Source of the DNA: Nemertoderma westbladi | Lineage: Eukaryota; Animalia; Xenacoelomorpha | Assembly: GCA_032718475.1 (NCBI GenBank) | Contig: JAUCBJ010001113.1 | Span: forward strand, 7,539-71,538 | Direction: 5' to 3' | Length of the DNA stretch: 64,000 nt | In this document: piece after piece, positions 1 to 64,000 of the stretch | How the letters are laid out: each line of letters opens with the position of its first letter | How positions within the stretch are numbered: the stretch's first letter is position 1 | Notes under the pieces: model-generated | Told to the model about the DNA's origin: nothing | What the model saw: the letters and a program-made list of their open reading frames with translations, nothing else | Databases searched by the model: none | Program-made: the position numbers and the translations under genes

Positions 1-4
1 ATAA

Positions 5-470
5 TTAGGTAGTATGCGTTCTAACCCAGTAGTACGACTTATTCTTTAGTTGGGGGTTTACCTTACAGCATTCGCTGCCCCTACTTCCTAACCGTTCTTT
101 ATCGGACAGATGATCTACACACGCTGCAATCCGTTCAGACCTAATAACAGCCAGACAACTATCCAGCCTACAAATTATCTAAATAAATATTATACGCTAC
201 CCGTACAGACTTACACAAACAAAGTACAGACTCAACGATGGCAGACTACTCTCAAGCCTAACTAAACTACAGGACATGCAGACTCCGAAATGATTAGGGA
301 GTATGCGCTCTAACCCAGTAGTGCGACTTATTCTTTAGTTGGGGGTTTACCTTACAGCGTTCGCTGCCCCTACTTCCTAACCGTACTTAATCGGACAGGT
401 GATCTACACACACTGTAATCCGTTCAGACTTAACAGCAATCAGACAACAGCTCAGCCTACAAATTGTCTG
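5..470. repeat. ~170-bp direct duplication in the sibling element leader (copies at about 5-175 and 294-468)
   Basis: TTAGG.AGTATGCG.TCTAACCCAGTAGT.CGACTTATTCTTTAGTTGGGGGTTTACCTTACAGC... occurs twice. Confidence 0.85.
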
Positions 471-838
471 TACAATCTGATCAGGCTTACACGCCTTCTG
501 TTCAATACTGGCCTACAAACAAATAAAACTTGACAGAAATAAGTAAAAATCTCAATAAAAAACCAGGGCTGCAGTCCCTGATTAATTATTAAGGCCTACC
601 GGTATATAACTATCAAAATCGAATAATACTAATGTACTTATACGGGAAGTACCGGTTAGGACAGTTAGGCCTACGGACCTACAGAAGTACCGGTTCTGGC
701 AGTTGGACCTACAGACCTACGGCAGTACCGGTTCTGGCAGTTGGGCCTACTGACCTACAGATGTACCTTTCAGGTTTACCGGTTGACCGGTACTTTCAAC
801 TTTATTGCTTACTGCAATAAAGAAGCTATATCCGTTAT

Positions 839-2027
839 TGTTCGCGCTTTCAGACCTTTGGCAGTTTAACCCGCCAAATTAGGATGTCTTCTAGATAATA
901 AATCGCTTTAGCCTCTAACAAGTATTTGATTCACTACACTAGTTGAAACCAATCTGTGCGCGATCATTCACCCGTTGGATATACCCGGGAGATTGATTTC
1001 GACAGCTTAATCTTATTGCTATGTAAGCCTAATGTATTATTCGACTGACAGTATTATATAATCTCTGACAATATTATTCACCTTCAGGGAATATTAACAG
1101 TTCCTTTAGGACGTGGCGCTCTATCTATATAAACAGAGTTATGACTTAAACTACTCACAACGATATGGCTTAGTTACAATTCACATATATGGCGCATTCT
1201 TTAGGAAATGCTTCGTTATCAGTCTCACTCATACACAATGCTGCACAATACTGCACACTGATCTGCCGATCTTCACTGATTTTAGTCACATATAAAAGGA
1301 ACACGGACCGAATCATGTAGGGTCTATCAAATAACATTAGATTCACTTCAAACCACTCAACATAGGTCGCAATCATTTATCTGTAACCCTTCTCTCTTAC
1401 CTTCGGTATATCAAGAATATTGGGTTTTCGGGGTTATTTGCCGTTATTCCAAATATAATAATTCATCAACCATATTATGAAGAACTGAAAGTAAATAGCA
1501 GTATAACAATATAAAGTATGCACAGTGTTACACAGTATGCAGTGTATGCAGTACTGCAGTATGCAGTATGCAGATAACGGATATATGTCCTTATAATTAA
1601 GCCTACTAGTGTAGGACTAAAAACTGAAAACACGGAGGTGCCAAAAGCCGGTTCTTAGGCTCTGGGCAAAAACATAACACTGAACTACTGAGTTTCTGTA
1701 TACACCTCCAACACAGAGACAACAAACGCTCTGATTGGTCAACCTGAACAACGAGAGAACAAAGAAACAAAGAAACGTCGACGTGGCAATATCAGCTGCT
1801 AGCCGTCGTCATGGTAGCGACACTGTTTTCAAGAGTATCGAGCTTTTACGTCACGGAATTACGGATTATGTCCTCTAAAGTACAAATACAGAAGAAATAG
1901 CTTTTATGTCCGCTAAAACACCAGTACAGCAAGGACACGGCCTTTTTATGCCTGGTAAACCAACCACAGAGTATTTTACGGGAAAAATAAGGAAAAATAA
2001 CCGGACAATTCAGCAAAAGCTTTTACA
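839..2027 (-). mobile_element. 5' LTR (1189 bp) of a diverged sibling of the BEL/Pao element at 12251-28626; internal leader continues over 1-838 and off the window
   Basis: Minus strand begins TGTAAAAGCTTTTGC (2027) and ends AAAGCGCGAACA (839), aligning with both ends of LTR 12251-13433. Sequence 1-838 is homologous to the leader starting at 13434. Confidence 0.85.
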
Positions 2028-2090
2028 CACTTGACTCTGACTGTAACAAACTTGATATCGATATGTGTGTAGGAATATCGACTTTCATGC

Positions 2091-2122
<32 letters not shown>

Positions 2123-2307
2123 GAAGTTGGTATATTTTGGTACTGTTACCGGTACGTTACAGTGCAGTTAGTAGGCTGGTAGTACAGCAGTAGCAGTACA
2201 GCATATACATACTTTAGTAGTGTACCTGCCCTGGTTGCCTGTCGTTAGGATATCTGATCTTTATAAGATATTATATATGTTATTTGGTCTAGATCCTAAC
2301 ATATTTC

Positions 2308-3054
2308 CTAACGAACATAATAAATATAATGAATTGTATCCTTGGCAAATTCTTTATTTATTACACTACCATATTTCACGTCATCAGGTATCGCCACGCG
2401 ACGAAGTAAAGCTAAACCAAAATCATTAATATATTCATTTTCAATTATATTAGTAGTCACGTACATGTTCGACTTAGGTTCTGGAATAGAATTGGGTGGT
2501 TGAGGACATAAAAATACCATTTGGTAAGCTTTTTCTTCATTTCCGATAATCTTTATTAAATAACCCTTTATATTATTTTTCGTCTTCAAAATAATTTTAA
2601 AATTTGGATTTAAATTCGCACCGAGATTATTTTCAGTAATTCCAAAATAATAGGCTAATTGTTGACCTATAAATAACTCTCGTACAGTTTTCCCTAAAAT
2701 AAATTGCAACCTATTTTGCTGAGTATTTTCAACTATTTGTAATTTATCTTTCAACGCCCCAGTGTTAAAATAATCTATAATGTCATTGATACTGTAGAAC
2801 AAGCCGGATGGAAGTGTATCCTCAAAATTTTTTTTCCCTTTTTTTAATAAAATAACATTCTCTACATTGTTATACATAGACGGTAACGTGGCTAAGTAAA
2901 ATATACTATTTATACCTACCACCCAGTTTTCGTTTGGATTTATAGGTAAGGCACCATGGAAATTGATCTGATAATTACTACCGGTATTACGGGGAAAATT
3001 AATTGGACAGGAGTTACTTGGTAGCCTAACATAGAAATCATCCATCACCGCCAC
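2308..3054 (-). pseudogene. Polinton minor capsid (penton-like) protein, paralog 2, C-terminally truncated
   Basis: N-terminal FYVRLPSNS..FPRNT..NY...WVVGINSI and C-terminal MYVTTNIIE.....D...ALLRRV motifs typical of Maverick/adintovirus penton. Confidence 0.7.
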
Positions 3055-3910
3055 CGCGTATTAACTTAAGTGTTATAACAGTGCGACCACCGTTGAAATT
3101 AATTAATTCACCTTGGCCGTCACGTAAAGTAATTAAGATTGTTTTTAGTTTTTTATTCAACAATGAGTAATAGCAAATGCTCTCGTATTCGTGATTAATA
3201 TATTTTCGATTTAATTGTATTAAAGGACAGGTTCTTAAGAGCGGAGCTAAAGCGTCACCAACAAAAGAGCTCTCAATAATATTTGTATATATGAAGATTG
3301 TATCTTTATTACGAGTAATATTCGTGGGATTTGGAAAATCTAAAATCCCAATTTCCGAAATTTTTGGTCCACTATAATTTAAAATTAATATCGGCTGTTC
3401 TATATTGCTTAATTCATCCACTGTAGTGGTACTGTATATATCCCAATTCGGAATACCTGGATGATTGTGATCCAATAACTGTTTTAAGCCTAGAATTTGT
3501 ATTAAATCACCGTGTAGACTTAATTGTATTTTTTTCAACTTTTTCGGAAATTTAAATTTAATTCTAGAATTATTTGTATTAAAAATAAATTCGAAATCTC
3601 TTTATTTCGCTTCAGAATTAAACAGTTTATTTATATCATCAATAATGACTTGAATAGAGCTATGCATACCAGGAAATAAACTGTATAATTTGGCATCTTT
3701 TGCATCTACCCCGATTGACAGCGAGATTTGAGTTTGCAGAGTAATATTACTGTATGTTGCTTGGTATTGAATCTCGGCAAGCCCAATTTTAGCGTTTGGA
3801 CCAATATATAATTCTTTGGCTAAATCAACAATAAACTCGCTAGGGTTATTATTGGGGTATGTGTTTAATGAGCTATCTGAAACTAGAGTGATATATGTAT
3901 CTACAGCCAT
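3038..3910 (-). pseudogene. Polinton minor capsid (penton-like) protein, paralog 1 (~290 aa, one in-frame stop at 3602-3604)
   Basis: YITLVSDSSLNTYPNNNPSEF...IGLAEIQY N-terminus and IFIYTNIIESSFVGDALAPLLR...ITLRDGQGELINFNGGRTVITLKL C-terminus. The two ORF pieces are in the same frame. Confidence 0.8.
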
Positions 3911-4172
3911 TATTATTATTCTTTAAGCTCTCTCTACATGACTCCTTTGTACATACTGTACTGTATAATGTTAAACTATAGACATCTGTGACCACGTTCA
4001 TTGCCGCTTCTACAGTATATGCGAGGGATCAATATTTTACTGGCTTTATTTAAAACGAATGGACTATAGATATTAACCTTACAGTATAGTATAGTAATAT
4101 CATTTGAGTTAATATTGATTAATTACGGTCATATGTGACCAAAATGAATTAATATACAGTATAAACCTAAAC

Positions 4173-5220
4173 TTATTGAATATGCTGTACCCACGACTGT
4201 TTCTTGGATCCAATGAATCGGACTAAATATTCTTTTTTCCCATTGCATACACGTTCTTTAAGTTTGCCAATATTTTTGTCAATCGGAAGATAAATATTAC
4301 TACTCGGGTGGACCTTTTGGAGTTCGTATGAATAAAATGAACCATTTATTATAGCACCGGTTCTGTACTTAATATCGAACATTACCGCTGGTACTCTAAC
4401 CAATCTGACCCGATGAATAATAAATAATTCACGTGTCCATTGTTCTCGATAGCCTTTAGCAAAAGCAGTACGCGCAATAGATAATCGTACTGTATCTCCA
4501 ACTTTAAATTTTATTTTCTTGTGATTAATCTGTCTATATTTCCCATATAATCTATTAATTAATTCAGTTTTATTAAATTTATTAACTTCAATGGGCGTCA
4601 TTTGTATAGTCCTATGAAATGACCTATTATAAGCAAATATAAGCTTCGGTAAAATTTTTATCCAAACATTATTTCCCCGTTGCGTGAAAATTTTGAACAT
4701 CTTTGTTTTTAATGTTCTATTGAATCTCTCGACAATAGCCGCCTTATTCACAGAGTACATTACGTAATACTGTACACCAATAGTATCTAAATATTTCCTT
4801 ACAGATTTATTTAGAAACTCGAAACCTTGATCAGTCGCGATTCTGTTTGGTTTACCCTTCTGGAATATTTTTTGCAATATACTAATAATTTCAATACCTG
4901 TTTTTGTCTTCATACCATAGGCAAAAGCAAGCCGGCTAAAGGCATCAATACATGTTAATATATAGTTATAATTATTATTTTGTGATTTATATTGCTGCAT
5001 ATCCACCAGATCTATCATATATATATCTTTTAACCCTCCCGTGAATATTTTAGATGTTGGATAATGATGTCTACGTGGTGCATGAAGGGAGTATGTCTTT
5101 TGCCCGCTCAACCATTTCTGGGCTTGAGCTGGTTTGATGTTTGCGGCTTTTGCTAATTTTGCGATACTTGCAAAACCCGCAGGCAATGAAGGATCTAAAT
5201 AAATTCTTAACAGTTTTTTG
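4173..5220 (-). CDS. Polinton retroviral-like (rve/DDE) integrase with C-terminal chromodomain-like remnant
   Basis: IDLVDM, CIDAFSR, TDQGFEF, AAIVERFNRTLK, YNRSFHRTIQMTP, FKVGDTVRLS, KGYREQWTRELF, EYLVRFIG motifs. Confidence 0.9.
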
Positions 5221-5448
5221 TCTCATCACCGTAAAAACAGCTGAAATTTTTTTATTTTCTTTGAAGTTGATGTTTTAAAGGGTTTTCTTTTTGTAGTATT
5301 TACTCTAGGTATATCTTGAGGTTTTAAATCAGTAGCTAACGGTTTACTCGATACTAAATATAGTTTTCTAAATGTTACTCCCGTTTTAACCATTATTACC
5401 GTCCGCGGATAATTTTTTTCGCAATAGCCGCTCCAGCGGCGGCGGCGA

Positions 5449-6745
5449 GGTGGAAAATTTCTACCAGAATCTACAAGCAGCTACTGATGGCGTGGATCAG
5501 CATGCATTCTTAACATTCCTGGGGGACTTTAATGCAAGTCTGCATCAATCACCTACATCGCCCTGGGTCTATAGCAATAGTGTTAACCGAAATTCCGTCC
5601 ATCTTCAGGATTTTATCTCTGGAAATGGATTATTTTCGGCTGGAACCCAGTTCAAGAAGCGAACTGGAAAGCTATGGACTCATAGTGGACCCAGTGGTCA
5701 CAAGTCCCAGATATACCATATCCTGTTTCGTAGGAAATACAGGAGCTCTATACAAGACTGTAATGCATTTACACTACGAGAGACACACTTGCACCATTCT
5801 TGTTCATAATTGTTGTTGACTATGTTCTACGCATGTCCTTAGATCATCATAATGATGATGGAGTGATGATAACTCCACCTACTGGATCCAGAAGTCGATG
5901 AAATCCTGCCAAGTACCTAACTGATCTACACTTTGCTGATGACTTAGGAGTACTCTCAGAAACACTAGAGGGAGCCCAACGGCTCCTCAGCTCATTAGAA
6001 TATGCTGCTTCTAGTGTTGGTCTTTTTATTAACTCCAGAAAGACCAAAATTTTGACAGTCAACTTTGAAAGTCCTCAGCAAGTCTCTGATCGGATGAGTA
6101 TAAGCTCAAAAGATGGTATGCTTGAGCATGTGGATGAATTCTGTTACCTGGGATCATGGATCCGGAAGTCAGATGAGGACCTTCGAATACATAAGGGAAA
6201 GGCATGGGCAGCCTTGAATAGGCTTTCCAGGATTTGGAAGTCACCGAGAATTAATCGGAAACTTAAGGTCCGGTTATTTAGAGCAGCAGTAGTTCCAGTA
6301 CTCCTCTATGGGAGTCCGTGCTGGGCTCTAACTGCTGAGGACACCAAATCTCTGGATGGTACATTCACAAGAATGCTACGCCGGGTTCATTGTATCAAGT
6401 TCAATGCACACATCTCCATCCAGACACTATATAACATTGGAGGTGTCTCATTGGTTCCCCCAAGCTTGACAATAGAACAAAATCGCCTCCGCTTTGAAGG
6501 ACATTGCTTTTGCCGTGAGGAGCAGCCAGTGCATAATCTTGTACTTTGGCAGCCTCATGGAGTGAATAAGCATGGTGGACAGCCCATGACTTTCTTGCGA
6601 CGCATCTTAAATGACACTGGCCTAGAAGATGCGGATGATCTAGCAAATGTCATGGGTGATGGGAGTTGTGGCGGTGCAGTTTTGTCGATAAGCCGGCACA
6701 GCATTCTTAAAAATGCAGCTGCATTGCAGCATGCCGATCCTAGTA
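5449..6745 (+). mobile_element. RTE-clade LINE, internally deleted (AP-endonuclease remnant plus RT C-terminal half and 3' end)
   Basis: LGDFNA...WTH (APE); LHFADD-like region; EFCYLGSWI; RLSRIWKS...KLKVRLFRAAVVPVLLYGS..W; tail GATCCTAGTAG shared with the copy at 43457-44035. Confidence 0.85.
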
Positions 6746-7340
6746 GGCCCATCTGGTTCGGGTAAATCTACTTTTGGTAGCAACTTAATTAAACACAAGA
6801 ATGGTTGCTTCAACGAACCCCCCTTGCGAGTATTGTATTGTTATGGGAGCAATCCCCCAACTATTCCCGGTATTACTCACCTTTATAAAGGTTTGCCTGA
6901 AAATGTAGACAGTTTAGTAAATAGTCGAGATTTATTAATTATAGACAATTTATTAACAGAAACCGAGTCCAGTACTCAGTACTGCCTTAACTGTATTGTT
7001 TACTAAGGTTGCTCATCATTCCAATATATTTATTTGTTTCATAACGCAAAACATGTTTTACGGTGGGAAGCATAACCGTACAAGATCAATTAATAGCCTT
7101 ACCTTAGTATTAATGCAAAATCCTCGATACAGTTTATTGGTTTTAAATTTCGCGAAGCAGATGTTACCTGGGCAGACCTAATTTTGAGTAGATTCCTATC
7201 AAGATGCGACTATTGAACCATTTTCGCATTTCTTAATTGATTTACAACAGGAAACACCCGAACATTTAAGATTTAGATCGGATATATTTCGTAATCATAA
7301 TTGTTACATTAAAAATTACTTTGACTATAAACGTAGTGAT
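6740..7340 (+). pseudogene. Polinton A32/FtsK-like packaging ATPase, 5'-truncated and frameshifted
   Basis: Walker A GPSGSGKST, Walker B-like LLIIDN, HHSNIFICFITQN, RTRSINS, PFSHFLIDL...RFRSDIF. Confidence 0.85.
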
Positions 7341-7407
7341 AATAATAATAATAATAATAATAATTAATATTCATATTTTGTAAAAATTTTCAATAATGTT
7401 GCAACAA

Positions 7408-7789
7408 TGAATAGACTTGTACAGAAATATCGTAACGAATTGAATTTCTACGCAGCGCCACCCCTCAACAAAGAACTTATTTTATTAACCATACCGCTAG
7501 TAACGAATTAATATGCCTCATTGTAAATACTGCATTAAATGTTCTAAAAGGTAACGTACAATTGACCACCCATTCATTTAGAAATATTCGTCGTTATAAA
7601 CAGGTATTAAAATCACTCAACCGCAAAACAAAAAATATGTCAAGTTACAGAAAAAAGTTAACCAATCAATCTGGTGGTATACTTCCGTTTCTAATACCCC
7701 TACTCGGCATTGGCGCGAAACTCGCTGTGGGGGCTGGTGCCGCCGCCGCTGGAGCGGCTATTGCGAAAAGAATTAACCATGGACGGTAA
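7408..7789 (+). pseudogene. Small basic Polinton virion-type protein with adenain-type cleavage site (QSGG|IL) and amphipathic C-terminus; frameshifted near the 5' end
   Basis: ALNVLKGNVQLT...KQVLKSL...KKLTNQSGGILPFLIPLLG; lies next to the ATPase, as in Mavericks/adintoviruses. Confidence 0.6.
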
Positions 7790-8737
7790 TAATACTAATA
7801 ATGGTTAAAACGGGAGTAACATTTAGAAATTTATATTTAGTATCGAGTAAACTGTTAGCTACTGATTTAAAACCTCAAGATATACCTAGAGTAAATACTA
7901 CAAAAAGAAAACCCAACAAAACATCAACTTCAAAGAAAATAAAAAAATTTCAGCTGTTTTTACGGTGATGCCCTTTATAAGAGATTTGAATATACATATT
8001 ACTTGCGGTTGTTGAAAAGATGCCACGCAAGATGAGACCGATTTTAAGCCGGAGCTTAGACAAAAAACCATTAAGAATTTATTCAGATCCTTCATCACCT
8101 GCGGGGTTTGCAAGTATCACAAAATTAGCAAAAGCGGCAAACATCAAACCATCTCAAGCCCAGAAATGATTGAGCAGACAAAAGACATACTCCCTTCACG
8201 CACCACATAAACATCATTATCCAACATCTAAAATATTTACGGGAGGGTTAAAAGATATATATATATGATAGATCTGGTGGATATGCAGCAATATAAATCC
8301 CCAAATAATAATTATAACTATATATTAACATGTATTGACGCCTTTAGCTGGCTTGCTTTTGCCTACAGTATGAAAACAAAAACAGGTATTGAAATTATTT
8401 GTATATTGCAAAAAATATTCCAGAAAGGTAAACCAAACAGAATTGTGACTGATCAAGGATCTGAGTTTCTAAATAAATCTGTGAGGAAATATTTAGATAC
8501 TATTGGAGTACGGTATTATGTAATGTACTCTGTGAATAAGGCGGCTATAGTCGAGAGATTCAATAGAACATTAAAAACAAAAATTTTCAAAATTTTCACG
8601 CAACATGGGAATAATGTTTGGATAAAAATTTTACCGAAGCTTATTTTTGCTTATAATAGGTCATTTCATAGGACTATACAAATGACGCCCATTTAAGTTA
8701 ATAAATTTAATGAAACTGAATTAATTAATAGATTATA

Positions 8738-10272
8738 CAGTCCCAATCCCAATAAACATTAACTTGGTCGTTTTGGCGGCCAAAATGACCAAAATCGCCA
8801 AAAAAAATGTAGTGTATTCCTATGGGCTACTTGGTCGTTTTGGCGAAGCGATTTAATTCGACACAGTCAAGTCCAGACAGCCCGTCTCCTTGGACATCCA
8901 TTTGGTTGCTCTGACTAAACTCGCTTTCATTTTTATTATTGACAGATTGTTAACTTACCCGGAGCTGAGTCGGGCCTTTCAGTTGTAGTAGAGACCACCC
9001 ACTGAGGCATTGATACAGCACAGGCTAATACGTAACAAGGGAGTTAGTTGAATGCGACTTTGTTAAAAGGAGGAGTATGTATAATAATCGGATTTTGTGT
9101 GTTATTATTAGATAATCACTTCTAACCTTTTCCTTTGTGTAGCTTCAGTTTAGAGTCATTATGAAATGGCAACGTGTTCTGTATGAAGGCGTCCTAATTA
9201 TAGTTTTATAGTTAGAAGCTGGGTCTGTGACAGGGCGAGAGGTAGCTATTAAATAGCGACACTCAGTCTCGAACGAGTTCGGTATACTGATGAAATTCAG
9301 ATTAAGCGGCGCGGCCTATTTCTAGTAGCTGGATCTGAATTCGAGGGCGATAGTAACTGAAAACATTATAATATCAGGCTCTGGCTCTGCGCTAACAGTC
9401 AACAGAGTTGGCATATTTGGGTGAATTTATGATGATGAAATTATTATTTATCGAGACAGGGGGGGGGGGGGGGGGGGGGGGAAACTGGACGCAAAACTCG
9501 CCTTGGCAAATTAATATCCCGCCTCAATGTTAAATTCTCAATTTAGGGAAAGGAGCAGGTTACAGTGGCACGTTATTTTAACCAAAACAATAAATTAAAC
9601 ATAAATGAACATCACAGTTTTATTTTTGAGAGTAATCATCTGTTATTTGCGTCAAATTTCCCCTGGAGAGTGATGAATTTTTATGGCGTCCAGTCCCCCC
9701 CCCCCCCCCCCCCTAACTGTATTTATGAGAGCATTTATATTATAGCGTATTAAACTGCTAAATAAAGAAAAATCTATGTAAATACTTTTCTCATATTTTA
9801 AAGAATTTTTACAAATTAAATATATGAACTTGTTATTTTTATTACCAATCGAATATAATTAAAGTAAATAATTAATTATTACGCTGCAAGTGCTAGCACA
9901 CTGCTTATAACCTAAGTGACAGGTAAAGGTGTGTTAATTATTAGATTAGTAAAAATTATGTAGAAAATAATAAGTTAGGGCGGGCGCCTCACACTGCACT
10001 TTTACAGGCATGTTTACTACTGTGGCGAGTCCAGCCGTTACTACACTGGAGCCTTTCTCTCTACCTAAAGGTAGAGAGAACTCTACCTCAGAACTCTACC
10101 TCAGCGCCAACATGCTGGGTTTTAACTACAGTCAGCCTGTATTCACTGGCTGTGATTGACAAGCCAACATGCCTCAGCAGTTCCTTTCATGAATACCACA
10201 GTTTTTACTTGGCCATTTTGGCAATTTTGGCCGCCAAAATGACCAAGTTAATGTTTATTGGGATTGGGACTG
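8738..10272. mobile_element. Non-autonomous Tc1/mariner/pogo-type DNA transposon
   Basis: TIRs CAGTCCCAATCCCAATAAACATTAACTTGGTC / GACCAAGTTAATGTTTATTGGGATTGGGACTG; TA duplication at 8736-8737 and 10273-10274; removal restores the integrase frame (NRLY|GKYR). Confidence 0.9.
9458..9713. mobile_element. Possible small nested MITE bounded by poly-G and poly-C runs
   Basis: G-run + ACTGGACGC.AAA on the left and TTTTATGGCGTCCAGT + C-run on the right are inverted repeats; no clear TSD. Confidence 0.45.
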
Positions 10273-10925
10273 TATGGGAAATATAGACAGATTAATCACA
10301 AGAAAATAAAATTACAAGTTGGAGATATAGTACGATTATCTATTGCTCGTACTGCTTTTGCCAAAGGCTATCAAGAACAATGGACTCATGAATTATTTAT
10401 TATTCATTGGGTCAGATTGGATAGAGTACCGGCGGTAATGTTTGATATTAAGGACAGCGCTGGTGCTATAATAAATGGTTCATTTTATTCATACGAACTC
10501 CAAAAGGTCCACCCGAGTAGTAATATTTATCTTCCGATTGACAAAAATATTGGCAAACTTAAAGACAAATAATGATAGATGTGCGTAATAGGAAAAAAGA
10601 ATATTTAGTCAGATTCATTGGGTCCAAGAAACAGTCTTTGTTACAGCATATTAAATAAGTTTAGGTTTATATTGTATATTAATTCATTGCACGAATAATG
10701 GTCACATATGCACATAATTAATCAATATTAACTTGAATGATATTACTATACTATACTGTAAGTCTAATATCTATAGTTCATTCGCTTTAAATATTAATCA
10801 CTCTCATATACTGTAGAAGCAATGAACGTGACGACAGATGTCTATAATTTAACATTATACAAGCGTACAAGCGAGTCAAGTAGAGAGCTTAAATAATAAT
10901 AATAATGGCTATAGATACATATACT

Positions 10926-11047
10926 TGGTAAATCGAATTCACACAAACTATCCAATAATGGCGTTTACAAATAATGTGGAAATAAATGAAATAATATTAT
11001 ATAAATGGCTTGTTAATTATTATAAAATAAACCAACAAGCATTGTAA
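10926..11047 (+). pseudogene. C-terminal remnant of the Polinton protease fused to the first codons of penton paralog 1
   Basis: Matches the reverse complement of 46764-46885 (LVNRIHTNYP...KWLVNYYKINQ). Confidence 0.8.
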
Positions 11048-11084
11048 TTAATCATTTAACTTGTGTTTATCTCTCCCTGGGACC

Positions 11085-11541
11085 CCCTGATATTAACTTA
11101 TCAGCATTAGATAAAGCCCATGTAAACAATTTACGTGACATGACTTCGCATTTGCCGTGGATTTACGGGAACATTGAACAAGATGACTTCAAAAAGTACA
11201 TGAAGAGACATTTAAAATATAAAAAAAATATATATGTATTCGGGTTGATGAAGCTGGCAATATTAATTACCGAACTTGATGTTCTCGCTCCAAAATCGAT
11301 GGAGAAATTGGGAATATATCAACTATATTATAATTATTTAACCCCATGTCCTTTTCACGACAAATTTTCTACTGTAGAAGATAAATGCGCTTACCACTTA
11401 AACAGAAAGGACAACTGCCTGCGGTACTGCACTGCAAAATGGGTCAGAGGGTATGAAATGAAACGATTTTTCGTGAGAAAGCGATTAACTGAGACTGAAA
11501 ATAAACAGAAAGAAATAACTGCAGTGGAAGATGTACAGTAG
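11085..11541 (+). pseudogene. Polinton accessory protein of probable RNase H-like/DEDD fold, 5'-truncated copy
   Basis: HLPWIYGNI...IYVFGLMK...CPFH...C..H...C; homologous to the minus-strand copy at 46020-46720. Confidence 0.55.
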
Positions 11542-12250
11542 GTTTACTCTAAGCATGTAATGTGATGGGATAATATAATTGTTTTAATGTCAATAAAAAT
11601 AATAAAAACATTAAAATCTAATTTTTTATATCTCAGTCTGGTGGGCAGGGTTTAGGTTTACACCCTCAAACACACACCAACCGGTAGCTAGCCGGCTAGC
11701 TAGCTGTTGCATCTGAGTTTAACTACCGGTAGCTGACTTTACACACTGACATATAACAGTGCTAAACTGCAGAATGACTCCCCTTCTAGACTGACAAAGT
11801 ACCGCTTTAGCGTTACTAATAATAAAATCAAATAAACTCGACATGTGGTTTGCGAATGTGGCATTAGAGTGGCCCACCTAACAATAGGCCTACCGGTACT
11901 GTAGCACCCTTGTAACAGTATAGTCAGATAGGGCATGCTGGTTCCTTCGATTTAAGGATTATTACACTTGAATGCTTCCAATTTTCTGTTTACAACTTTA
12001 ATTGGTCTAATCTAGATTATTACTAGGCTACTACTGTCGCATAGGTAAGCCTATACGGCTATAGTTAACTTTATGTGGGCCTTTCTCGAATGTGGGGCCA
12101 ATTTGGTTTACAGTTAACCTTTAGAACTCACAGTCAGACGGTTGTGAATAAAACATTAGGCGCGCCTTCATTCGGTTAGGCATATAGGCCTAATGACTCC
12201 TCAACTGAAAGCCGACTAGCTCAGGGATACAATAGGTGTGGCTAGGTAGC

Positions 12251-13433
12251 TGTAAAGGCTTTTGCGGAATTAGCTAGTCATTTTCCCCACAAAGTACTCT
12301 GTAGGTGTTTTAGCGGAAATAAAAAGCCGTTTCCTTACTGTACCGGTGTTTTAGTGGACATAAAAAGCCATTTCTTCTGTATGTGTACTTTAGCGGACAT
12401 AACTGGCGATTTTGTGTCGCAGTGCGCCAGGGTGCTCTTGAATCAGTGTGGTTCCAATGACGGCATCTGTCGGCTGATGTGTCCACGTGTAACTTTTTCT
12501 TTGTTCTTTGTTCGGTTGGCCAATCAGAGCGATTTTCATTTTATTTGTACAGAAACCTCCGGGAAATCGCGCAATGTATTCTGGTCTTTGTTTACCTTTT
12601 TTCCTAAGCCTAGAACATCGGCTGTGGAATTATTCTGTGTTTCAGACTTTAGCCAAACATTAGAATGGCTTTGATTATAGAAACGTATAACTGTTATCAA
12701 CTCCACTCAGTCTGCCATACCTGGCATACCAGACTCGCCGTACCTTTCACCGCATTATTTTACTGCTATTTACTGTTGGTTATTAATTGTATCAGTTGAT
12801 GGAATATAATATTTGGAGAATATCGATAAATAATCAGAAACCCCAATCTTCTTGATATACTGAAGGTTAGAGAGACCGGTTACATATAGCAATTGCGACT
12901 TACATTAAAGTGGTTTTGGAGTGAATTTAATGCTATTTCATAGGCCCTACAGGTGTCAGTTGCTGTTCTCTTTATATGTGACTAAAATTAGTGAAGGTCG
13001 GCAGATCGGTGTGCAGCATTGTGCAGTAGTGTGCATGACTGTGACAGATAACAAAGCATCTCCTAAAGAATGCACTTTATACGTGAATCAATAGCCATCC
13101 TGTTGTGTTTAGTGTAAGTCATAACTCTGTTTACATACTTAGAGCGCCACGTCCTAAAGGAACTGTTAATATTTCCCGAAAGTGAATAATATTTGTCAGA
13201 GATTATATATTAACGATCAATCGAATAATACAGTAGGCCTACACCGCAATAAGGTCAGAGCTTCCGAATCCAGTCTCCCGGGTAAATCCAGCGGGTGAAT
13301 GGTCGCGCATAGGCTGGCTTCGGCTAATGTAGTTTAAGTGTATCAAATACTTGTCATAGGCTAAAGTCGATTTATAACCTAGAGACACCTAAATTTGGCA
13401 GGTTAAACTGCTAAAGGTCTAAAAGCGCGAACA
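12251..13433 (+). repeat. 5' LTR of BEL/Pao family A (1183 bp)
   Basis: TGTAAAGGC...GCGCGAACA; about 98% identical by eye to 27439-28626. Confidence 0.95.
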
Positions 13434-13445
13434 ATAACAGTTATA
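13434..13445 (+). promoter_or_regulatory. Non-tRNA primer-binding site ATAACAGTTATA, complementary to LTR 12686-12697 (candidate self-priming site)
   Basis: Immediately follows the LTR-terminal CA, lacks TGG, and is the exact reverse complement of TATAACTGTTAT in the LTR; covaries in the sibling (827-838 vs 1574-1585). Confidence 0.7.
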
Positions 13446-15628
13446 GCTTCTGTATTGCAACGTAGGCAATAAAGCTGAAGTACCGGTCGACTGATAACCA
13501 GTAGGCCTGACTGCCTAACCACCCGAACCGGTACTTACAGCAGTATAGGTACATCAGTATTATTCGATTTTGATAATTATATACCGGTAGGTCTTGATAT
13601 TTAATCAGGGAGGGCCCGCCCTGGTTTTTTATTGGGATTTTACTTATTTCTGTCAGTTTTATTTATATGTAAGTTAATATTGAGCAGAAGGCGTGTAAGC
13701 CTGCTCAGATTGTACAGATAATTTGTAGGCTGGACTGTTGTCTGACTGTTGTTAAGTCTGAAGAGATTGCAGTGTGTGTAGAGTGTATGTCCGATAAAGT
13801 ACTAGTTAGGAACGTGGGGGCTTCCAGTGCTGTAAGGTAAATCCCCCCCCCCCCCCCGAAAGAATAAGTCGTACTACTCGGTTAGAACGCATACTAACTA
13901 ACCATTTCGGAGTCTGCATGTGCTGTGGTTTATTTAGGCTTGATAGTACTCTGCCAGCGTTTGGTCTGTATTTTTGTTTATATGTGTTTGTGTGTATTTT
14001 TATTATTCAGAGTTTATGCGATTATTCGCAACATTCAAAACCCCAAGTTTATTCCTACAGTAATTGTGCTTGTTATACATACCGTTATAGTTAAATTAAC
14101 CCCGGTACTACATCAGGGCTGTTTGGCGTATGTAAAGACTGGTGATTTTATGCTCTAGTCATTCCAGCAGATACCGTGGTTCTTTTAGCTGTACAAGTAT
14201 TTTTAACTGCTGGTTATTTGTTGTATAAGTACTTGTACCTAATTTAGGGTTTAGTGTACAGTGCTTTCCGAAGGTAATTAGTGTGTAGGCAGTCTATTTG
14301 TGTTGTAAAGTGGTTAATAGGCACGTTGGCTCTGGTAGGCCGCGGTAATTAACTTCTAGGTAGGAACACTCCGTGTACATAACGTAGTACTTATAGCGCT
14401 ACGGCTATAAGTCGTCAGACGGTGGTATTTTTCCTATCTGGACAACGCAATATATTTACTACTGCTTTATTACTTTCAAATACCATAGTATCCTGTCCGT
14501 TGTAATAACCAGAAATTCTAACCCCTTGTTAGGCTGGTTTGTAGACTTCTTGTAAAATTAACCCTAAAAATTCGTACGTGTAATTTTTGTGTTTATTTAG
14601 AGATTGTAATCTCAACCCGTAATTGTACATAATTTGTAGTAATAAGTAACTTAGGCAAGTAGAATTATTTGTTTTAGTGTCCAAAACAATAAGTAGCACT
14701 TCACTGAGAGCGTACAGCTTCTGTGTAGTGACTCCTTCCCAGAAATAATAACATTTATTTCAAACATTGACAAAAACCCATTATACGGGTATATATATAT
14801 TATAAATCAACTCAAACCGATTTATAAAATAGTAGGCCTGTCATACAACAATTAGGTCTTAATATCAGTTGGACTACTGCTTAAATAATGGTAATAAAGT
14901 CAAGTAAAGTAACTAAGTAACCTTAAAAATTCAGAAATTCAATTATTCTAAAATAATTGACATACCGGTATTTACAATAGGCTTATTATATTTATTTCTA
15001 TAAATTTGAGCTGAAATTATATACCGGTATTCTGTAATTAATTCTAGTCTATAATTATACTTATATATACAATAAGTGTAAGCTGTATACCGGTATTCAC
15101 GATAGGCTTATTATATATTTATATATTTGCGCTGAAATTATATACCGGTATTCTGTGACAAACCTAGTCTGTAATAATACTTATATATATACTATAAGTG
15201 TATACCGGTATTCTAATATATTGTGTAAACATATCACGTTACACTGAGTAACTATATCGGTAATTAATTACTAGGCTAACAGTTGATACTGAATTACTAG
15301 ACTTGCTTTAACTGTAATATAGATATATAATATAAATATATATATATATATATACAACCATCTGTGATCCAGATAGGAGTGCTGAACGTTTGAGACCGAA
15401 GTTCAACTCACCTCCAACTGTAAGAAAGGTCATCCCTCCAGTAGTAGTATCAGACCCTAGGCTAGTCCAACACCGTAGGTCTATCATAGGCACTCGGGCT
15501 CAAGTCAAGCGGGATCAAGAAGCAGCTGTCAAACAGCAGCAACACCCTAGCCGAGAACTTATTTCTCAGCGGCCCGATAGCTCCAGTAGTTCAGATACTG
15601 TAGAGCTGACACCCGAGCGCGGAGCCAA

Positions 15629-18600
15629 GATGGCAGATGCGGTTTATTCGGATCCCCTTCTCATTCTTCCTGCAGCCGTGCTCACTAGGTTATTGATTGC
15701 GGTGGAAGAACACCAAATCGATTGGGCGAGAAGTAAGCGATCGACCAAGGATAGTTATGCGGGATCCACAAGGGAGGAACTGAAGTCTATTGTCGAGTTG
15801 CAATGGAACTTCCCCGGACCCGGACTCCCGTTTGACTTATCAGAAGCTGCCTGGGAAGACATACACAGGATGGGAGTGACAAAAGACAGAAGTGATCCAG
15901 CTGTGTGGAAGAGGTCGGCAGCAGGATATGTGCAGGGATTCTTCAGCTCTTTGGAGCGATTAGAGGAACAACTGTTTCAACAAACCCAAGGACCTCAAGA
16001 GCAGGGAGAGCTGCTTTATCAAGTTCGAGAAAGAATTCTAAGAATCAGACTAATCCTATCGGCCTTTGAGGAAGCTTCAAAAAGAAGACAAGACACGTCG
16101 TTGCAAGTTGCCGTAATGACTTGGTTCCAGCGGTGAGTCTCAAGGTTCAAGGAACGGCCCAGTGGAAATTTCAGCTGGCTGAGCGCTCCACCCATGGAGA
16201 ATCAACAGACGCTACCTTTTCTCAAGTGGAAAGCGAAGCGACACCAGAGAAACCGCAGAAGAGGGACGCTATTGACATCTATCTGTCAGACTATCAACGA
16301 TTTCTAGGTGATGAAGAGTTGAGGAGACGGCTGACTGGACTTCGCCCTAATAGTGAAGGAGCCAAGTTTGTTCTGGACGCAATAGATGTGGAAATGCTAG
16401 CTGCGAACCAAGCTAAATTTGATGAAAGCATCTGCATCGCTAAGGTTCAAGAAGAACAAGTAAAGAAAAAACGTATAGAAGACAGAAAGACAGCAGCAGC
16501 GGCAGTGGCAGCGGCAGAAGCGGAAAGAAAAGCGGCAGAAGTGGAAAGAAAAGCGGCAGAGGCAGCGGCAGAGGCAAAAGCGGCAGCTGCAGGAGTAGAA
16601 GCGGAAAGAAAAGCAGCAGCGGCAGAGGCAAAAGCAGCAGCGGCAGAGGCAAAAGCGGCAGCTGCAGCAGTAGAAGCGGAAAGAAAAGCGGCAGCGGCAG
16701 AAGCGGAAAGAAAAGCGGCCGAAGCGGAAAGAAAGATAGCAGTGGCAGAAGCAGAACGGAGGGCATCTGAAGAGACAGCCCAACTAGAGTTGGAAAATCT
16801 TCAAGAGAGGCAAGACAACTTCAATAAACAGATAACATCTAGTCAGATGCAGCTGATAAGTCGATCCACCCCCAAGCGACAGGGCTTTACATCATCGGAT
16901 GAAGGCGATACAACAGATCCTGAAGGCGGAGGAAATAGATCTCGTCTCAGCAGGCGTAGAAGAATGCCCCACCGTCAGAAATTGCCTGATTTGCCCCCAG
17001 CTGTGAGAAGGCAACTAGCTAGCACAGACTTAGGTAGTACAGAACCCACAGACCAACTTATTAGAGTAGAAAGACTCCCTACTATAGTAGATGAACCTGA
17101 AATAATTAGGCCTGTTCTCGAAGCCACCCCTTTGGTGATAGAGACACCTGTACTCCCAGAACCTACCTCTAAATTCCCTTTGCACAGCACTAAACTACCT
17201 GTGCCCAACAGAACCGCCCCTGAGACAGTTCCTGTCCTGGACTCCGAGCGAAATATCGATGATTTGTTGCCCGTTGTCCCTCGTCTACCCGCTACTATGT
17301 TGGCGGCTCCCGCTTCGGCGGTCGAATGGGTGGATGAGGGGCGGCGGGGGATGAATCTCCTGCTCGGACAGATGCTGGAGACTGTTCACCAATTCAAGGG
17401 AACAGTAAAGGAAAGTAGGTTAGAGTTGCAAGAAGTGCAGCAGAATATCGCGTTAGAACGCGATAAATTAGTAAATATACAAAAGGGTATACCACCACCC
17501 CCTGTAACAATGTGTCAACCTGTTAGGTCTGAAGTATTTCATGCGCAAGGTGTGGAGCCTACACGCATCTATACTGCTAGTGAAGTAGAAACTCCTATAG
17601 TAAACCCTATTAAGGGTAATTATAAACCTGTTGACAATGATATTCCATATAGACCTGATCATAATCCGAGAAATTTATATACCGATAACTCGATATTAAA
17701 TAACACGATGGCCCAAGAAAGTTTTACGCGTCAAATGGCTAGAACCGAAGCCCGTCAAGCGGTAAAGGTGGGAGAGATCGTCAAGTTCAATGGAGATGAG
17801 ATGAAATGGTTACCTTTTAATGAATATTACAAAGATAACATACAGAACTCTGTGCTATCTAATGGAGAGAAACTGAGATTCCTCATCGAGTGCTTGGAAG
17901 GATCTCCCAAGTTAATGGCGTTAAAGTTTATTGGACATCCAGATGGATTAAGACAAGTTTGGGATACACTAAACATCAGGTATGGTAATAGGAATAACAT
18001 AGCTAGGTATTTGTATGCAAAATTGGTAGCGCCCCGAAAGTTCATTAGCAGCGGGATTATAGAGTTTTCCGATGAGATTCAGGAGATCTGTAGACAATTA
18101 GATTGGCTAGGTAAGTCTCATGAATATCAGAGTTCTATGGTTATTGGAGCCGTGGCCTCTACTTTACCAAAGGGTGGAGTAGGTACATGCTGGGACAAGA
18201 AAGTCTTATATATGATGGAACAACAACGAAGACCATGGCTGATCTCATGTCATTCTTGGATGGAGAGGTAAAGTTACAGCTCCTAAAGCAGTCCAGAGAG
18301 AAGGCACCGGAAAATAAGGTAAGTGAAAAACCCGTTTCTAGGAGAAAGGTAACACCAGTGTGTTATACAGACGATGGCGAAAGCCAGGCTTCTCAAGAAG
18401 AGGATAGCGGGAAAGACACTGAAAGATCTTACTATGTCAACAAAGCGTCTAAAGACGTAAGTAAATTTAAGTCTCGAACCAATGACAGGAGAGAACAAGT
18501 AACAAAAACTCCTCCTACATCTCCTAATAGAGTTCACGGAAGAAAGCCCGAGGAAAGAACGAGAGTGCACAACGTTACCCAAGGTAAGGTGAGTAACATC

Positions 18601-20787
18601 AAACCAAAATGTGCGCTGTGCGACGGGCCCCACCGTTTAAGTGTGTGTGATAAATTTTTAAAGAAATCACTACAAGATAGACGTGAAGTCATGTGGGATA
18701 AGCGGTTGTGTTATAATTGCCTCAGACAAGGACACAAACGGCGAACCTGTTACTCCGATGCAAGGTGTGCAAAGTGTGGCGCGAAACATCATATCTTGTT
18801 GCACACTGAATTCGAAAGAAACAGCCCGAGTCAGGTAAGTGAGCCCGAACTACATGTCCAATTCAGTGATGTGAACGACACGGACCAAAGTTCTGAGATG
18901 GAAGGATTCTATATGGATGAATTCTCCGACGAAAACGAATCCTGTTACCTAATAAATACCGCAGTGTATCGAGCACTTATGTATGAGAAAGAAACCGATA
19001 GTGAGCTCCCCCCAACTGCTCCTGACCAACAACCATTTTGGAAAGCACCAACTTCCAATGTAGGAATCCGAGAATTTCCCGTAGTGCCGTTGAGAGTCCA
19101 CGGGCCTAAAAAGAGTTATATAGTGAACGCCCTCCTTGACTCCGGCAGCACAGCAACATTCATCAACAAAGAACAAGCCGAAGACATCTTTGCTGGACAA
19201 CCCAAGTTCCGAACTAAGTTAAACATGTCAGGAATTATGCAGGTTTGGAAATCTACAGTAATTGCAGATTGCTATGTAGGTGCGTTGTCCACCCCCCAGG
19301 ATAAACTAGGAGAACACAGTATAAGGTCAGTAAAAATGGTGGCGATAAAGAACTTCGCTACCAGCCAAGTGGAACCTTATAACTGGGATGAGGACAATTT
19401 CACCCAGCAGCTTAAGATACCTAGATTCAACACAGACTACTCTGGAGTGCAAATACTCATCGGCCAAAATGCGCATGAGGCGCTTGAGACATTGGAGAAA
19501 CGTCCTGCTCAACCGCAACCACTACAAACCTATGCGGGAAGAACTAGAGTAGGTTGGTACTTTACTGGCCCTTCCCGTAGAACTCTCATGGAAAGGTTAC
19601 CCAAAGAACGGGTCTACCAGGTAAGTGAATGGGAAACGGAGAGCAGTGAGGTAGACGACCCAACTGAGGGAACACCATACTCCTCAGATAATGACGATAT
19701 CCACCAACTCTTCGACGAGGAGAATACCATCGACCTCCTTACGGAAAACGAAACTTGGCAAAACCAAGTGAACCTATGTCAACTCATTTGTCCATCAGGA
19801 CCAGTCGACTATAACGACGAACTGAATGATGTGATAGATCGCTACAACGCGAAGACTCGGGATGAACACGCCGTACGATTCTTTACTCAAGAGGCTGTAG
19901 AGCCCAATTCCTACGATAAGGCCCTATCGGTAGAAGAAGAAAGAGCCAAGCAGATACAGGAAACAACTACACGTTTTCTTAAAGATCGAGGTAGATATGA
20001 AATTGGTCTGCCATTTCGAAAGCGAGAACCTATATTTATAAACAACCGACCCTTGGCGGAGAAAAGAATTGCGCAACTACATCGACGCCTTACGGCAAAT
20101 GCTTCAGCTAAGGAAATGTACAAAACTCAGTTGAAGAAATTTATTGACAAGGGATATGCGGAGCGAGTACCGGAAGAAACACCCATAACTGAGAGAACGT
20201 ACTATCTAACACATCATTACGTTCCCAAACCCGGTAAACCCAACGAAGTCCGGGTAGTATTTGACGACTCCGCCCTCTACATGGGCCAATCCCTCAATTC
20301 CGAGTTGTTGCCAGGACCCAACTTCCTCCAATCCTTGTTGGGAATGCTCTTAAGATTACGACAATATTCAATCACCTTTGCCTCAGATATAGAAGGCATG
20401 TTCTTACAAGTTAAGGCGCTGGATAGGGATCGAGACAGCCTACGATTTCTGTGGTGGCCTGAGGGAGACCTCAACCAGAAACCGGTGGAGTACTGGATGA
20501 CCATCCAGGCTTTTGGGATCATCTCGAGCCCTTCAAACGCCTGCTCAGTAGTGCGCACCACTGCTGATGACAACCGGGACGCCTTCTCTAAAGAGGTGAT
20601 CGACAACATCAAACGGGATATATACATGGACGACAATTTAAAGTCCCTCCCATCAGTGGAAGAAGCCATTGATGTCGCCAAAGGAACGGTAGAGTGCTTG
20701 AAAAGAAGAGAGTTTCTGGAATCGATCCCGGTAGAAGACCGAGGAGTTAAAGATCTAGACCTAATCAAAGACGATCGTTCGGACTAA
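15629..20787 (+). pseudogene. gag-pol: BEL/Pao gag-protease-RT (frameshifts near 16130 and ~18220; small deletions in RT)
   Basis: KFNGDEMKWLPF...KLRFLIECLEG (DUF1759-like); Cys/His clusters CALCDGPH, CYNCLRQGH, CAKCGAKHHILLH; protease ALLDSGST; RT SDIEGMFLQV, LRFLW, YMDD. Confidence 0.9.
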
Positions 20788-20801
20788 ACGGATTTGTTTA
20801 A

Positions 20802-21512
20802 GGGGGGGGTACACCATTTTGGTCCAAAATATGTCGAATTTTTTTTTATGGTAGATTATAATGCACCATTGAATGGTGTTTCGAAATCTGAAAACCGCTA
20901 TTTAATAGTTCTTTTACTTTTCAAGTTATGTAAATTTCCATTTAGGGAATCCTATTGAAATTACTATTACTATGTATAATGAAAGGTCGATTATCTCCAA
21001 ATATTTTTTTCATGAAATTGTCGACTTCAAAACCCTACTACTTCTACAATTTTTGAGTAATTAGTCTGAAACTTTCTGTGGGTGTCTAGATAGCCACCCT
21101 GCATAAAAGTATCAGGCAACTTTTCGAAATTTTTTGTTAATAAAATTTAATACTATTTATAAAAAACCTAAAAATTAGCATAAATTTGCAGCGCCACCTA
21201 GCGGTGCAGAATTATTTTAAAAAAATTTCGCCTGATAGTTATGTTGCCCCATCTTTGATCTATCATATAAACAAACTTTCATGTGATTAGGTTCAAAACT
21301 GTAAAAGCCTTAGGGTTTTAAGCGCAACCAAGTTTTTTTTATTGTTAACTAGTATTAACTAATATTAAATAGCGGAAAAAAAAACTTTTCTGACCTGGCA
21401 TGTAGAATAGCATCTTAGGCACCTATATGCCAAATTTTAGCCAAAACCAAACAATTTTGAAACGCTGACAGTGATAAATCGAAGAGTTGTCCGAAAATGG
21501 TGTACCCCCCCC
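20802..21512. mobile_element. Kolobok-type non-autonomous DNA transposon (MITE) inserted in BEL pol
   Basis: TIR GGGGGGGGTACACCATTTT / AAAATGGTGTACCCCCCCC; TTAA TSD at 20798-20801 and 21513-21516; removal restores TKRICLSILSTYFDPLG. Confidence 0.9.
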
Positions 21513-21516
21513 TTAA

Positions 21517-24104
21517 GTATCCTGAGCACTTATTTCGATCCATTGGGATTTATTAGCCCAGTTATATTGATTGCTCGGAGTTTAGTACAACAACTGTGGC
21601 TTGAAAACCACTCATGGGACGATCAACTTAAGGGAGAACTATTAAAGAAGTGGATGAAATAGGAAGATTCTCTACCGTCCATCGAGAACTTTATAATCTC
21701 CCGTTCATATTTTGGTCATGTTCTCCCTACTTATTCCTATCAACTCCATGTGTTTGGAGACGCCAGCGATATGGGAATAGGTATAGTAGCCTACCTGAGA
21801 GTTGAAACTCCGGATGGAATCAAGGTCGCCTTGGTTACCTCTAAGGCCTTGATAAACAACAAGTTGAAAGTTCCTCGAGCGGAGTTAAAAGCGGCTCTAT
21901 ACGCTACAGCCATCGGCCGGAATGTAACAGAACAGATCGACTATCCACTGGAGAAAACTGTCTATTGGACCGATGCGTTGCTCGTGTTGGAGTATATAAC
22001 CAATGAAGTCTGTCAGTTCAGCGTCTTTGTTACCAACAGAGTAGCCATTATACTTAGTCGCACGAAGATAGATCAATTGAGACATTGCCCCGGAACGATT
22101 AATCCACCCGACATCGCCTCCAGGGGAGCAACTCCACAAGAACTGATAGATACTCCAGACTGGTTAGGTGGACCCGACTTCCTAAGCAAAGCAGAGGATG
22201 AATGGCCTCCTCATCTTACTACGGCGGAGATTAGACAGGCCAAGGGAGCGGAGAAAGTCAAACCTAAAACTCGGGCGAGTAAATCGAAGTTATTTAAACC
22301 CGTGGTAGATCTGTCTGTACTACACACTTCCGGAGAAGACGCTTTGGATCCGAAACCCACAGCCACAAATAAGTCTGTTGTGGAAATCAGAGAGAGGGAT
22401 TGGAAATCTGGAATACCAGACGTCTCGCAAGGACTCTCACCTCTCCTGCAGAGAGCGATACATCATTATAGTTCCTGGAATCGGCTCTGTAAGGCCGTTA
22501 CATATTTAAAGCGATGTTTTCATCATCACTACTCCAGGACGAAGACCACTAGTGATACCGCTCCACTGACATCTGCGCAGGTCCATGTTGTTAAAGATCT
22601 TCCCAAATACAATATATCCGACAGGTTTCTGAAGGAGAAGATCAGTTACCAGGAGCATGAAGAAACCAATAAGCAGATACTGAGACTCCTGCAATGCTAT
22701 GAGGATTCCGATAAGTATTTCCTGTTGTTGAGAAATCCACAGATGCGCTTAAGGGATCGTTTCTCTAGCACAATGATAGATGGGTTAATACGTGTTGGAG
22801 GAAGACTAACTAATGCTCCATTATCCTTTGACACTAAGTTTCCCATACTCATTAGAAATCTTGAAATACAAATCAAGATGATTGTAGATATTCACAGTAA
22901 GCTTTATCATGCTGGTAGAGAACGAGTTCTTAGCGAAATTCGAACTCGCTATTATTTTTATAAACCCCATAGAGCTCTGAACCAAGTTCTTAGGAACTGC
23001 ATACCCTGTAGGAAAGCATTCAGTAGGCCTTTAACACAGCGAGAGGCAGAATTACCTAGGGAACGAGTAAGCTTCTATGAACCACCCTTTACTAATACCG
23101 GTGTGGATTTATTTGGCCCTATTGAAGTATATCGTGCTAGGACTATAGTCAAGAGATGGTGTGTCATCTTTGTCTGTATGACTTGTAGAGCTATCCATCT
23201 CGATATGGTGAACGATTTATCTACCAATAGCTTCATATTGAGCTTACGCCGACAGATCTCTCGCTTTGGAACTAGTAACACGATGAGATCTGATAAGGGA
23301 ACGAACTTCATTGGTGCCAACAATGAAATCAAGGCTTACATCAAAGATTGGAACCAAAGACAGGTGGACGATCAGCTAAGGGTAACAGCGTCTAGCTGGA
23401 CCTTCAACGCCGCCGACGCCCCTTGGTGGGGAGGAAGTTGGGAGAGATTAATCAGGAGCGTGAAGACAGCATTTCACTTTATAGAGCCGTGCCGCACGTA
23501 TCTCACCGACGAACTTTTGCGGACGTTAATGGAGGAAATCGCCGCCTATCTCAACGAGAGACCGCTTATGCCAGTCTCATCGAGTCCCAATTCCCTGGAA
23601 GCGCTAACACCCGCGCACTTCCTACTGAAGAAACATGTAGCCATGCTCCCACGATCGGAAATCACGGACGGAGACGAATACTGCCGGCAAACTTGGCAAC
23701 TTATGCAGTTGTTATCCCGTCGTTTCGCTGACCATTTCGAAAAACATTATCTGCCTACGCTACAACTTCGAACTAAGTGGTTTGCGCAGCAAGAAAACGT
23801 CAGCGCTGGAGACATGGTCCTTATTGTAGATTCAGATCTTCCACGTAAGCGGTGGCAGACAGGTCGTATCATCGAGACTCATATCTTGGATGATGGTTTG
23901 GTGCGATCGGTAGAACTCGTCGTCATGCGATGTAACTTTAAGAAACCGGGAATTGTCTTCGAGACACAGCAGCTCAATCGCCCAGTTGGTCGTTTATGTT
24001 TACTGGAAAGAGACAGAGAACTCTCCGGAAACTATGGAAGGCAAGATACTCTTCCCACGACCACCTCCCTAATCCAACAAACATCTAGGGACTCCCCAAC
24101 GTGA
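21517..24104 (+). pseudogene. pol: BEL/Pao pol: RNase H (Peptidase_A17-type region) and integrase; one stop near 21660
   Basis: FDPLG; FGDASD; PRAELKAA; YWTD; NPPDIASRG; H-x4-H...C-x2-C zinc domain; TGVDLFGP; SDKGTNF; PWWGGSWERLIRSVK; LTPAHFL. Confidence 0.92.
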
Positions 24105-25809
24105 CAGCGTCTGGAGTGGGGGTGTGACTATATTATTTTAAGTTTGTTTTTATTATTTTATATTTATGTATGTATTATTATGTAATTTTATTATAATCGT
24201 TTTCTTTAATTTTATTTAGTAGAATGTTATTTTAGCGATTATTTAGTAGATTAGTGCAATATATATTAGTCTTATTATTTAATTACTTATATATTATATA
24301 TTTAGTGCGACAGCGAGAAATAATTCTTTTTCTCTTTCCTTACTGTCCGTATCATATTATAAATACGTGACTACAGTAAGATGAAATATCCGTACTTATT
24401 AAAGTACAATAAAGCTCCTACTATATTTAAGTATTATTGGTAAGTAGAGTATTGGGAATGCAAAGTTCAGATCCTCGTGTCTCAACTAAACCAAGCTCTG
24501 GGTAGACCTTGGAAACGACTTGCCTCTTCTCACTGACATTGCTTCTTGCGATATTGCTCTCATACCGTATATTAAATAATACATATATAGTAGCGTGATG
24601 TCCCTTTAACAGTAGCGTACAACGCAAATAAATCTGTTAAACCCTTTGACCATCTGTAATTCTAGTTGATTAAGATATCGCGGCACCCACCGATATACTT
24701 GAAAGACAAAATTCTAGAATCAGTGGTTAACGTCCCCAGACATGTTCTGGAATAAACCGGTGCCCATCTTAAATATTAACTATTAATATTTACAAAATCT
24801 GTCAAATAGATACAATAGAGTAACTACTTACAAGTTAACTCTAAAAGTCTATAAATTAAAATCCGTAAAATTTTAGATCCTTTAAAATTCTAGTCTATTA
24901 AGATATCGTAGCACTTACCAATACTCTTAAAAGGACAAATTTCCTAGAATTCAGGATCCTAGTTCCCAGACATTCTCTGGAATAAAATTGTGTCTATTTA
25001 ATTTTAAATAATAAAATTTATGGGAATAAATTTAAATTCATATCTTTTAATGAATTTGATAAATTGTCATTTTTATACAATTTATAATATTCCCAAAATT
25101 CCATTAATTAATAGATCATGGGAGCGGAGATTCACCCTATTAAGTATATTAGTGTGCAAGAATCTCCAATATATTGTCAATAGCCGATAAAATTCATAAA
25201 ATCATGTATAAAGAGGAATATTGACAATTAAAGAATTACTATTAAATAGCATCCCAGATCTGTATGCATGAGAATTACCCTAATTCTACTGCTAGCTTTC
25301 CATAATGTCACCATGGCAACAACCACGCTAGAATTAGAAGTGAGTTAAAAGAACAATAGAAAGCTTGCCCCATTGAATAGCATAAGGAATAAATAGCACA
25401 CTGCTAGTATCCCAGGATATATAATAATAACGTGGCATTCTGGAAGGCACTTGACTAAAGGACAAATGGCCCGAATGTGTGCGGTTTGTGACAGTTGTGT
25501 GGAATTTGTGCGTTTATAGGTGAATGTTACTACTAAAGTGTGTTTACAGTAGCGAGTCGCAATTGTGAAAGTAGCCCTAACTCTGCAGTAATAACCTGAA
25601 GTAAATCTTATCCCTTGGGACGGACAGTGGAGTGACTCGCGCTGGTTGTTATTGTCGTTGTGCAGCTACTATGTTGGCGATAAGCACAGCGGCGACAGTA
25701 CATCAGCGCTGAGGATCTTGCGCTGTCCGGGGGCCGTGAGGGGTAGGCAGCGACGCCCGCTAGCCTAATTATAAACTCATTATAATATTGATAAACTCAT
25801 ATAGCAGCT

Positions 25810-27360
25810 ATGACTGAGTTGATAGAAGATAATCTTGATATCAGGGAGCGATATACTCTACATTTACAAGCGTTTGTTGATAGCTTGACATGCGGCGACG
25901 CTAGTCCAACTACTACGGAGGACGATGGTCGTTATATCGAACCGCCGATGTCCCAGTAGCAACTTACGCGTGAATTGGACTATAGAAAATTCACCGCTTG
26001 CTATATGCATCGTAATGGTACATATATGGACTTCTTAACTACTGGCCATCCTATCGATTTACACGATACGGACTATGTCGACACCGAAAGGGAAATGGTA
26101 CTATTTAAGTTTCCTACCCAGCGGAGTCGGAACGATAAACTGAAAATCGAATGCGAAAATTCTATTCGAAATCGACCCAAAAGAGAAGATGTTAAAGAAC
26201 CGGATAAACGCGGTAACTCCAACGTATATTTGGAATTCTTGAGAGAAACATTGTAAAACCAAATAAATATCACCCGCGTTTCCCCTACAAGACGTGCGTC
26301 TTTGGTATTATTGCGATGAATGCCCAAGACCCAACCAACAAACGGAAAGACATAAACATCCGCGGAGACGTTGCTTTAAACACGGTTTTACTCGCTATAT
26401 TTAAGGGAGTTTCGAGCGAAACTTGTTCGATGTATCACCTACGCTCGCTCGACTCAAACGATCCTTAAATAAACCTATGATCAGAGTTCCGGAATACTCG
26501 GTCGGACCTCCTCATTCCCTAGTTAGACCTCAGACTCTTGATCCTAATAGTATCATGGATACTCCCGAACTGTACTCACGGTTCAAAGATCTAGTGTTAC
26601 CCGAACAGTTAGTCGGTGGCACTCCGGTTGTGGGCTCCCTAGATATTCGCCCATCTTACCTTGCCGGATTGGGACGCGGACATCTAATATCGCCATTCAA
26701 CCGCATCATCGTCCCAGTTTAACCCGATACAACCTGTCACCGAGGTGGAGGAGAGAGTTGTACGAAACGCGTTGGACACTATTCGTCAAAAGATCGGAAA
26801 AGGAACCTACAATTGTTTAGAGATACGTAAATTGCAGCAACTAGTCCAAGCGGTAAACGAATTAGCTTTATCTCAGTTTGATCAGGAAATCCAGAATCTA
26901 TAAGAAGATATCGAACTTGGACGACTCTACTTTCTGCAAGAGTTTGGACAAATGTTTTCAACGACAAGCGGAGGAAAATCAGCTCGAGGAGAAGCATATC
27001 GATTCCGATAGAGCCCGAGAACGCGAGTTGGAAAGAATCATCAAACCGAGGAAATTTCTCACTATACACGGTCCACCTACCGCTCTCGTGCAAATGACCC
27101 GTCAGGGACCAGTAAGAGCTGCTGTCTCAAAACGCGCTCTCAAGGTTGTTCGACCTCGTTCCACTGAGGTTGATACCGATCAACCAGGTACCTCGACCGG
27201 CGGATACACCGACCGTAACCCTAAACCTTCTGATGCAATTGTATTGCACCCTTCACCCAAGGGTTATAGCCCTCCTAGTAAAGTGGCTCACCCCAAAGAG
27301 AAAAGGACTCTTGCTAGCCTCAAAAAACTGCGTAAATGCCGTCCTCGCAAGAAAGACTAA
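25810..27360 (+). pseudogene. Degraded additional sense-strand ORF (ORF3) of family A between pol and the 3' LTR; product unknown
   Basis: ATG at 25810 followed by consecutive ORF pieces 25975-26256, 26423-26722 and 26878-27360, with coding-like composition unlike the AT-rich flanks. Confidence 0.55.
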
Positions 27361-27438
27361 CTGTTTAGAGTATTTTTATATTTTAGAAACTGTGATTTTT
27401 TATATTTTATAGAATTAAATCCCATTTTCTGGGAGCAG

Positions 27439-28626
27439 TGTAAAGGCTTTTGCGGAATTAGCTAGTCATTTTCCCCGCAAAGTACTCTGTAGGTGTTTTA
27501 GCGGACATAAAAAGCCGTTTCCTTACTGTACCGGTGTTTTAGTGGACATAAAAAGCCATTTCTTCTGTATGTGTACTTTAGCGGGCATAACTGGCGATTT
27601 TGTGTCGCAGTGCGCCAGGGTGCTCTTGATGCAGTGTGGTTCCGATGACGGCATCTGTCGGCTGATGTGTCCACGTGTAACTTTTTCTTTGTTCTTTGTT
27701 CGGTTGGCCAATCAGAGCGATTTTCATTTTATTTGTACAGAAACCTCCGGGAAATCGCGCAATGCATTCTGGACTTTGTTTACCTTTTTTCCTAAGCCTA
27801 GAACATCGGCTGTGGAATTATTCTGTGTTTCAGACTTTAGCCAAACATTAGAACGGCTTTGATTATAGAAACATATAACTGTTATCAACTCCTCTCAGTC
27901 TGCCATACCTGGCATACCAGACTCGCCGTACCTTTCACCGCATTATTTTACTGCTATTTACTGTCGGTTATTAATTGTATCAGTTGATGGAATATTGTTA
28001 TATTTGGAGAATATGGATAAATAATCAGAAAACCCCAATCTTCTTGATATACTGAAGGTTAGAGAGACCGGTTACATATAGCAATTGCAACTTACATTAA
28101 AGTGGTTTTGGAGTGAATTTAATGCTATTTCATAGGCCCTACAGGTGTCAGTTGTTGTTCTCTTTATATGTGACTAAAATTAGTGAAGGTCGGCAGATCG
28201 GTGTGCAGCATTGTGCAGTAGTGTGCATGACTGTGACAGATAACAAAACATCTCCTAAAGAATGCACTTTATACGTGAATCAATAGCCATCCTGTTGTGT
28301 TTAGTGTAAGTCATAACTCTGTTTACATACTTAGAGCGAAACGTCCTAAAGGAACTGTTAATATTTCCCGAAAGTGAATAATATTTGTCAGAGATTATAT
28401 ATTAACGATCAATCGAATAATACAGTAGGCCTACACCGCAATAAGGTCAGAGCTTCCGAATCCAGTCTCCCGGGTAAATCCAGCGGGTGAATGGTCGCGC
28501 ATAGGCTGGCTTCGGCTAATGTAGTTTATGTGTATCAAATACTTGTCATAGGCTAAAGTCGATTTATAACCTAGAAGACACCTAAATTTGGCAGGTTAAA
28601 CTGCTAAAGGTCTAAAAGCGCGAACA
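27439..28626 (+). repeat. 3' LTR of BEL/Pao family A (1188 bp)
   Basis: Direct repeat of 12251-13433, followed by TSD GTAGC. Confidence 0.95.
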
Positions 28627-29022
28627 GTAGCACTATAAAATCCCCTCGCACTCTCTGTTACTAATTTTCAACAGTTCAACATTCACTCTATGTTGTATGG
28701 TTTATAGTTAACCTTTAGAACTCACAGTCAGGCGCGCCTTCATTCAACCAGTCATATAAAGGCTCTACATGGATACAATAGGTGTGGCTAGCAGTATAAC
28801 TATATAAAGTCCACCGCATTCTCTGTTACTAACATTCAACAGTTTAACATTCACTCTATGTTGATGGGCCTATATAAAACATAGTTAGTTTATTTATGTG
28901 TTCGCTTTTTTAAATTAAATTACATATAAAATAGACAAACAGACTGATAACATTTAATACCGGTAACATTTAGGCCTACTTTATAAATGAGTGTACTAGT
29001 TAGGTACTAGTTAGATATGCTT

Positions 29023-29418
29023 CTATGAAAAATGATGATGGTTATTATTATTACTGGTAGGTATAGCAAGTTGAATTTCTTTCCAAGTAGCCTCTGCCGG
29101 TCCTGGTATAGTTGCTGCGTTATCTGTTTCCCAATTCTCTTCTTGAGTTGCCGGTATTAATTCGTTTTGATTACCGGTAACTTCTTCTTCTGATCCTGGA
29201 TTTATTCTTATATTCAATGAAAAGTTTTTCGTTGTTTCTAACTTAGTTACTCCTTGTTCGTGATTTATGATGTTAGTGAATCCGATTTCAAATGTTCTAT
29301 TGTTATAACTGATTTCCAAATCAGTAACGTTTTCTGATGATACAAAAGTATCTTTGCTATCGAAATCAAACTTTATGGTGCTTTTCAACGAACGGTTGTT
29401 AATAAAAGCAAAAGTCAT
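29023..29418 (-). CDS. Hypothetical 131-aa protein, probably Polinton accessory
   Basis: Intact ATG ORF preceded by a TA-rich tract; same strand and AT content as neighbouring Polinton genes; no recognised motif. Confidence 0.4.
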   Translation of the reverse strand: MTFAFINNRSLKSTIKFDFDSKDTFVSSENVTDLEISYNNRTFEIGFTNIINHEQGVTKLETTKNFSLNIRINPGSEEEVTGNQNELIPATQEENWETDNAATIPGPAEATWKEIQLAIPTSNNNNHHHFS

Positions 29419-30105
29419 CTTCTCAGGTTAGTTTAGGCTTATATATATATATATAGTCTAAGGGTAACAGGCAGGGTGGATACAGTATACCGGTATTTTT
29501 TTTTTTCTTATTTTGGTTAACAAAATTATAGTTCACTGTTTGAAAAATTGAGTTTATATATATTTTTATAGACGGTCACAGAAGTTCACATTACAAAATT
29601 CACATAGTTAACAAAACGTTCAACATAAACTTTTCCCATGCGGATTAGCGATATATGCTCTGTTCATTATTCTATTATATTCTATTCTATTCTGAATGTA
29701 GTGAAATGCATAGCCGATGTTTTAATAATATGTATACGGGCTAGTAACAGATAGGAGGGCTTCAACTTTGACTATGAATACCAATACATAGCCCTAAACT
29801 TTTCTCAACAGGCTTAGCGATGTATAATTTAGCCAGCAATAGTGATGCTCTCTGCACACAGTCATAAGTAACAGATGTGCTACCGTAGCTCACTCGCGAG
29901 CTGTGATGCTTAGCTAGCTACTGTCTCTGGGTATACTAAGCATACTAGGCTGTTACAAGCAGTCGCTCTGCTGAAGTTAGTTAGTTAGTTCGTTTCCCCA
30001 ACTAGTTGTTGATTTAAAAAATATTCATAAATTTCTTCTCCCTCAAATTAATATATATTTTACAGTAAAAAACCCCCATCACCAAACAACAATAAATGTC
30101 ACTCT

Positions 30106-30640
30106 CTAATTATATTTTACAGCTAAAAACCCACCAGCAAACAACAATAAATTATTAACCAGTTTGTTGAATATAGGATAATATATATGAAATTTAATTG
30201 GTGAACATATTAATGTACATTTACCGGTATAGAAACAGCAAACAACAACAATATTATTTATTCTGACTTTACAGTTATTGAACATTTCTGGCTCATATGA
30301 AATTTCTAGTTTGACATTATCAAATATAACATAAAACCCGATATTGTTTAAAAGTAACCTATAGATTACGGTGTCAATACTAAAAATATAAGTACACAAA
30401 TTAATAGATTTAAAAATCAAATTAATGTTTGTTTTTTCAAATATATGCTTTTTAACTTTATTAAAATTATATTTTCTACCAAGAATTGTTATTCGTCCAT
30501 TTGTAAACATTAATAAGGTTGGACCAAATACCTTATATATAAACTGATTAGGTTTGAGTACAATTTTACCTGACAATCATAGCCAATTACTATATAATTG
30601 AAAGTTGAATTACACAAATATTATAAATTATAAAATACAA
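30106..30640 (-). pseudogene. TATA-binding-protein (TBP)-like ORF in the Polinton; 5' end probably frameshifted
   Basis: Two-repeat pattern: TLLMFTNGRITILG (cf. TALIFSSGKMVCTG) and ISYEPEMF...VCCFYTGKCTL (cf. SYEPELF...LLIFVSGKVVL). Confidence 0.65.
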
Positions 30641-31868
30641 TTTTTAATTTTAATTTCCACCACCACCAAAATTAAATTTAGTAAGAATTTTTACATCCCT
30701 CCACCAAACACAAGTCTAAAACTTGGATTCAGTACCGGTCTTGGAGGTTGAAATATTTTACCTGACAATTGATTTTTTAATTCTTTTAAATTAAGTCCAT
30801 AAATGATCTGCTTACAACTTATATTTTTATTTACTATTTGATAATTCATCATCAACATCATCACCTTTTGGTTCTTCATAAATTTGTATATTTGATATTT
30901 TTATAGATTTTTTGAGGTTTGTTTTATAGTGCCCCCAAGGAAGTGATTGATTTTAATGATGTAATTTAGATTGAAATCTGTGTATGTTTTTTTTTTATTT
31001 CTTCATTTGAGTTATATGCTTTTAAATATTCTTCATGAGTAATATTCGTTTCCACAACAGCTCTTGTAATACCTTTTGCTCTGCGAATATTTCTGTTATT
31101 CCATTCCAAAATTGAATATAATTTTGGTCTTAAAAATACTGCTTGTTTAATTTCACGTGAGGCTAGTTCATCTTTACAATAATAAAGTCTCGATTTATTT
31201 TTATTACTATAAAGCGGGTGATCCGGAGGGTAATTGGATGTATCTAAAATATTATTTTTAGTTAATGCTTTTAAAAAATTACTCTGCGATGTATTATAAT
31301 AACAACCTATTAAAGAGTCTGTATCTGATGCAACAATTTCAATATGACAGTTTAATTCTTTCTCAATAGGCAGTAATCTATTGTAATACAGTTCATACAT
31401 ATCAAGTTTAGCCAAATCCAACACCACGCTACCAATAAATATAGGCTTATCGAGAGTTACTGAGTCTTTCACTAATAAATGACCCAATAATGTATTATTG
31501 TATATTATAAATTGTTCATGATTAATACGTTTCACCAATTGGTCACATTTATCATTGTTATTTGTGATGCGAAAGTTACATCGTTCCCGTATCTTTTCTA
31601 TTGTCTTACCAAATAAAGAGTTATTAAGCAGCTTTGCGACAGCCATTTCAATGTAATTTTTTGCTAGTCGTCTTTGATTAATATTAAAATCTATGTAATT
31701 TTTAAATACAAATTCTTGTTGAAAAGAATATAATTTATGTAGTTTAGTAACAAATAATCCTTGTTTTATATAAAATTTTAACAGTTTCTAATGTAAATGT
31801 TAAAATTCTTTATCAAATTGCGTCAGCACGAGTTTTGGAGTAGATATCTTATATTTACCGGAGGTGCC

Positions 31869-34800
31869 TGAAATAATGACTATTAATTTATCACTCCTGA
31901 CTGTCCGACATATATTCAATCAGATATATTTTAGATAACACAATTACACCGGTAGGCATGATATACCGGTTACAGAGTACTACAGTACTGCAGTACCACG
32001 GTACAGCAGTAGACTTTTCTGCACTTACGGTCCGGACAGATTACCATTAGAAACCGTCATTACTTACTCTCTTACTTCAAGGCCTCTTAGGTCCAAGGGT
32101 GATCTTAACAATCTCCCCCTTTCTGTATTAATTAAGAAGACAATGAGTTAGTAATATATACTTGAGTTATAAATTAAGTAAGGATTATATAGTTTTAAAC
32201 TGAAAGTTAATTTAAGTTTCCAGTTGTATATTAATACTGTGAGTCAGGTCAGTTTAGTTTAAATAGTTTATTCTGTATTTCCACAATCAATCATCTTCAA
32301 TAGTTTCGTCCGATCTGCCTTACGTTTGGTAAGACAGTCCGCAAGTTGCTCAGCTGTACAGACCCACTGCACTTCAACTTCTCTACGATCAACCATTTGT
32401 CTCATAATTGCCATATCGATGCGAAGTCGCTTGTCCTCAATTGTGTTACTTGTATGAACAGCTTGGGCTAAGGATCGATTATCAGTGAAACATACAATGG
32501 GTAACTTAATATCTTTCAGGAACTGAAGCACCTTCTTCAAAAATATTGCTGCTTCTACGCCCTCTATCAATGCTAAAGTTTCAGCAGCTAAAGTTGACTT
32601 CACAACCCTCTTGAGCTTCTTTGACTGCCATGACAGGGTAGCATGCTTCTTATTGACATCTGTAAGAAATATAATATAGCCACCCTGTGACCCACCATCT
32701 CTAAGATTTCCAAATGAAGCATCTGCATAGACCTCCAACTGGCAGGTATCAACATCAAGACCATTCAAATTACAACGCAATCCACAGTGTTGTAACTTCA
32801 ACTTTCTAATTATTTTATTAACATTTCGCAAGTCTTCTACAGTTGGATGCTTAGTATGAGTACTAAGTTCACAGGAATCATAAGCAATGTCTGGTCTTGT
32901 TTGATTGGCTACCCAATTGATAGCACCAATCAAGGATCTAAATTTTGTAATCTCTCCCTTTTTTAGTGGTCTTTCCTTTGCTCCTTGTGGAATATAAATC
33001 TCATCTAGCTCCTTAATGTATTTCTCTTGCTGCAGATATATGCCATATGAAGACTGTTCAAGGAATAATACCAAGTAACGAAAACTTCCTTTACAAATAG
33101 GACCAACTGCAAATGTCTCAATAAATGACTTAATTATTTCTTCTTCAAATTGAGCTGTACCTGCAAACAAAACATCATCAACATGAATGCAGATAACACC
33201 ACCAATTGAACTGTTTGGCTGTATCCATTTGAAAAGACCAGGATCCAGCTCACATATGTTTACTCCCAATTCTTCCAGTCGACTCTTTACTCTAATATAC
33301 CATGATCTAGGTGCATCATTAAGACCATAGACTGTTTTTAACAATCTCCACAACTGTCCATCACTATCTGCTTCTGGTGGTGGGTTGACAAAAACTTCAC
33401 GGCTAATATTCTCTCCCTGTAGGAATGCTGACTTAACATCTATGGATTTAATACTCCAACTCATCATAGAAGCCAGAGATAATGCTAGACGAATGCTGTC
33501 TTTTGAGCAAGTTGGTGAGTCAGTTCTTTCTTCAACTATCTCTTCAAATCCGCGAGCTACTAATCGCGCCTTTATGTTTCCATTTTCCTTCTCAGTCAAA
33601 ACCCATTTGAGAGATATAAAATCTTGACTCTGATTATCGACTTCAACATATACATTATTTATACGCCACATGTTTAATTCATGTCTCTTGGCTTCTGCAA
33701 CTTTCTCCACTTTATCTAAAGTGATATATGTTGGAATTGTTAAGTTAATTCCCTCCTCCTTATCTAAGACCCGATAATCATAGACATTATTTAAATCCAT
33801 CCATTTAGATGGCCCATCGGAATATTCAAGATTAAAACAATGTTTATATTTTCCGGTCGCCTTACCAGCACGACTTATTACTGTGGCTGTTACTAATTCT
33901 TCATTTTCCTTTTCTCTAAACTGCACTCGATCGCCTGCTAGATGATTAACAAAGAGTTTAACATTTGCCACCTCATTGGTTTGTATAATAGGTTTATTTC
34001 TCACATCAGCAACTTCTGAAGTATGTTCTTTACCCCCATTGGACATTATTTCAACTGAGTTTGGTTCATCCTCACCTATCAGATTATCAACTAAAGGACC
34101 AGTCTTGGAATTATCAACAGAACAGTGTAAAGAACCATTGTTGTTATCCGCAATTCTAGCTGAACGTATTCGTGATGGGTGAACACGAACATATGTGCTA
34201 CCATGTTTTACCAATATTTGTTGACCATCCTGTCCAATGACAGAACCAGGGCCACGCCACTCTGGAAATTCTATTCGTTTATAATACACCAATTCACCAC
34301 TGGTAACCTTATCCCCACTATCTCTTACATTGTGTTTTAGAGCACGGCGTAACCGTTCTGATGATTCATTTTTAATGAATTCCTGACGAGCAGCATGCAT
34401 GGCATTAAGATTGTCTGCAACTACAGTGCTTGTGATGTTACCTTCCAAGGCGGGTAGTTTATTATCCTCTACTGTGGGACGCATTGGATTTTTTCCAAAA
34501 ACTAATTGATTGGGTGAAAACCCATGAACATTAGTTAATGCATTGCGAGCAGCAACTGCCCATGCCACTGCCACATCAATTTCACATTTTTCTTGAGCCA
34601 TTATCTTTTGAACATCTAAGCCAAGAACTGCGTTCTGCCGTTCACACAGACCATTGGACCATGGTGATTCAGCAGCAGTAGGTAGAACTCTTATGTTAAA
34701 ATTTTCAGCAAGATTAATAAATTGCGCATTGTTAAATTCACCTCCATTATCTACAAGAAATTTCCGAGGATGGCCAAATGTAATTATTCACGATTTAAAA

Positions 34801-36926
34801 ATTCCTTGAATTACTTTGTGAGACTGTTTACTCCAAAGCACACAGGCAGAACGATAACGAGTAAATGTGTCTACCAAATGTAGAATAATATTGTTATTAA
34901 TAAACTTCAGATCTAATGCAATAGTGTCATTGAACTCATTACTTATTGGTAGACCAACAACAGGCCTAGGCGGTGGCTTGTTAAATCTGCGACATATGTC
35001 ACAACTTTTTTGAATTTCTTCTAACTGATTTGCTAGCCCTTCTGGAACACTTCCAGTCCCCTTAATTAAACGAACTAATTTATCTGCTGGTGCAAACTGG
35101 CGGTGCAACTTTATAGCTACTTTCTTCATTTCATCAGTTGACTTTATTTCACACGAAATGTGAACTTCCTTTACTAATGCAATAGATATGCAAAAATGCC
35201 CTGCAATATTATCAACAGTTGGAATCTTTTGTCCAAACATTATTACTTCATTCTTTCTAAAATCAAGAGCTGCATTTGCCTTAGCTAATGAATGTTTAGA
35301 GAGTAATAGAGGAATATTGCATGATACCACTGATGCTTGGACATGAACCCGCTTATTGCCAATTAGACAAGGAATCTTCACACATTTGTCAGATATCACG
35401 TTTTTCCCATCACCAAACCTAAATAAAGTGCAACTTGGAGTTTCAACAACCTCAGATTTTTCAATATCGCTGAGACTGTCTAGATATGCCATATACCACA
35501 ACTGCCCACACACTGATTTGGTACAGCCAGAGTCCAGAATTGCTAACCCAATAGTGTCTTCTAAATACACATTGGTCTGAGCTGTTAAAACATACACATC
35601 ATCACTCTCACCAAAATCATCCCCTTCATTAAACATACCTGAAATGTCTCTGTAACTTGTAAGAAGAACATCAACTTCCTCACTGACTGTCTCCCCTTGA
35701 CCATCACAGAAGTGGGCGGTTTCATTGTCGTCAACTCCAATCCTCCTCTGAAAGCAATTAGCTGCATAGTGATAAATACTCCCACACCTTAAACATTTAG
35801 TTATATTACCATATCGATCCAGGGGATTTCTTACTGCACCAGAACCCCGACTTTGTCCTCGGTCAAACTGATATGAAGAACCCCGACCTCTGCCAAGCTG
35901 ATCTGAAAACTGACCTCGACCAAACTGATCACTATGTCCACTATACTGACCACGGGAATACTGATTCGGCCTTCGATAATTAAACCCACCAACTCCTCCT
36001 CCACGCTGGTAACCTTTAAATCCTCTATCAGTAAAATATACCTCATCTTCACCTATTTCATCCGAACACACTAAAGCTTCCTGCTTTATATCCAACTCAC
36101 CTAATCCTGATGAAACCTCACTTCTCTTCCCTGAAATTTTCTTCAAGGTGTCTCGCATACCTTTGAAACTTAAAACAGGGACAGTTGTCCTTGCAAGTTG
36201 TTCTTCTGTGTGTGACAGTCCAGCGCTCTTTAAAAGTCTGAATGCAATCACCCCATCTGGCAGCTCCATACCATGTTTCCTTACTTTTGAATATAAATTA
36301 TCAAATTCCACCAGATATTCCTCCATGATTATCCCAACTGGACGTATATACTTCTCAAAATTCTCATAAGCACAAAATGCCAACAGTTCCTTGTCCTTTA
36401 AATATAAATCGTCTAGCTTAGTTATTACTTTCTCTAGTCCGTCTTCACCATTTAATTCAGCAATTGGTATATCCACTGTAGCTTCCCTCGCTTTTCCGCT
36501 CATTGATAACGCCAACACCGGACCTTGTTTCTTTTTATTTAAATCAGTTACTAAACGCCATATTTCTATTTCCTTTTTCCAGTCGTCATAGGAAAGATCT
36601 GCACGCATTTTGGGGGGTATTTTATAACTTGCTACACCTGCTGATTTGGCCATTTTGTTGAGGAACAACCACGCTCTGCTACCATGAAATAATGACTATT
36701 AATTTATCACTCCTGACTGTCCGACATATATTCAATCAGATATATTTTAGATAACACAATTACACCGGTAGGCATGATATACCGGTTACAGAGTACTACA
36801 GTACTGCAGTACCACGGTACAGCAGTAGACTTTTCTGCACTTACGGTCCGGACAGATTACCATTAGAAACCGTCATTACTTACTCTCTTACTTCAAGGCC
36901 TCTTAGGTCCAAGGGTGATCCTAACA
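31869..36926 (-). mobile_element. Full-length Ty1/Copia LTR retrotransposon, GalEa-like clade
   Basis: 242-bp LTRs at 36685-36926 (5') and 31869-32110 (3') with one mismatch seen; TSD GTGCC; PBS TGGTAGCAGAGC (tRNA-iMet); PPT AGAAAGGGGGAGA; PR-IN-RT-RH order. Confidence 0.95.
32268..36653 (-). CDS. gag-pol: Copia gag-pol polyprotein, single frame with one premature TGA at 34788-34790
   Basis: CLRCGSIYHYAANC knuckle; AILDSGC; HRQF...CDIC; VDNGGEF; SPWSNGLCER; KARLVARGFEE; IHVDD; YADAS; LADCLTK. Confidence 0.92.
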
Positions 36927-38882
36927 GTGCCTCTTTGTGCCAATAAGTTATTAAATTGTTCCCTCATATAAGGTGAAAGCATTGATTCATTTATACTTAA
37001 ATGCTCGGGGGCTAACGGTAATTGTAATGTTTGTTCGTGAATAGCTTTGGGGTATTTTAAATCACATATTAAAAAATATCCAGTAGATCCGTCATTGTCT
37101 AAATCTACCAAGTACTCGGTTAGTTTTTCTGGAATTGCATTCTCTAAATGTTTAATACTTACTTCTTTGAATTGTGAGGTGGGTAGTTTTTTACTTAAAT
37201 TCCCAGAATATAAAGAGTTGAAATCAATATTAAAAATATGGCATTCTTCCTTAGTAGAATCATATGTACTTGTTTTGGGTATATTTGATTCTATATAATG
37301 CTTACGACAAAATGAAACACCACCCCTAATTTATTTTTCAAAATCTCTATATGTCTGATAATCCTTTATTAATTCTATTTTACATTTATTATATTTTAGA
37401 GCAGCACAATCATAGGTACATGATGCGATACTACAGTAAAAAACCACTTCCAAATCGTAATTTTGTTTAAAAACATTCCTAAAATTCTCAAATATATCAG
37501 CAAACAAGCAAACATTGAGTTTTAAATAGGCTAAAAGATAATCTTTGAGATACACACAGTCGAATTCTACCCATGATAATCCAGCAAACCTATAATCTTC
37601 AATTGTACATGTTTTTTGACTTAAGTTACTAAAAAAATTATTCATAGATGGCAAACCTGTATCATTAAATTTATTTATATCTGTCAAGTACTCGTATGGA
37701 AATACTCCTTTCCGATTAATTGTTGAGTTATTCAAGTTTGGGTAAAAATATTTCGTTTCTTGTAGAGTAATAGGTAAAATTGAGCTATAATCATGACTCG
37801 CTACAACCTTTGTTGAACACTCAACTAAATTACTTAGGGAAAAGCTTAAAAATTGATATGTGTCTAGACACGTAACTCAATTTTTTTAGAAGAGTTTTTA
37901 ATTGGGATAAATGCACTCAGTGAAATATATCGTTCTGTATTTCTCGGTATAACCTTTATATCCCAATCCGTGTATTTCTTATCTCTAAATCCGGTTTGTA
38001 ATATACAATGTATATCGTAGTGATTGGCATTGTGCCCGCAAAGTACATACAGGTATCGTTTCATGGATAAACTCCGGTTACACCTATTACAGGCCGCCAC
38101 GATATATTTACCTGTAATATGTGAATGATGTCTGTTTTTCCCTACATTATTATTTAAAGTAACATTACAATAGAAACAAAATTTTGCCTATTCAAAATTT
38201 ACAAAATCAATATTAGTAAATAATATAGTTTTATGGGTGTATATTTCTGACCAACAACATAATTCAGTTAAATCAGTATATAATGAATCTAAGAAATCTT
38301 GAATACAATTATTATTATTATTTGACTTTACGAATGTTTTCAAATGACATTTTGGAGGATCAATTAATTTACTATTGGGAACAATTAAATAACTTACAGC
38401 ACCCGGTATATGCTCCTGTATAAATTGATTATTAACTGAGGGTTATAAGATACATTCTATATCAAAGTAGGTGACAAACAATGGGGATATGGGGATTTAA
38501 ATATATCGGTCTACTGTAGGTACAGTTGTAAGTCTATTTACTGCTGTATTTGGCTGATATATTTACTGTGTTTGGTGCAGTTTAACTGTTTGTTGTTTAA
38601 GTTTTTAAATTTCCCGCGTTTATGTTATTATTTAATACATGGCAGTATTTATGGTTAAAAAAAAATTGGGATAAGGTTCTATCTAAATTTGTAAAACTAA
38701 TATGTATTCTTTTTTTATTAGGTAGTTTCTCGCGTTGACTTTTTCCTTGATAACAGGCGAGACAGTGTCGTTGGAGAACTTCCTTTTGATAAAAATGCAC
38801 CAAACACCTTTCACAATATTGTCTATTGTGGATATGAAAAGGCACTTAATACTGGAGCACCAATTATAGAAATTAGTCTTAA

Positions 38883-39543
38883 GGGGGGGGGGGGGGGGGG
38901 TTTCTGGGGGGGGGGGCATTTTCTGACCAAAAAGTCGAATTTTTGAAACATATCCTATCTGATGCAGAATTTCATGCTGAATCCAAATATGGAAACCGTT
39001 TTCCAATATCTTGCTTAGTTTAACTAAGTAACTTTGTTCTCTAAGAAAAGAGCTTTCGAATGAGCCCAAAACGAACTCCGTACGACCACTAAAACTGGAG
39101 ATTATACATTTTGAAGATCTCCGATGAACGATAAGTCTATTCCGTGTAATCCCGCAAAGACCACAGAGTCGCTTATTCGAGTCCCGTCTTCATTCCAGAG
39201 ACTTGAAATTGTCTTATAAACTGATCAGTAGGTCCAATAATCATAAAAAAATACATTCTCAATTAAAATTTAGTGCTCTTTCTCGTGGAGACGTCCAATT
39301 AGCACCATTGAGCACAGAAATTTGCAGAAATTGAATGCAAACCCCAAACTTCATCTCCATTACCGGTATCGCAATGTAGCGGAGCCAGTATCTTCTATCC
39401 CAGATATCTCGAAAACTAAGTAACATATGGGAAAACGGTTTTCATATTTGGATTCAGCATGAAATTCTGCATCAGATAGGATATGTTTCAGAAATCCGAC
39501 TTTTTGGTCAGAAAATGCGCTACCCCCCCCCCCCCCCCCCCCC
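38883..39543. mobile_element. Kolobok-type MITE with long (>100 bp) TIRs
   Basis: TTAA TSD at 38879-38882 and 39544-39547; G-run/C-run termini; GCATTTTCTGACCAAAAAGTCG... inverted at both ends. Confidence 0.88.
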
Positions 39544-39728
39544 TTAAACAACGCACTGAGCCCTGGATGACCTCGGGTATTCTTAGTAATATCAGAGAAA
39601 GAGATAACTATTTGTATAAATTTAGGAAATACCGTGTTTTAGCTGATTATAATAATTACTGCAAATATAGAAACCTTGTCCAACGGAAAATATAAAAAAG
39701 CGAAATCCGAATATTTGTACAACAAAAT

Positions 39729-40040
39729 TGTTGTGTTCATGGCTCGCCCCAATCTTTATACTGTATTATAAGGCAACATGGGTGAAGGGAATATACTAAG
39801 GATATATATACTTACGGCTTTAACGGTACATCCAGACTGCTTATTACTGCAGTACTGCTAGATACTGACCCCCTGTACACAGTACAGCTGTATGCGCGAA
39901 CCACTTATGCAGCACGGCTGCAGCGCAACATGTTTAATGATATTATACTGTAACATTATACGTGTGCTGGTATTATATTGAACTCAAATATATATATGTT
40001 ATTTACTTCATAACCTCCGCTCGCACTACGAGACATGACA
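39729..40040. mobile_element. Solo LTR (312 bp)
   Basis: TGTTGTGT...ACATGACA ends; 5-bp TSD AAAAT at 39724-39728 and 40041-40045; removal restores the CR1 frame (YNKISENNDNPKSLW). Confidence 0.85.
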
Positions 40041-42911
40041 AAAATAAGTGAGAATAATGATAATCCTAAAAGTCTATGGTCTACCCTAAAATCTTTAGGT
40101 TATAAAAACCTTAAATCTAAATCGAATATTGTTCTGCAAGATAACGGTGAGCTGATTCATGATCATACTCTAGTTAGTAATTTACCACAGGTAATCTCTT
40201 GTACAGTAGACTGCGATTTGCTAATGACTACAGTTTGACCTCTGTCTGACAGGTAGGATTTGAACCAGTCTATAGAACCTACACCCATCAGGCCTAACTT
40301 ACCAAGCAGAATTTCGTGATCTACAGTATCGAAAGCCTTTTGTAGGTCCAACATTACCATACCAGTATATAAACCGCAAGGTAGTATATTAGGTCCTCTG
40401 CTTTTTGTATGCTATGTAAATGATATGATAAGTAGTATAGATCCCGATTTTAAACTCATTTTATATGCCGACGACAGTGCTCTTATTTTCTCTCATAAAG
40501 ATCCTATCCATATTTCCCAAAAGTTAAGTGCAGTTCCAGAATCCTGTAATGAGTGGTTGGCTGATAATAAGCTATCCATTCACTACGGTAAGACTGAAAG
40601 TATTTTGTTTGGTTCCAAAAGAAAGTTAAAGAAGGTAACTAAGTTTGAAGTCACTAGTAATGGACATAAGATTGAAAATAAAAAGGAAGTTAAATATTTA
40701 GGCGCCACATTGGATAACTGCTTATCAGGAGAAAGTACAGTGAAAAATATTTTCTCGAAAGTTAACAGTAGGCTTAGGTTTCTATACAGAAATAAAAATA
40801 GTTTAAACACCGACTCCCGCAAGTTACTTTGCCCTTCTTTAATACAGTGTCACATGGACTATGCGTGCTCTTCTTGGTATGAAGGCTTAACCAAACAGCT
40901 TAAATGTAAATTACAAGTAGCTCAGAATAAAGTAGTACGATTTATTAAAGACTACAAACCTAGGCACCACCTAACTCCAGATGACTTTTCTGAATCTGGA
41001 CTACTTAACTTAGATAGTAGAGTTAAGCAGCTACGCCTTAACCATGTGCATAAAGTGTATAATGGTAAATGTCCCAATTACCTAAAACAACAATTCAACA
41101 GAGTACGCGATACACACTCTTACAGTAGCAGAGCTAGTGCTTCAAACTTCTACCTCCCGAATTATAAATCCTTTGAATCTGATACATTCTTTTTTAACGG
41201 TATTAAAAATTGGAACGCTCTGCCTAATGAAATTAAAAACCTAGATAATCAACATTCTTTTAAATCTGCAGTTAAATCTCACCTCCGTGTGCAATGTAAA
41301 AATAGGTACAATAGTCCTACAGTAAGTTATTAGTTTATTAAATATTTACTATTTATACTGTAATTACGTTTTTAATAAATTGTTCTGTACATTACATCTT
41401 TATCGTTGAGTTGGACATTGTTACGCTCTCGGTAAAGTTGTACATGTACATAGTGTAATTACGTTTTATATTGGTTTTAGGTTAGCGTAGTGTAATATTG
41501 TATTTGTAACCAAGTAACATGAAGGACCCCCTTGGAAATAAGCTGCAAAGCTTTAGGGGTAATCCTATATGTTATGTTGGACAATACCTTTATACCGGTA
41601 CATTGTTTGGTGTATTTGTTATTGTTTTTATATAATGTATAAATAAATCTATATGAAGAGCTTTCGTATTCAGCAATCGATTCAAGTTAGTTATGCTCAC
41701 ATAATGATTTTGTTTACGCACATTATTATTTTTTACTACAAGTAATATATTTAATAAATCTTTATCTGGTGTAATTTTACTAAACTGAGGTTGTCTTAAT
41801 ATAGATACGGGGGTCTGTTTGTTGTTGTTATTCCAGCATAATAAATTAATCATATATTTCGAATTTTGTTTTTCAAAAAGTTTAATCACTAGCTGCCACT
41901 CTGTTGGATAATCATTTTTCCTGTTTTCAAAAATGAAATGACTCATATAATTTTTGTGTGACAAAGTACGGTTTTGTTGTTGTTTTTCACTTTGCTACTA
42001 AATTTTGCGGTTATAATTTGAAACAATCATTATCAACCGTTTGTATATTTATTGTACTGCGTTTACTCGATAGAGCCTTAGGTAATTCCATATATCCATG
42101 TCCCTTATATAGTAACGACCTAGACTTAGAATCAGCTAATTTAATTTCAACTCTTAATAAAGATTTAATACGCCAGCCTGAACCACGTGTGTTAAACAAA
42201 CATGGCTATTTTTTCTAATATATTTTCAAGTATATACTCAAACCATAGATCAAAACTTTGTGATGAATCTACAGTATTAATAGCACCACCGGAAGAATTA
42301 AAATAAAAGGTTTCTAATTGCTCACCTTCTGAAAAATGTGTTCTGTACATTAATACATTTAGACCTAACCATAGTCTAAGAACATTCATTTCTTTCAATC
42401 TGTCCAATATTAACTGAAGAATATTACCTCGAATTTGCGCTAATGCTGTTTCTACATCGGGATTATCTCTAGAAGTTGGGAGGTCATGGACATAAATTTC
42501 AAGACGATTATCGTGAGCGTCTTGTTCCCGCGTAAAAATTGTTGCGCATGTACCATGAGCCACCCTTAATTTTTTTCTAGATATTATATTTTTATGTTGT
42601 GGAGATTTACGCTTTCTTGTGTAATAACATTTCAAGTGACAGTCGTGTCGTAAATAATTCTCATATATATACTCTTTATTACAGGTAGAACAAGTCAATT
42701 GATAAGTGTGAAACTCCATTTCTTTACAGCCCGTAGTTGATTCATGTCGTTTACAAATTTCACTGCATGAAGTCGTTACATGACACTTAAAACAAGAATA
42801 ACCTTCAAAATGCGACTTTAGATGACGTAAATAATTATGTCTAGTTACATTCATATGACAGAATGAACAACATATTACTATTTTATCCATGTTGAAGTTT
42901 GTTTAGATTAT

Positions 42912-43267
<356 letters not shown>

Positions 43268-43456
43268 TGTAGTGGCGCATATTTCAGTACTAATACTGAA
43301 CTAAATACTGAATTAACTTATTTAAATTGATTTAATTGATTTAATTGGATGTCTCAAGGCTCGCAGCATTGTTGCCAGTGTTCCGTCCGCGCTTGTGGCC
43401 CCACGAGTCGAAGCCACTGTGTCCGTTCCGGCCAGCCATGTGTTGGCTGTTCGAAG

Positions 43457-44035
43457 GTGAGGACCTTCGAATACGTAAGGGAAAGGCATGGGCAGCCTTG
43501 AATAGGCTTTCCAGGATTTGGAAGTCACCTAGAATTAATCGGAAACTTAAGGTCCGATTATTTAGAGCAGCAGTAGTTCCAGTACTCCTCTACAGGAGTC
43601 CATGCTGGGCTCTAACTGCTGAGGACACCAAATCTCTGGATGGCACATTCACAAGAATGCTACGCCGGGTACATTGTGTCAAGTACAATGCACACATCTC
43701 CAACCAGACACTATATAACATTGGAGGTTTCTCATTGGTTCCCCCAAGCTTGACACTAGAACAAAATCGCCTCCGCTTTGCAGGACATTGCTTTCGCCGT
43801 GAGGACCAGCCAGTGCATAATCTTGTACTTTGGCAGCCTCATGGAGTGAATAAGCATGGTGGACAGCCCATGACTTTCTTGAGACGCATCTTAAAGGACA
43901 CTGGCCTTAAAGATGCGGATGATCTAGCAAATGTCATGGGTGATAGGGAGTTGTGGCGGTGCAATTTTGTTGACAAGCCGGCACAGCATTCTTAAAAATG
44001 CAGCTGCAATGCAGCATGCCGATCCTAGTAGTAGG
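43457..44035 (+). mobile_element. 3' fragment of the same RTE family as 5449-6745
   Basis: Near-identical to 6174-6745; ends CCGATCCTAGTAGTAG. Confidence 0.9.
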
Positions 44036-44952
44036 CTGTGCACCGCTGTCTTCGGGCGGCTGTCTGAACCCGCATCAGATTCCGGTTATGGTAGACTCAA
44101 AAGTTTCTGATTCTTCCATTCATGGGGATGACTCCGACTCTGACTCCGACACTGACTCATTCTCAAGTGCGGTTATTACACAAATACCGGCTAGGCGCTC
44201 CTGTGACAGACACTCGTCTGCTCCAGGTGGATTCACACCATCGACCTCGGCTTCTCCCCCATCCCTTTCAACACTGGATCGGTTGGAGTCGGCGTTTGGT
44301 GGTCCCTGGCTTAACACTCCTGGTTCATCGACTGATCTGGCCTGGGAGGCTCGGTACTCCCGTCTCACTCTCCTTCCGGGACATCAGTACATAGTGCCGG
44401 GTGGGAATGTTGGTCGGAAGATCGCCGATTTCTTGGCCCGCAAGCTGGAGTTCCTGACAGATGGGATACACCCATCTGCCGGAACGGCCCCTCTGCTTCA
44501 TCGCAGTCATGTTTCAACGAGACCCAATGGTGAAGAAGAGCGCGGATATCCGGCGCACCCTATTGCGTCGGATAGGTATGTGGGAGCGTGAGGAGTTCAA
44601 CCAGCTGGTGGTCGAATCGGAGCGTTGCAGCATGAAATTCGCCAAGTCCCGAGGATCTGGTGGTCAAGAGACCCCAGCCCAAGTTTTAATAGAAAAATTC
44701 TGGCTGGACAGAACCGGGCTGCCGTCCGCCTCATCACAGACAGGGACAGAGGTGGGATTTTAGATCCGGATGCCCAGGCTGAGGGACGACCACCTGGGGT
44801 TACCATTCGCGATGTCCTCTCGGAGAAACACCCGCCCCAATTGGATGTATCTCTCGATGCGTTCGAGCCCTGCGACGAGTTGCCCACCTTCGAGGACGTC
44901 GACATCACGGGGCAACTCGTCCTCAAGGTAACTCGTGCTCTGTGGGGTGGAA
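44036..44952 (+). mobile_element. Fragment of a CRE-like non-LTR retrotransposon ORF (region N-terminal to RT), frameshifted
   Basis: VPGGNVGRK..D; LLRRIGMW....F.QLV.E; AAVRLI...RGGIL; IRDVLSEKHP; ITGQLVLKV..AL.G pattern; GC-rich. Confidence 0.6.
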
Positions 44953-45536
44953 CATAGTCAACCACAATAATGAACAAGAATGGTGCAAGTGTGTCTCCAT
45001 GGAGGACGCCCCATAACACTTCAAATGGTTCTGTGTCACCGTCAACAGTAGACACAAATGTAGTCGAACCATCATATACTGATCTGATTGCTGCAATAAT
45101 TTCATCAGGAATCCCATATAATGAAAGTATGCTGAACATTCGTGAGCGAGCTAATGACGCATCGGAGAACATATGTAGATCCAGATTCGTCATGTCCCCA
45201 TCCGGGAAAAGAATCAAAGGCCTTGAAGAAGTCAACAAAGATAACAGCCAGATGCCTGTCTTTCTTTTTTGATAACTCTTCAATTATCCTTCTTAAGTGC
45301 CAAAATGGGCTCCATGGTCCCACGACCTTTACGGAACCCATTCTGATTTCCACGGAGCAGTCTCTCAATGGGATCCCTGATGCGATTTAATAAAATCCTA
45401 TTGCATAGCTTTGCAGCAATCGAGATCAATGAGATTCCCCGAAAAGAACCATAGAGTGTTAGGTTGCCCTTCTTGGGAACTGGCACCAATTTATTTGTTT
45501 TCATTTCTTGTGGGATTCTTGTTGTTCGGTACATGT
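44953..45536 (-). mobile_element. RTE-clade RT N-terminal fragment (inverted) containing a 59-bp foreign insert
   Basis: VPVPKKGNL; RGISL...AAKL.NRILLNRI; NQNGFRKGR; FVDF.KAFDS; GVLHGDTLAPFLFIIVVDYV. Confidence 0.85.
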
Positions 45537-46020
45537 CTACTTATGCCACCTTTCTAACTCTGTCGTTGCCCTTATTTCGTCCACCCTGTTTGCGACGAAT
45601 ATAGGGTATCTCGTCCTTTCATTATGTAGCCAACCAAGCACTACCATGGAGTCCGTCCAGTAGTGTGTTTCCACTATGTTGGGAATAGCGTCCATCAAGT
45701 AGGCTGTGGCCCTAACTCCTAACGTCGCAGCTGTCAACTCGAGTTTCGGAACCGATGCTGAATCTGGCGGTGTCGACTTCGCTTTGCTGAATGCGAGTCT
45801 GGGCTTGTGAGCCCCCTCTCGTTGTACTAAGTAGAGTGCCGCTCCGTATGCCTCTAATGACGCATCGGAGAACATATGTAGATCCAGATTCGTCATGTCC
45901 CCATCCGGGAAATAACACGTGTGGCATGCTGTATATTCCCATCTGCTCTAAACTCTCTGTCCACTTGCACCACTGCTTGCTGATCTCTTCCGGTACCTCT
46001 GTGTCCCACTCGTCCTGCAG
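45537..46020 (-). mobile_element. BEL/Pao RNase H fragment (third family)
   Basis: WDTEVPEE..KQW..W; LHMFSDASLEAYGA; VPKLELTAA; YWTDSMVVLGWL; FVANRV. Confidence 0.85.
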
Positions 46021-46720
46021 TAATTCAAGCAGCAATCACCATCTATGTGAAAACTACATTTATCTTCTACAGTAGTTAATTTATCGTGGAAGGGACACGG
46101 AGATAAATAATTGTAATATAGTCGAAATATTCCCAATTTGTTCATCGATTTTGGAGCGTAAACATCAAGTTGGATATTTAATATTGCGGCTTTCATCAAC
46201 CCGAATACATATATATTATATTTATTTTTTAATTGTCTCTTCATGTACTTTTTAAAGTCATCTTGCGAAATGTTGCCGTAATCCCAGGGTAAATGCGATG
46301 TAATATCGCATAAATTGTTTACGTGGGCTTTATCTAATGCCGATAAGTTAATATCAGGAGGTCCTTTAATTAAAAACGTCTTTATATCGCGGGGTAGCTC
46401 AGTTGGTTGAGAACCGGGCCTGCAATCTAATGGTTGTAGGTTCAGCCCCGCCAGGGTCCACTCAGCCTTTCATCCACTGGGGTCGATAAAATGAGTACCA
46501 GTTAAATAACTGGGAGCAAATCTTGGGATAGGAGTAGCGCCCACCCCTACCCTCGGGTAGCAGCTATCGAAAGAGGAGCCTTCGGGTCGCCTCCGGCTTC
46601 GGCCGACTGTTTGCTTTGTATTTAGAATCGAATATAGCAAATTCTTTAAATACTATCGGATATTCCTTATTGTCTATCCTATAATAATATTGAAAATCAA
46701 CAAAAATAACATTATCCATT
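46020..46720 (-). pseudogene. Polinton RNase H-like/DEDD-type accessory ORF (MDNVIFVDFQ...FKEFAI...), split by a SINE
   Basis: IFVDFQ..KEFAI N-terminus, HLPWDYGNI, IYVFGLMK; homologous to 11085-11541. Confidence 0.55.
46389..46610 (+). mobile_element. tRNA-derived SINE with Deu/Nin-type core
   Basis: Box A TAGCTCAGTTGG, box B GGTTCAGCCCC, core CCACTCAGCCTTTCATCC...GGTCGATAAAATGAGTACCAG. Confidence 0.8.
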
Positions 46721-46763
46721 TTATCGAATAATATTTTTAAATAAACAAAAGTTAAATGATTAA

Positions 46764-47216
46764 TTACAACGCATGTTGGTTTATTTTATAATAATTAACA
46801 AGCCATTTATATAATATTATTTCATTTATTTCTACATTATTTGTAAACGTTCTCATTGGATAGTTTGTGTGAATTCGATTTACCAAGTAATAAAGACAGT
46901 ATAACCCGCATGTGGTCCTTCTAGGGTCTTGAAATTGCCTGCGAGTAGTACACCACCTTGCTGAATTTTTCTCAAGCCATTTCTCAATACATCTGTTTGG
47001 ATATTTTGGACCAAACGAATTAAATAATTCAGCTTCATTATCTCGTATATATATAGCCACCCAATGAACACCAGGTAGATGCGCTTTATCAGTATTTACT
47101 ATTAACCCATAGTCTCTTCGCTTATTATTATCTAATTTAGGTAATTTATTAGATGGAAATGCCCCCAAATAGTGACCACCCACTGGAAACATATCAAGGT
47201 CCTCTGTAGATAACAT
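46764..47216 (-). CDS. Polinton adenain-like cysteine protease
   Basis: YLGAFPSNKLP; LIVNTD....PGVHWVAI; ELFNSFG; FQDP...TCGLYCLYYL. Confidence 0.9.
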   Translation of the reverse strand: MLSTEDLDMFPVGGHYLGAFPSNKLPKLDNNKRRDYGLIVNTDKAHLPGVHWVAIYIRDNEAELFNSFGPKYPNRCIEKWLEKNSARWCTTRRQFQDPRRTTCGLYCLYYLVNRIHTNYPMRTFTNNVEINEIILYKWLVNYYKINQHAL

Positions 47217-48134
47217 ACTTAATCGATATGTATTTCTTTCCTGCTATTTAAGCTTAATGATTGATCATAAATATTAAAAACAATTACATTTATGGTCTCA
47301 ACCAGCTGATCGGCAAATCTTAATTTTAATTGTCCGTTAGTATATATCGATGGTTGCGGATCCCTAACATAGCCGTCGGCAGTTAGGTCCCAGGATATGA
47401 GAGGGCAATTACCTAAGTAGGTTTCAGTAAGCGCTCAGTAAGGTTCAAACAACATATTAATATGAAAATAAATTATCTGCAAAGAAAAGAACCCAATACT
47501 ATATAATTTGACCTTATTAAAAAAATGGAACTTTTGCACACTTATTTGTACAAATGCACTTTAGCAGATCGTAATGGTGGCTCTTATTTAACAAACTTAT
47601 GTTTATCCTCTACCGATCTACGATGGTGTATGATCAAGTGTCAGTCGCTAAAAGAGTCAAAAATCCAATTTAATAAATCTGGATTTGCGATTTTGGACCA
47701 TATTCATGGACAATTTTAAGTCACTTTATATTCATAAAAAGTTAAACAAATGTTACGATTATAGTTAGAAATCATTCCAAACTACATTTTAATCCAAAAA
47801 ATAACATTCTACGATGAATAGAACTGGAAATAACAGTGTTTGAAATATCGAAAAAATGTTCACTATTTAAGTGCATTTTGCACTAAGTGCACATTTTTTT
47901 TTCCCAAGTTTTATCCTATTTCACATACTACAATCTATCCTCTATCCAATGAAAAAAGTTTCAGATCAAACGGGCCAGTAGAACCGAAGTTATTGCTGTT
48001 TAAAAATAGTCACTCGAAAATTTCAAATTCTCTTGGTCACATAGTCTAGTGGGGAAGAGGAACAACCTCAGGTAATAGTATTAGGATCCCCTACCGCTAC
48101 TGTAAGGAAGGATTGTACAGCAACCCAACCAGAG

Positions 48135-51100
48135 GTGAGTGATAGGGAGGGTAGTGTAGCAGAAGCGAGAGCCCGGAGCCCAGTTTCCAGACCTGTGGGT
48201 ATGGTAAGTGCCGTGGTCCCAGCGGCTGTTAGGAGTACCCGTAGTTCCCGAAATAATCCTTCAAGTCCACCAAGTGTGAGTCAGGTAAGCGAAAGAGAAC
48301 TTGACATCGCGATAAAGAAGAAACTTCTCGCGCATGCCGGACATATAACCCGGACGGCGGACAAGGTAAGGAAGATGTTAGCAGACTCAGCGAACATCGG
48401 AAGGGAAGGGTTAGTAGAGATTAGAAGAGGATACAACTCAGCGTTATTCAAACAGACGGAGGAGCTTGCAGTCCTAGCAAAGAAGGCAGTAGAGTCTCAG
48501 TCGAGCGACGTGGCGACGAGGATTTACGACAGGGTTTTAGCAGCCTTGTTGGAGCACCGCACGTTATCGGAGCGATTCCGACGAGTTAGGACGGATAACT
48601 GGCTGCTATGGGCATCACAAGTGCAGGCGACTCAGGTGAGTGACGCAGAGTCGAGAGACTTAGTGGAGCAGGAAGAAACGCAAGATAAGGAGGAGCGCCA
48701 TTATCAGAGGGAAGTTACCAGCTGGCTGATGCAGAGTGGAGTGGTGGTACCGGGTCAGGTGCTACCGACGATGGAGAATATCCAACAGAGAACGTTAACT
48801 CCACCCGACGACGCATCTAGAGACAGTGGCGATTCCCAGGTTAGTCAGGGAAAGTTATATGTGCTAGATCCCTTGTTTCTCACAACTCGGCGGAGGAGAG
48901 AAGACGCCGACTGGACGAACAACAGGCGGAAGTTTTGCGTGCATCGGAAGCACGGAAGGAAGCTGAGCGGGAACGGGAGCGCACACGTAAGTTAGACGCA
49001 AAGTTGCGAGAGTTGGAAGACAAAGGTAAGCGTGAGCAAGCGGAACGCGAACAGGAAGAACGAGAACTCCAACTCGAACGCGAACGCGAAGAACGCGAAC
49101 TCCAACTCGAACGCGAACACGAAGAATGAGAACTCCAACTCGAACGCGAACGTGAAGAACGCGAACTCCAACTCGAATGCGAACGGGAAGCTAAGGAACG
49201 CGAGCAAAGAAGACGCGAACTCCAACTCAAACGCAAGCGCAAGGAGCGCGAACTTGAGAGCGAGAGGGAGCGACGGGCGTTGTATGAAGAGAAGGCGCGT
49301 GTGGAAGAAGAGGGCGCAGCGAGACGAGTGAGGGAAGAAGAAGAACGTAAACTGGCGCAGTTGGAAAGTGCGAGATTAAACCTAGAGAGCGAGGAACGGA
49401 CTAGAAAGGCAAATGAAATCGCCGAGAAGGGGATGCGAATGATCGAAGAATGTGGGGCGAGTGTAGGGACCGAGTTGCGAGAACTGTTCGCACTGCAGAA
49501 GGCCGAACAGGAAGCGAGAACTCCAACTATACGCGAGTCGACGACGACCAGAATTCCTAAACCCAGTCCAGCTATTACGAGTACTCGGATCGCTAAACCG
49601 TTCTCTACATATCGCACACCAGTTGGTATTAGTGCTTCACCTATCGCGCAGAATCCAGCGTATCATCGCACCGCACCACTATACATGGAACGTGAGAACG
49701 AAAAGTTTAGAGGAGAAACTCCGACGGGCCGAGTATTGGGCGAACCGAACCCGTGGGTTTGGAATACGCGGACGGAGCGCCGACCCAGTTCGACGGAGAA
49801 CTTCCGGGTTAAACCGGAAGAGGGATCATATGAGAGACAGCGGATTACTCAGATAGAGCCGACTACACAACAGAACCATAGCCAGGAATTTATTACGAGG
49901 GATGAGTTAAGTGCTAGTTTAGCGTAAGCTATATCGCCGCACATCCAACCTATAACGGACATGCTTAGCAACCTACAGTTAAAGGAAGCAGCCCAGGTAA
50001 GTCTAATTCTAATCGTAGCAGGCCTGAGTCAGATAAAGTCCAACCTAGTCAACGAGTACGTATATCGGAGGCAACTATACCACATAGACCTCAGGTAAGG
50101 ACGCCTGTCCCAACTATCCATAATCCCGATTTAGAAAATTCGGCGGAGAAATTTATACAAGATGCCTGGGTCAGGGCCTCGGCGCGCAAACCATCGCGAG
50201 CGCTAAGGACTGACACAGAATCGAGTGATAAAGAGGAAGACATGAGACGTCAGAAGTCCCGAAACTATAAGGAAAGAAGGACGGATGCGGAGCAGGTAAG
50301 TTTGAACCACCAGGAAAGGACCAGACTTAACAACCCTGCGGAACTAAACCATTTGTTAACCCGGAACGACGCAACCCTTAGGGACATAGGTAAGTTTGCT
50401 GCTAGGCAAGGACTGCCGACGCAACAACCCCAGAAGTTTATGGGTAACCACAAGCACTGGAGTACGTTCAAAACCTATGTCGACGAGCAGCTAACCAACA
50501 GCACCTTTACTCCCAACGAGAAGTTCAACTATTTGCTTCAGATGCTCCATCGAGAACCTAGAGCCATTGCTGACAACTTCGTCGGCAATGAAAGAGCATT
50601 TGAGTTGGCAATGAAGATGCTTAGCGACATCTACGGGAATAAAACCAAGATGGCACAGTCGATAGTAGAAGACTTGGGTAAGGGCAGAAAGATTACAACT
50701 CCGTTAGAGCTGTTGAACTTAGCGAACGCTATTTCGAATGCATTGGACATCTTGAAGACGGTGAATCTACCTCATCATGGTGATCACGCCGAAGTTTTGA
50801 AGAGTGTAATAAGATGTTTAAACATGCGTTACCGACAGAAATGGCGCAAATTAGAGAATAAGTTGGAGGGTCAAGGTAAAGTATTGACACTTCAGCATAT
50901 TCATGACATGATAGCCACAGACGCAGTAGCAGAGATGAAATCAAACTTCTCCGAGGAGAATATGAGAGAGTCTAAACCTGTTACCAGTAAGTCTATGGTA
51001 AGTTTTGACGATGACAGGACCACTGTGACTTATAACTCAGTAGACAGATATAATTCGAGTACCCCAGCCTTTAGATCAGACTCGCGAGTATGGTCAGGTG

Positions 51101-54100
51101 AGCGGTTAGATAGACCTAGGTTAAAGCAACAGGAGTTGCCGGATGGATTTATAGGTTGCCAATACTGTTTACTAAAGGAGGTAAGATCTGACGACCATAA
51201 GTTAGATAGTTGCAGATGGTTTAAAGAATTAAATTCGGAACAGAGAAGAGTTCAAGTGCGGACGTTGGACACCTGTTGGGCATGTCTTGCGCCAGGTCAT
51301 GTATGGCGGCAGTGCCCGAACAGCAAGGACGGATGCATGGAATGCGGCAGACTACATCACAAGTTGCTACATGCGGATTTCCATACCCCAACGGACCGTT
51401 ACTTACAGCGAAATCCTCACAGGAAGGGGAGCAAAGAACCCGTATCGATAAGGAGGAATACGTATACCGGCATCCAGGACAATGGTTATCAACCAGGTTC
51501 GTCGGACGAGGATGGCGAGTCGAGCGCAAGAGAGGTGACCTGCCAAGGTTTCACCGCGGATAGTTCATCGACCAGCGCGCGGACGTATTTATCATCGGCC
51601 ATGTCAGAAACAGTTAGCGTGATTCCGGTGAAACTTACTGGAGATAAGGGATCTAAGCGAATATATATGATGTTGGACACTGCGTCCACATTATCGTATA
51701 TCGACGAGGAAGTGGCGAGAGCCGTTTCTAGCTACCAGGATGCTGAGGAAATCCAAATAGAGTTGAAGTCTATGCATGGGGTAGGAGACCTCAAGGGACA
51801 CAGAATTTCGGTAGAACTAGACTCCCTACTTCTGAGAGACCAACACACTCGACAAGAACGAAGAGCTTTGCCATTGGACGGATTTAAGTGTCTAGCTAAG
51901 AAGGGATTCGGCAGGCAGTTAGGTAAGGTGCCGCCGATGAGTCCCATACCACAGGAGTATTTTGACAAACTCAGAATACCGAGACACCAGGTAGGTTATA
52001 GGAATGTTTCTATGTTGATTGGTGCAGAACAGCTGATCGCACACCAAATATGGGAAACGAGACCAGCTGAGCCGCATGTCAATGGACCACATTCCCATAG
52101 GACCATACTAGGTTGGTATACAAGAGTACCCATGTCTTATGAGTTTACAGGTGGCGACAAGCCAATAGACAGATACGACGAATTACAGCCTATAACTCAA
52201 CCACCGTTAGTAGAACCACCAGACATAGACGAGTTTAGGAGAACCTGTATTGACCACTATAGTGACTTTAGCGAGTCGGACGAGGAGTTGATTCCCGATA
52301 ATGTTAGGTTGTCGGAACCACTTCATAACGACCGGACAGATAGTGAACCCGAGGACTACTGTTATCAGACCCGTGGGTCTGGTTCAGCGGCCCACGCTAC
52401 CTATTTGAGTAACGTTTTGACTTATACCGACATAGTGGAGGGTCAAGTGGCTAAATATCGAGACCTAGACATTTTCCAATACAGTGAGGAGGAATTACAG
52501 AAGGAATTGATACGCCAGGACCTCGAGACAGGAGCTAGAACCATTGAATGGCTGGATAGGGACGCAATGGAACCCGGTGGATATGACCTAGCCATGTCCA
52601 CTGATGAGAAACGGTCACTGGAGATGATGGAAGATACCATACGTCTGCTACCGACTGGACATTTTGAAGTTGGAATGTTGTGGCGTTGACAACCTCCTAA
52701 GTTGGAGAACAACTACAACTTAGCCTTGAAAAGATTGAACGGAGTAAGGGCCCGGTTGTTGAAGAATCCGGACATTAGGGAGAAGTATTGCGCCCAGATC
52801 AACAACTATTTTGCCAAGGGATTTGCTGGGAAGGTAGAGGACCCTGACTTAGTGACAGACCAGACTTATTACCTCCCACACCACTATGTGACTCACCCTG
52901 ACAAGCCAGACAAAGTCCGAGTAGTCAACGACTGCGCAGCAGTCTACAGAGGTATGTCCCTGAATTCAGAGTTGATGGATGGTCCCAACCTGAAGAACTA
53001 TTTGATAGGAATACTGTTGCGTTTTAGACAGCGTCGATTCGCATTTACTTGTGACATCGAGGCGATGTTCCACCAGGTAAGAGCCTGTAAGGCAGACCAG
53101 GATAGCCTTCGATTTCTCTGGTACGAGAATGAAGACTTATCCGGCCCAGTGGTTACATACCAAATGTACGTTAGGATATTTGGCGCCCGCGATAGTCCGA
53201 ATGGCACACTGTTTGTTCTAAAGAAAACGGCAACAGCCCAGATTGGTAAGTATCCAGTAGAAGTCATCGAGTCCATCATGAGAAACTTCTATATGGACGA
53301 CGGATTGGTGTCCAAGGACATGGCGGAACAAGCCACAGAAGTGGCTCACGGCCTGCAAGAGTGCTTGGCTACAGGGGGTTTTCCTCTAACCAAGTTCACT
53401 ACGAACTCGGAGGCCCTATTAGAGTCGTTCCCGGTAAAGGATCGCGGGAGCGGAGACATTGAATTGGGGGTAGAACCCATCCCCATGGCGCGAGTACTGG
53501 GACTCGCTTGGAATCCGAACACAGATAAATTCCAGGTGAGAGTTAGGTTTGAACCCAGTAGCCCAGACAAGGTTTTGACTAAGAGAATTTGCTTATCGAC
53601 TGTAAATAGACTATTTGACCCGATGAACTTTATCAGTCCGGTAATATTACAGGCACGAGCGTGTATGAGGAAAATTTGGTTGTCCGACTTAGAGTGGGAC
53701 GAACCAATATCTCCTATACATGCGAAGCAGTGGAGAGAGTGGGAGGCCGAGTTGCATCTATTGAAAAATATAGATGTACCCCGTTCCTACTTTCCGAATC
53801 AGCTGGTATTCCCAGCTGATCTCGAACTCCACTTGTTCAGTGACGCAAGTGACACTGGATTTGGTATGGTAGCCTACCTTCGCCGAGAGGTGAGTCAGGA
53901 TAAATTTGAGACGGCCTTTGTGACTTCTAGATCAAAGACAATGCCGGTCAAATATATGACTGTCCCTCGTGCAGAGTTACAGGCGGCTGTAGTTTCAGTC
54001 GAGGTAAGTAAGCAGATAACAGAGGAATTAGACACGACATTGACCTTATTCTATTGGACGGATGCATCCTTAGTGTTAGTATACATTGCGGCCAACAATA

Positions 54101-54518
54101 TTGCACTAAAGACATTTGTGGCCAACAGACGCGCTCAGATCGTCGACTTTTCGACGAAGGAACAATGTAGACATTGTCCGGGAGTGTTGAACCCGGCCGA
54201 CATAACTTCGAGAGGTGCAATGCCGGCGGAATTCTGTCAGGAAGAGTCGCAGGAGTTTTGGTTGCATGGACCTGATTTTCTAACGAGGACACAGGAACAT
54301 TGGCCAGAGCGACTAAAGATAGTGAACAATCCGATGCCTGAAGATGCAGAAGTCAAGGTGGAGAAAGTCTCTAAGTCGAAGTCTAAAGCCAAACTTAAGT
54401 CATTGGAGCGGCCTGAAGAGTCATTGGAGCGGCCTGAAGAGTCATTGGAGCGGCCTGGAGACCTGTCAGAACAACAGACTTATGTGACTACTAGGTCCGG
54501 AAGGGTAAGTTATGACAT
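48135..54518 (+). pseudogene. gag-pol: Family C gag-PR-RT-RNase H (stops and frameshifts)
   Basis: ERELQLERERE coiled-coil repeats; FMGNHKHWSTF...KFNYLLQML; CWACLAPGH...CMECGRLHHKLLH; MLDTAST; CDIEAMFHQV; FYMDD; FSDASD; PRAELQAA; NPADITSRG. Confidence 0.9.
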
Positions 54519-55562
54519 AAAACGAAGTTAAAGAAGGTAACTAAGTTTGAAGTCACTAGTAATGGACATAAGATTGAAAATAAAAAGGAAGTTAAATATT
54601 TAGGCGCCACATTGGATAACTGCTTATCAGGAGAAAGTACAGTGAAAAATATTTTCTTGAAAGTTAACAGTAGGCTTAGGTTTCTATACAGAAATAAAAA
54701 TAGTTTAAATACCGACTCCCGCAAGTTACTTTGCTCTTCTTTAATACAGTGTCACATGGACTATGCGTGCTCTTCTTGGTATGAAGGCTTAACCAAACAG
54801 CTTAAATGTAAATTACAAGTAGCTCAGAATAAAGTAGTACGATTTATTAAAGACTACAAACCTAGGCACCACCTAACTCCAGATGACTTTTCTGAATCTG
54901 GACTACTTAACTTAGATAGTAGAGTTAAGCAGCTACGCCTTAACCATGTGCATAAAGTGTATAATGGTAAATGTCCCAATTACCTAAAACAAAAATTCAA
55001 CAGAGTACGCGATACACACTCTTACAGTACCAGAGCTAGTGCTTCAAACTTCTACCTCCCGAATTGTAAATCCTTTGAATCTGATACTTTCTTTTTTAAC
55101 GGCATAAAAAATTGGAACGCTCTGCCTAATGAAATTAAAAACCTAAATAATCAACATTCTTTTAAATCTGCAGTTAAATCTCATCTCCGTGTGCAATGTA
55201 AAAATAGGTACAATAGTCCTACAGTAAGTTATTAGTTTATTAATTATTTACTATTTATACTGTAATTACGTTTCATAATAAATTGTTCTGTACATTACAT
55301 CTTTATCGTTGAGTCGGACATTGTCACGCTCTCGGTAAAGTTGTACATGTACATAGTGTAATTACGTTTTATATTGGTTTTAGGTTAGCGTAGTGTAATA
55401 TTGTATTTGTAACCAAGTAACATAAAGGACCCCCTTGGAAATAAGCTGCAAAGCTTTAGGGGTAATCCTATATGTTATGTTGGACAATACCTTTATACCG
55501 GTACATTGTTTGGTGTATTTGTTATTGTTTTTACATAATGTATAAATAAATCTATCTATCTA
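54519..55562 (+). mobile_element. 3' fragment of the same CR1/L2 family as 38839-41650, replacing the integrase core of family C
   Basis: Near-identical to 40617-41650; (TCTA)n tail. Confidence 0.92.
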
Positions 55563-55873
55563 CCATATCTACCAGAACAAAGTGGTACAAAACGGTTCGG
55601 AGTCTCTAAAGAGGAGATTACGTATTGATAACCGAACTGATTGTCAAGAGAAAGTATTGGGAGACGGGAGTGATCTTGCATATACACCCAGACATGCAAA
55701 ACATAGTGTGCACAGTCACTGTGAAAATTAGGGGCAAGTGTCCGCACCCAAAGAAGTGTAAAACTAATGGTTTACACACCTTGGACCGACCGGTCCAAGA
55801 TATCGTGTTATTAGAGGAGACACGCATCGAGACTGGAGATTATAATTTGTCTCCTGCCTCAAAACAGAATTAG
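55563..55873 (+). pseudogene. Integrase C-terminal remnant of family C
   Basis: RTKW...KYWETGVI..IHPD...V.TVTVK...RPVQDIVLLE matches the pol C-terminus of family A. Confidence 0.75.
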
Positions 55874-56645
55874 TGTTGGACGCAACTCACTTCGTATGCA
55901 TTCCTCGTATGCAAATACTGGGAAATGCATAGGAGCGGGTTTGTGGTGATTTGCGTTGAGTTTGTCTGGTGGGTATCAAAACAAAAAATTTATTTTCAAA
56001 ATTTTGGAAAATTAAGAAAATTTTAAAAAATTAGAAGTGAACCCAAGACAATTCCAGACGCTGTGTATAGACGCGTTTTAGAATTCGTCTATAGATAAAC
56101 AGTGCAGTAATTTGAAAAGTCGTGAAGCCTGGAAAATAGCATTGAGAAACCATGGTGATGGCTATATTACGTAGGAGTGTAAATTGAGTTTAGCAACTTC
56201 CACAGATTGGTGCCAACAGTACAACTAAGGTGCTAAAGGTTAGTAGCACCAGGGCGTACGCGGACCCCACTCAGTAGTTTGCAGTGAAGTGTGATGTTCG
56301 ATTATCAAACCTGTGGGTTTGGTATAGTCGAGTATTGAGATTATGGTCCTTTCTAACTACTGTAGTTTAGTACAAGTAATGGGAGTAGTTTGGGCATCAA
56401 AAAGTGAGTTGGTCACAGCCAGTTTACCTCCAAAGTTTTTGCGCTATGCATGGGAATAGGTTAGAGGATAGTTAGGAATGAGACGGGATCTAGAGAGTCG
56501 AACCCGAACTGCTGTAAGGCGGGGGGGGGGGGGGGGGGGGGGGGCTCAAGAGGTCTGTCCTTCGGCGACATCTAACTGATTTACCCACAGTGTAATTAGT
56601 TACGTAACGGAACCTTATTGGGATATATATGTATATACGCGCATA

Positions 56646-59600
56646 ATGGAGAAGGAAATTAGAGCGCAACCGCGGAGAGAATTTACTGCCAGAGAGGAGG
56701 CAGAGCTGCCATTTGCCCGACCGGGATGTAAAGATTCGAATGTTTACTACCACGGGAGGTCGGTGATGGAGCTAAATGGGAAATATAAACCAGCTTATGA
56801 TAAAGAGTTAAGGAGGGAAAGAATGAGAGCGTTGGGGGACCGTATGGAAGTTTTGCGCTCGGTATCCCTATGATTTCGCGTTAGACGTGTGCGACATTAG
56901 CGAAGACCCGGACGAGGAGATTGCGCGGCTGTACCACATGAATATGTATTTACGACACGAAGAGCCGCTACCTGCAGTCCGAGATCAGTTCGACGGAATG
57001 CATCTGTATCGGAGGACTCGAGGCAAGGATCAAGAGACGTCGAAGGTCTTCAGTCCGGATTTGTTCCACAGGCCGTATCTCAACCCCGACCGGTGTATTA
57101 TTCCGACGGCAACGAACCTGCGATATTGGTAGATCACCCGGAGTCGCGAGAAGCGATTAGATTCTTGTCGATGGTGAGGATGTCGGATCATTGGAACGTC
57201 GACAGTCTACGGGAAGTTTTATGCGCGAAGTTCTTGCATGATGTCCCGATGCAGATCACAGACTACGACACATTGGATAAGATTGGAGCTCCGGGAAAAG
57301 AGAGTAAGTTATTTGGATGGTTAGACAAGTACATCAAGGTATGGGTCGCGGTGGCTACATTCCCAGATGACGAGGAGGTAGACCAGGCGTGGCTGAGGAG
57401 AAAGGGATCTTACACCCGATATGACGACCACAAGGCTATCGAGCGCATGTGGACCCCATCCGACGAGATTCAGCGTCAGTGGAGGAAAACGGAGGAATCA
57501 CTGCAGGATTGGAGAGTGATGTTTTACGACAATGAAGGAGGGTCTCATCAGGAATGCTTGACTAGTAAGTGTATTCAAATTCGCGCGGCCGATGGTGTAA
57601 CTCATGTGTTTATGCGCGTAAGGGCGGATAGAGAGAGACCGGAGCCCATAATCACAACGCAATATCGGAAGGGGAAGGATCCTAGGGAACAGATTTTGGA
57701 GGTATGCAGGCGAGGAGGTATGCACGGAGCGGAGCGTATCGACGCCAGGATGCTACCCAAGAAGGTTAGAGAGGCGATTCTTAGCCAAGATTATGTCAAG
57801 GTGGGATCGGGAGTCCAGAGTGATTTGGAGAGTGACTTCAACGCCATGACTGATTTAGAAGATAGATTGCCGAGACCGTTTGTCGACACCAAGCTATTGT
57901 TGCTATGGGCACAAGACATGGGAATTTATAGGGAGTATCCCAACTCTGCCAAGACTGGTATGGGCTTCATAGCACATTTATTGTATAATTGGGACTTCAA
58001 GTTGAAGACGCAGAAGAAATACGAGGAGGCGTATGGTGAATATAACACGCCACCGGGAGCGGAGTTCAAATCCCACTTCAAGCGGCAAGCGTTAGTGTAT
58101 TGGAACATATGCGCGCCACCCCGTGCGTCACTACAATATTATTTGGTGCTTGAGTCGAACACGGTAACTTGTTTATTAGCGGATATCGTTGCGCGAGTTT
58201 TGAAGCGTCATCCATTGGTGTTCGGAGGAGATCAATACGTTCGCTCGAAAGGGGGAATCCAATCCGACGTGATGAAGCGTTTCTTAACCCCGTTCTTCAA
58301 CCAATCGCTAGAGAATACGTCGATGGTTAGGAGAGGATTAGCAATATTCGAAGGGATATATCGACAGAATATCGGAGATTTGGGAGACCGACCGTCGATG
58401 GAGTATCCGACGCCAGAAGCTTTGGAGAAGTGGTTCGGGAATCAAACCCGCGGGTTTGGTACTCCCTTCCACTCGGAGGCTGATAGACCTGTTAGAGAGG
58501 GTTGGCCGGAGACGTTAGTAGAGGTGTTTGGAGTAGATCTTCCGGTGGAGAAGACATATCCGAAACGAACGCGGGAGGAAATATTGGAGATAGAGGACAA
58601 GGGCGAGGATGTTTACTTCGTTCCGGATCGACAACCGCTGACCGGAGAGGACGACATCGTATTAGACATTGGGAAAGAAGGAAGTGCGAAACCGATTGGA
58701 GACCTCATATATGAGAGGGCCTGGTTTCCACAAGCGCGTAGGTGCAAGTTGTGCGGCAGCACAAGGCACAATCAAAAATCGTGCGACGCGGTAGTGGAGG
58801 CGGCGCATAAGGTCTGCCGTTGGTGCAATGAGACCGACCATTCGTTTCATACGTGCACCGTTTTCATTTCTCAATGTGGATATTGTGGAGTAAAGGGACA
58901 TCGTAGCGCGAGATGCCAACTGCGAGACGATTCCTTCCAGAACCATAGCGCTAACCTACTTCGGGAGATGCTAGATAAGTGGGAGAGTGTGGCTGACTAC
59001 CACATTCAAGCGCAGATGCGTTGGTTACCATTTAAGGCGGGATATGGATTTTGGGCGGTAGACCCGTCACATGTTGCGTACGAACCATATCTACAGTCGC
59101 TACCACAATATCAGGAGCTCATCCTAACTGCTCAAGACCTTCCACAGAACACTGGAGTCATAGTCGTTCGGGAATACTTCAGACAACTAAATATGGACAA
59201 CAAGTACACTTGGAACTTTGTTGCTATTTGCGACCGTATTACAAAGGGTTTGTTTTCGGAAACTAGGAAAGTGGTGCGCGCGCGAGGAGATTGGAGGATG
59301 GCGGCTATTCAATACCGCAACGAATTCCTGTTGACTCACGTACCAGTGGGGTCGTTGACCGCTCAAAGGATCGAGGAACAGCGAACCGCAGCGCCCACAA
59401 CGACGACCGTTGGAGCTCAAGGCTCACGGAAGGAACCAGGAGGAGAGGTCCAAGACAAGCGTCAAGTCAAGGACGACCACTATCACTCGATTATAGAGGC
59501 TCAGCGATTGCAACGCAAGGCGCAGGGTGCGTCGGAGAAGGCGCGGGTGCAATTGCAGAAGGAAGAGTTGGCGGAAGCGACCACAGGAGCACGACAATCG

Positions 59601-59783
59601 GGACGAGGCCGAGGGAGAAGCACGAGCCGGGAATCTGTCGGAGCTCGGGGAACATCGTCGCCGGTTCCGGGGAGTGACGCCTCACGGACCACGTCAACGG
59701 AGTCAACTGGAGGACGATTGGTGTATCTGGGTAGGGGGCGAAAGAGAGGAGCGAGCCCGAAGAACCCAGGAGCGGGTCAGTAA
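56646..59783 (+). CDS. Family C ORF3: DEDDy-like (WRN/RNase D family) 3'-5' exonuclease + 3 CCHC zinc knuckles + basic disordered tail; 5' part frameshifted, 57093-59783 open
   Basis: ExoI MFYDNEG; CIQIRA; LPKKVREAILSQDYVKVGSGVQSD (ExoII); FVDT; GMGFIAHLL; YW...QYYLVLE (ExoIII-like); CKLCGSTRHNQKSC, CRWCNETDHSFHTC, CGYCGVKGHRSARC. Confidence 0.75.
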
Positions 59784-60288
59784 TGCATCGTATCACGGGG
59801 CGACAGACTCTAGATATATACATCATCGTCGCTCTGATGTATATTGTAGCATTTGTAAATATCCGACTTGACTCATATACACTAGTCGCACTGATTTGGA
59901 TTTATATTATGAGAGAGGCGAAGGAGGTGATTGGGGAGACAAACCTGCGGGTTTGGCTTACTCCTTTCACCTGCCCTAGCAAAATTTTTTATAATTTGAA
60001 AGTATTTTTGTAAATTTAATTTGTATGTAGTAATCATTATGTAGAACGAATGAGAAACAGTATTTTGTAAATTTAATTTGTATGTAATAATCGTTAACAT
60101 TGAGAGAGATAATATTTTGTAAAATTAATTTGTATGCAATTCATTATGCAATATCTATGGCAATATTTGTAAATAGTATAGTATCAAGATATTTAGATTA
60201 TTTGAAGGAGATTTATTTTATTTTGTATACATCGCCTTACACTCTTCTACAATTGGAGGGAAACATTGCATGATTTCCCTTGGAGCGG

Positions 60289-61597
60289 TGTTACGGTATA
60301 TGGCGCTGTACCTACATTATGTAATACATTAGTCCGTTATACAGTATAATATGTTAGTCCATTATACAGTATAATATATTAGTCCATTATATAGTATCAT
60401 ATATTAGTCCGTGATGCAGTATAATTATTTAGATAAGACATAATGCGCAATGATATTTAGATAAGGAAGTTGAAACGCCCATATATTTTGAACTCATCCA
60501 TTTTGTATAGTATGTAGCCCTACCTATGTAGTTTTGTAATAGGATATAAGTAGATAGTTCCAGGGTAGCAAGTCCTTGTTGGACCCTGGATCTGGGCTTG
60601 CCGTTATTAGCCTTGATGAGGCTAGCTATTGGTTTTAATTTCTCTATAATTGCGCTAAATTTATATTTGTGCATGATATTATTAGTACCGCCAAATTAAG
60701 CATCGGGAAAATTACCTTTTATGGTGGCAATTTACGATTTCAGGGAGCTATAGGCCCACAATCCGGCTCTCTTATTGGCCTAACTGCTTCCAGGTTGGTC
60801 TAATGTTAGCTCGGATTGGGGAGCCAATGAGAGATCGATTGCATCACCCTTCTCAAATCACCTATAAATTGGCCTACTTCCATTGTTACCTACATTCTGC
60901 TTATCACACATCCTTAGTCATCCATTCCACACCCACACAGCTCACCTTCAACTATTATTCGATGCTTAGTTTTTCTGTGTAAATTACTGCCCCTTTTTGA
61001 TTTCTTGCAATGATTCGTTAATTTGCAATTTCTGTTTGATTCTTGTTTGTGTTTCTCAATCAATCTCAATGATCGCTGTTAATTACAAGTTGGAACTATG
61101 ATTTCTACCCCTTAGTAAATGGTTCTATGTGATTCCTTTCGACAATAATCCTACGGGATTTCTCAGACTGTCAGACTTTTGTGATTTGCATGTGCCGCTA
61201 CGGTAGCTACTCATTCTGATGGAGGGCTAGGGTACCGGTAAGCGCGGCGGGCGCATCGGGGGGTTAGCGACGACGGGAGTGCGGAGGATTCAAAGACAAG
61301 CAACATTGGGGGGATTACTATTGCGCGCGCAAGTTTGCAGCGTAGAGTGGGTCAGGTACGCCGGTTCGGCAATTAGGGGCTGATGATCCAGGTTTTGTCT
61401 CTATTTTGTAGTATTAGGGGGACAGGAATTGGGTTAGTTAGGAAGCCTAGACGTAGCCGGGAGAGATCTGCATCCTTTACATTGCGAGTTGCGAGTTGTG
61501 AATTGCTAGCTAAACTGTAGATTGCGATTGTTGTTATGCTGATTGGTGTGTTACTAAAGTGTGCCTAATGAATCACGAATGCTTGGATAGGCGCTCT
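60289..61597 (+). repeat. Probable 3' LTR of family C (right end not defined)
   Basis: TGTTAC start after the purine tract; ~25-bp tandem repeats at 60325-60425; CCAAT (~60824) and TATAAA (60863) boxes. Confidence 0.55.
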
Positions 61598-63590
61598 TGG
61601 AACTTCCCCGGACCCGGACTCCCGTTTGACTTATGGGAAGCTGCCTGGGAAGACATACACAGGATGGGAGTGACAAAAGACATCAGTGATCCAGCTGTAT
61701 GGAAGAGGTCGGCAGCAGGATACATACAGGGATTCTTCAGCTCTTTGGAGCGATTAGAGGAACAACTGTTTCGACAACCCCAAGGACCTCAAGAGCAGGG
61801 AGAGCTGCTTTATCAAGTTAGAGAAAGAATTCTAAGAATCAGACTAATCCTATCGGCCTTTGAGGAAGCTTCGAAAAGAAGACAAGACACGTCGTTGCAA
61901 GTTGCTGTAAAGACTTGGTTCCAGCGGGTGAGTCTCAAGGTTCAAGGAACGGCCCAGTGGAAATCTCAGCTGGCTGAGCGCTCAACCCATGGAGAATCAA
62001 CAGACGCTACCTTTTCTCAAGTGGAAAGCGAAGCAACAGCAGAGAAACCGCATAAGAGGGATGCTATTGACATCTATCTGTAGGACTATCAACGCTTTCT
62101 AGGTGATGAAGAGTTGAGGAGAAGGCTGGATGGACTTCGCCCTAATAGTGAAGGAGCCAAGCTTGTGTTGGACGCAATAGATGTGGAAATGTTAGCTGCG
62201 AACCACGCTAAATTTGATAAAAGCATCCGCATCGCTAAGGTTCAAGAAGAACAAGTAAAGAAAAAACGTATAGAAGACAGAAAGACAGTAGCAGCGGCAG
62301 CGGCAGAGGCAGAAGCGGAAAGAAAGGCAGCAGAAGTGGAAAAGAAAGCGGCAATGGCAGCGGCAGAAGCGGAAAGAAAAACGGCCGAAGTGGAAAGAAA
62401 AGCGGCAGTGGCAGCGGCAGAAGCGGAAAGAAAAACGGCCGAAGTGGAAAGAAAAGCGGCAGTGGCAGCGGCAGAAGCGGAAAGAAAAGCGGCAGAAGCA
62501 GAAAGAAAAGCGGCAGTGGCAGAAGCAGAACGGAGGGCATCTGAAGAGACAACCCAACTAGAGTTGGAAAATCTTCAAGAGAGGCAAGACAACTTCAATA
62601 AACAGTTGACAGCTAGTCAAATGATGAGTCGATCTACTCCCAAACGACAGGGATTTACATCCTCTGATGAAGGCGATACCACCGATCCTGAAGGCGGAGG
62701 AAATAGATATTGTCTAAGTAGGCGTAGAAGAATGTCCCACCGTCAGAAATTGCCGGATTTGCCCCCAGCTGTTAGAAGGCAACTAGCTAGCACAGACTTA
62801 GGTAGTACAGAACCCACAGACCAAATAATTAAAATAGAAAGACTCCCTACTATAGTAGATGAGCCTGAAATAATTAGGCCTGTTCTTGAAACCACCCCTT
62901 CGGTGATAGAGACACCTGTGCTCCCAGAACCTACCTCTAAATTCCCTTTGCACAGCACTAAACTACCTGTGCCCCACAAAACAACCCCTGAGACAGTTCC
63001 TGTCCTGGACTCCGAGCGAAATATCAATGATTTGTTGCCCGTTGTCCCTCGTCTACCCGCTACTATGTTGGCGGCTCCCGCTTCGGCGGTCGAGTGGGTG
63101 GATGAGGGGCGGCGGGGGATGAATCTCCTGCTCGGGCAGATGCAGGAGACTGTTCATCAGTTTAAAAGAACAGTAAGGGAAAGTAGGTTAGAGTTGCAAG
63201 AAGTGCAGCAGAGTATCGCGTTAGAACGCGATAAATTAGTAAATACACAAATGGGTATACCACCACCCCCTGTAACAATGTGTCAACCTGTTAGGTCTGA
63301 AGTATTTCATGCGCAAGGTGTGGAGCCTACACGCATCTATACTGCTAGTGAAGTGGAAACTCCTATAGTAAACCCTATTAAGGGTAATTATAAACCTGTT
63401 GACAATGATATTCCATATAGACTTGATAATAATCTGAGAAATTTATATACCGATAACTCGATATTAAATAACACGATGGCCCAAGAAAGTTTTACGCGTC
63501 AAATGGCTAGAACCGAAGCCCGTCAAGCGGTAAAGTTGGGGAGAGATCGTCAAGTTCAATGGAGATGAGATGAAATGGTTACCTTTTAAT
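61598..63590 (+). mobile_element. gag: Second gag fragment of BEL/Pao family A (no LTR, truncated at both ends)
   Basis: Near-identical to 15803-17821, but with a different AEAERK repeat array. Confidence 0.92.
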
Positions 63591-64000
63591 AGATGAAAGG
63601 GTAAGAATAAGTAAGAAAATAATAAGTTTAATTCAGAGTATAAAATATAATTGTCAAGCAGTATATTAGGTACTATAATATACAATTCGAATCGGTACGG
63701 CAGTACGGTAGGGCCCAGGCAAAATAAATATATTTCAACTGCAGATCGCAGCCATTATCAATCACTGAATCAGATAATGAATTGGTAACCGGTAGTGGTA
63801 CATCTGTTGCTTAAATATAAATTCTTATACAGTATGAGATGAGATAGTAGTGAATATTGCACAAAACGAACTTACTACAGTACAAATTATTACTATTACC
63901 AAATAAACACATAAATGAAATTACCTAACTACAGTATAATCACAACTATATAGCACACAACATAATATAATCTACCAAATAAACACATAAATGAAATTAC

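Follow-up and report, generated by a model that had tools for sequence, protein, structure and literature searches.

How an LTR retrotransposon that lacks a tRNA-type primer-binding site (PBS) begins its minus-strand DNA is the question raised by a BEL/Pao element of Nemertoderma westbladi (contig JAUCBJ010001113.1). The stretch of DNA analysed here, referred to as the window, is 64,000 nucleotides long, and the element occupies positions 12251-28626 (16,376 bp) on its forward strand. In the ICTV description of the Belpaoviridae, members have an 18-nt PBS for tRNA-Arg or tRNA-Gly and a length of 4.2-10 kb, and BEL/Pao replication is called poorly understood and taken as tRNA-primed (PMC8742986). 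The element is framed by the 5-bp target-site duplication GTAGC (12246-12250 and 28627-28631). Blastn and the sequence itself delimit a 5' LTR of 1,183 bp (12251-13433) with TG...CA ends and a 3' LTR of 1,188 bp (27439-28626); these sizes, the ends and the duplication all fit BEL/Pao. The two LTRs are 97.7% identical by blastn, suggesting a fairly young insertion.

The 12 bases directly after the 5' LTR (13434-13445) form a PBS without TGG. Their exact reverse complement lies in the LTR itself at 12686-12697 (LTR position 436-447), about 740 bases away, and this candidate self-primer is repeated in the 3' LTR at 27874-27885. No further occurrence of either 12-mer was found in the window. A diverged sibling family is present on the minus strand, with a 5' LTR at 839-2027 that is 75% identical to the main LTR (blastn) and a PBS at 827-838 that is complementary to a 12-mer at 1574-1585; this pair falls in the same alignment columns as the main one. 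Across the two sequences on which the covariation is based, main element and sibling, the 12-mers differ at two positions, and both differences are double changes, A-U to U-A (12690:13441) and U-A to C-G (12692:13439), that leave 12/12 pairing intact. In both families the primer helix adjoins the LTR end exactly (offset 0). A TGG-type PBS is absent, the first TGG being 188 bases past the LTR in the main element and 273 bases past it in the sibling. The preliminary description had reported the missing tRNA-type site, the compensatory covariation and the exact abutment, and these stand, as do its coordinates and sequences for the LTR ends, the target-site duplication, the 12-mers and the sibling pair. 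One survey defines a self-primer by at least 10 bases of complementarity beginning 0-5 bases after the LTR (PMC6317226); both families here lie within these limits, their self-match being 12 bases long at offset 0.

The 12-mer/PBS pairing is a real, non-random feature. In dinucleotide-shuffled LTRs, a match of at least 12 bases at the LTR end arose in 5/20,000 cases for the main element and 4/20,000 for the sibling, rising to 13/20,000 and 8/20,000 when offsets of 0-5 were allowed. Of the 1,886 12-mers in the 5' leader, three find their reverse complement in the LTR, namely the PBS and two overlapping ones at 13557-13558. Cognate 12-mer duplexes have energies of -11.4 and -13.3 kcal/mol, compared with -6.4 and -2.8 kcal/mol when the partners are swapped between families. 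Among the 40 of 378 differences listed for contigs aligned on the LTR, in which PBS and LTR alleles are not linkable, none changes either 12-mer, which carries no weight for or against the pairing. Two further pairings were discarded: another inverted repeat within the LTR (12645:13359, 10 bases) is no more than chance would give, and the primer helix could be continued upstream of 12686 in the main element but not in the sibling.

The surroundings of the PBS were modelled by folding the region 13200-13500 of each family on its own. Two duplexes are predicted in both families, with probabilities mostly of 0.8-1.0. In duplex A, bases 13303-13314 pair with 13417-13430, which end three bases before the LTR end (one double and two one-sided changes between families). 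In duplex B, bases 13237-13261 of U5 pair with 13446-13467 of the leader (one double change, 13239:13465). Also predicted are a hairpin between duplexes B and A at 13270-13302, present in both families with one double change (13270:13302), and a U5 terminal hairpin at 13394-13415 with two one-sided changes that keep the pairing. Between the two duplexes, the final three bases of the LTR and the PBS are predicted to be single-stranded; the mean unpaired probability of the PBS is 0.76 in the main element and 0.67 in the sibling, whereas it is 0.25 in a tRNA-primed copia element of the window. Folding of U5 into duplexes A and B is thus predicted to leave the PBS open for the 12-mer.

The fold model comprises 49 pairs in seven helices. 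Nine pairs differ between the families and 9/9 stay paired, four of them via a double change. When the same number of substitutions was scattered at random, all pairs were kept in 3,438/200,000 trials for the central helix and in 32/200,000 for the flanking helices, the latter figure being optimistic because the flanking helices were picked from folds of the same two sequences. Three pairs (13252-13254), whose probabilities are only 0.01-0.27, were aligned by hand, and forcing the PBS to be unpaired lowers the sibling duplex B to about 0.4. The central helix has a probability of about 0.2 in the main element when the fold is begun at 12686 and of 0.94 when it is begun at 12676; in the sibling it is about 1.0. 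Pairing of the 12-mer at the PBS would make a pseudoknot, a structure that the folding program is unable to represent alongside duplex B. Taken together, the computations on these two sequences predict a Tf1-type three-duplex 'pretzel' around the PBS in both families, and 10.1101/2022.12.06.519325 describes the same three-duplex arrangement as required in Tf1. In both families the leader has an AATAAA just past duplex B (13469-13474), and an Rfam search over 12200-15400 gave no match at E up to 1.

Relatives from other animals were sought in metagenome contigs, where 214 BEL/Pao loci were confirmed and 80 of them retrieved by an RT alignment. An LTR-like direct repeat was found in 29 of the 80: 15 had a defined 5' LTR end, nine had a start only and five were left out. 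Scanning resolved six of the nine start-only loci; L023, L025 and L072 did not resolve. LTR starts were placed by hand, L019, with a start that is off by ten bases, duplicates L018, and clustering by RT gave 12 families with a readable PBS. The PBS lacks TGG in ten of these families, while L013 and L040 have a TGG-type PBS and no self-match. The ten TGG-less families contain no contiguous self-match above 7 bases. In seven families (L002, L006, L017, L037, L038, L057 and L064), 11-13 bases of the PBS can pair with a predicted exon-exon junction in the family's own LTR, a strict junction being defined as a GTAAG donor plus a pyrimidine-rich AG acceptor inside the LTR. L018 has an 11-base junction match in which the donor is good and the acceptor weaker, and L054 (11 bases) and L052 (10 bases) match only with non-consensus donors. 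As a cross-family control, the PBSs of other families reach at most 7 bases (loci with a defined end, L064 excluded). With shuffled PBSs and a relaxed filter, the true score was reached in 0/30 shuffles in eight families and in 1/30 in L006 and L052. The primers of these relatives are predicted from sequence to be built at splice junctions. A splice-built primer was also tried for the main element, where no strict junction was better than the contiguous 12-mer (0 and 7 bases).

The relatives also bear on where a primer lies in the RNA and on how general the fold is. The donor of L017 is preceded at 36 bases by a TATA word, a spacing that fits a primer located at the cap. The corresponding distance from the TATA-like word is about 125-140 bases in L037, L038 and L057, which suggests that their primers may lie within the RNA leader. 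Among seven TGG-less families folded, many leader-to-U5 pairs were found only in L015 and L064, so the pretzel is no general feature of the relatives. On the RT tree (midpoint root; L064 unlabelled), the TGG-less label needs two changes, and the two tRNA families fall among the TGG-less ones. The LTR-end pattern had no match in the metagenome contigs, and no relative was found in the viral contigs scanned.

With no tRNA site, an exact LTR pairing kept by matched changes, and a PBS predicted to lie open between helices, the main BEL/Pao family likely primes its minus-strand DNA with its own LTR-encoded 12-base RNA segment rather than with a tRNA; we put the probability at about 0.7. The self-priming reading of the preliminary description thereby gains support from the predicted Tf1-like fold and from the self-complementary, TGG-less PBSs of other BEL/Pao families. 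Modelled on Tf1, the RNA would start at or upstream of 12686, and U5 and the leader would fold into duplexes A and B and expose the PBS. The LTR 12-mer would then pair with the PBS as a pseudoknot, as in the Tf1 'pretzel', and the element's RNase H would cut the RNA just after 12697. RT would extend the freed 3' end over U5 and R, and the strong-stop DNA would jump to the 3' R, which retains the 12-mer for the next round. If plus-strand synthesis copied the primer, it would write an LTR change into the PBS and so produce matched changes directly. Cleavage and priming are proven for Tf1, according to a review; for the main element, we infer RNase H cleavage and primer use by the 12-mer from this analogy. 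With its gag-pol broken, the copy in the window would need enzymes from other family members.

Where transcription begins is less sharply defined. A TATA-like word (12676) and a TCAGT (12707) flank the 12-mer within 12676-12711. At its spacing of 10 bases ahead of the 12-mer, the TATA-like word would set a start about 20 bases past the 12-mer. No canonical TATA was found 30 bases upstream of the 12-mer in the main LTR and no canonical AATAAA in the LTR downstream of it, and a CCAAT word is present in both families, 166 and 153 bases before the 12-mer. The preliminary description had predicted a start at about 12686, which is probably too narrow, as no promoter word fixes that position. It had also cautioned that the TATA/TCAGT pair might place the start downstream; the pair is real in the main copy, but in the sibling TCAGT is absent from the corresponding place and the TATA-like word, while sharing the ATTATA core, has two mismatches. 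A splice-donor-like word (12866) and an acceptor-like word (13193-13200) downstream of the 12-mer are conserved in both families, and an intron between them, if present, would shorten the distance from primer to PBS.

The best-surviving alternative, though an unlikely one, follows from these promoter words. Transcription would start just past the 12-mer, so that the RNA would hold it only in the U3 copy near its 3' end; a primer excised there would serve the PBS of its own or a partner RNA. Besides the TATA-like word at -10 and TCAGT at +21 in the main element, with the ATTATA core also in the sibling, the poor conservation of the stretch directly after the 12-mer (37/73 identical) would suit this explanation. 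The sibling's two mismatches and missing TCAGT weaken it, and a cut in the 3' U3 would presumably deprive the RNA of the 3' R on which strand transfer depends. In addition, the primer of the relatives would form only at a splice junction, which places it inside the transcribed region.

By ORFs and Pfam, the main element's gag-pol spans 15336-24104 in four main frame pieces (15336-16133, 16070-18268, 18124-20784 and 21663-24101), with domains above the Pfam cut-offs (DUF1759, 1.6e-11; Peptidase_A17, 5.6e-15; DUF5641, 2.4e-19; Integrase_H2C2, 6.2e-07) and no Pfam chromodomain hit in pol. The RT piece is 35% identical to a Pao polyprotein. The RNase H-integrase piece has 67 homologues of the Pao type at 22-37% identity, nearly all with PF05380 and/or PF18701. 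These homologues and the Pao-specific domains bear out the BEL/Pao placement of the preliminary description. In an RT tree of 49 rows drawn without named references or outgroup, the main element forms a long branch of uncertain position that groups with the window's second BEL/Pao element. As in Belpaoviridae (Semotivirus), gag with DUF1759, protease, RT, RNase H (Peptidase_A17) and integrase with DUF5641 follow in order, the TG...CA LTRs are within 0.2-1.2 kb and an extra 3' ORF is present as in some members; unlike the ICTV description, the element has no tRNA-type PBS and measures 16.4 kb. The RT is split by about 750 non-homologous bases near 20763-21513 and, with gag-pol in several frames, this indicates a defective copy. 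Contig depth over the 750-base insert is like that of its flanks, which suggests that the insert is itself repeated or common to a subfamily. In all four runs, contigs connect 22258 with 23973 or 23975, which points to a derivative without most of the integrase region.

Slightly less probable than a late start is that the self-priming LTRs are not native to this gag-pol, the cassette having been captured by, or nested in, an element of another group. The possibility was considered because the long 5' leader (13468-15335, with tandem repeats and common to the sibling up to about 13979) ends in a (TA)n run directly before gag, and because the pol stop is followed by a purine-rich, PPT-like word (24114-24125) and an AT-rich tract. 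The sibling's pol lies outside the window, no contig of the four runs spans the element's junctions, including leader-gag, and in run X5 the summed depth is uneven (121-21,480), the 3' part being several- to many-fold deeper than gag-pol. Against capture, contigs cover 30/30 bins from the leader to the extra ORF in 4/4 runs, and leader, gag-pol, spacer and extra ORF have comparable summed depths, which are not copy numbers, in X1 (162,000-1,485,000, within about 9-fold) and X3 (62,000-760,000, within about 12-fold). Pol, spacer and extra ORF follow the same layout in the window's second BEL/Pao element, which also has a similar PPT-like word after pol, and self-complementary PBSs occur in other BEL/Pao families. 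The extra ORF of the main element, ahead of the PPT, is degraded (25800-27360), with no Pfam match for the 164-aa piece scanned. An inner BEL element with LTRs of its own was also sought; no inner repeat pair was found and this reading was lowered. The main element is likely a native 16-kb high-copy family.

A little further down in probability, and on a par with each other, are two explanations that accept the helix or the PBS as functional and assign the priming elsewhere. In one, priming is done by a host tRNA fragment or another small RNA, and the LTR copy would be either a relic or a decoy that competes with it. Half-tRNA primers are known in copia lineages (PMC6317226). This improbable explanation would need two RNAs that differ at two internal positions, each difference being matched by a change in the LTR, and no TGG-type site follows the LTR. 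The window's own copia element, which serves as a tRNA-primed control, has an ordinary TGG-type PBS and a self-match of 5 bases. ARAGORN found no tRNA gene within the 64-kb window. The copia element (31869-36926, minus strand) has 242-bp LTRs that are 99.6% identical and a GalEa-type TGG PBS, the type described for metazoan GalEa elements.

In the other, equally improbable explanation, the long-range helix is real but acts in packaging, dimerisation or splicing or as a translation switch, and the route of priming is not visible here. The R-U5 region is indeed long and conserved (277/333 identical in the last third) with several conserved helices, and the splice-donor-like word near LTR position 616/628 is shared by both families. 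Yet in both families the helix stops right at the LTR boundary, the point at which minus-strand synthesis has to begin; an alternative primer site is absent, and the same position is self-complementary in at least seven other families. Chance complementarity in an AT-rich repeat, which could appeal to one other inverted match of 12-13 bases between leader and LTR (at 13557), is dismissed on the shuffles, the double changes at both differences and the zero offset.

Self-priming by the 12-mer has its closest counterparts in Tf1/Tf2/Tj1/Tosmo, Tf1/sushi and Tcn1, Ty3/gypsy chromoviruses that likewise have no tRNA PBS and a PBS complementary to 11-12 bases of their own 5' LTR. In Tf1, the PBS also has a duplex on either side, formed with LTR sequence that lies downstream of the primer, as predicted here. 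The Tf1 primer consists of the first bases of the transcript, whereas we infer only a position within the RNA for that of the main element. Unlike in Tf1/sushi, the LTR is 1.18 kb long, with a correspondingly remote primer, and pol is of the BEL/Pao type and not that of a chromovirus. The element would thus work like Tf1 without being a member of Tf1/sushi.

Outside Ty3/gypsy, self-priming has been predicted from LTR/PBS complementarity for the plant Ty1/copia TAR lineage (Houba, Osr-1); that case is a prediction only and differs from ours in superfamily and domain order. The survey cited above names Tf1/sushi, Tcn1 and the copia TAR lineage as those for which self-priming is reported or predicted (PMC6317226). 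The fungal GalEa copia elements resemble the main element in that a non-tRNA, covarying structure replaces the PBS; their partner is a hairpin formed locally, with no complement in the LTR according to the authors, whereas here the partner is in the LTR. No BEL/Pao self-priming was found in the literature covered (including PMC8742986, PMC6317226, PMC3118150, PMC4600332, 10.1101/2022.12.06.519325, PMC7175516, PMC3601003, PMC5443660, PMC5445492, PMC2864245 and PMC3286476); subscription papers, Repbase reports and supplements were outside the search, so a prior mention is possible.

Beyond the 12-mer pairing, the present analysis adds the predicted pretzel fold in both families and the TGG-less, self-complementary PBSs of BEL/Pao relatives. 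We give even odds to the broader proposal that self-priming is a widespread and undescribed mode of BEL/Pao replication. It would come in two forms, with a splice-built primer in most of the relatives sampled and a ready-made primer in a full Tf1-type pretzel in the main family, and the primer may lie within the RNA leader and not at the cap. Lineages would have switched between tRNA priming and self-priming, and the same RNA architecture would have arisen or persisted in a third LTR superfamily. If self-priming is true, a high-copy animal family and many of its relatives replicate without a host tRNA, and RNase H-based self-priming extends beyond Tf1/sushi and the predicted plant TAR group. 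Such elements might then be free from tRNA supply and from interference by tRNA fragments at the PBS, and 'missing PBS' calls in annotation would be explained.

Other mobile sequences accompany the main element in the window. The second BEL/Pao element (48045-61100) is 5'-truncated, carries a LINE fragment in pol and has a 3' LTR from near 60289, in which no self-match above 9 bases was found. Its extra ORF is open over 960 aa (56901-59780), with Cys/His-rich motifs and no Pfam match. A second fragment of the main element's gag, 92% identical and without the leader, lies at 61598-63590. ORFs at 2311-5222 and 30969-31787 on the minus strand, among them an integrase by Pfam (rve) and a polymerase-like piece recognised by eye, resemble Polinton/Maverick fragments.

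Follow-up and report, generated by a model that had tools for sequence, protein, structure and literature searches.

DEDDy-type exonucleases are known as cargo of mobile elements. Third open reading frames (ORF3s) of this type occur in the Juno1/2, Vesta2/5 and Athena/Terminon elements of bdelloid rotifers, with a DEED catalytic motif and a putative activity, according to the consulted sections of the describing paper (PMC5408684), and the DEDDy ORFs of the rotifer Terminons are also covered in the accessible part of a second report (PMC6431247). Further, DEDDy domains occur in Dada DNA transposons (PMC3706591), and the domain figures among the known transposon accessories in a review (PMC6338049), both as far as the passages at hand go. 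A related build is found in the T. brucei RNase D TbRND (PDB 7c42/7c45), which joins a DEDD exonuclease to C-terminal CCHC knuckles, a pairing called very unusual; these knuckles bind single-stranded RNA and strongly raise cleavage, and U-rich 3' ends are preferred (PMC7797062, in the sections available). Here we analyse a window, i.e. the whole stretch of 64,000 nucleotides studied, whose initial annotation placed an ORF3 with a DEDDy-like exonuclease and three zinc knuckles at the env position of a BEL/Pao element and pointed to a rotifer precedent for DEDDy ORFs in LTR elements, which is real as judged from the consulted text of PMC5408684.

Transposons of animal type are nested in one another throughout the window. 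That lying upstream of the ORF3 belongs to BEL/Pao, as annotated, based on Pfam matches to DUF1759 (E 2.6e-10) and Peptidase_A17 (E 7e-40), along with a DUF5641 match (PF18701) at 55610-55870 that falls slightly below the cut-off (E 1.3e-4, 22.5 bits against 23.1). Its gag-pol is broken, again in agreement with the annotation, through stops at 48995, 49129, 49927 and 52689 and through a LINE piece lying where the integrase core is missing, and tblastn detected no counterpart of residues 186-695 of a neighbouring BEL pol in the pol of this element. Up to 48052 a different repeat takes the place of the element's 5' end, and the repeat left of this position continues with different sequence beyond 48052 in four of four sequencing runs. 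The features of the locus are the following.

48053-54518, forward strand: BEL/Pao gag-protease-RT-RNase H, 5' truncated, with several stops and frame shifts (ORFs, Pfam)
54519-55555, forward strand: LINE-like fragment in place of the integrase core, 98% identical to 40617-41652
55556-55873, forward strand: 3' end of pol, DUF5641-like, stop codon 55871-55873 (PF18701; tblastn to neighbour pol residues 696-791)
55874-56645, forward strand: non-coding spacer including a 24-nt G run (56521-56544), with deep contig cover and many polymorphic indels
56646-56857, forward strand: ORF3 piece A, likely start codon to first deletion, indels just upstream of 56646
56858-57054, forward strand: ORF3 piece B, between the deletions, open in the frame of 56827
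57055-59783, forward strand: ORF3 piece C, an uninterrupted frame of 908 codons up to the stop
57450-58286, forward strand: predicted DnaQ-like (DEDDy-type) 3'-5' exonuclease domain (structure search, family alignment)
58743-58916, forward strand: three CX2CX4HX4C zinc knuckles, conserved among relatives
58980-59054, forward strand: core of a conserved C-terminal block, F/W-E-x2-A-x-x-G...R...G-F, in the query and six of seven relatives
59450-59780, forward strand: R/G/S-rich basic tail, absent from relatives
59911-59927, forward strand: polypurine tract (PPT) candidate 1, a purine tract preceding TG
60280-60288, forward strand: PPT candidate 2, similar to the junction that precedes the verified 3' LTR in the neighbouring BEL
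60289-61481, forward strand: candidate 3' LTR, TGTTA...TTACA, 1,193 nt, an inferred feature, as the window lacks a 5' LTR to compare it with

The placement of ORF3 after pol stands, while the single PPT that the annotation set behind it gives way to two candidates. The candidate 3' LTR falls in the same length class as the LTRs of the neighbouring BEL (1,183-1,188 nt) and does not resemble them in sequence (score 23, against up to 35 in shuffles). Paired LTRs with a target duplication around ORF3 were not found, the window offering the candidate 3' LTR alone and no 5' LTR. Contig depth is about twofold higher in the bin 59746-60216 in three runs, a rise that short internal repeats may inflate.

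Other copies were followed in the contigs of three DNA runs (X1, X2 and X3) of one organism, which represent two samples, X1 possibly being identical to the sample of the window. A fourth run, X4, which bears a different organism label and is presumed to be RNA, covers 19 of 30 bins at a depth of 2-4 and is uninformative on expression. The annotated open frame of 896 residues required revision, as 56646-59783 amounts to 1,045 codons and the frame from the ATG at 56646 hits a TGA at 56871-56873, i.e. ORF3 is not intact in this copy. The stop-to-stop frame spans 56901-59783 (960 aa), with its first Met at 57171. In contigs from other copies, loose ends fall on either side of 56857/56858 and of 57053-57055, and hence the window copy carries two private deletions, near 56857 and 57054, that break the 5' part of ORF3 and leave it as dead as its gag-pol. 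The loose ends comprise 80-89 letters at the first break, and an X4 contig has 465 unaligned letters at the second, which suggests that the full-length gene of the family is well above 1,045 codons. All nine small-indel rows lie at 56580-56641, directly upstream of the ATG, and none in 56646-58250, which supports 56646 as the start codon. The annotated lack of a transmembrane (TM) segment also holds for the three surviving pieces, where the best 19-residue Kyte-Doolittle mean is 1.34; an env-type signal peptide with TM anchor was not found there, no hydrophobic 19-mer exceeding this value.

The catalytic motifs are present where the initial annotation had placed them, namely D-x-E at 57528-57536, KVGSGVQSD at 57798-57824 and YLVLE at 58140-58154, and the acidic residues of the predicted exonuclease are accordingly D 57528, E 57534, D 57822 and E 58152, the last being a Glu in place of the final Asp. 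Three strict CX2CX4HX4C knuckles follow at 58743-58784, 58815-58856 and 58875-58916, and even one strict knuckle arises in just 1 of 20,000 shuffled sequences. The R/G/S-rich tail was likewise recovered. The conserved block after the knuckles has no Pfam match, and an HRDC domain, a trait of Rrp6/RNase D, was not detected after the nuclease, as 58221-58700 gives no Pfam match at E <= 0.1, in a part where the model confidence is <50.

An exhaustive search of 1.84 billion proteins identified seven relatives at E <= 0.001 (best 3e-12; 25-32% identity; 514-715 aa), all unnamed, as six singletons and one pair; word-index protein searches returned no relatives and are uninformative, as the exhaustive search yields seven. 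None of the seven passes the Pfam cut-offs, P0003 reaching PF01612 with E 0.2 and 11.9 bits against a threshold of 23.6. Their common domain order is exonuclease, variable linker, three CCHC-like knuckles and conserved C-terminal block, and a profile built from six relatives without the query retrieves ORF3 from the six frames of the window at E 4.5e-40. At Exo I, D-x-E is shared by the query, P0003, P0004, P0006, P0007, P0008 and, on an upstream exon of its locus L001, P0005; Exo II (VGS-x4-D) and the Exo III acid are each found in the query and six of seven relatives. P0002 has D-x-K at Exo I, is devoid of Exo II and III, and has its knuckle module duplicated. The Y-x3-D spacing expected of DEDDy enzymes is preserved at Exo III, the residue being Glu in the query, P0003 and P0007 (Y-x3-E) and Asp in P0004, P0005 and P0008 (Y-x3-D) and in P0006 (C-x3-D). 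Since the Glu recurs in two of six relatives, the alignment indicates a family variant rather than decay. Searches for genomic context gave matches for P0005 only, and none for P0001 in metagenomes, P0002 and P0007 in viral sequences, or P0003 and P0007 in genomes.

Several lines bear on the fold. The query stays below the Pfam gathering threshold for PF01612 (DNA_pol_A_exo1), and the exonuclease domain has no Pfam match. Against 177,635 PDB sequences, the domain profile finds EXD2 best (E 0.011), with Egalitarian at E 0.18, and the EXD2 alignment covers the KVG..D region with the pattern LP..v..lL.d..i.KVG.g...D..k......DL. The whole-family profile has TbRND (7c45) as its best PDB match (E 2.7e-5), to which the knuckles contribute 25 bits and the nuclease part 1.3 bits; with so small a nuclease share, common ancestry of the exonuclease-knuckle fusion is not implied. 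The AlphaFold model, for which seven sequences were combined, has a mean pLDDT of 46 (core 55-80, remainder below 60); a single-sequence model at pLDDT 33 was discarded. Foldseek, the fold check suggested by the initial annotation, returned DEDD nucleases or DnaQ-like proteins in 38 of 38 rows, with EXD2 best (E 2.1e-3, probability 0.97) and none at E <= 0.001. In a wider structural search, 50 of 50 rows align over the exonuclease domain (model residues 25-303), seven of them at Z >= 8, and judging by their titles we take these rows to be DnaQ-like nucleases or polymerases. EXD1 comes first (Z 9.1, rmsd 3.9, 163 aligned), followed by a Pol A exonuclease (8.7), diDNase/NrnC (8.6-8.3), Klenow (8.2) and Nibbler (8.2), and further down by RNase D (7.9), TbRND (7.8) and WRN (7.5). 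ESM features place 24 of 30 matches in a set shared with PF01612, and the best ESM match of P0003 is a Euglenozoa cluster with PF01612 and zf-CCHC (0.86), to be read as a lead only. Sequence profile, predicted structure and ESM features thus agree, each line being modest, on a predicted DnaQ-like/DEDD fold for the ORF3 exonuclease domain, with moderate model confidence. Within this fold, the Exo II motif favours the EXD2/WRN/Mut-7 type; structural Z values for EXD2/WRN-type and RNase D/TbRND-type proteins are tied within about 1, and the domain profile prefers EXD2. The DEDDy-like call that the annotation had made from motif spacing is therefore backed by the EXD2 profile match, the fold searches and the ESM features. 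Two other matches, rotavirus VP8* (E 0.007-0.03; the sole match of a single-sequence PDB search) and Roquin (E about 1), were dismissed as chance, since the alignments are short and the fold results contradict them.

ORF3 is a multi-copy gene in the DNA runs of the two samples: 1,878, 1,264 and 960 contigs align to 56560-58250 in the three runs, covering 30 of 30 bins, and no bin is empty from gag via the spacer and ORF3 to the 3' region. Differences between the window and these copies were classified for 38 of the best-supported 40 of 145 difference rows, two beside the first break being left out. As many as 31 of the 38 are synonymous, against an expectation of 11.1 when changes of the same types are placed at random (reached in 0 of 20,000 simulations), and 31 of 38 lie at third positions. 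Purifying selection has hence maintained ORF3. The share of synonymous differences is 16/18 in the exonuclease domain, 5/6 in piece A (56646-56857) and 23/28 in piece C over 57055-58250; in piece B it is 3/4 in the frame of 56827 vs 1/4 in the frame of 56901, too few for significance. None of the best-supported 40 of 145 rows hits the four acidic codons. The window copy is a member of a subfamily whose divergence took place under purifying selection, and has in addition a few private non-synonymous changes. With fold matches present and the gene multi-copy, neither a lack of DnaQ-like matches nor absence of the gene elsewhere, which the annotation had named as grounds against it, was encountered. 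The gag-pol difference rows (2/12 synonymous) were set aside as a control for ORF3, as they are near-100% private changes and make an unfair comparison.

ORF3 is likely, by physical linkage, a part of the BEL/Pao element. It lies on the same strand as pol, is intronless, and is located about 770 nt behind the pol stop and in front of PPT/LTR-like sequence. That it instead stems from a different repeat, or from a host gene that was amplified, and came to sit behind this pol copy is unlikely, though several observations point that way. None of the contigs listed bridges the end of pol to ORF3 across the G run, and a depth step occurs at this run in X1 and X3, summed depth of ORF3 being about 1/3 to 1/2 of that of pol in X1 and X3 and about equal in X2, by a noisy measure. 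Summed contig depth proved unsuitable as a measure of copy number, since two runs of one sample differ twofold in the ORF3/pol ratio. The 5' LTR is moreover missing in a window that is a nest of insertions, and the 2,486-nt locus of P0005 (L001) is free of retroelement genes and has what looks like a GT-AG intron of 91 nt inside the nuclease domain, so that members of the family need not all be retro-borne. Such an origin is, however, at odds with the strand, the lack of introns and the position of ORF3 directly between the pol stop and the PPT/LTR-like sequence. The spacer and both flanks of the G run are multi-copy, the G run precedes the start codon in other copies also, and no terminal repeat or target duplication was found directly around ORF3 within the window, all of which speaks for ORF3 as a resident of the element. 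The neighbouring BEL, 16.4 kb in size and delimited by LTRs at 12251-13433 and 27439-28626 (97.7% identity, 5-bp target duplication), holds a decayed, unrelated ORF after pol inside these verified LTRs, and its long post-pol slot demonstrates that such a layout exists in this window. This decayed ORF was rejected as a homologue of ORF3, and a profile search of the six frames of the window gave no trace of an exonuclease domain in the neighbouring element.

Combining the observed position, copies, selection, motifs and relatives with the predicted fold, we infer, with somewhat more confidence than doubt, that ORF3 is a dead copy of a selected multi-copy gene, likely the third gene of a BEL/Pao element, whose exonuclease and knuckles would trim RNA 3' ends. 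By analogy to TbRND, the three zinc knuckles would hold single-stranded RNA, and the EXD2/WRN-type nuclease would trim the 3' end of the RNA so held, using a two-metal site. The benefit to the element, the weakest step of the proposal, would arise at the RNA stage, most likely through shortening of host silencing RNAs or removal of 3' tails that mark element RNA for decay. A wider claim, that an old mobile-element nuclease family on animal BEL/Pao elements, built like TbRND from an exonuclease and a knuckle array with a new C-terminal domain added, erases guide RNAs or 3' U-tails and thereby counters piRNA, siRNA or uridylation silencing, is speculative and has a low probability.

The RNA-stage role is preferred over one in making or proofreading cDNA. 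LTR elements typically express an ORF3 as a unit of its own through splicing, according to the consulted portion of PMC5408684, so that the ORF3 protein need not be packaged, and the neighbouring 16.4-kb BEL without the domain speaks against a need for proofreading; taken together, these points favour action at the RNA stage. A DNA 3'-5' exonuclease that serves reverse transcription, by proofreading for the RT or trimming cDNA ends and so keeping a 16-kb element intact, seems very unlikely. Its case draws on an Exo II motif closest to EXD2, on WRN and Pol A exonucleases among the fold matches, and on the knuckles, as CCHC knuckles bind ssDNA as well as RNA. Against this, large BEL elements such as the neighbour manage without the domain, the integrase performs 3' processing itself, and ORF3 is separate behind its spacer of about 770 nt, so that packaging with the RT is not given. 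On the DNA side there is a precedent in Dada transposons, for whose DEDDy domains a role in trimming DNA ends has been proposed (PMC3706591, in the part available).

It is also rather improbable that the exonuclease fold is kept in a non-cutting form that binds RNA through fold and knuckles and carries, shields or localises element RNA. This would fit the Glu in place of the last Asp in three of seven sequences with an Exo III, the loss of most catalytic motifs in P0002 together with its doubled knuckle module, and the top structural row EXD1 and the match to Egalitarian, both inactive RNA binders (PMC5408684 in its consulted portion). However, at 20-30% identity the query and six of seven relatives still have the first three acidic residues, the fourth position varies solely between Asp and Glu, and the structural rows, tied within 1 Z, include active enzymes. 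A nuclease trimming RNA 3' ends remains the reading that we prefer.

Compared with known systems, ORF3 resembles the rotifer Juno/Vesta ORF3s, as described in the available text: a third ORF that is not an env follows pol, its product is a DEDDy-like exonuclease without a TM segment, and one Asp has changed to Glu within the catalytic motif. In contrast to the rotifer DEED, the change in ORF3 yields D-E-D-E, the Exo II Asp being present in the query and six of seven relatives. The rotifer elements are non-BEL, Ty3/Gypsy-like lineages, whereas the probable host here is BEL/Pao, with the comparison made by description only, and the consulted rotifer text names no triple CCHC array, whereas ORF3 has three knuckles as well as a long extension at its N-terminus and a conserved block after the knuckles. 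A third ORF between pol and PPT is similarly present in BEL/Pao elements that carry an env (Semotivirus, such as the Atlas virus of hookworm; PMC9094657, in the part accessible); unlike theirs, ORF3 has no signal or TM segment and no glycoprotein likeness, and instead a predicted enzyme fold.

With the EXD2/WRN-exo/Mut-7-Nibbler group (PF01612), ORF3 shares the KVG..D pattern aligned to EXD2 and the fold matches to EXD2, Nibbler and WRN, and it differs in its sub-threshold Pfam score, the Glu at Exo III, the fused knuckles and the repeat-borne location. The closest architecture is that of TbRND, the best PDB match of the family profile, with an exonuclease followed by tandem CCHC knuckles. TbRND, as portrayed in the sections at hand, is however a cellular mitochondrial enzyme with four knuckles after a 28-residue linker, as opposed to three after about 150-200 residues here, and the Exo II motif of ORF3 is EXD2-like. 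As the mechanism of the same build has been solved for this cellular enzyme, there is a direct assay to copy. In the mostly open-access literature searched, which did not include Repbase, we found no BEL/Pao element with an exonuclease ORF3, no triple-knuckle form and, in mostly open-access papers, no active D-E-D-E enzyme.

In conclusion, the idea of an exonuclease ORF3 is known from rotifer elements, and what is new, within the literature searched, is the probable BEL/Pao host and the knuckle-bearing family. Our data likely extend exonuclease cargo from the rotifer elements to the BEL/Pao superfamily and define a family with a nuclease and a knuckle array that is named in no library searched. 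Should its protein act on small RNAs or RNA tails, ORF3 would represent a rare case of an animal retrotransposon with its own anti-silencing enzyme.

The relative of ORF3 designated P0002 has a degenerate nuclease and carries the knuckle and C-terminal module in duplicate, which suggests that this module functions independently of the nuclease. In another relative, P0005, the exon encoding Exo I (the D-x-E motif) is missing from the database protein, and its gene contains an apparent GT-AG intron of 91 nt with a TACTAAC box (contig L001, 494-594).

Most relatives are devoid of the N-terminal extension of ORF3 (window 56646-57450), which comprises at least 270 residues here and is probably longer in other copies. 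No match was obtained for the extension, which may hold an additional domain. The spacer upstream and the remainder of the window contain the following features.

56521-56544, G run of 24 nt in the spacer upstream of ORF3
12246-28631, second BEL/Pao element, full-length, 16.4 kb
about 25700-27360, decayed post-pol ORF of this element
61598-63590, sister copy of its gag, 5' truncated, 92%
32268-36695 (-), Copia-like gag-pol, nearly intact (family label by reading of the translation)
2308-5222, 29023-31787, 36893-37876 and 46764-47243 (-), scattered Polinton/Maverick-like pieces
46767-47243 (-), adenovirus-type protease PF00770, in the last of these pieces

The G run, which recurs as such in other copies, could play a role in ORF3 expression.

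The Copia-like gag-pol consists of two long ORFs separated by one stop and is flanked by identical 242-bp direct repeats (31869-32110 and 36685-36926). The Polinton/Maverick-like pieces comprise integrase, DNA polymerase B-like and adenovirus-type protease, labels assigned by reading of the sequence except for PF00770.

The second BEL/Pao element has LTRs of 1.19 kb each (97.7%), a 5-bp target duplication and a leader of 1.9 kb, with no TGG-type primer site directly after the 5' LTR. Its decayed post-pol ORF, for which neither a Pfam nor an exonuclease match was obtained, is another ORF3. The sister gag copy is located directly 3' of the candidate LTR downstream of the exonuclease-type ORF3.
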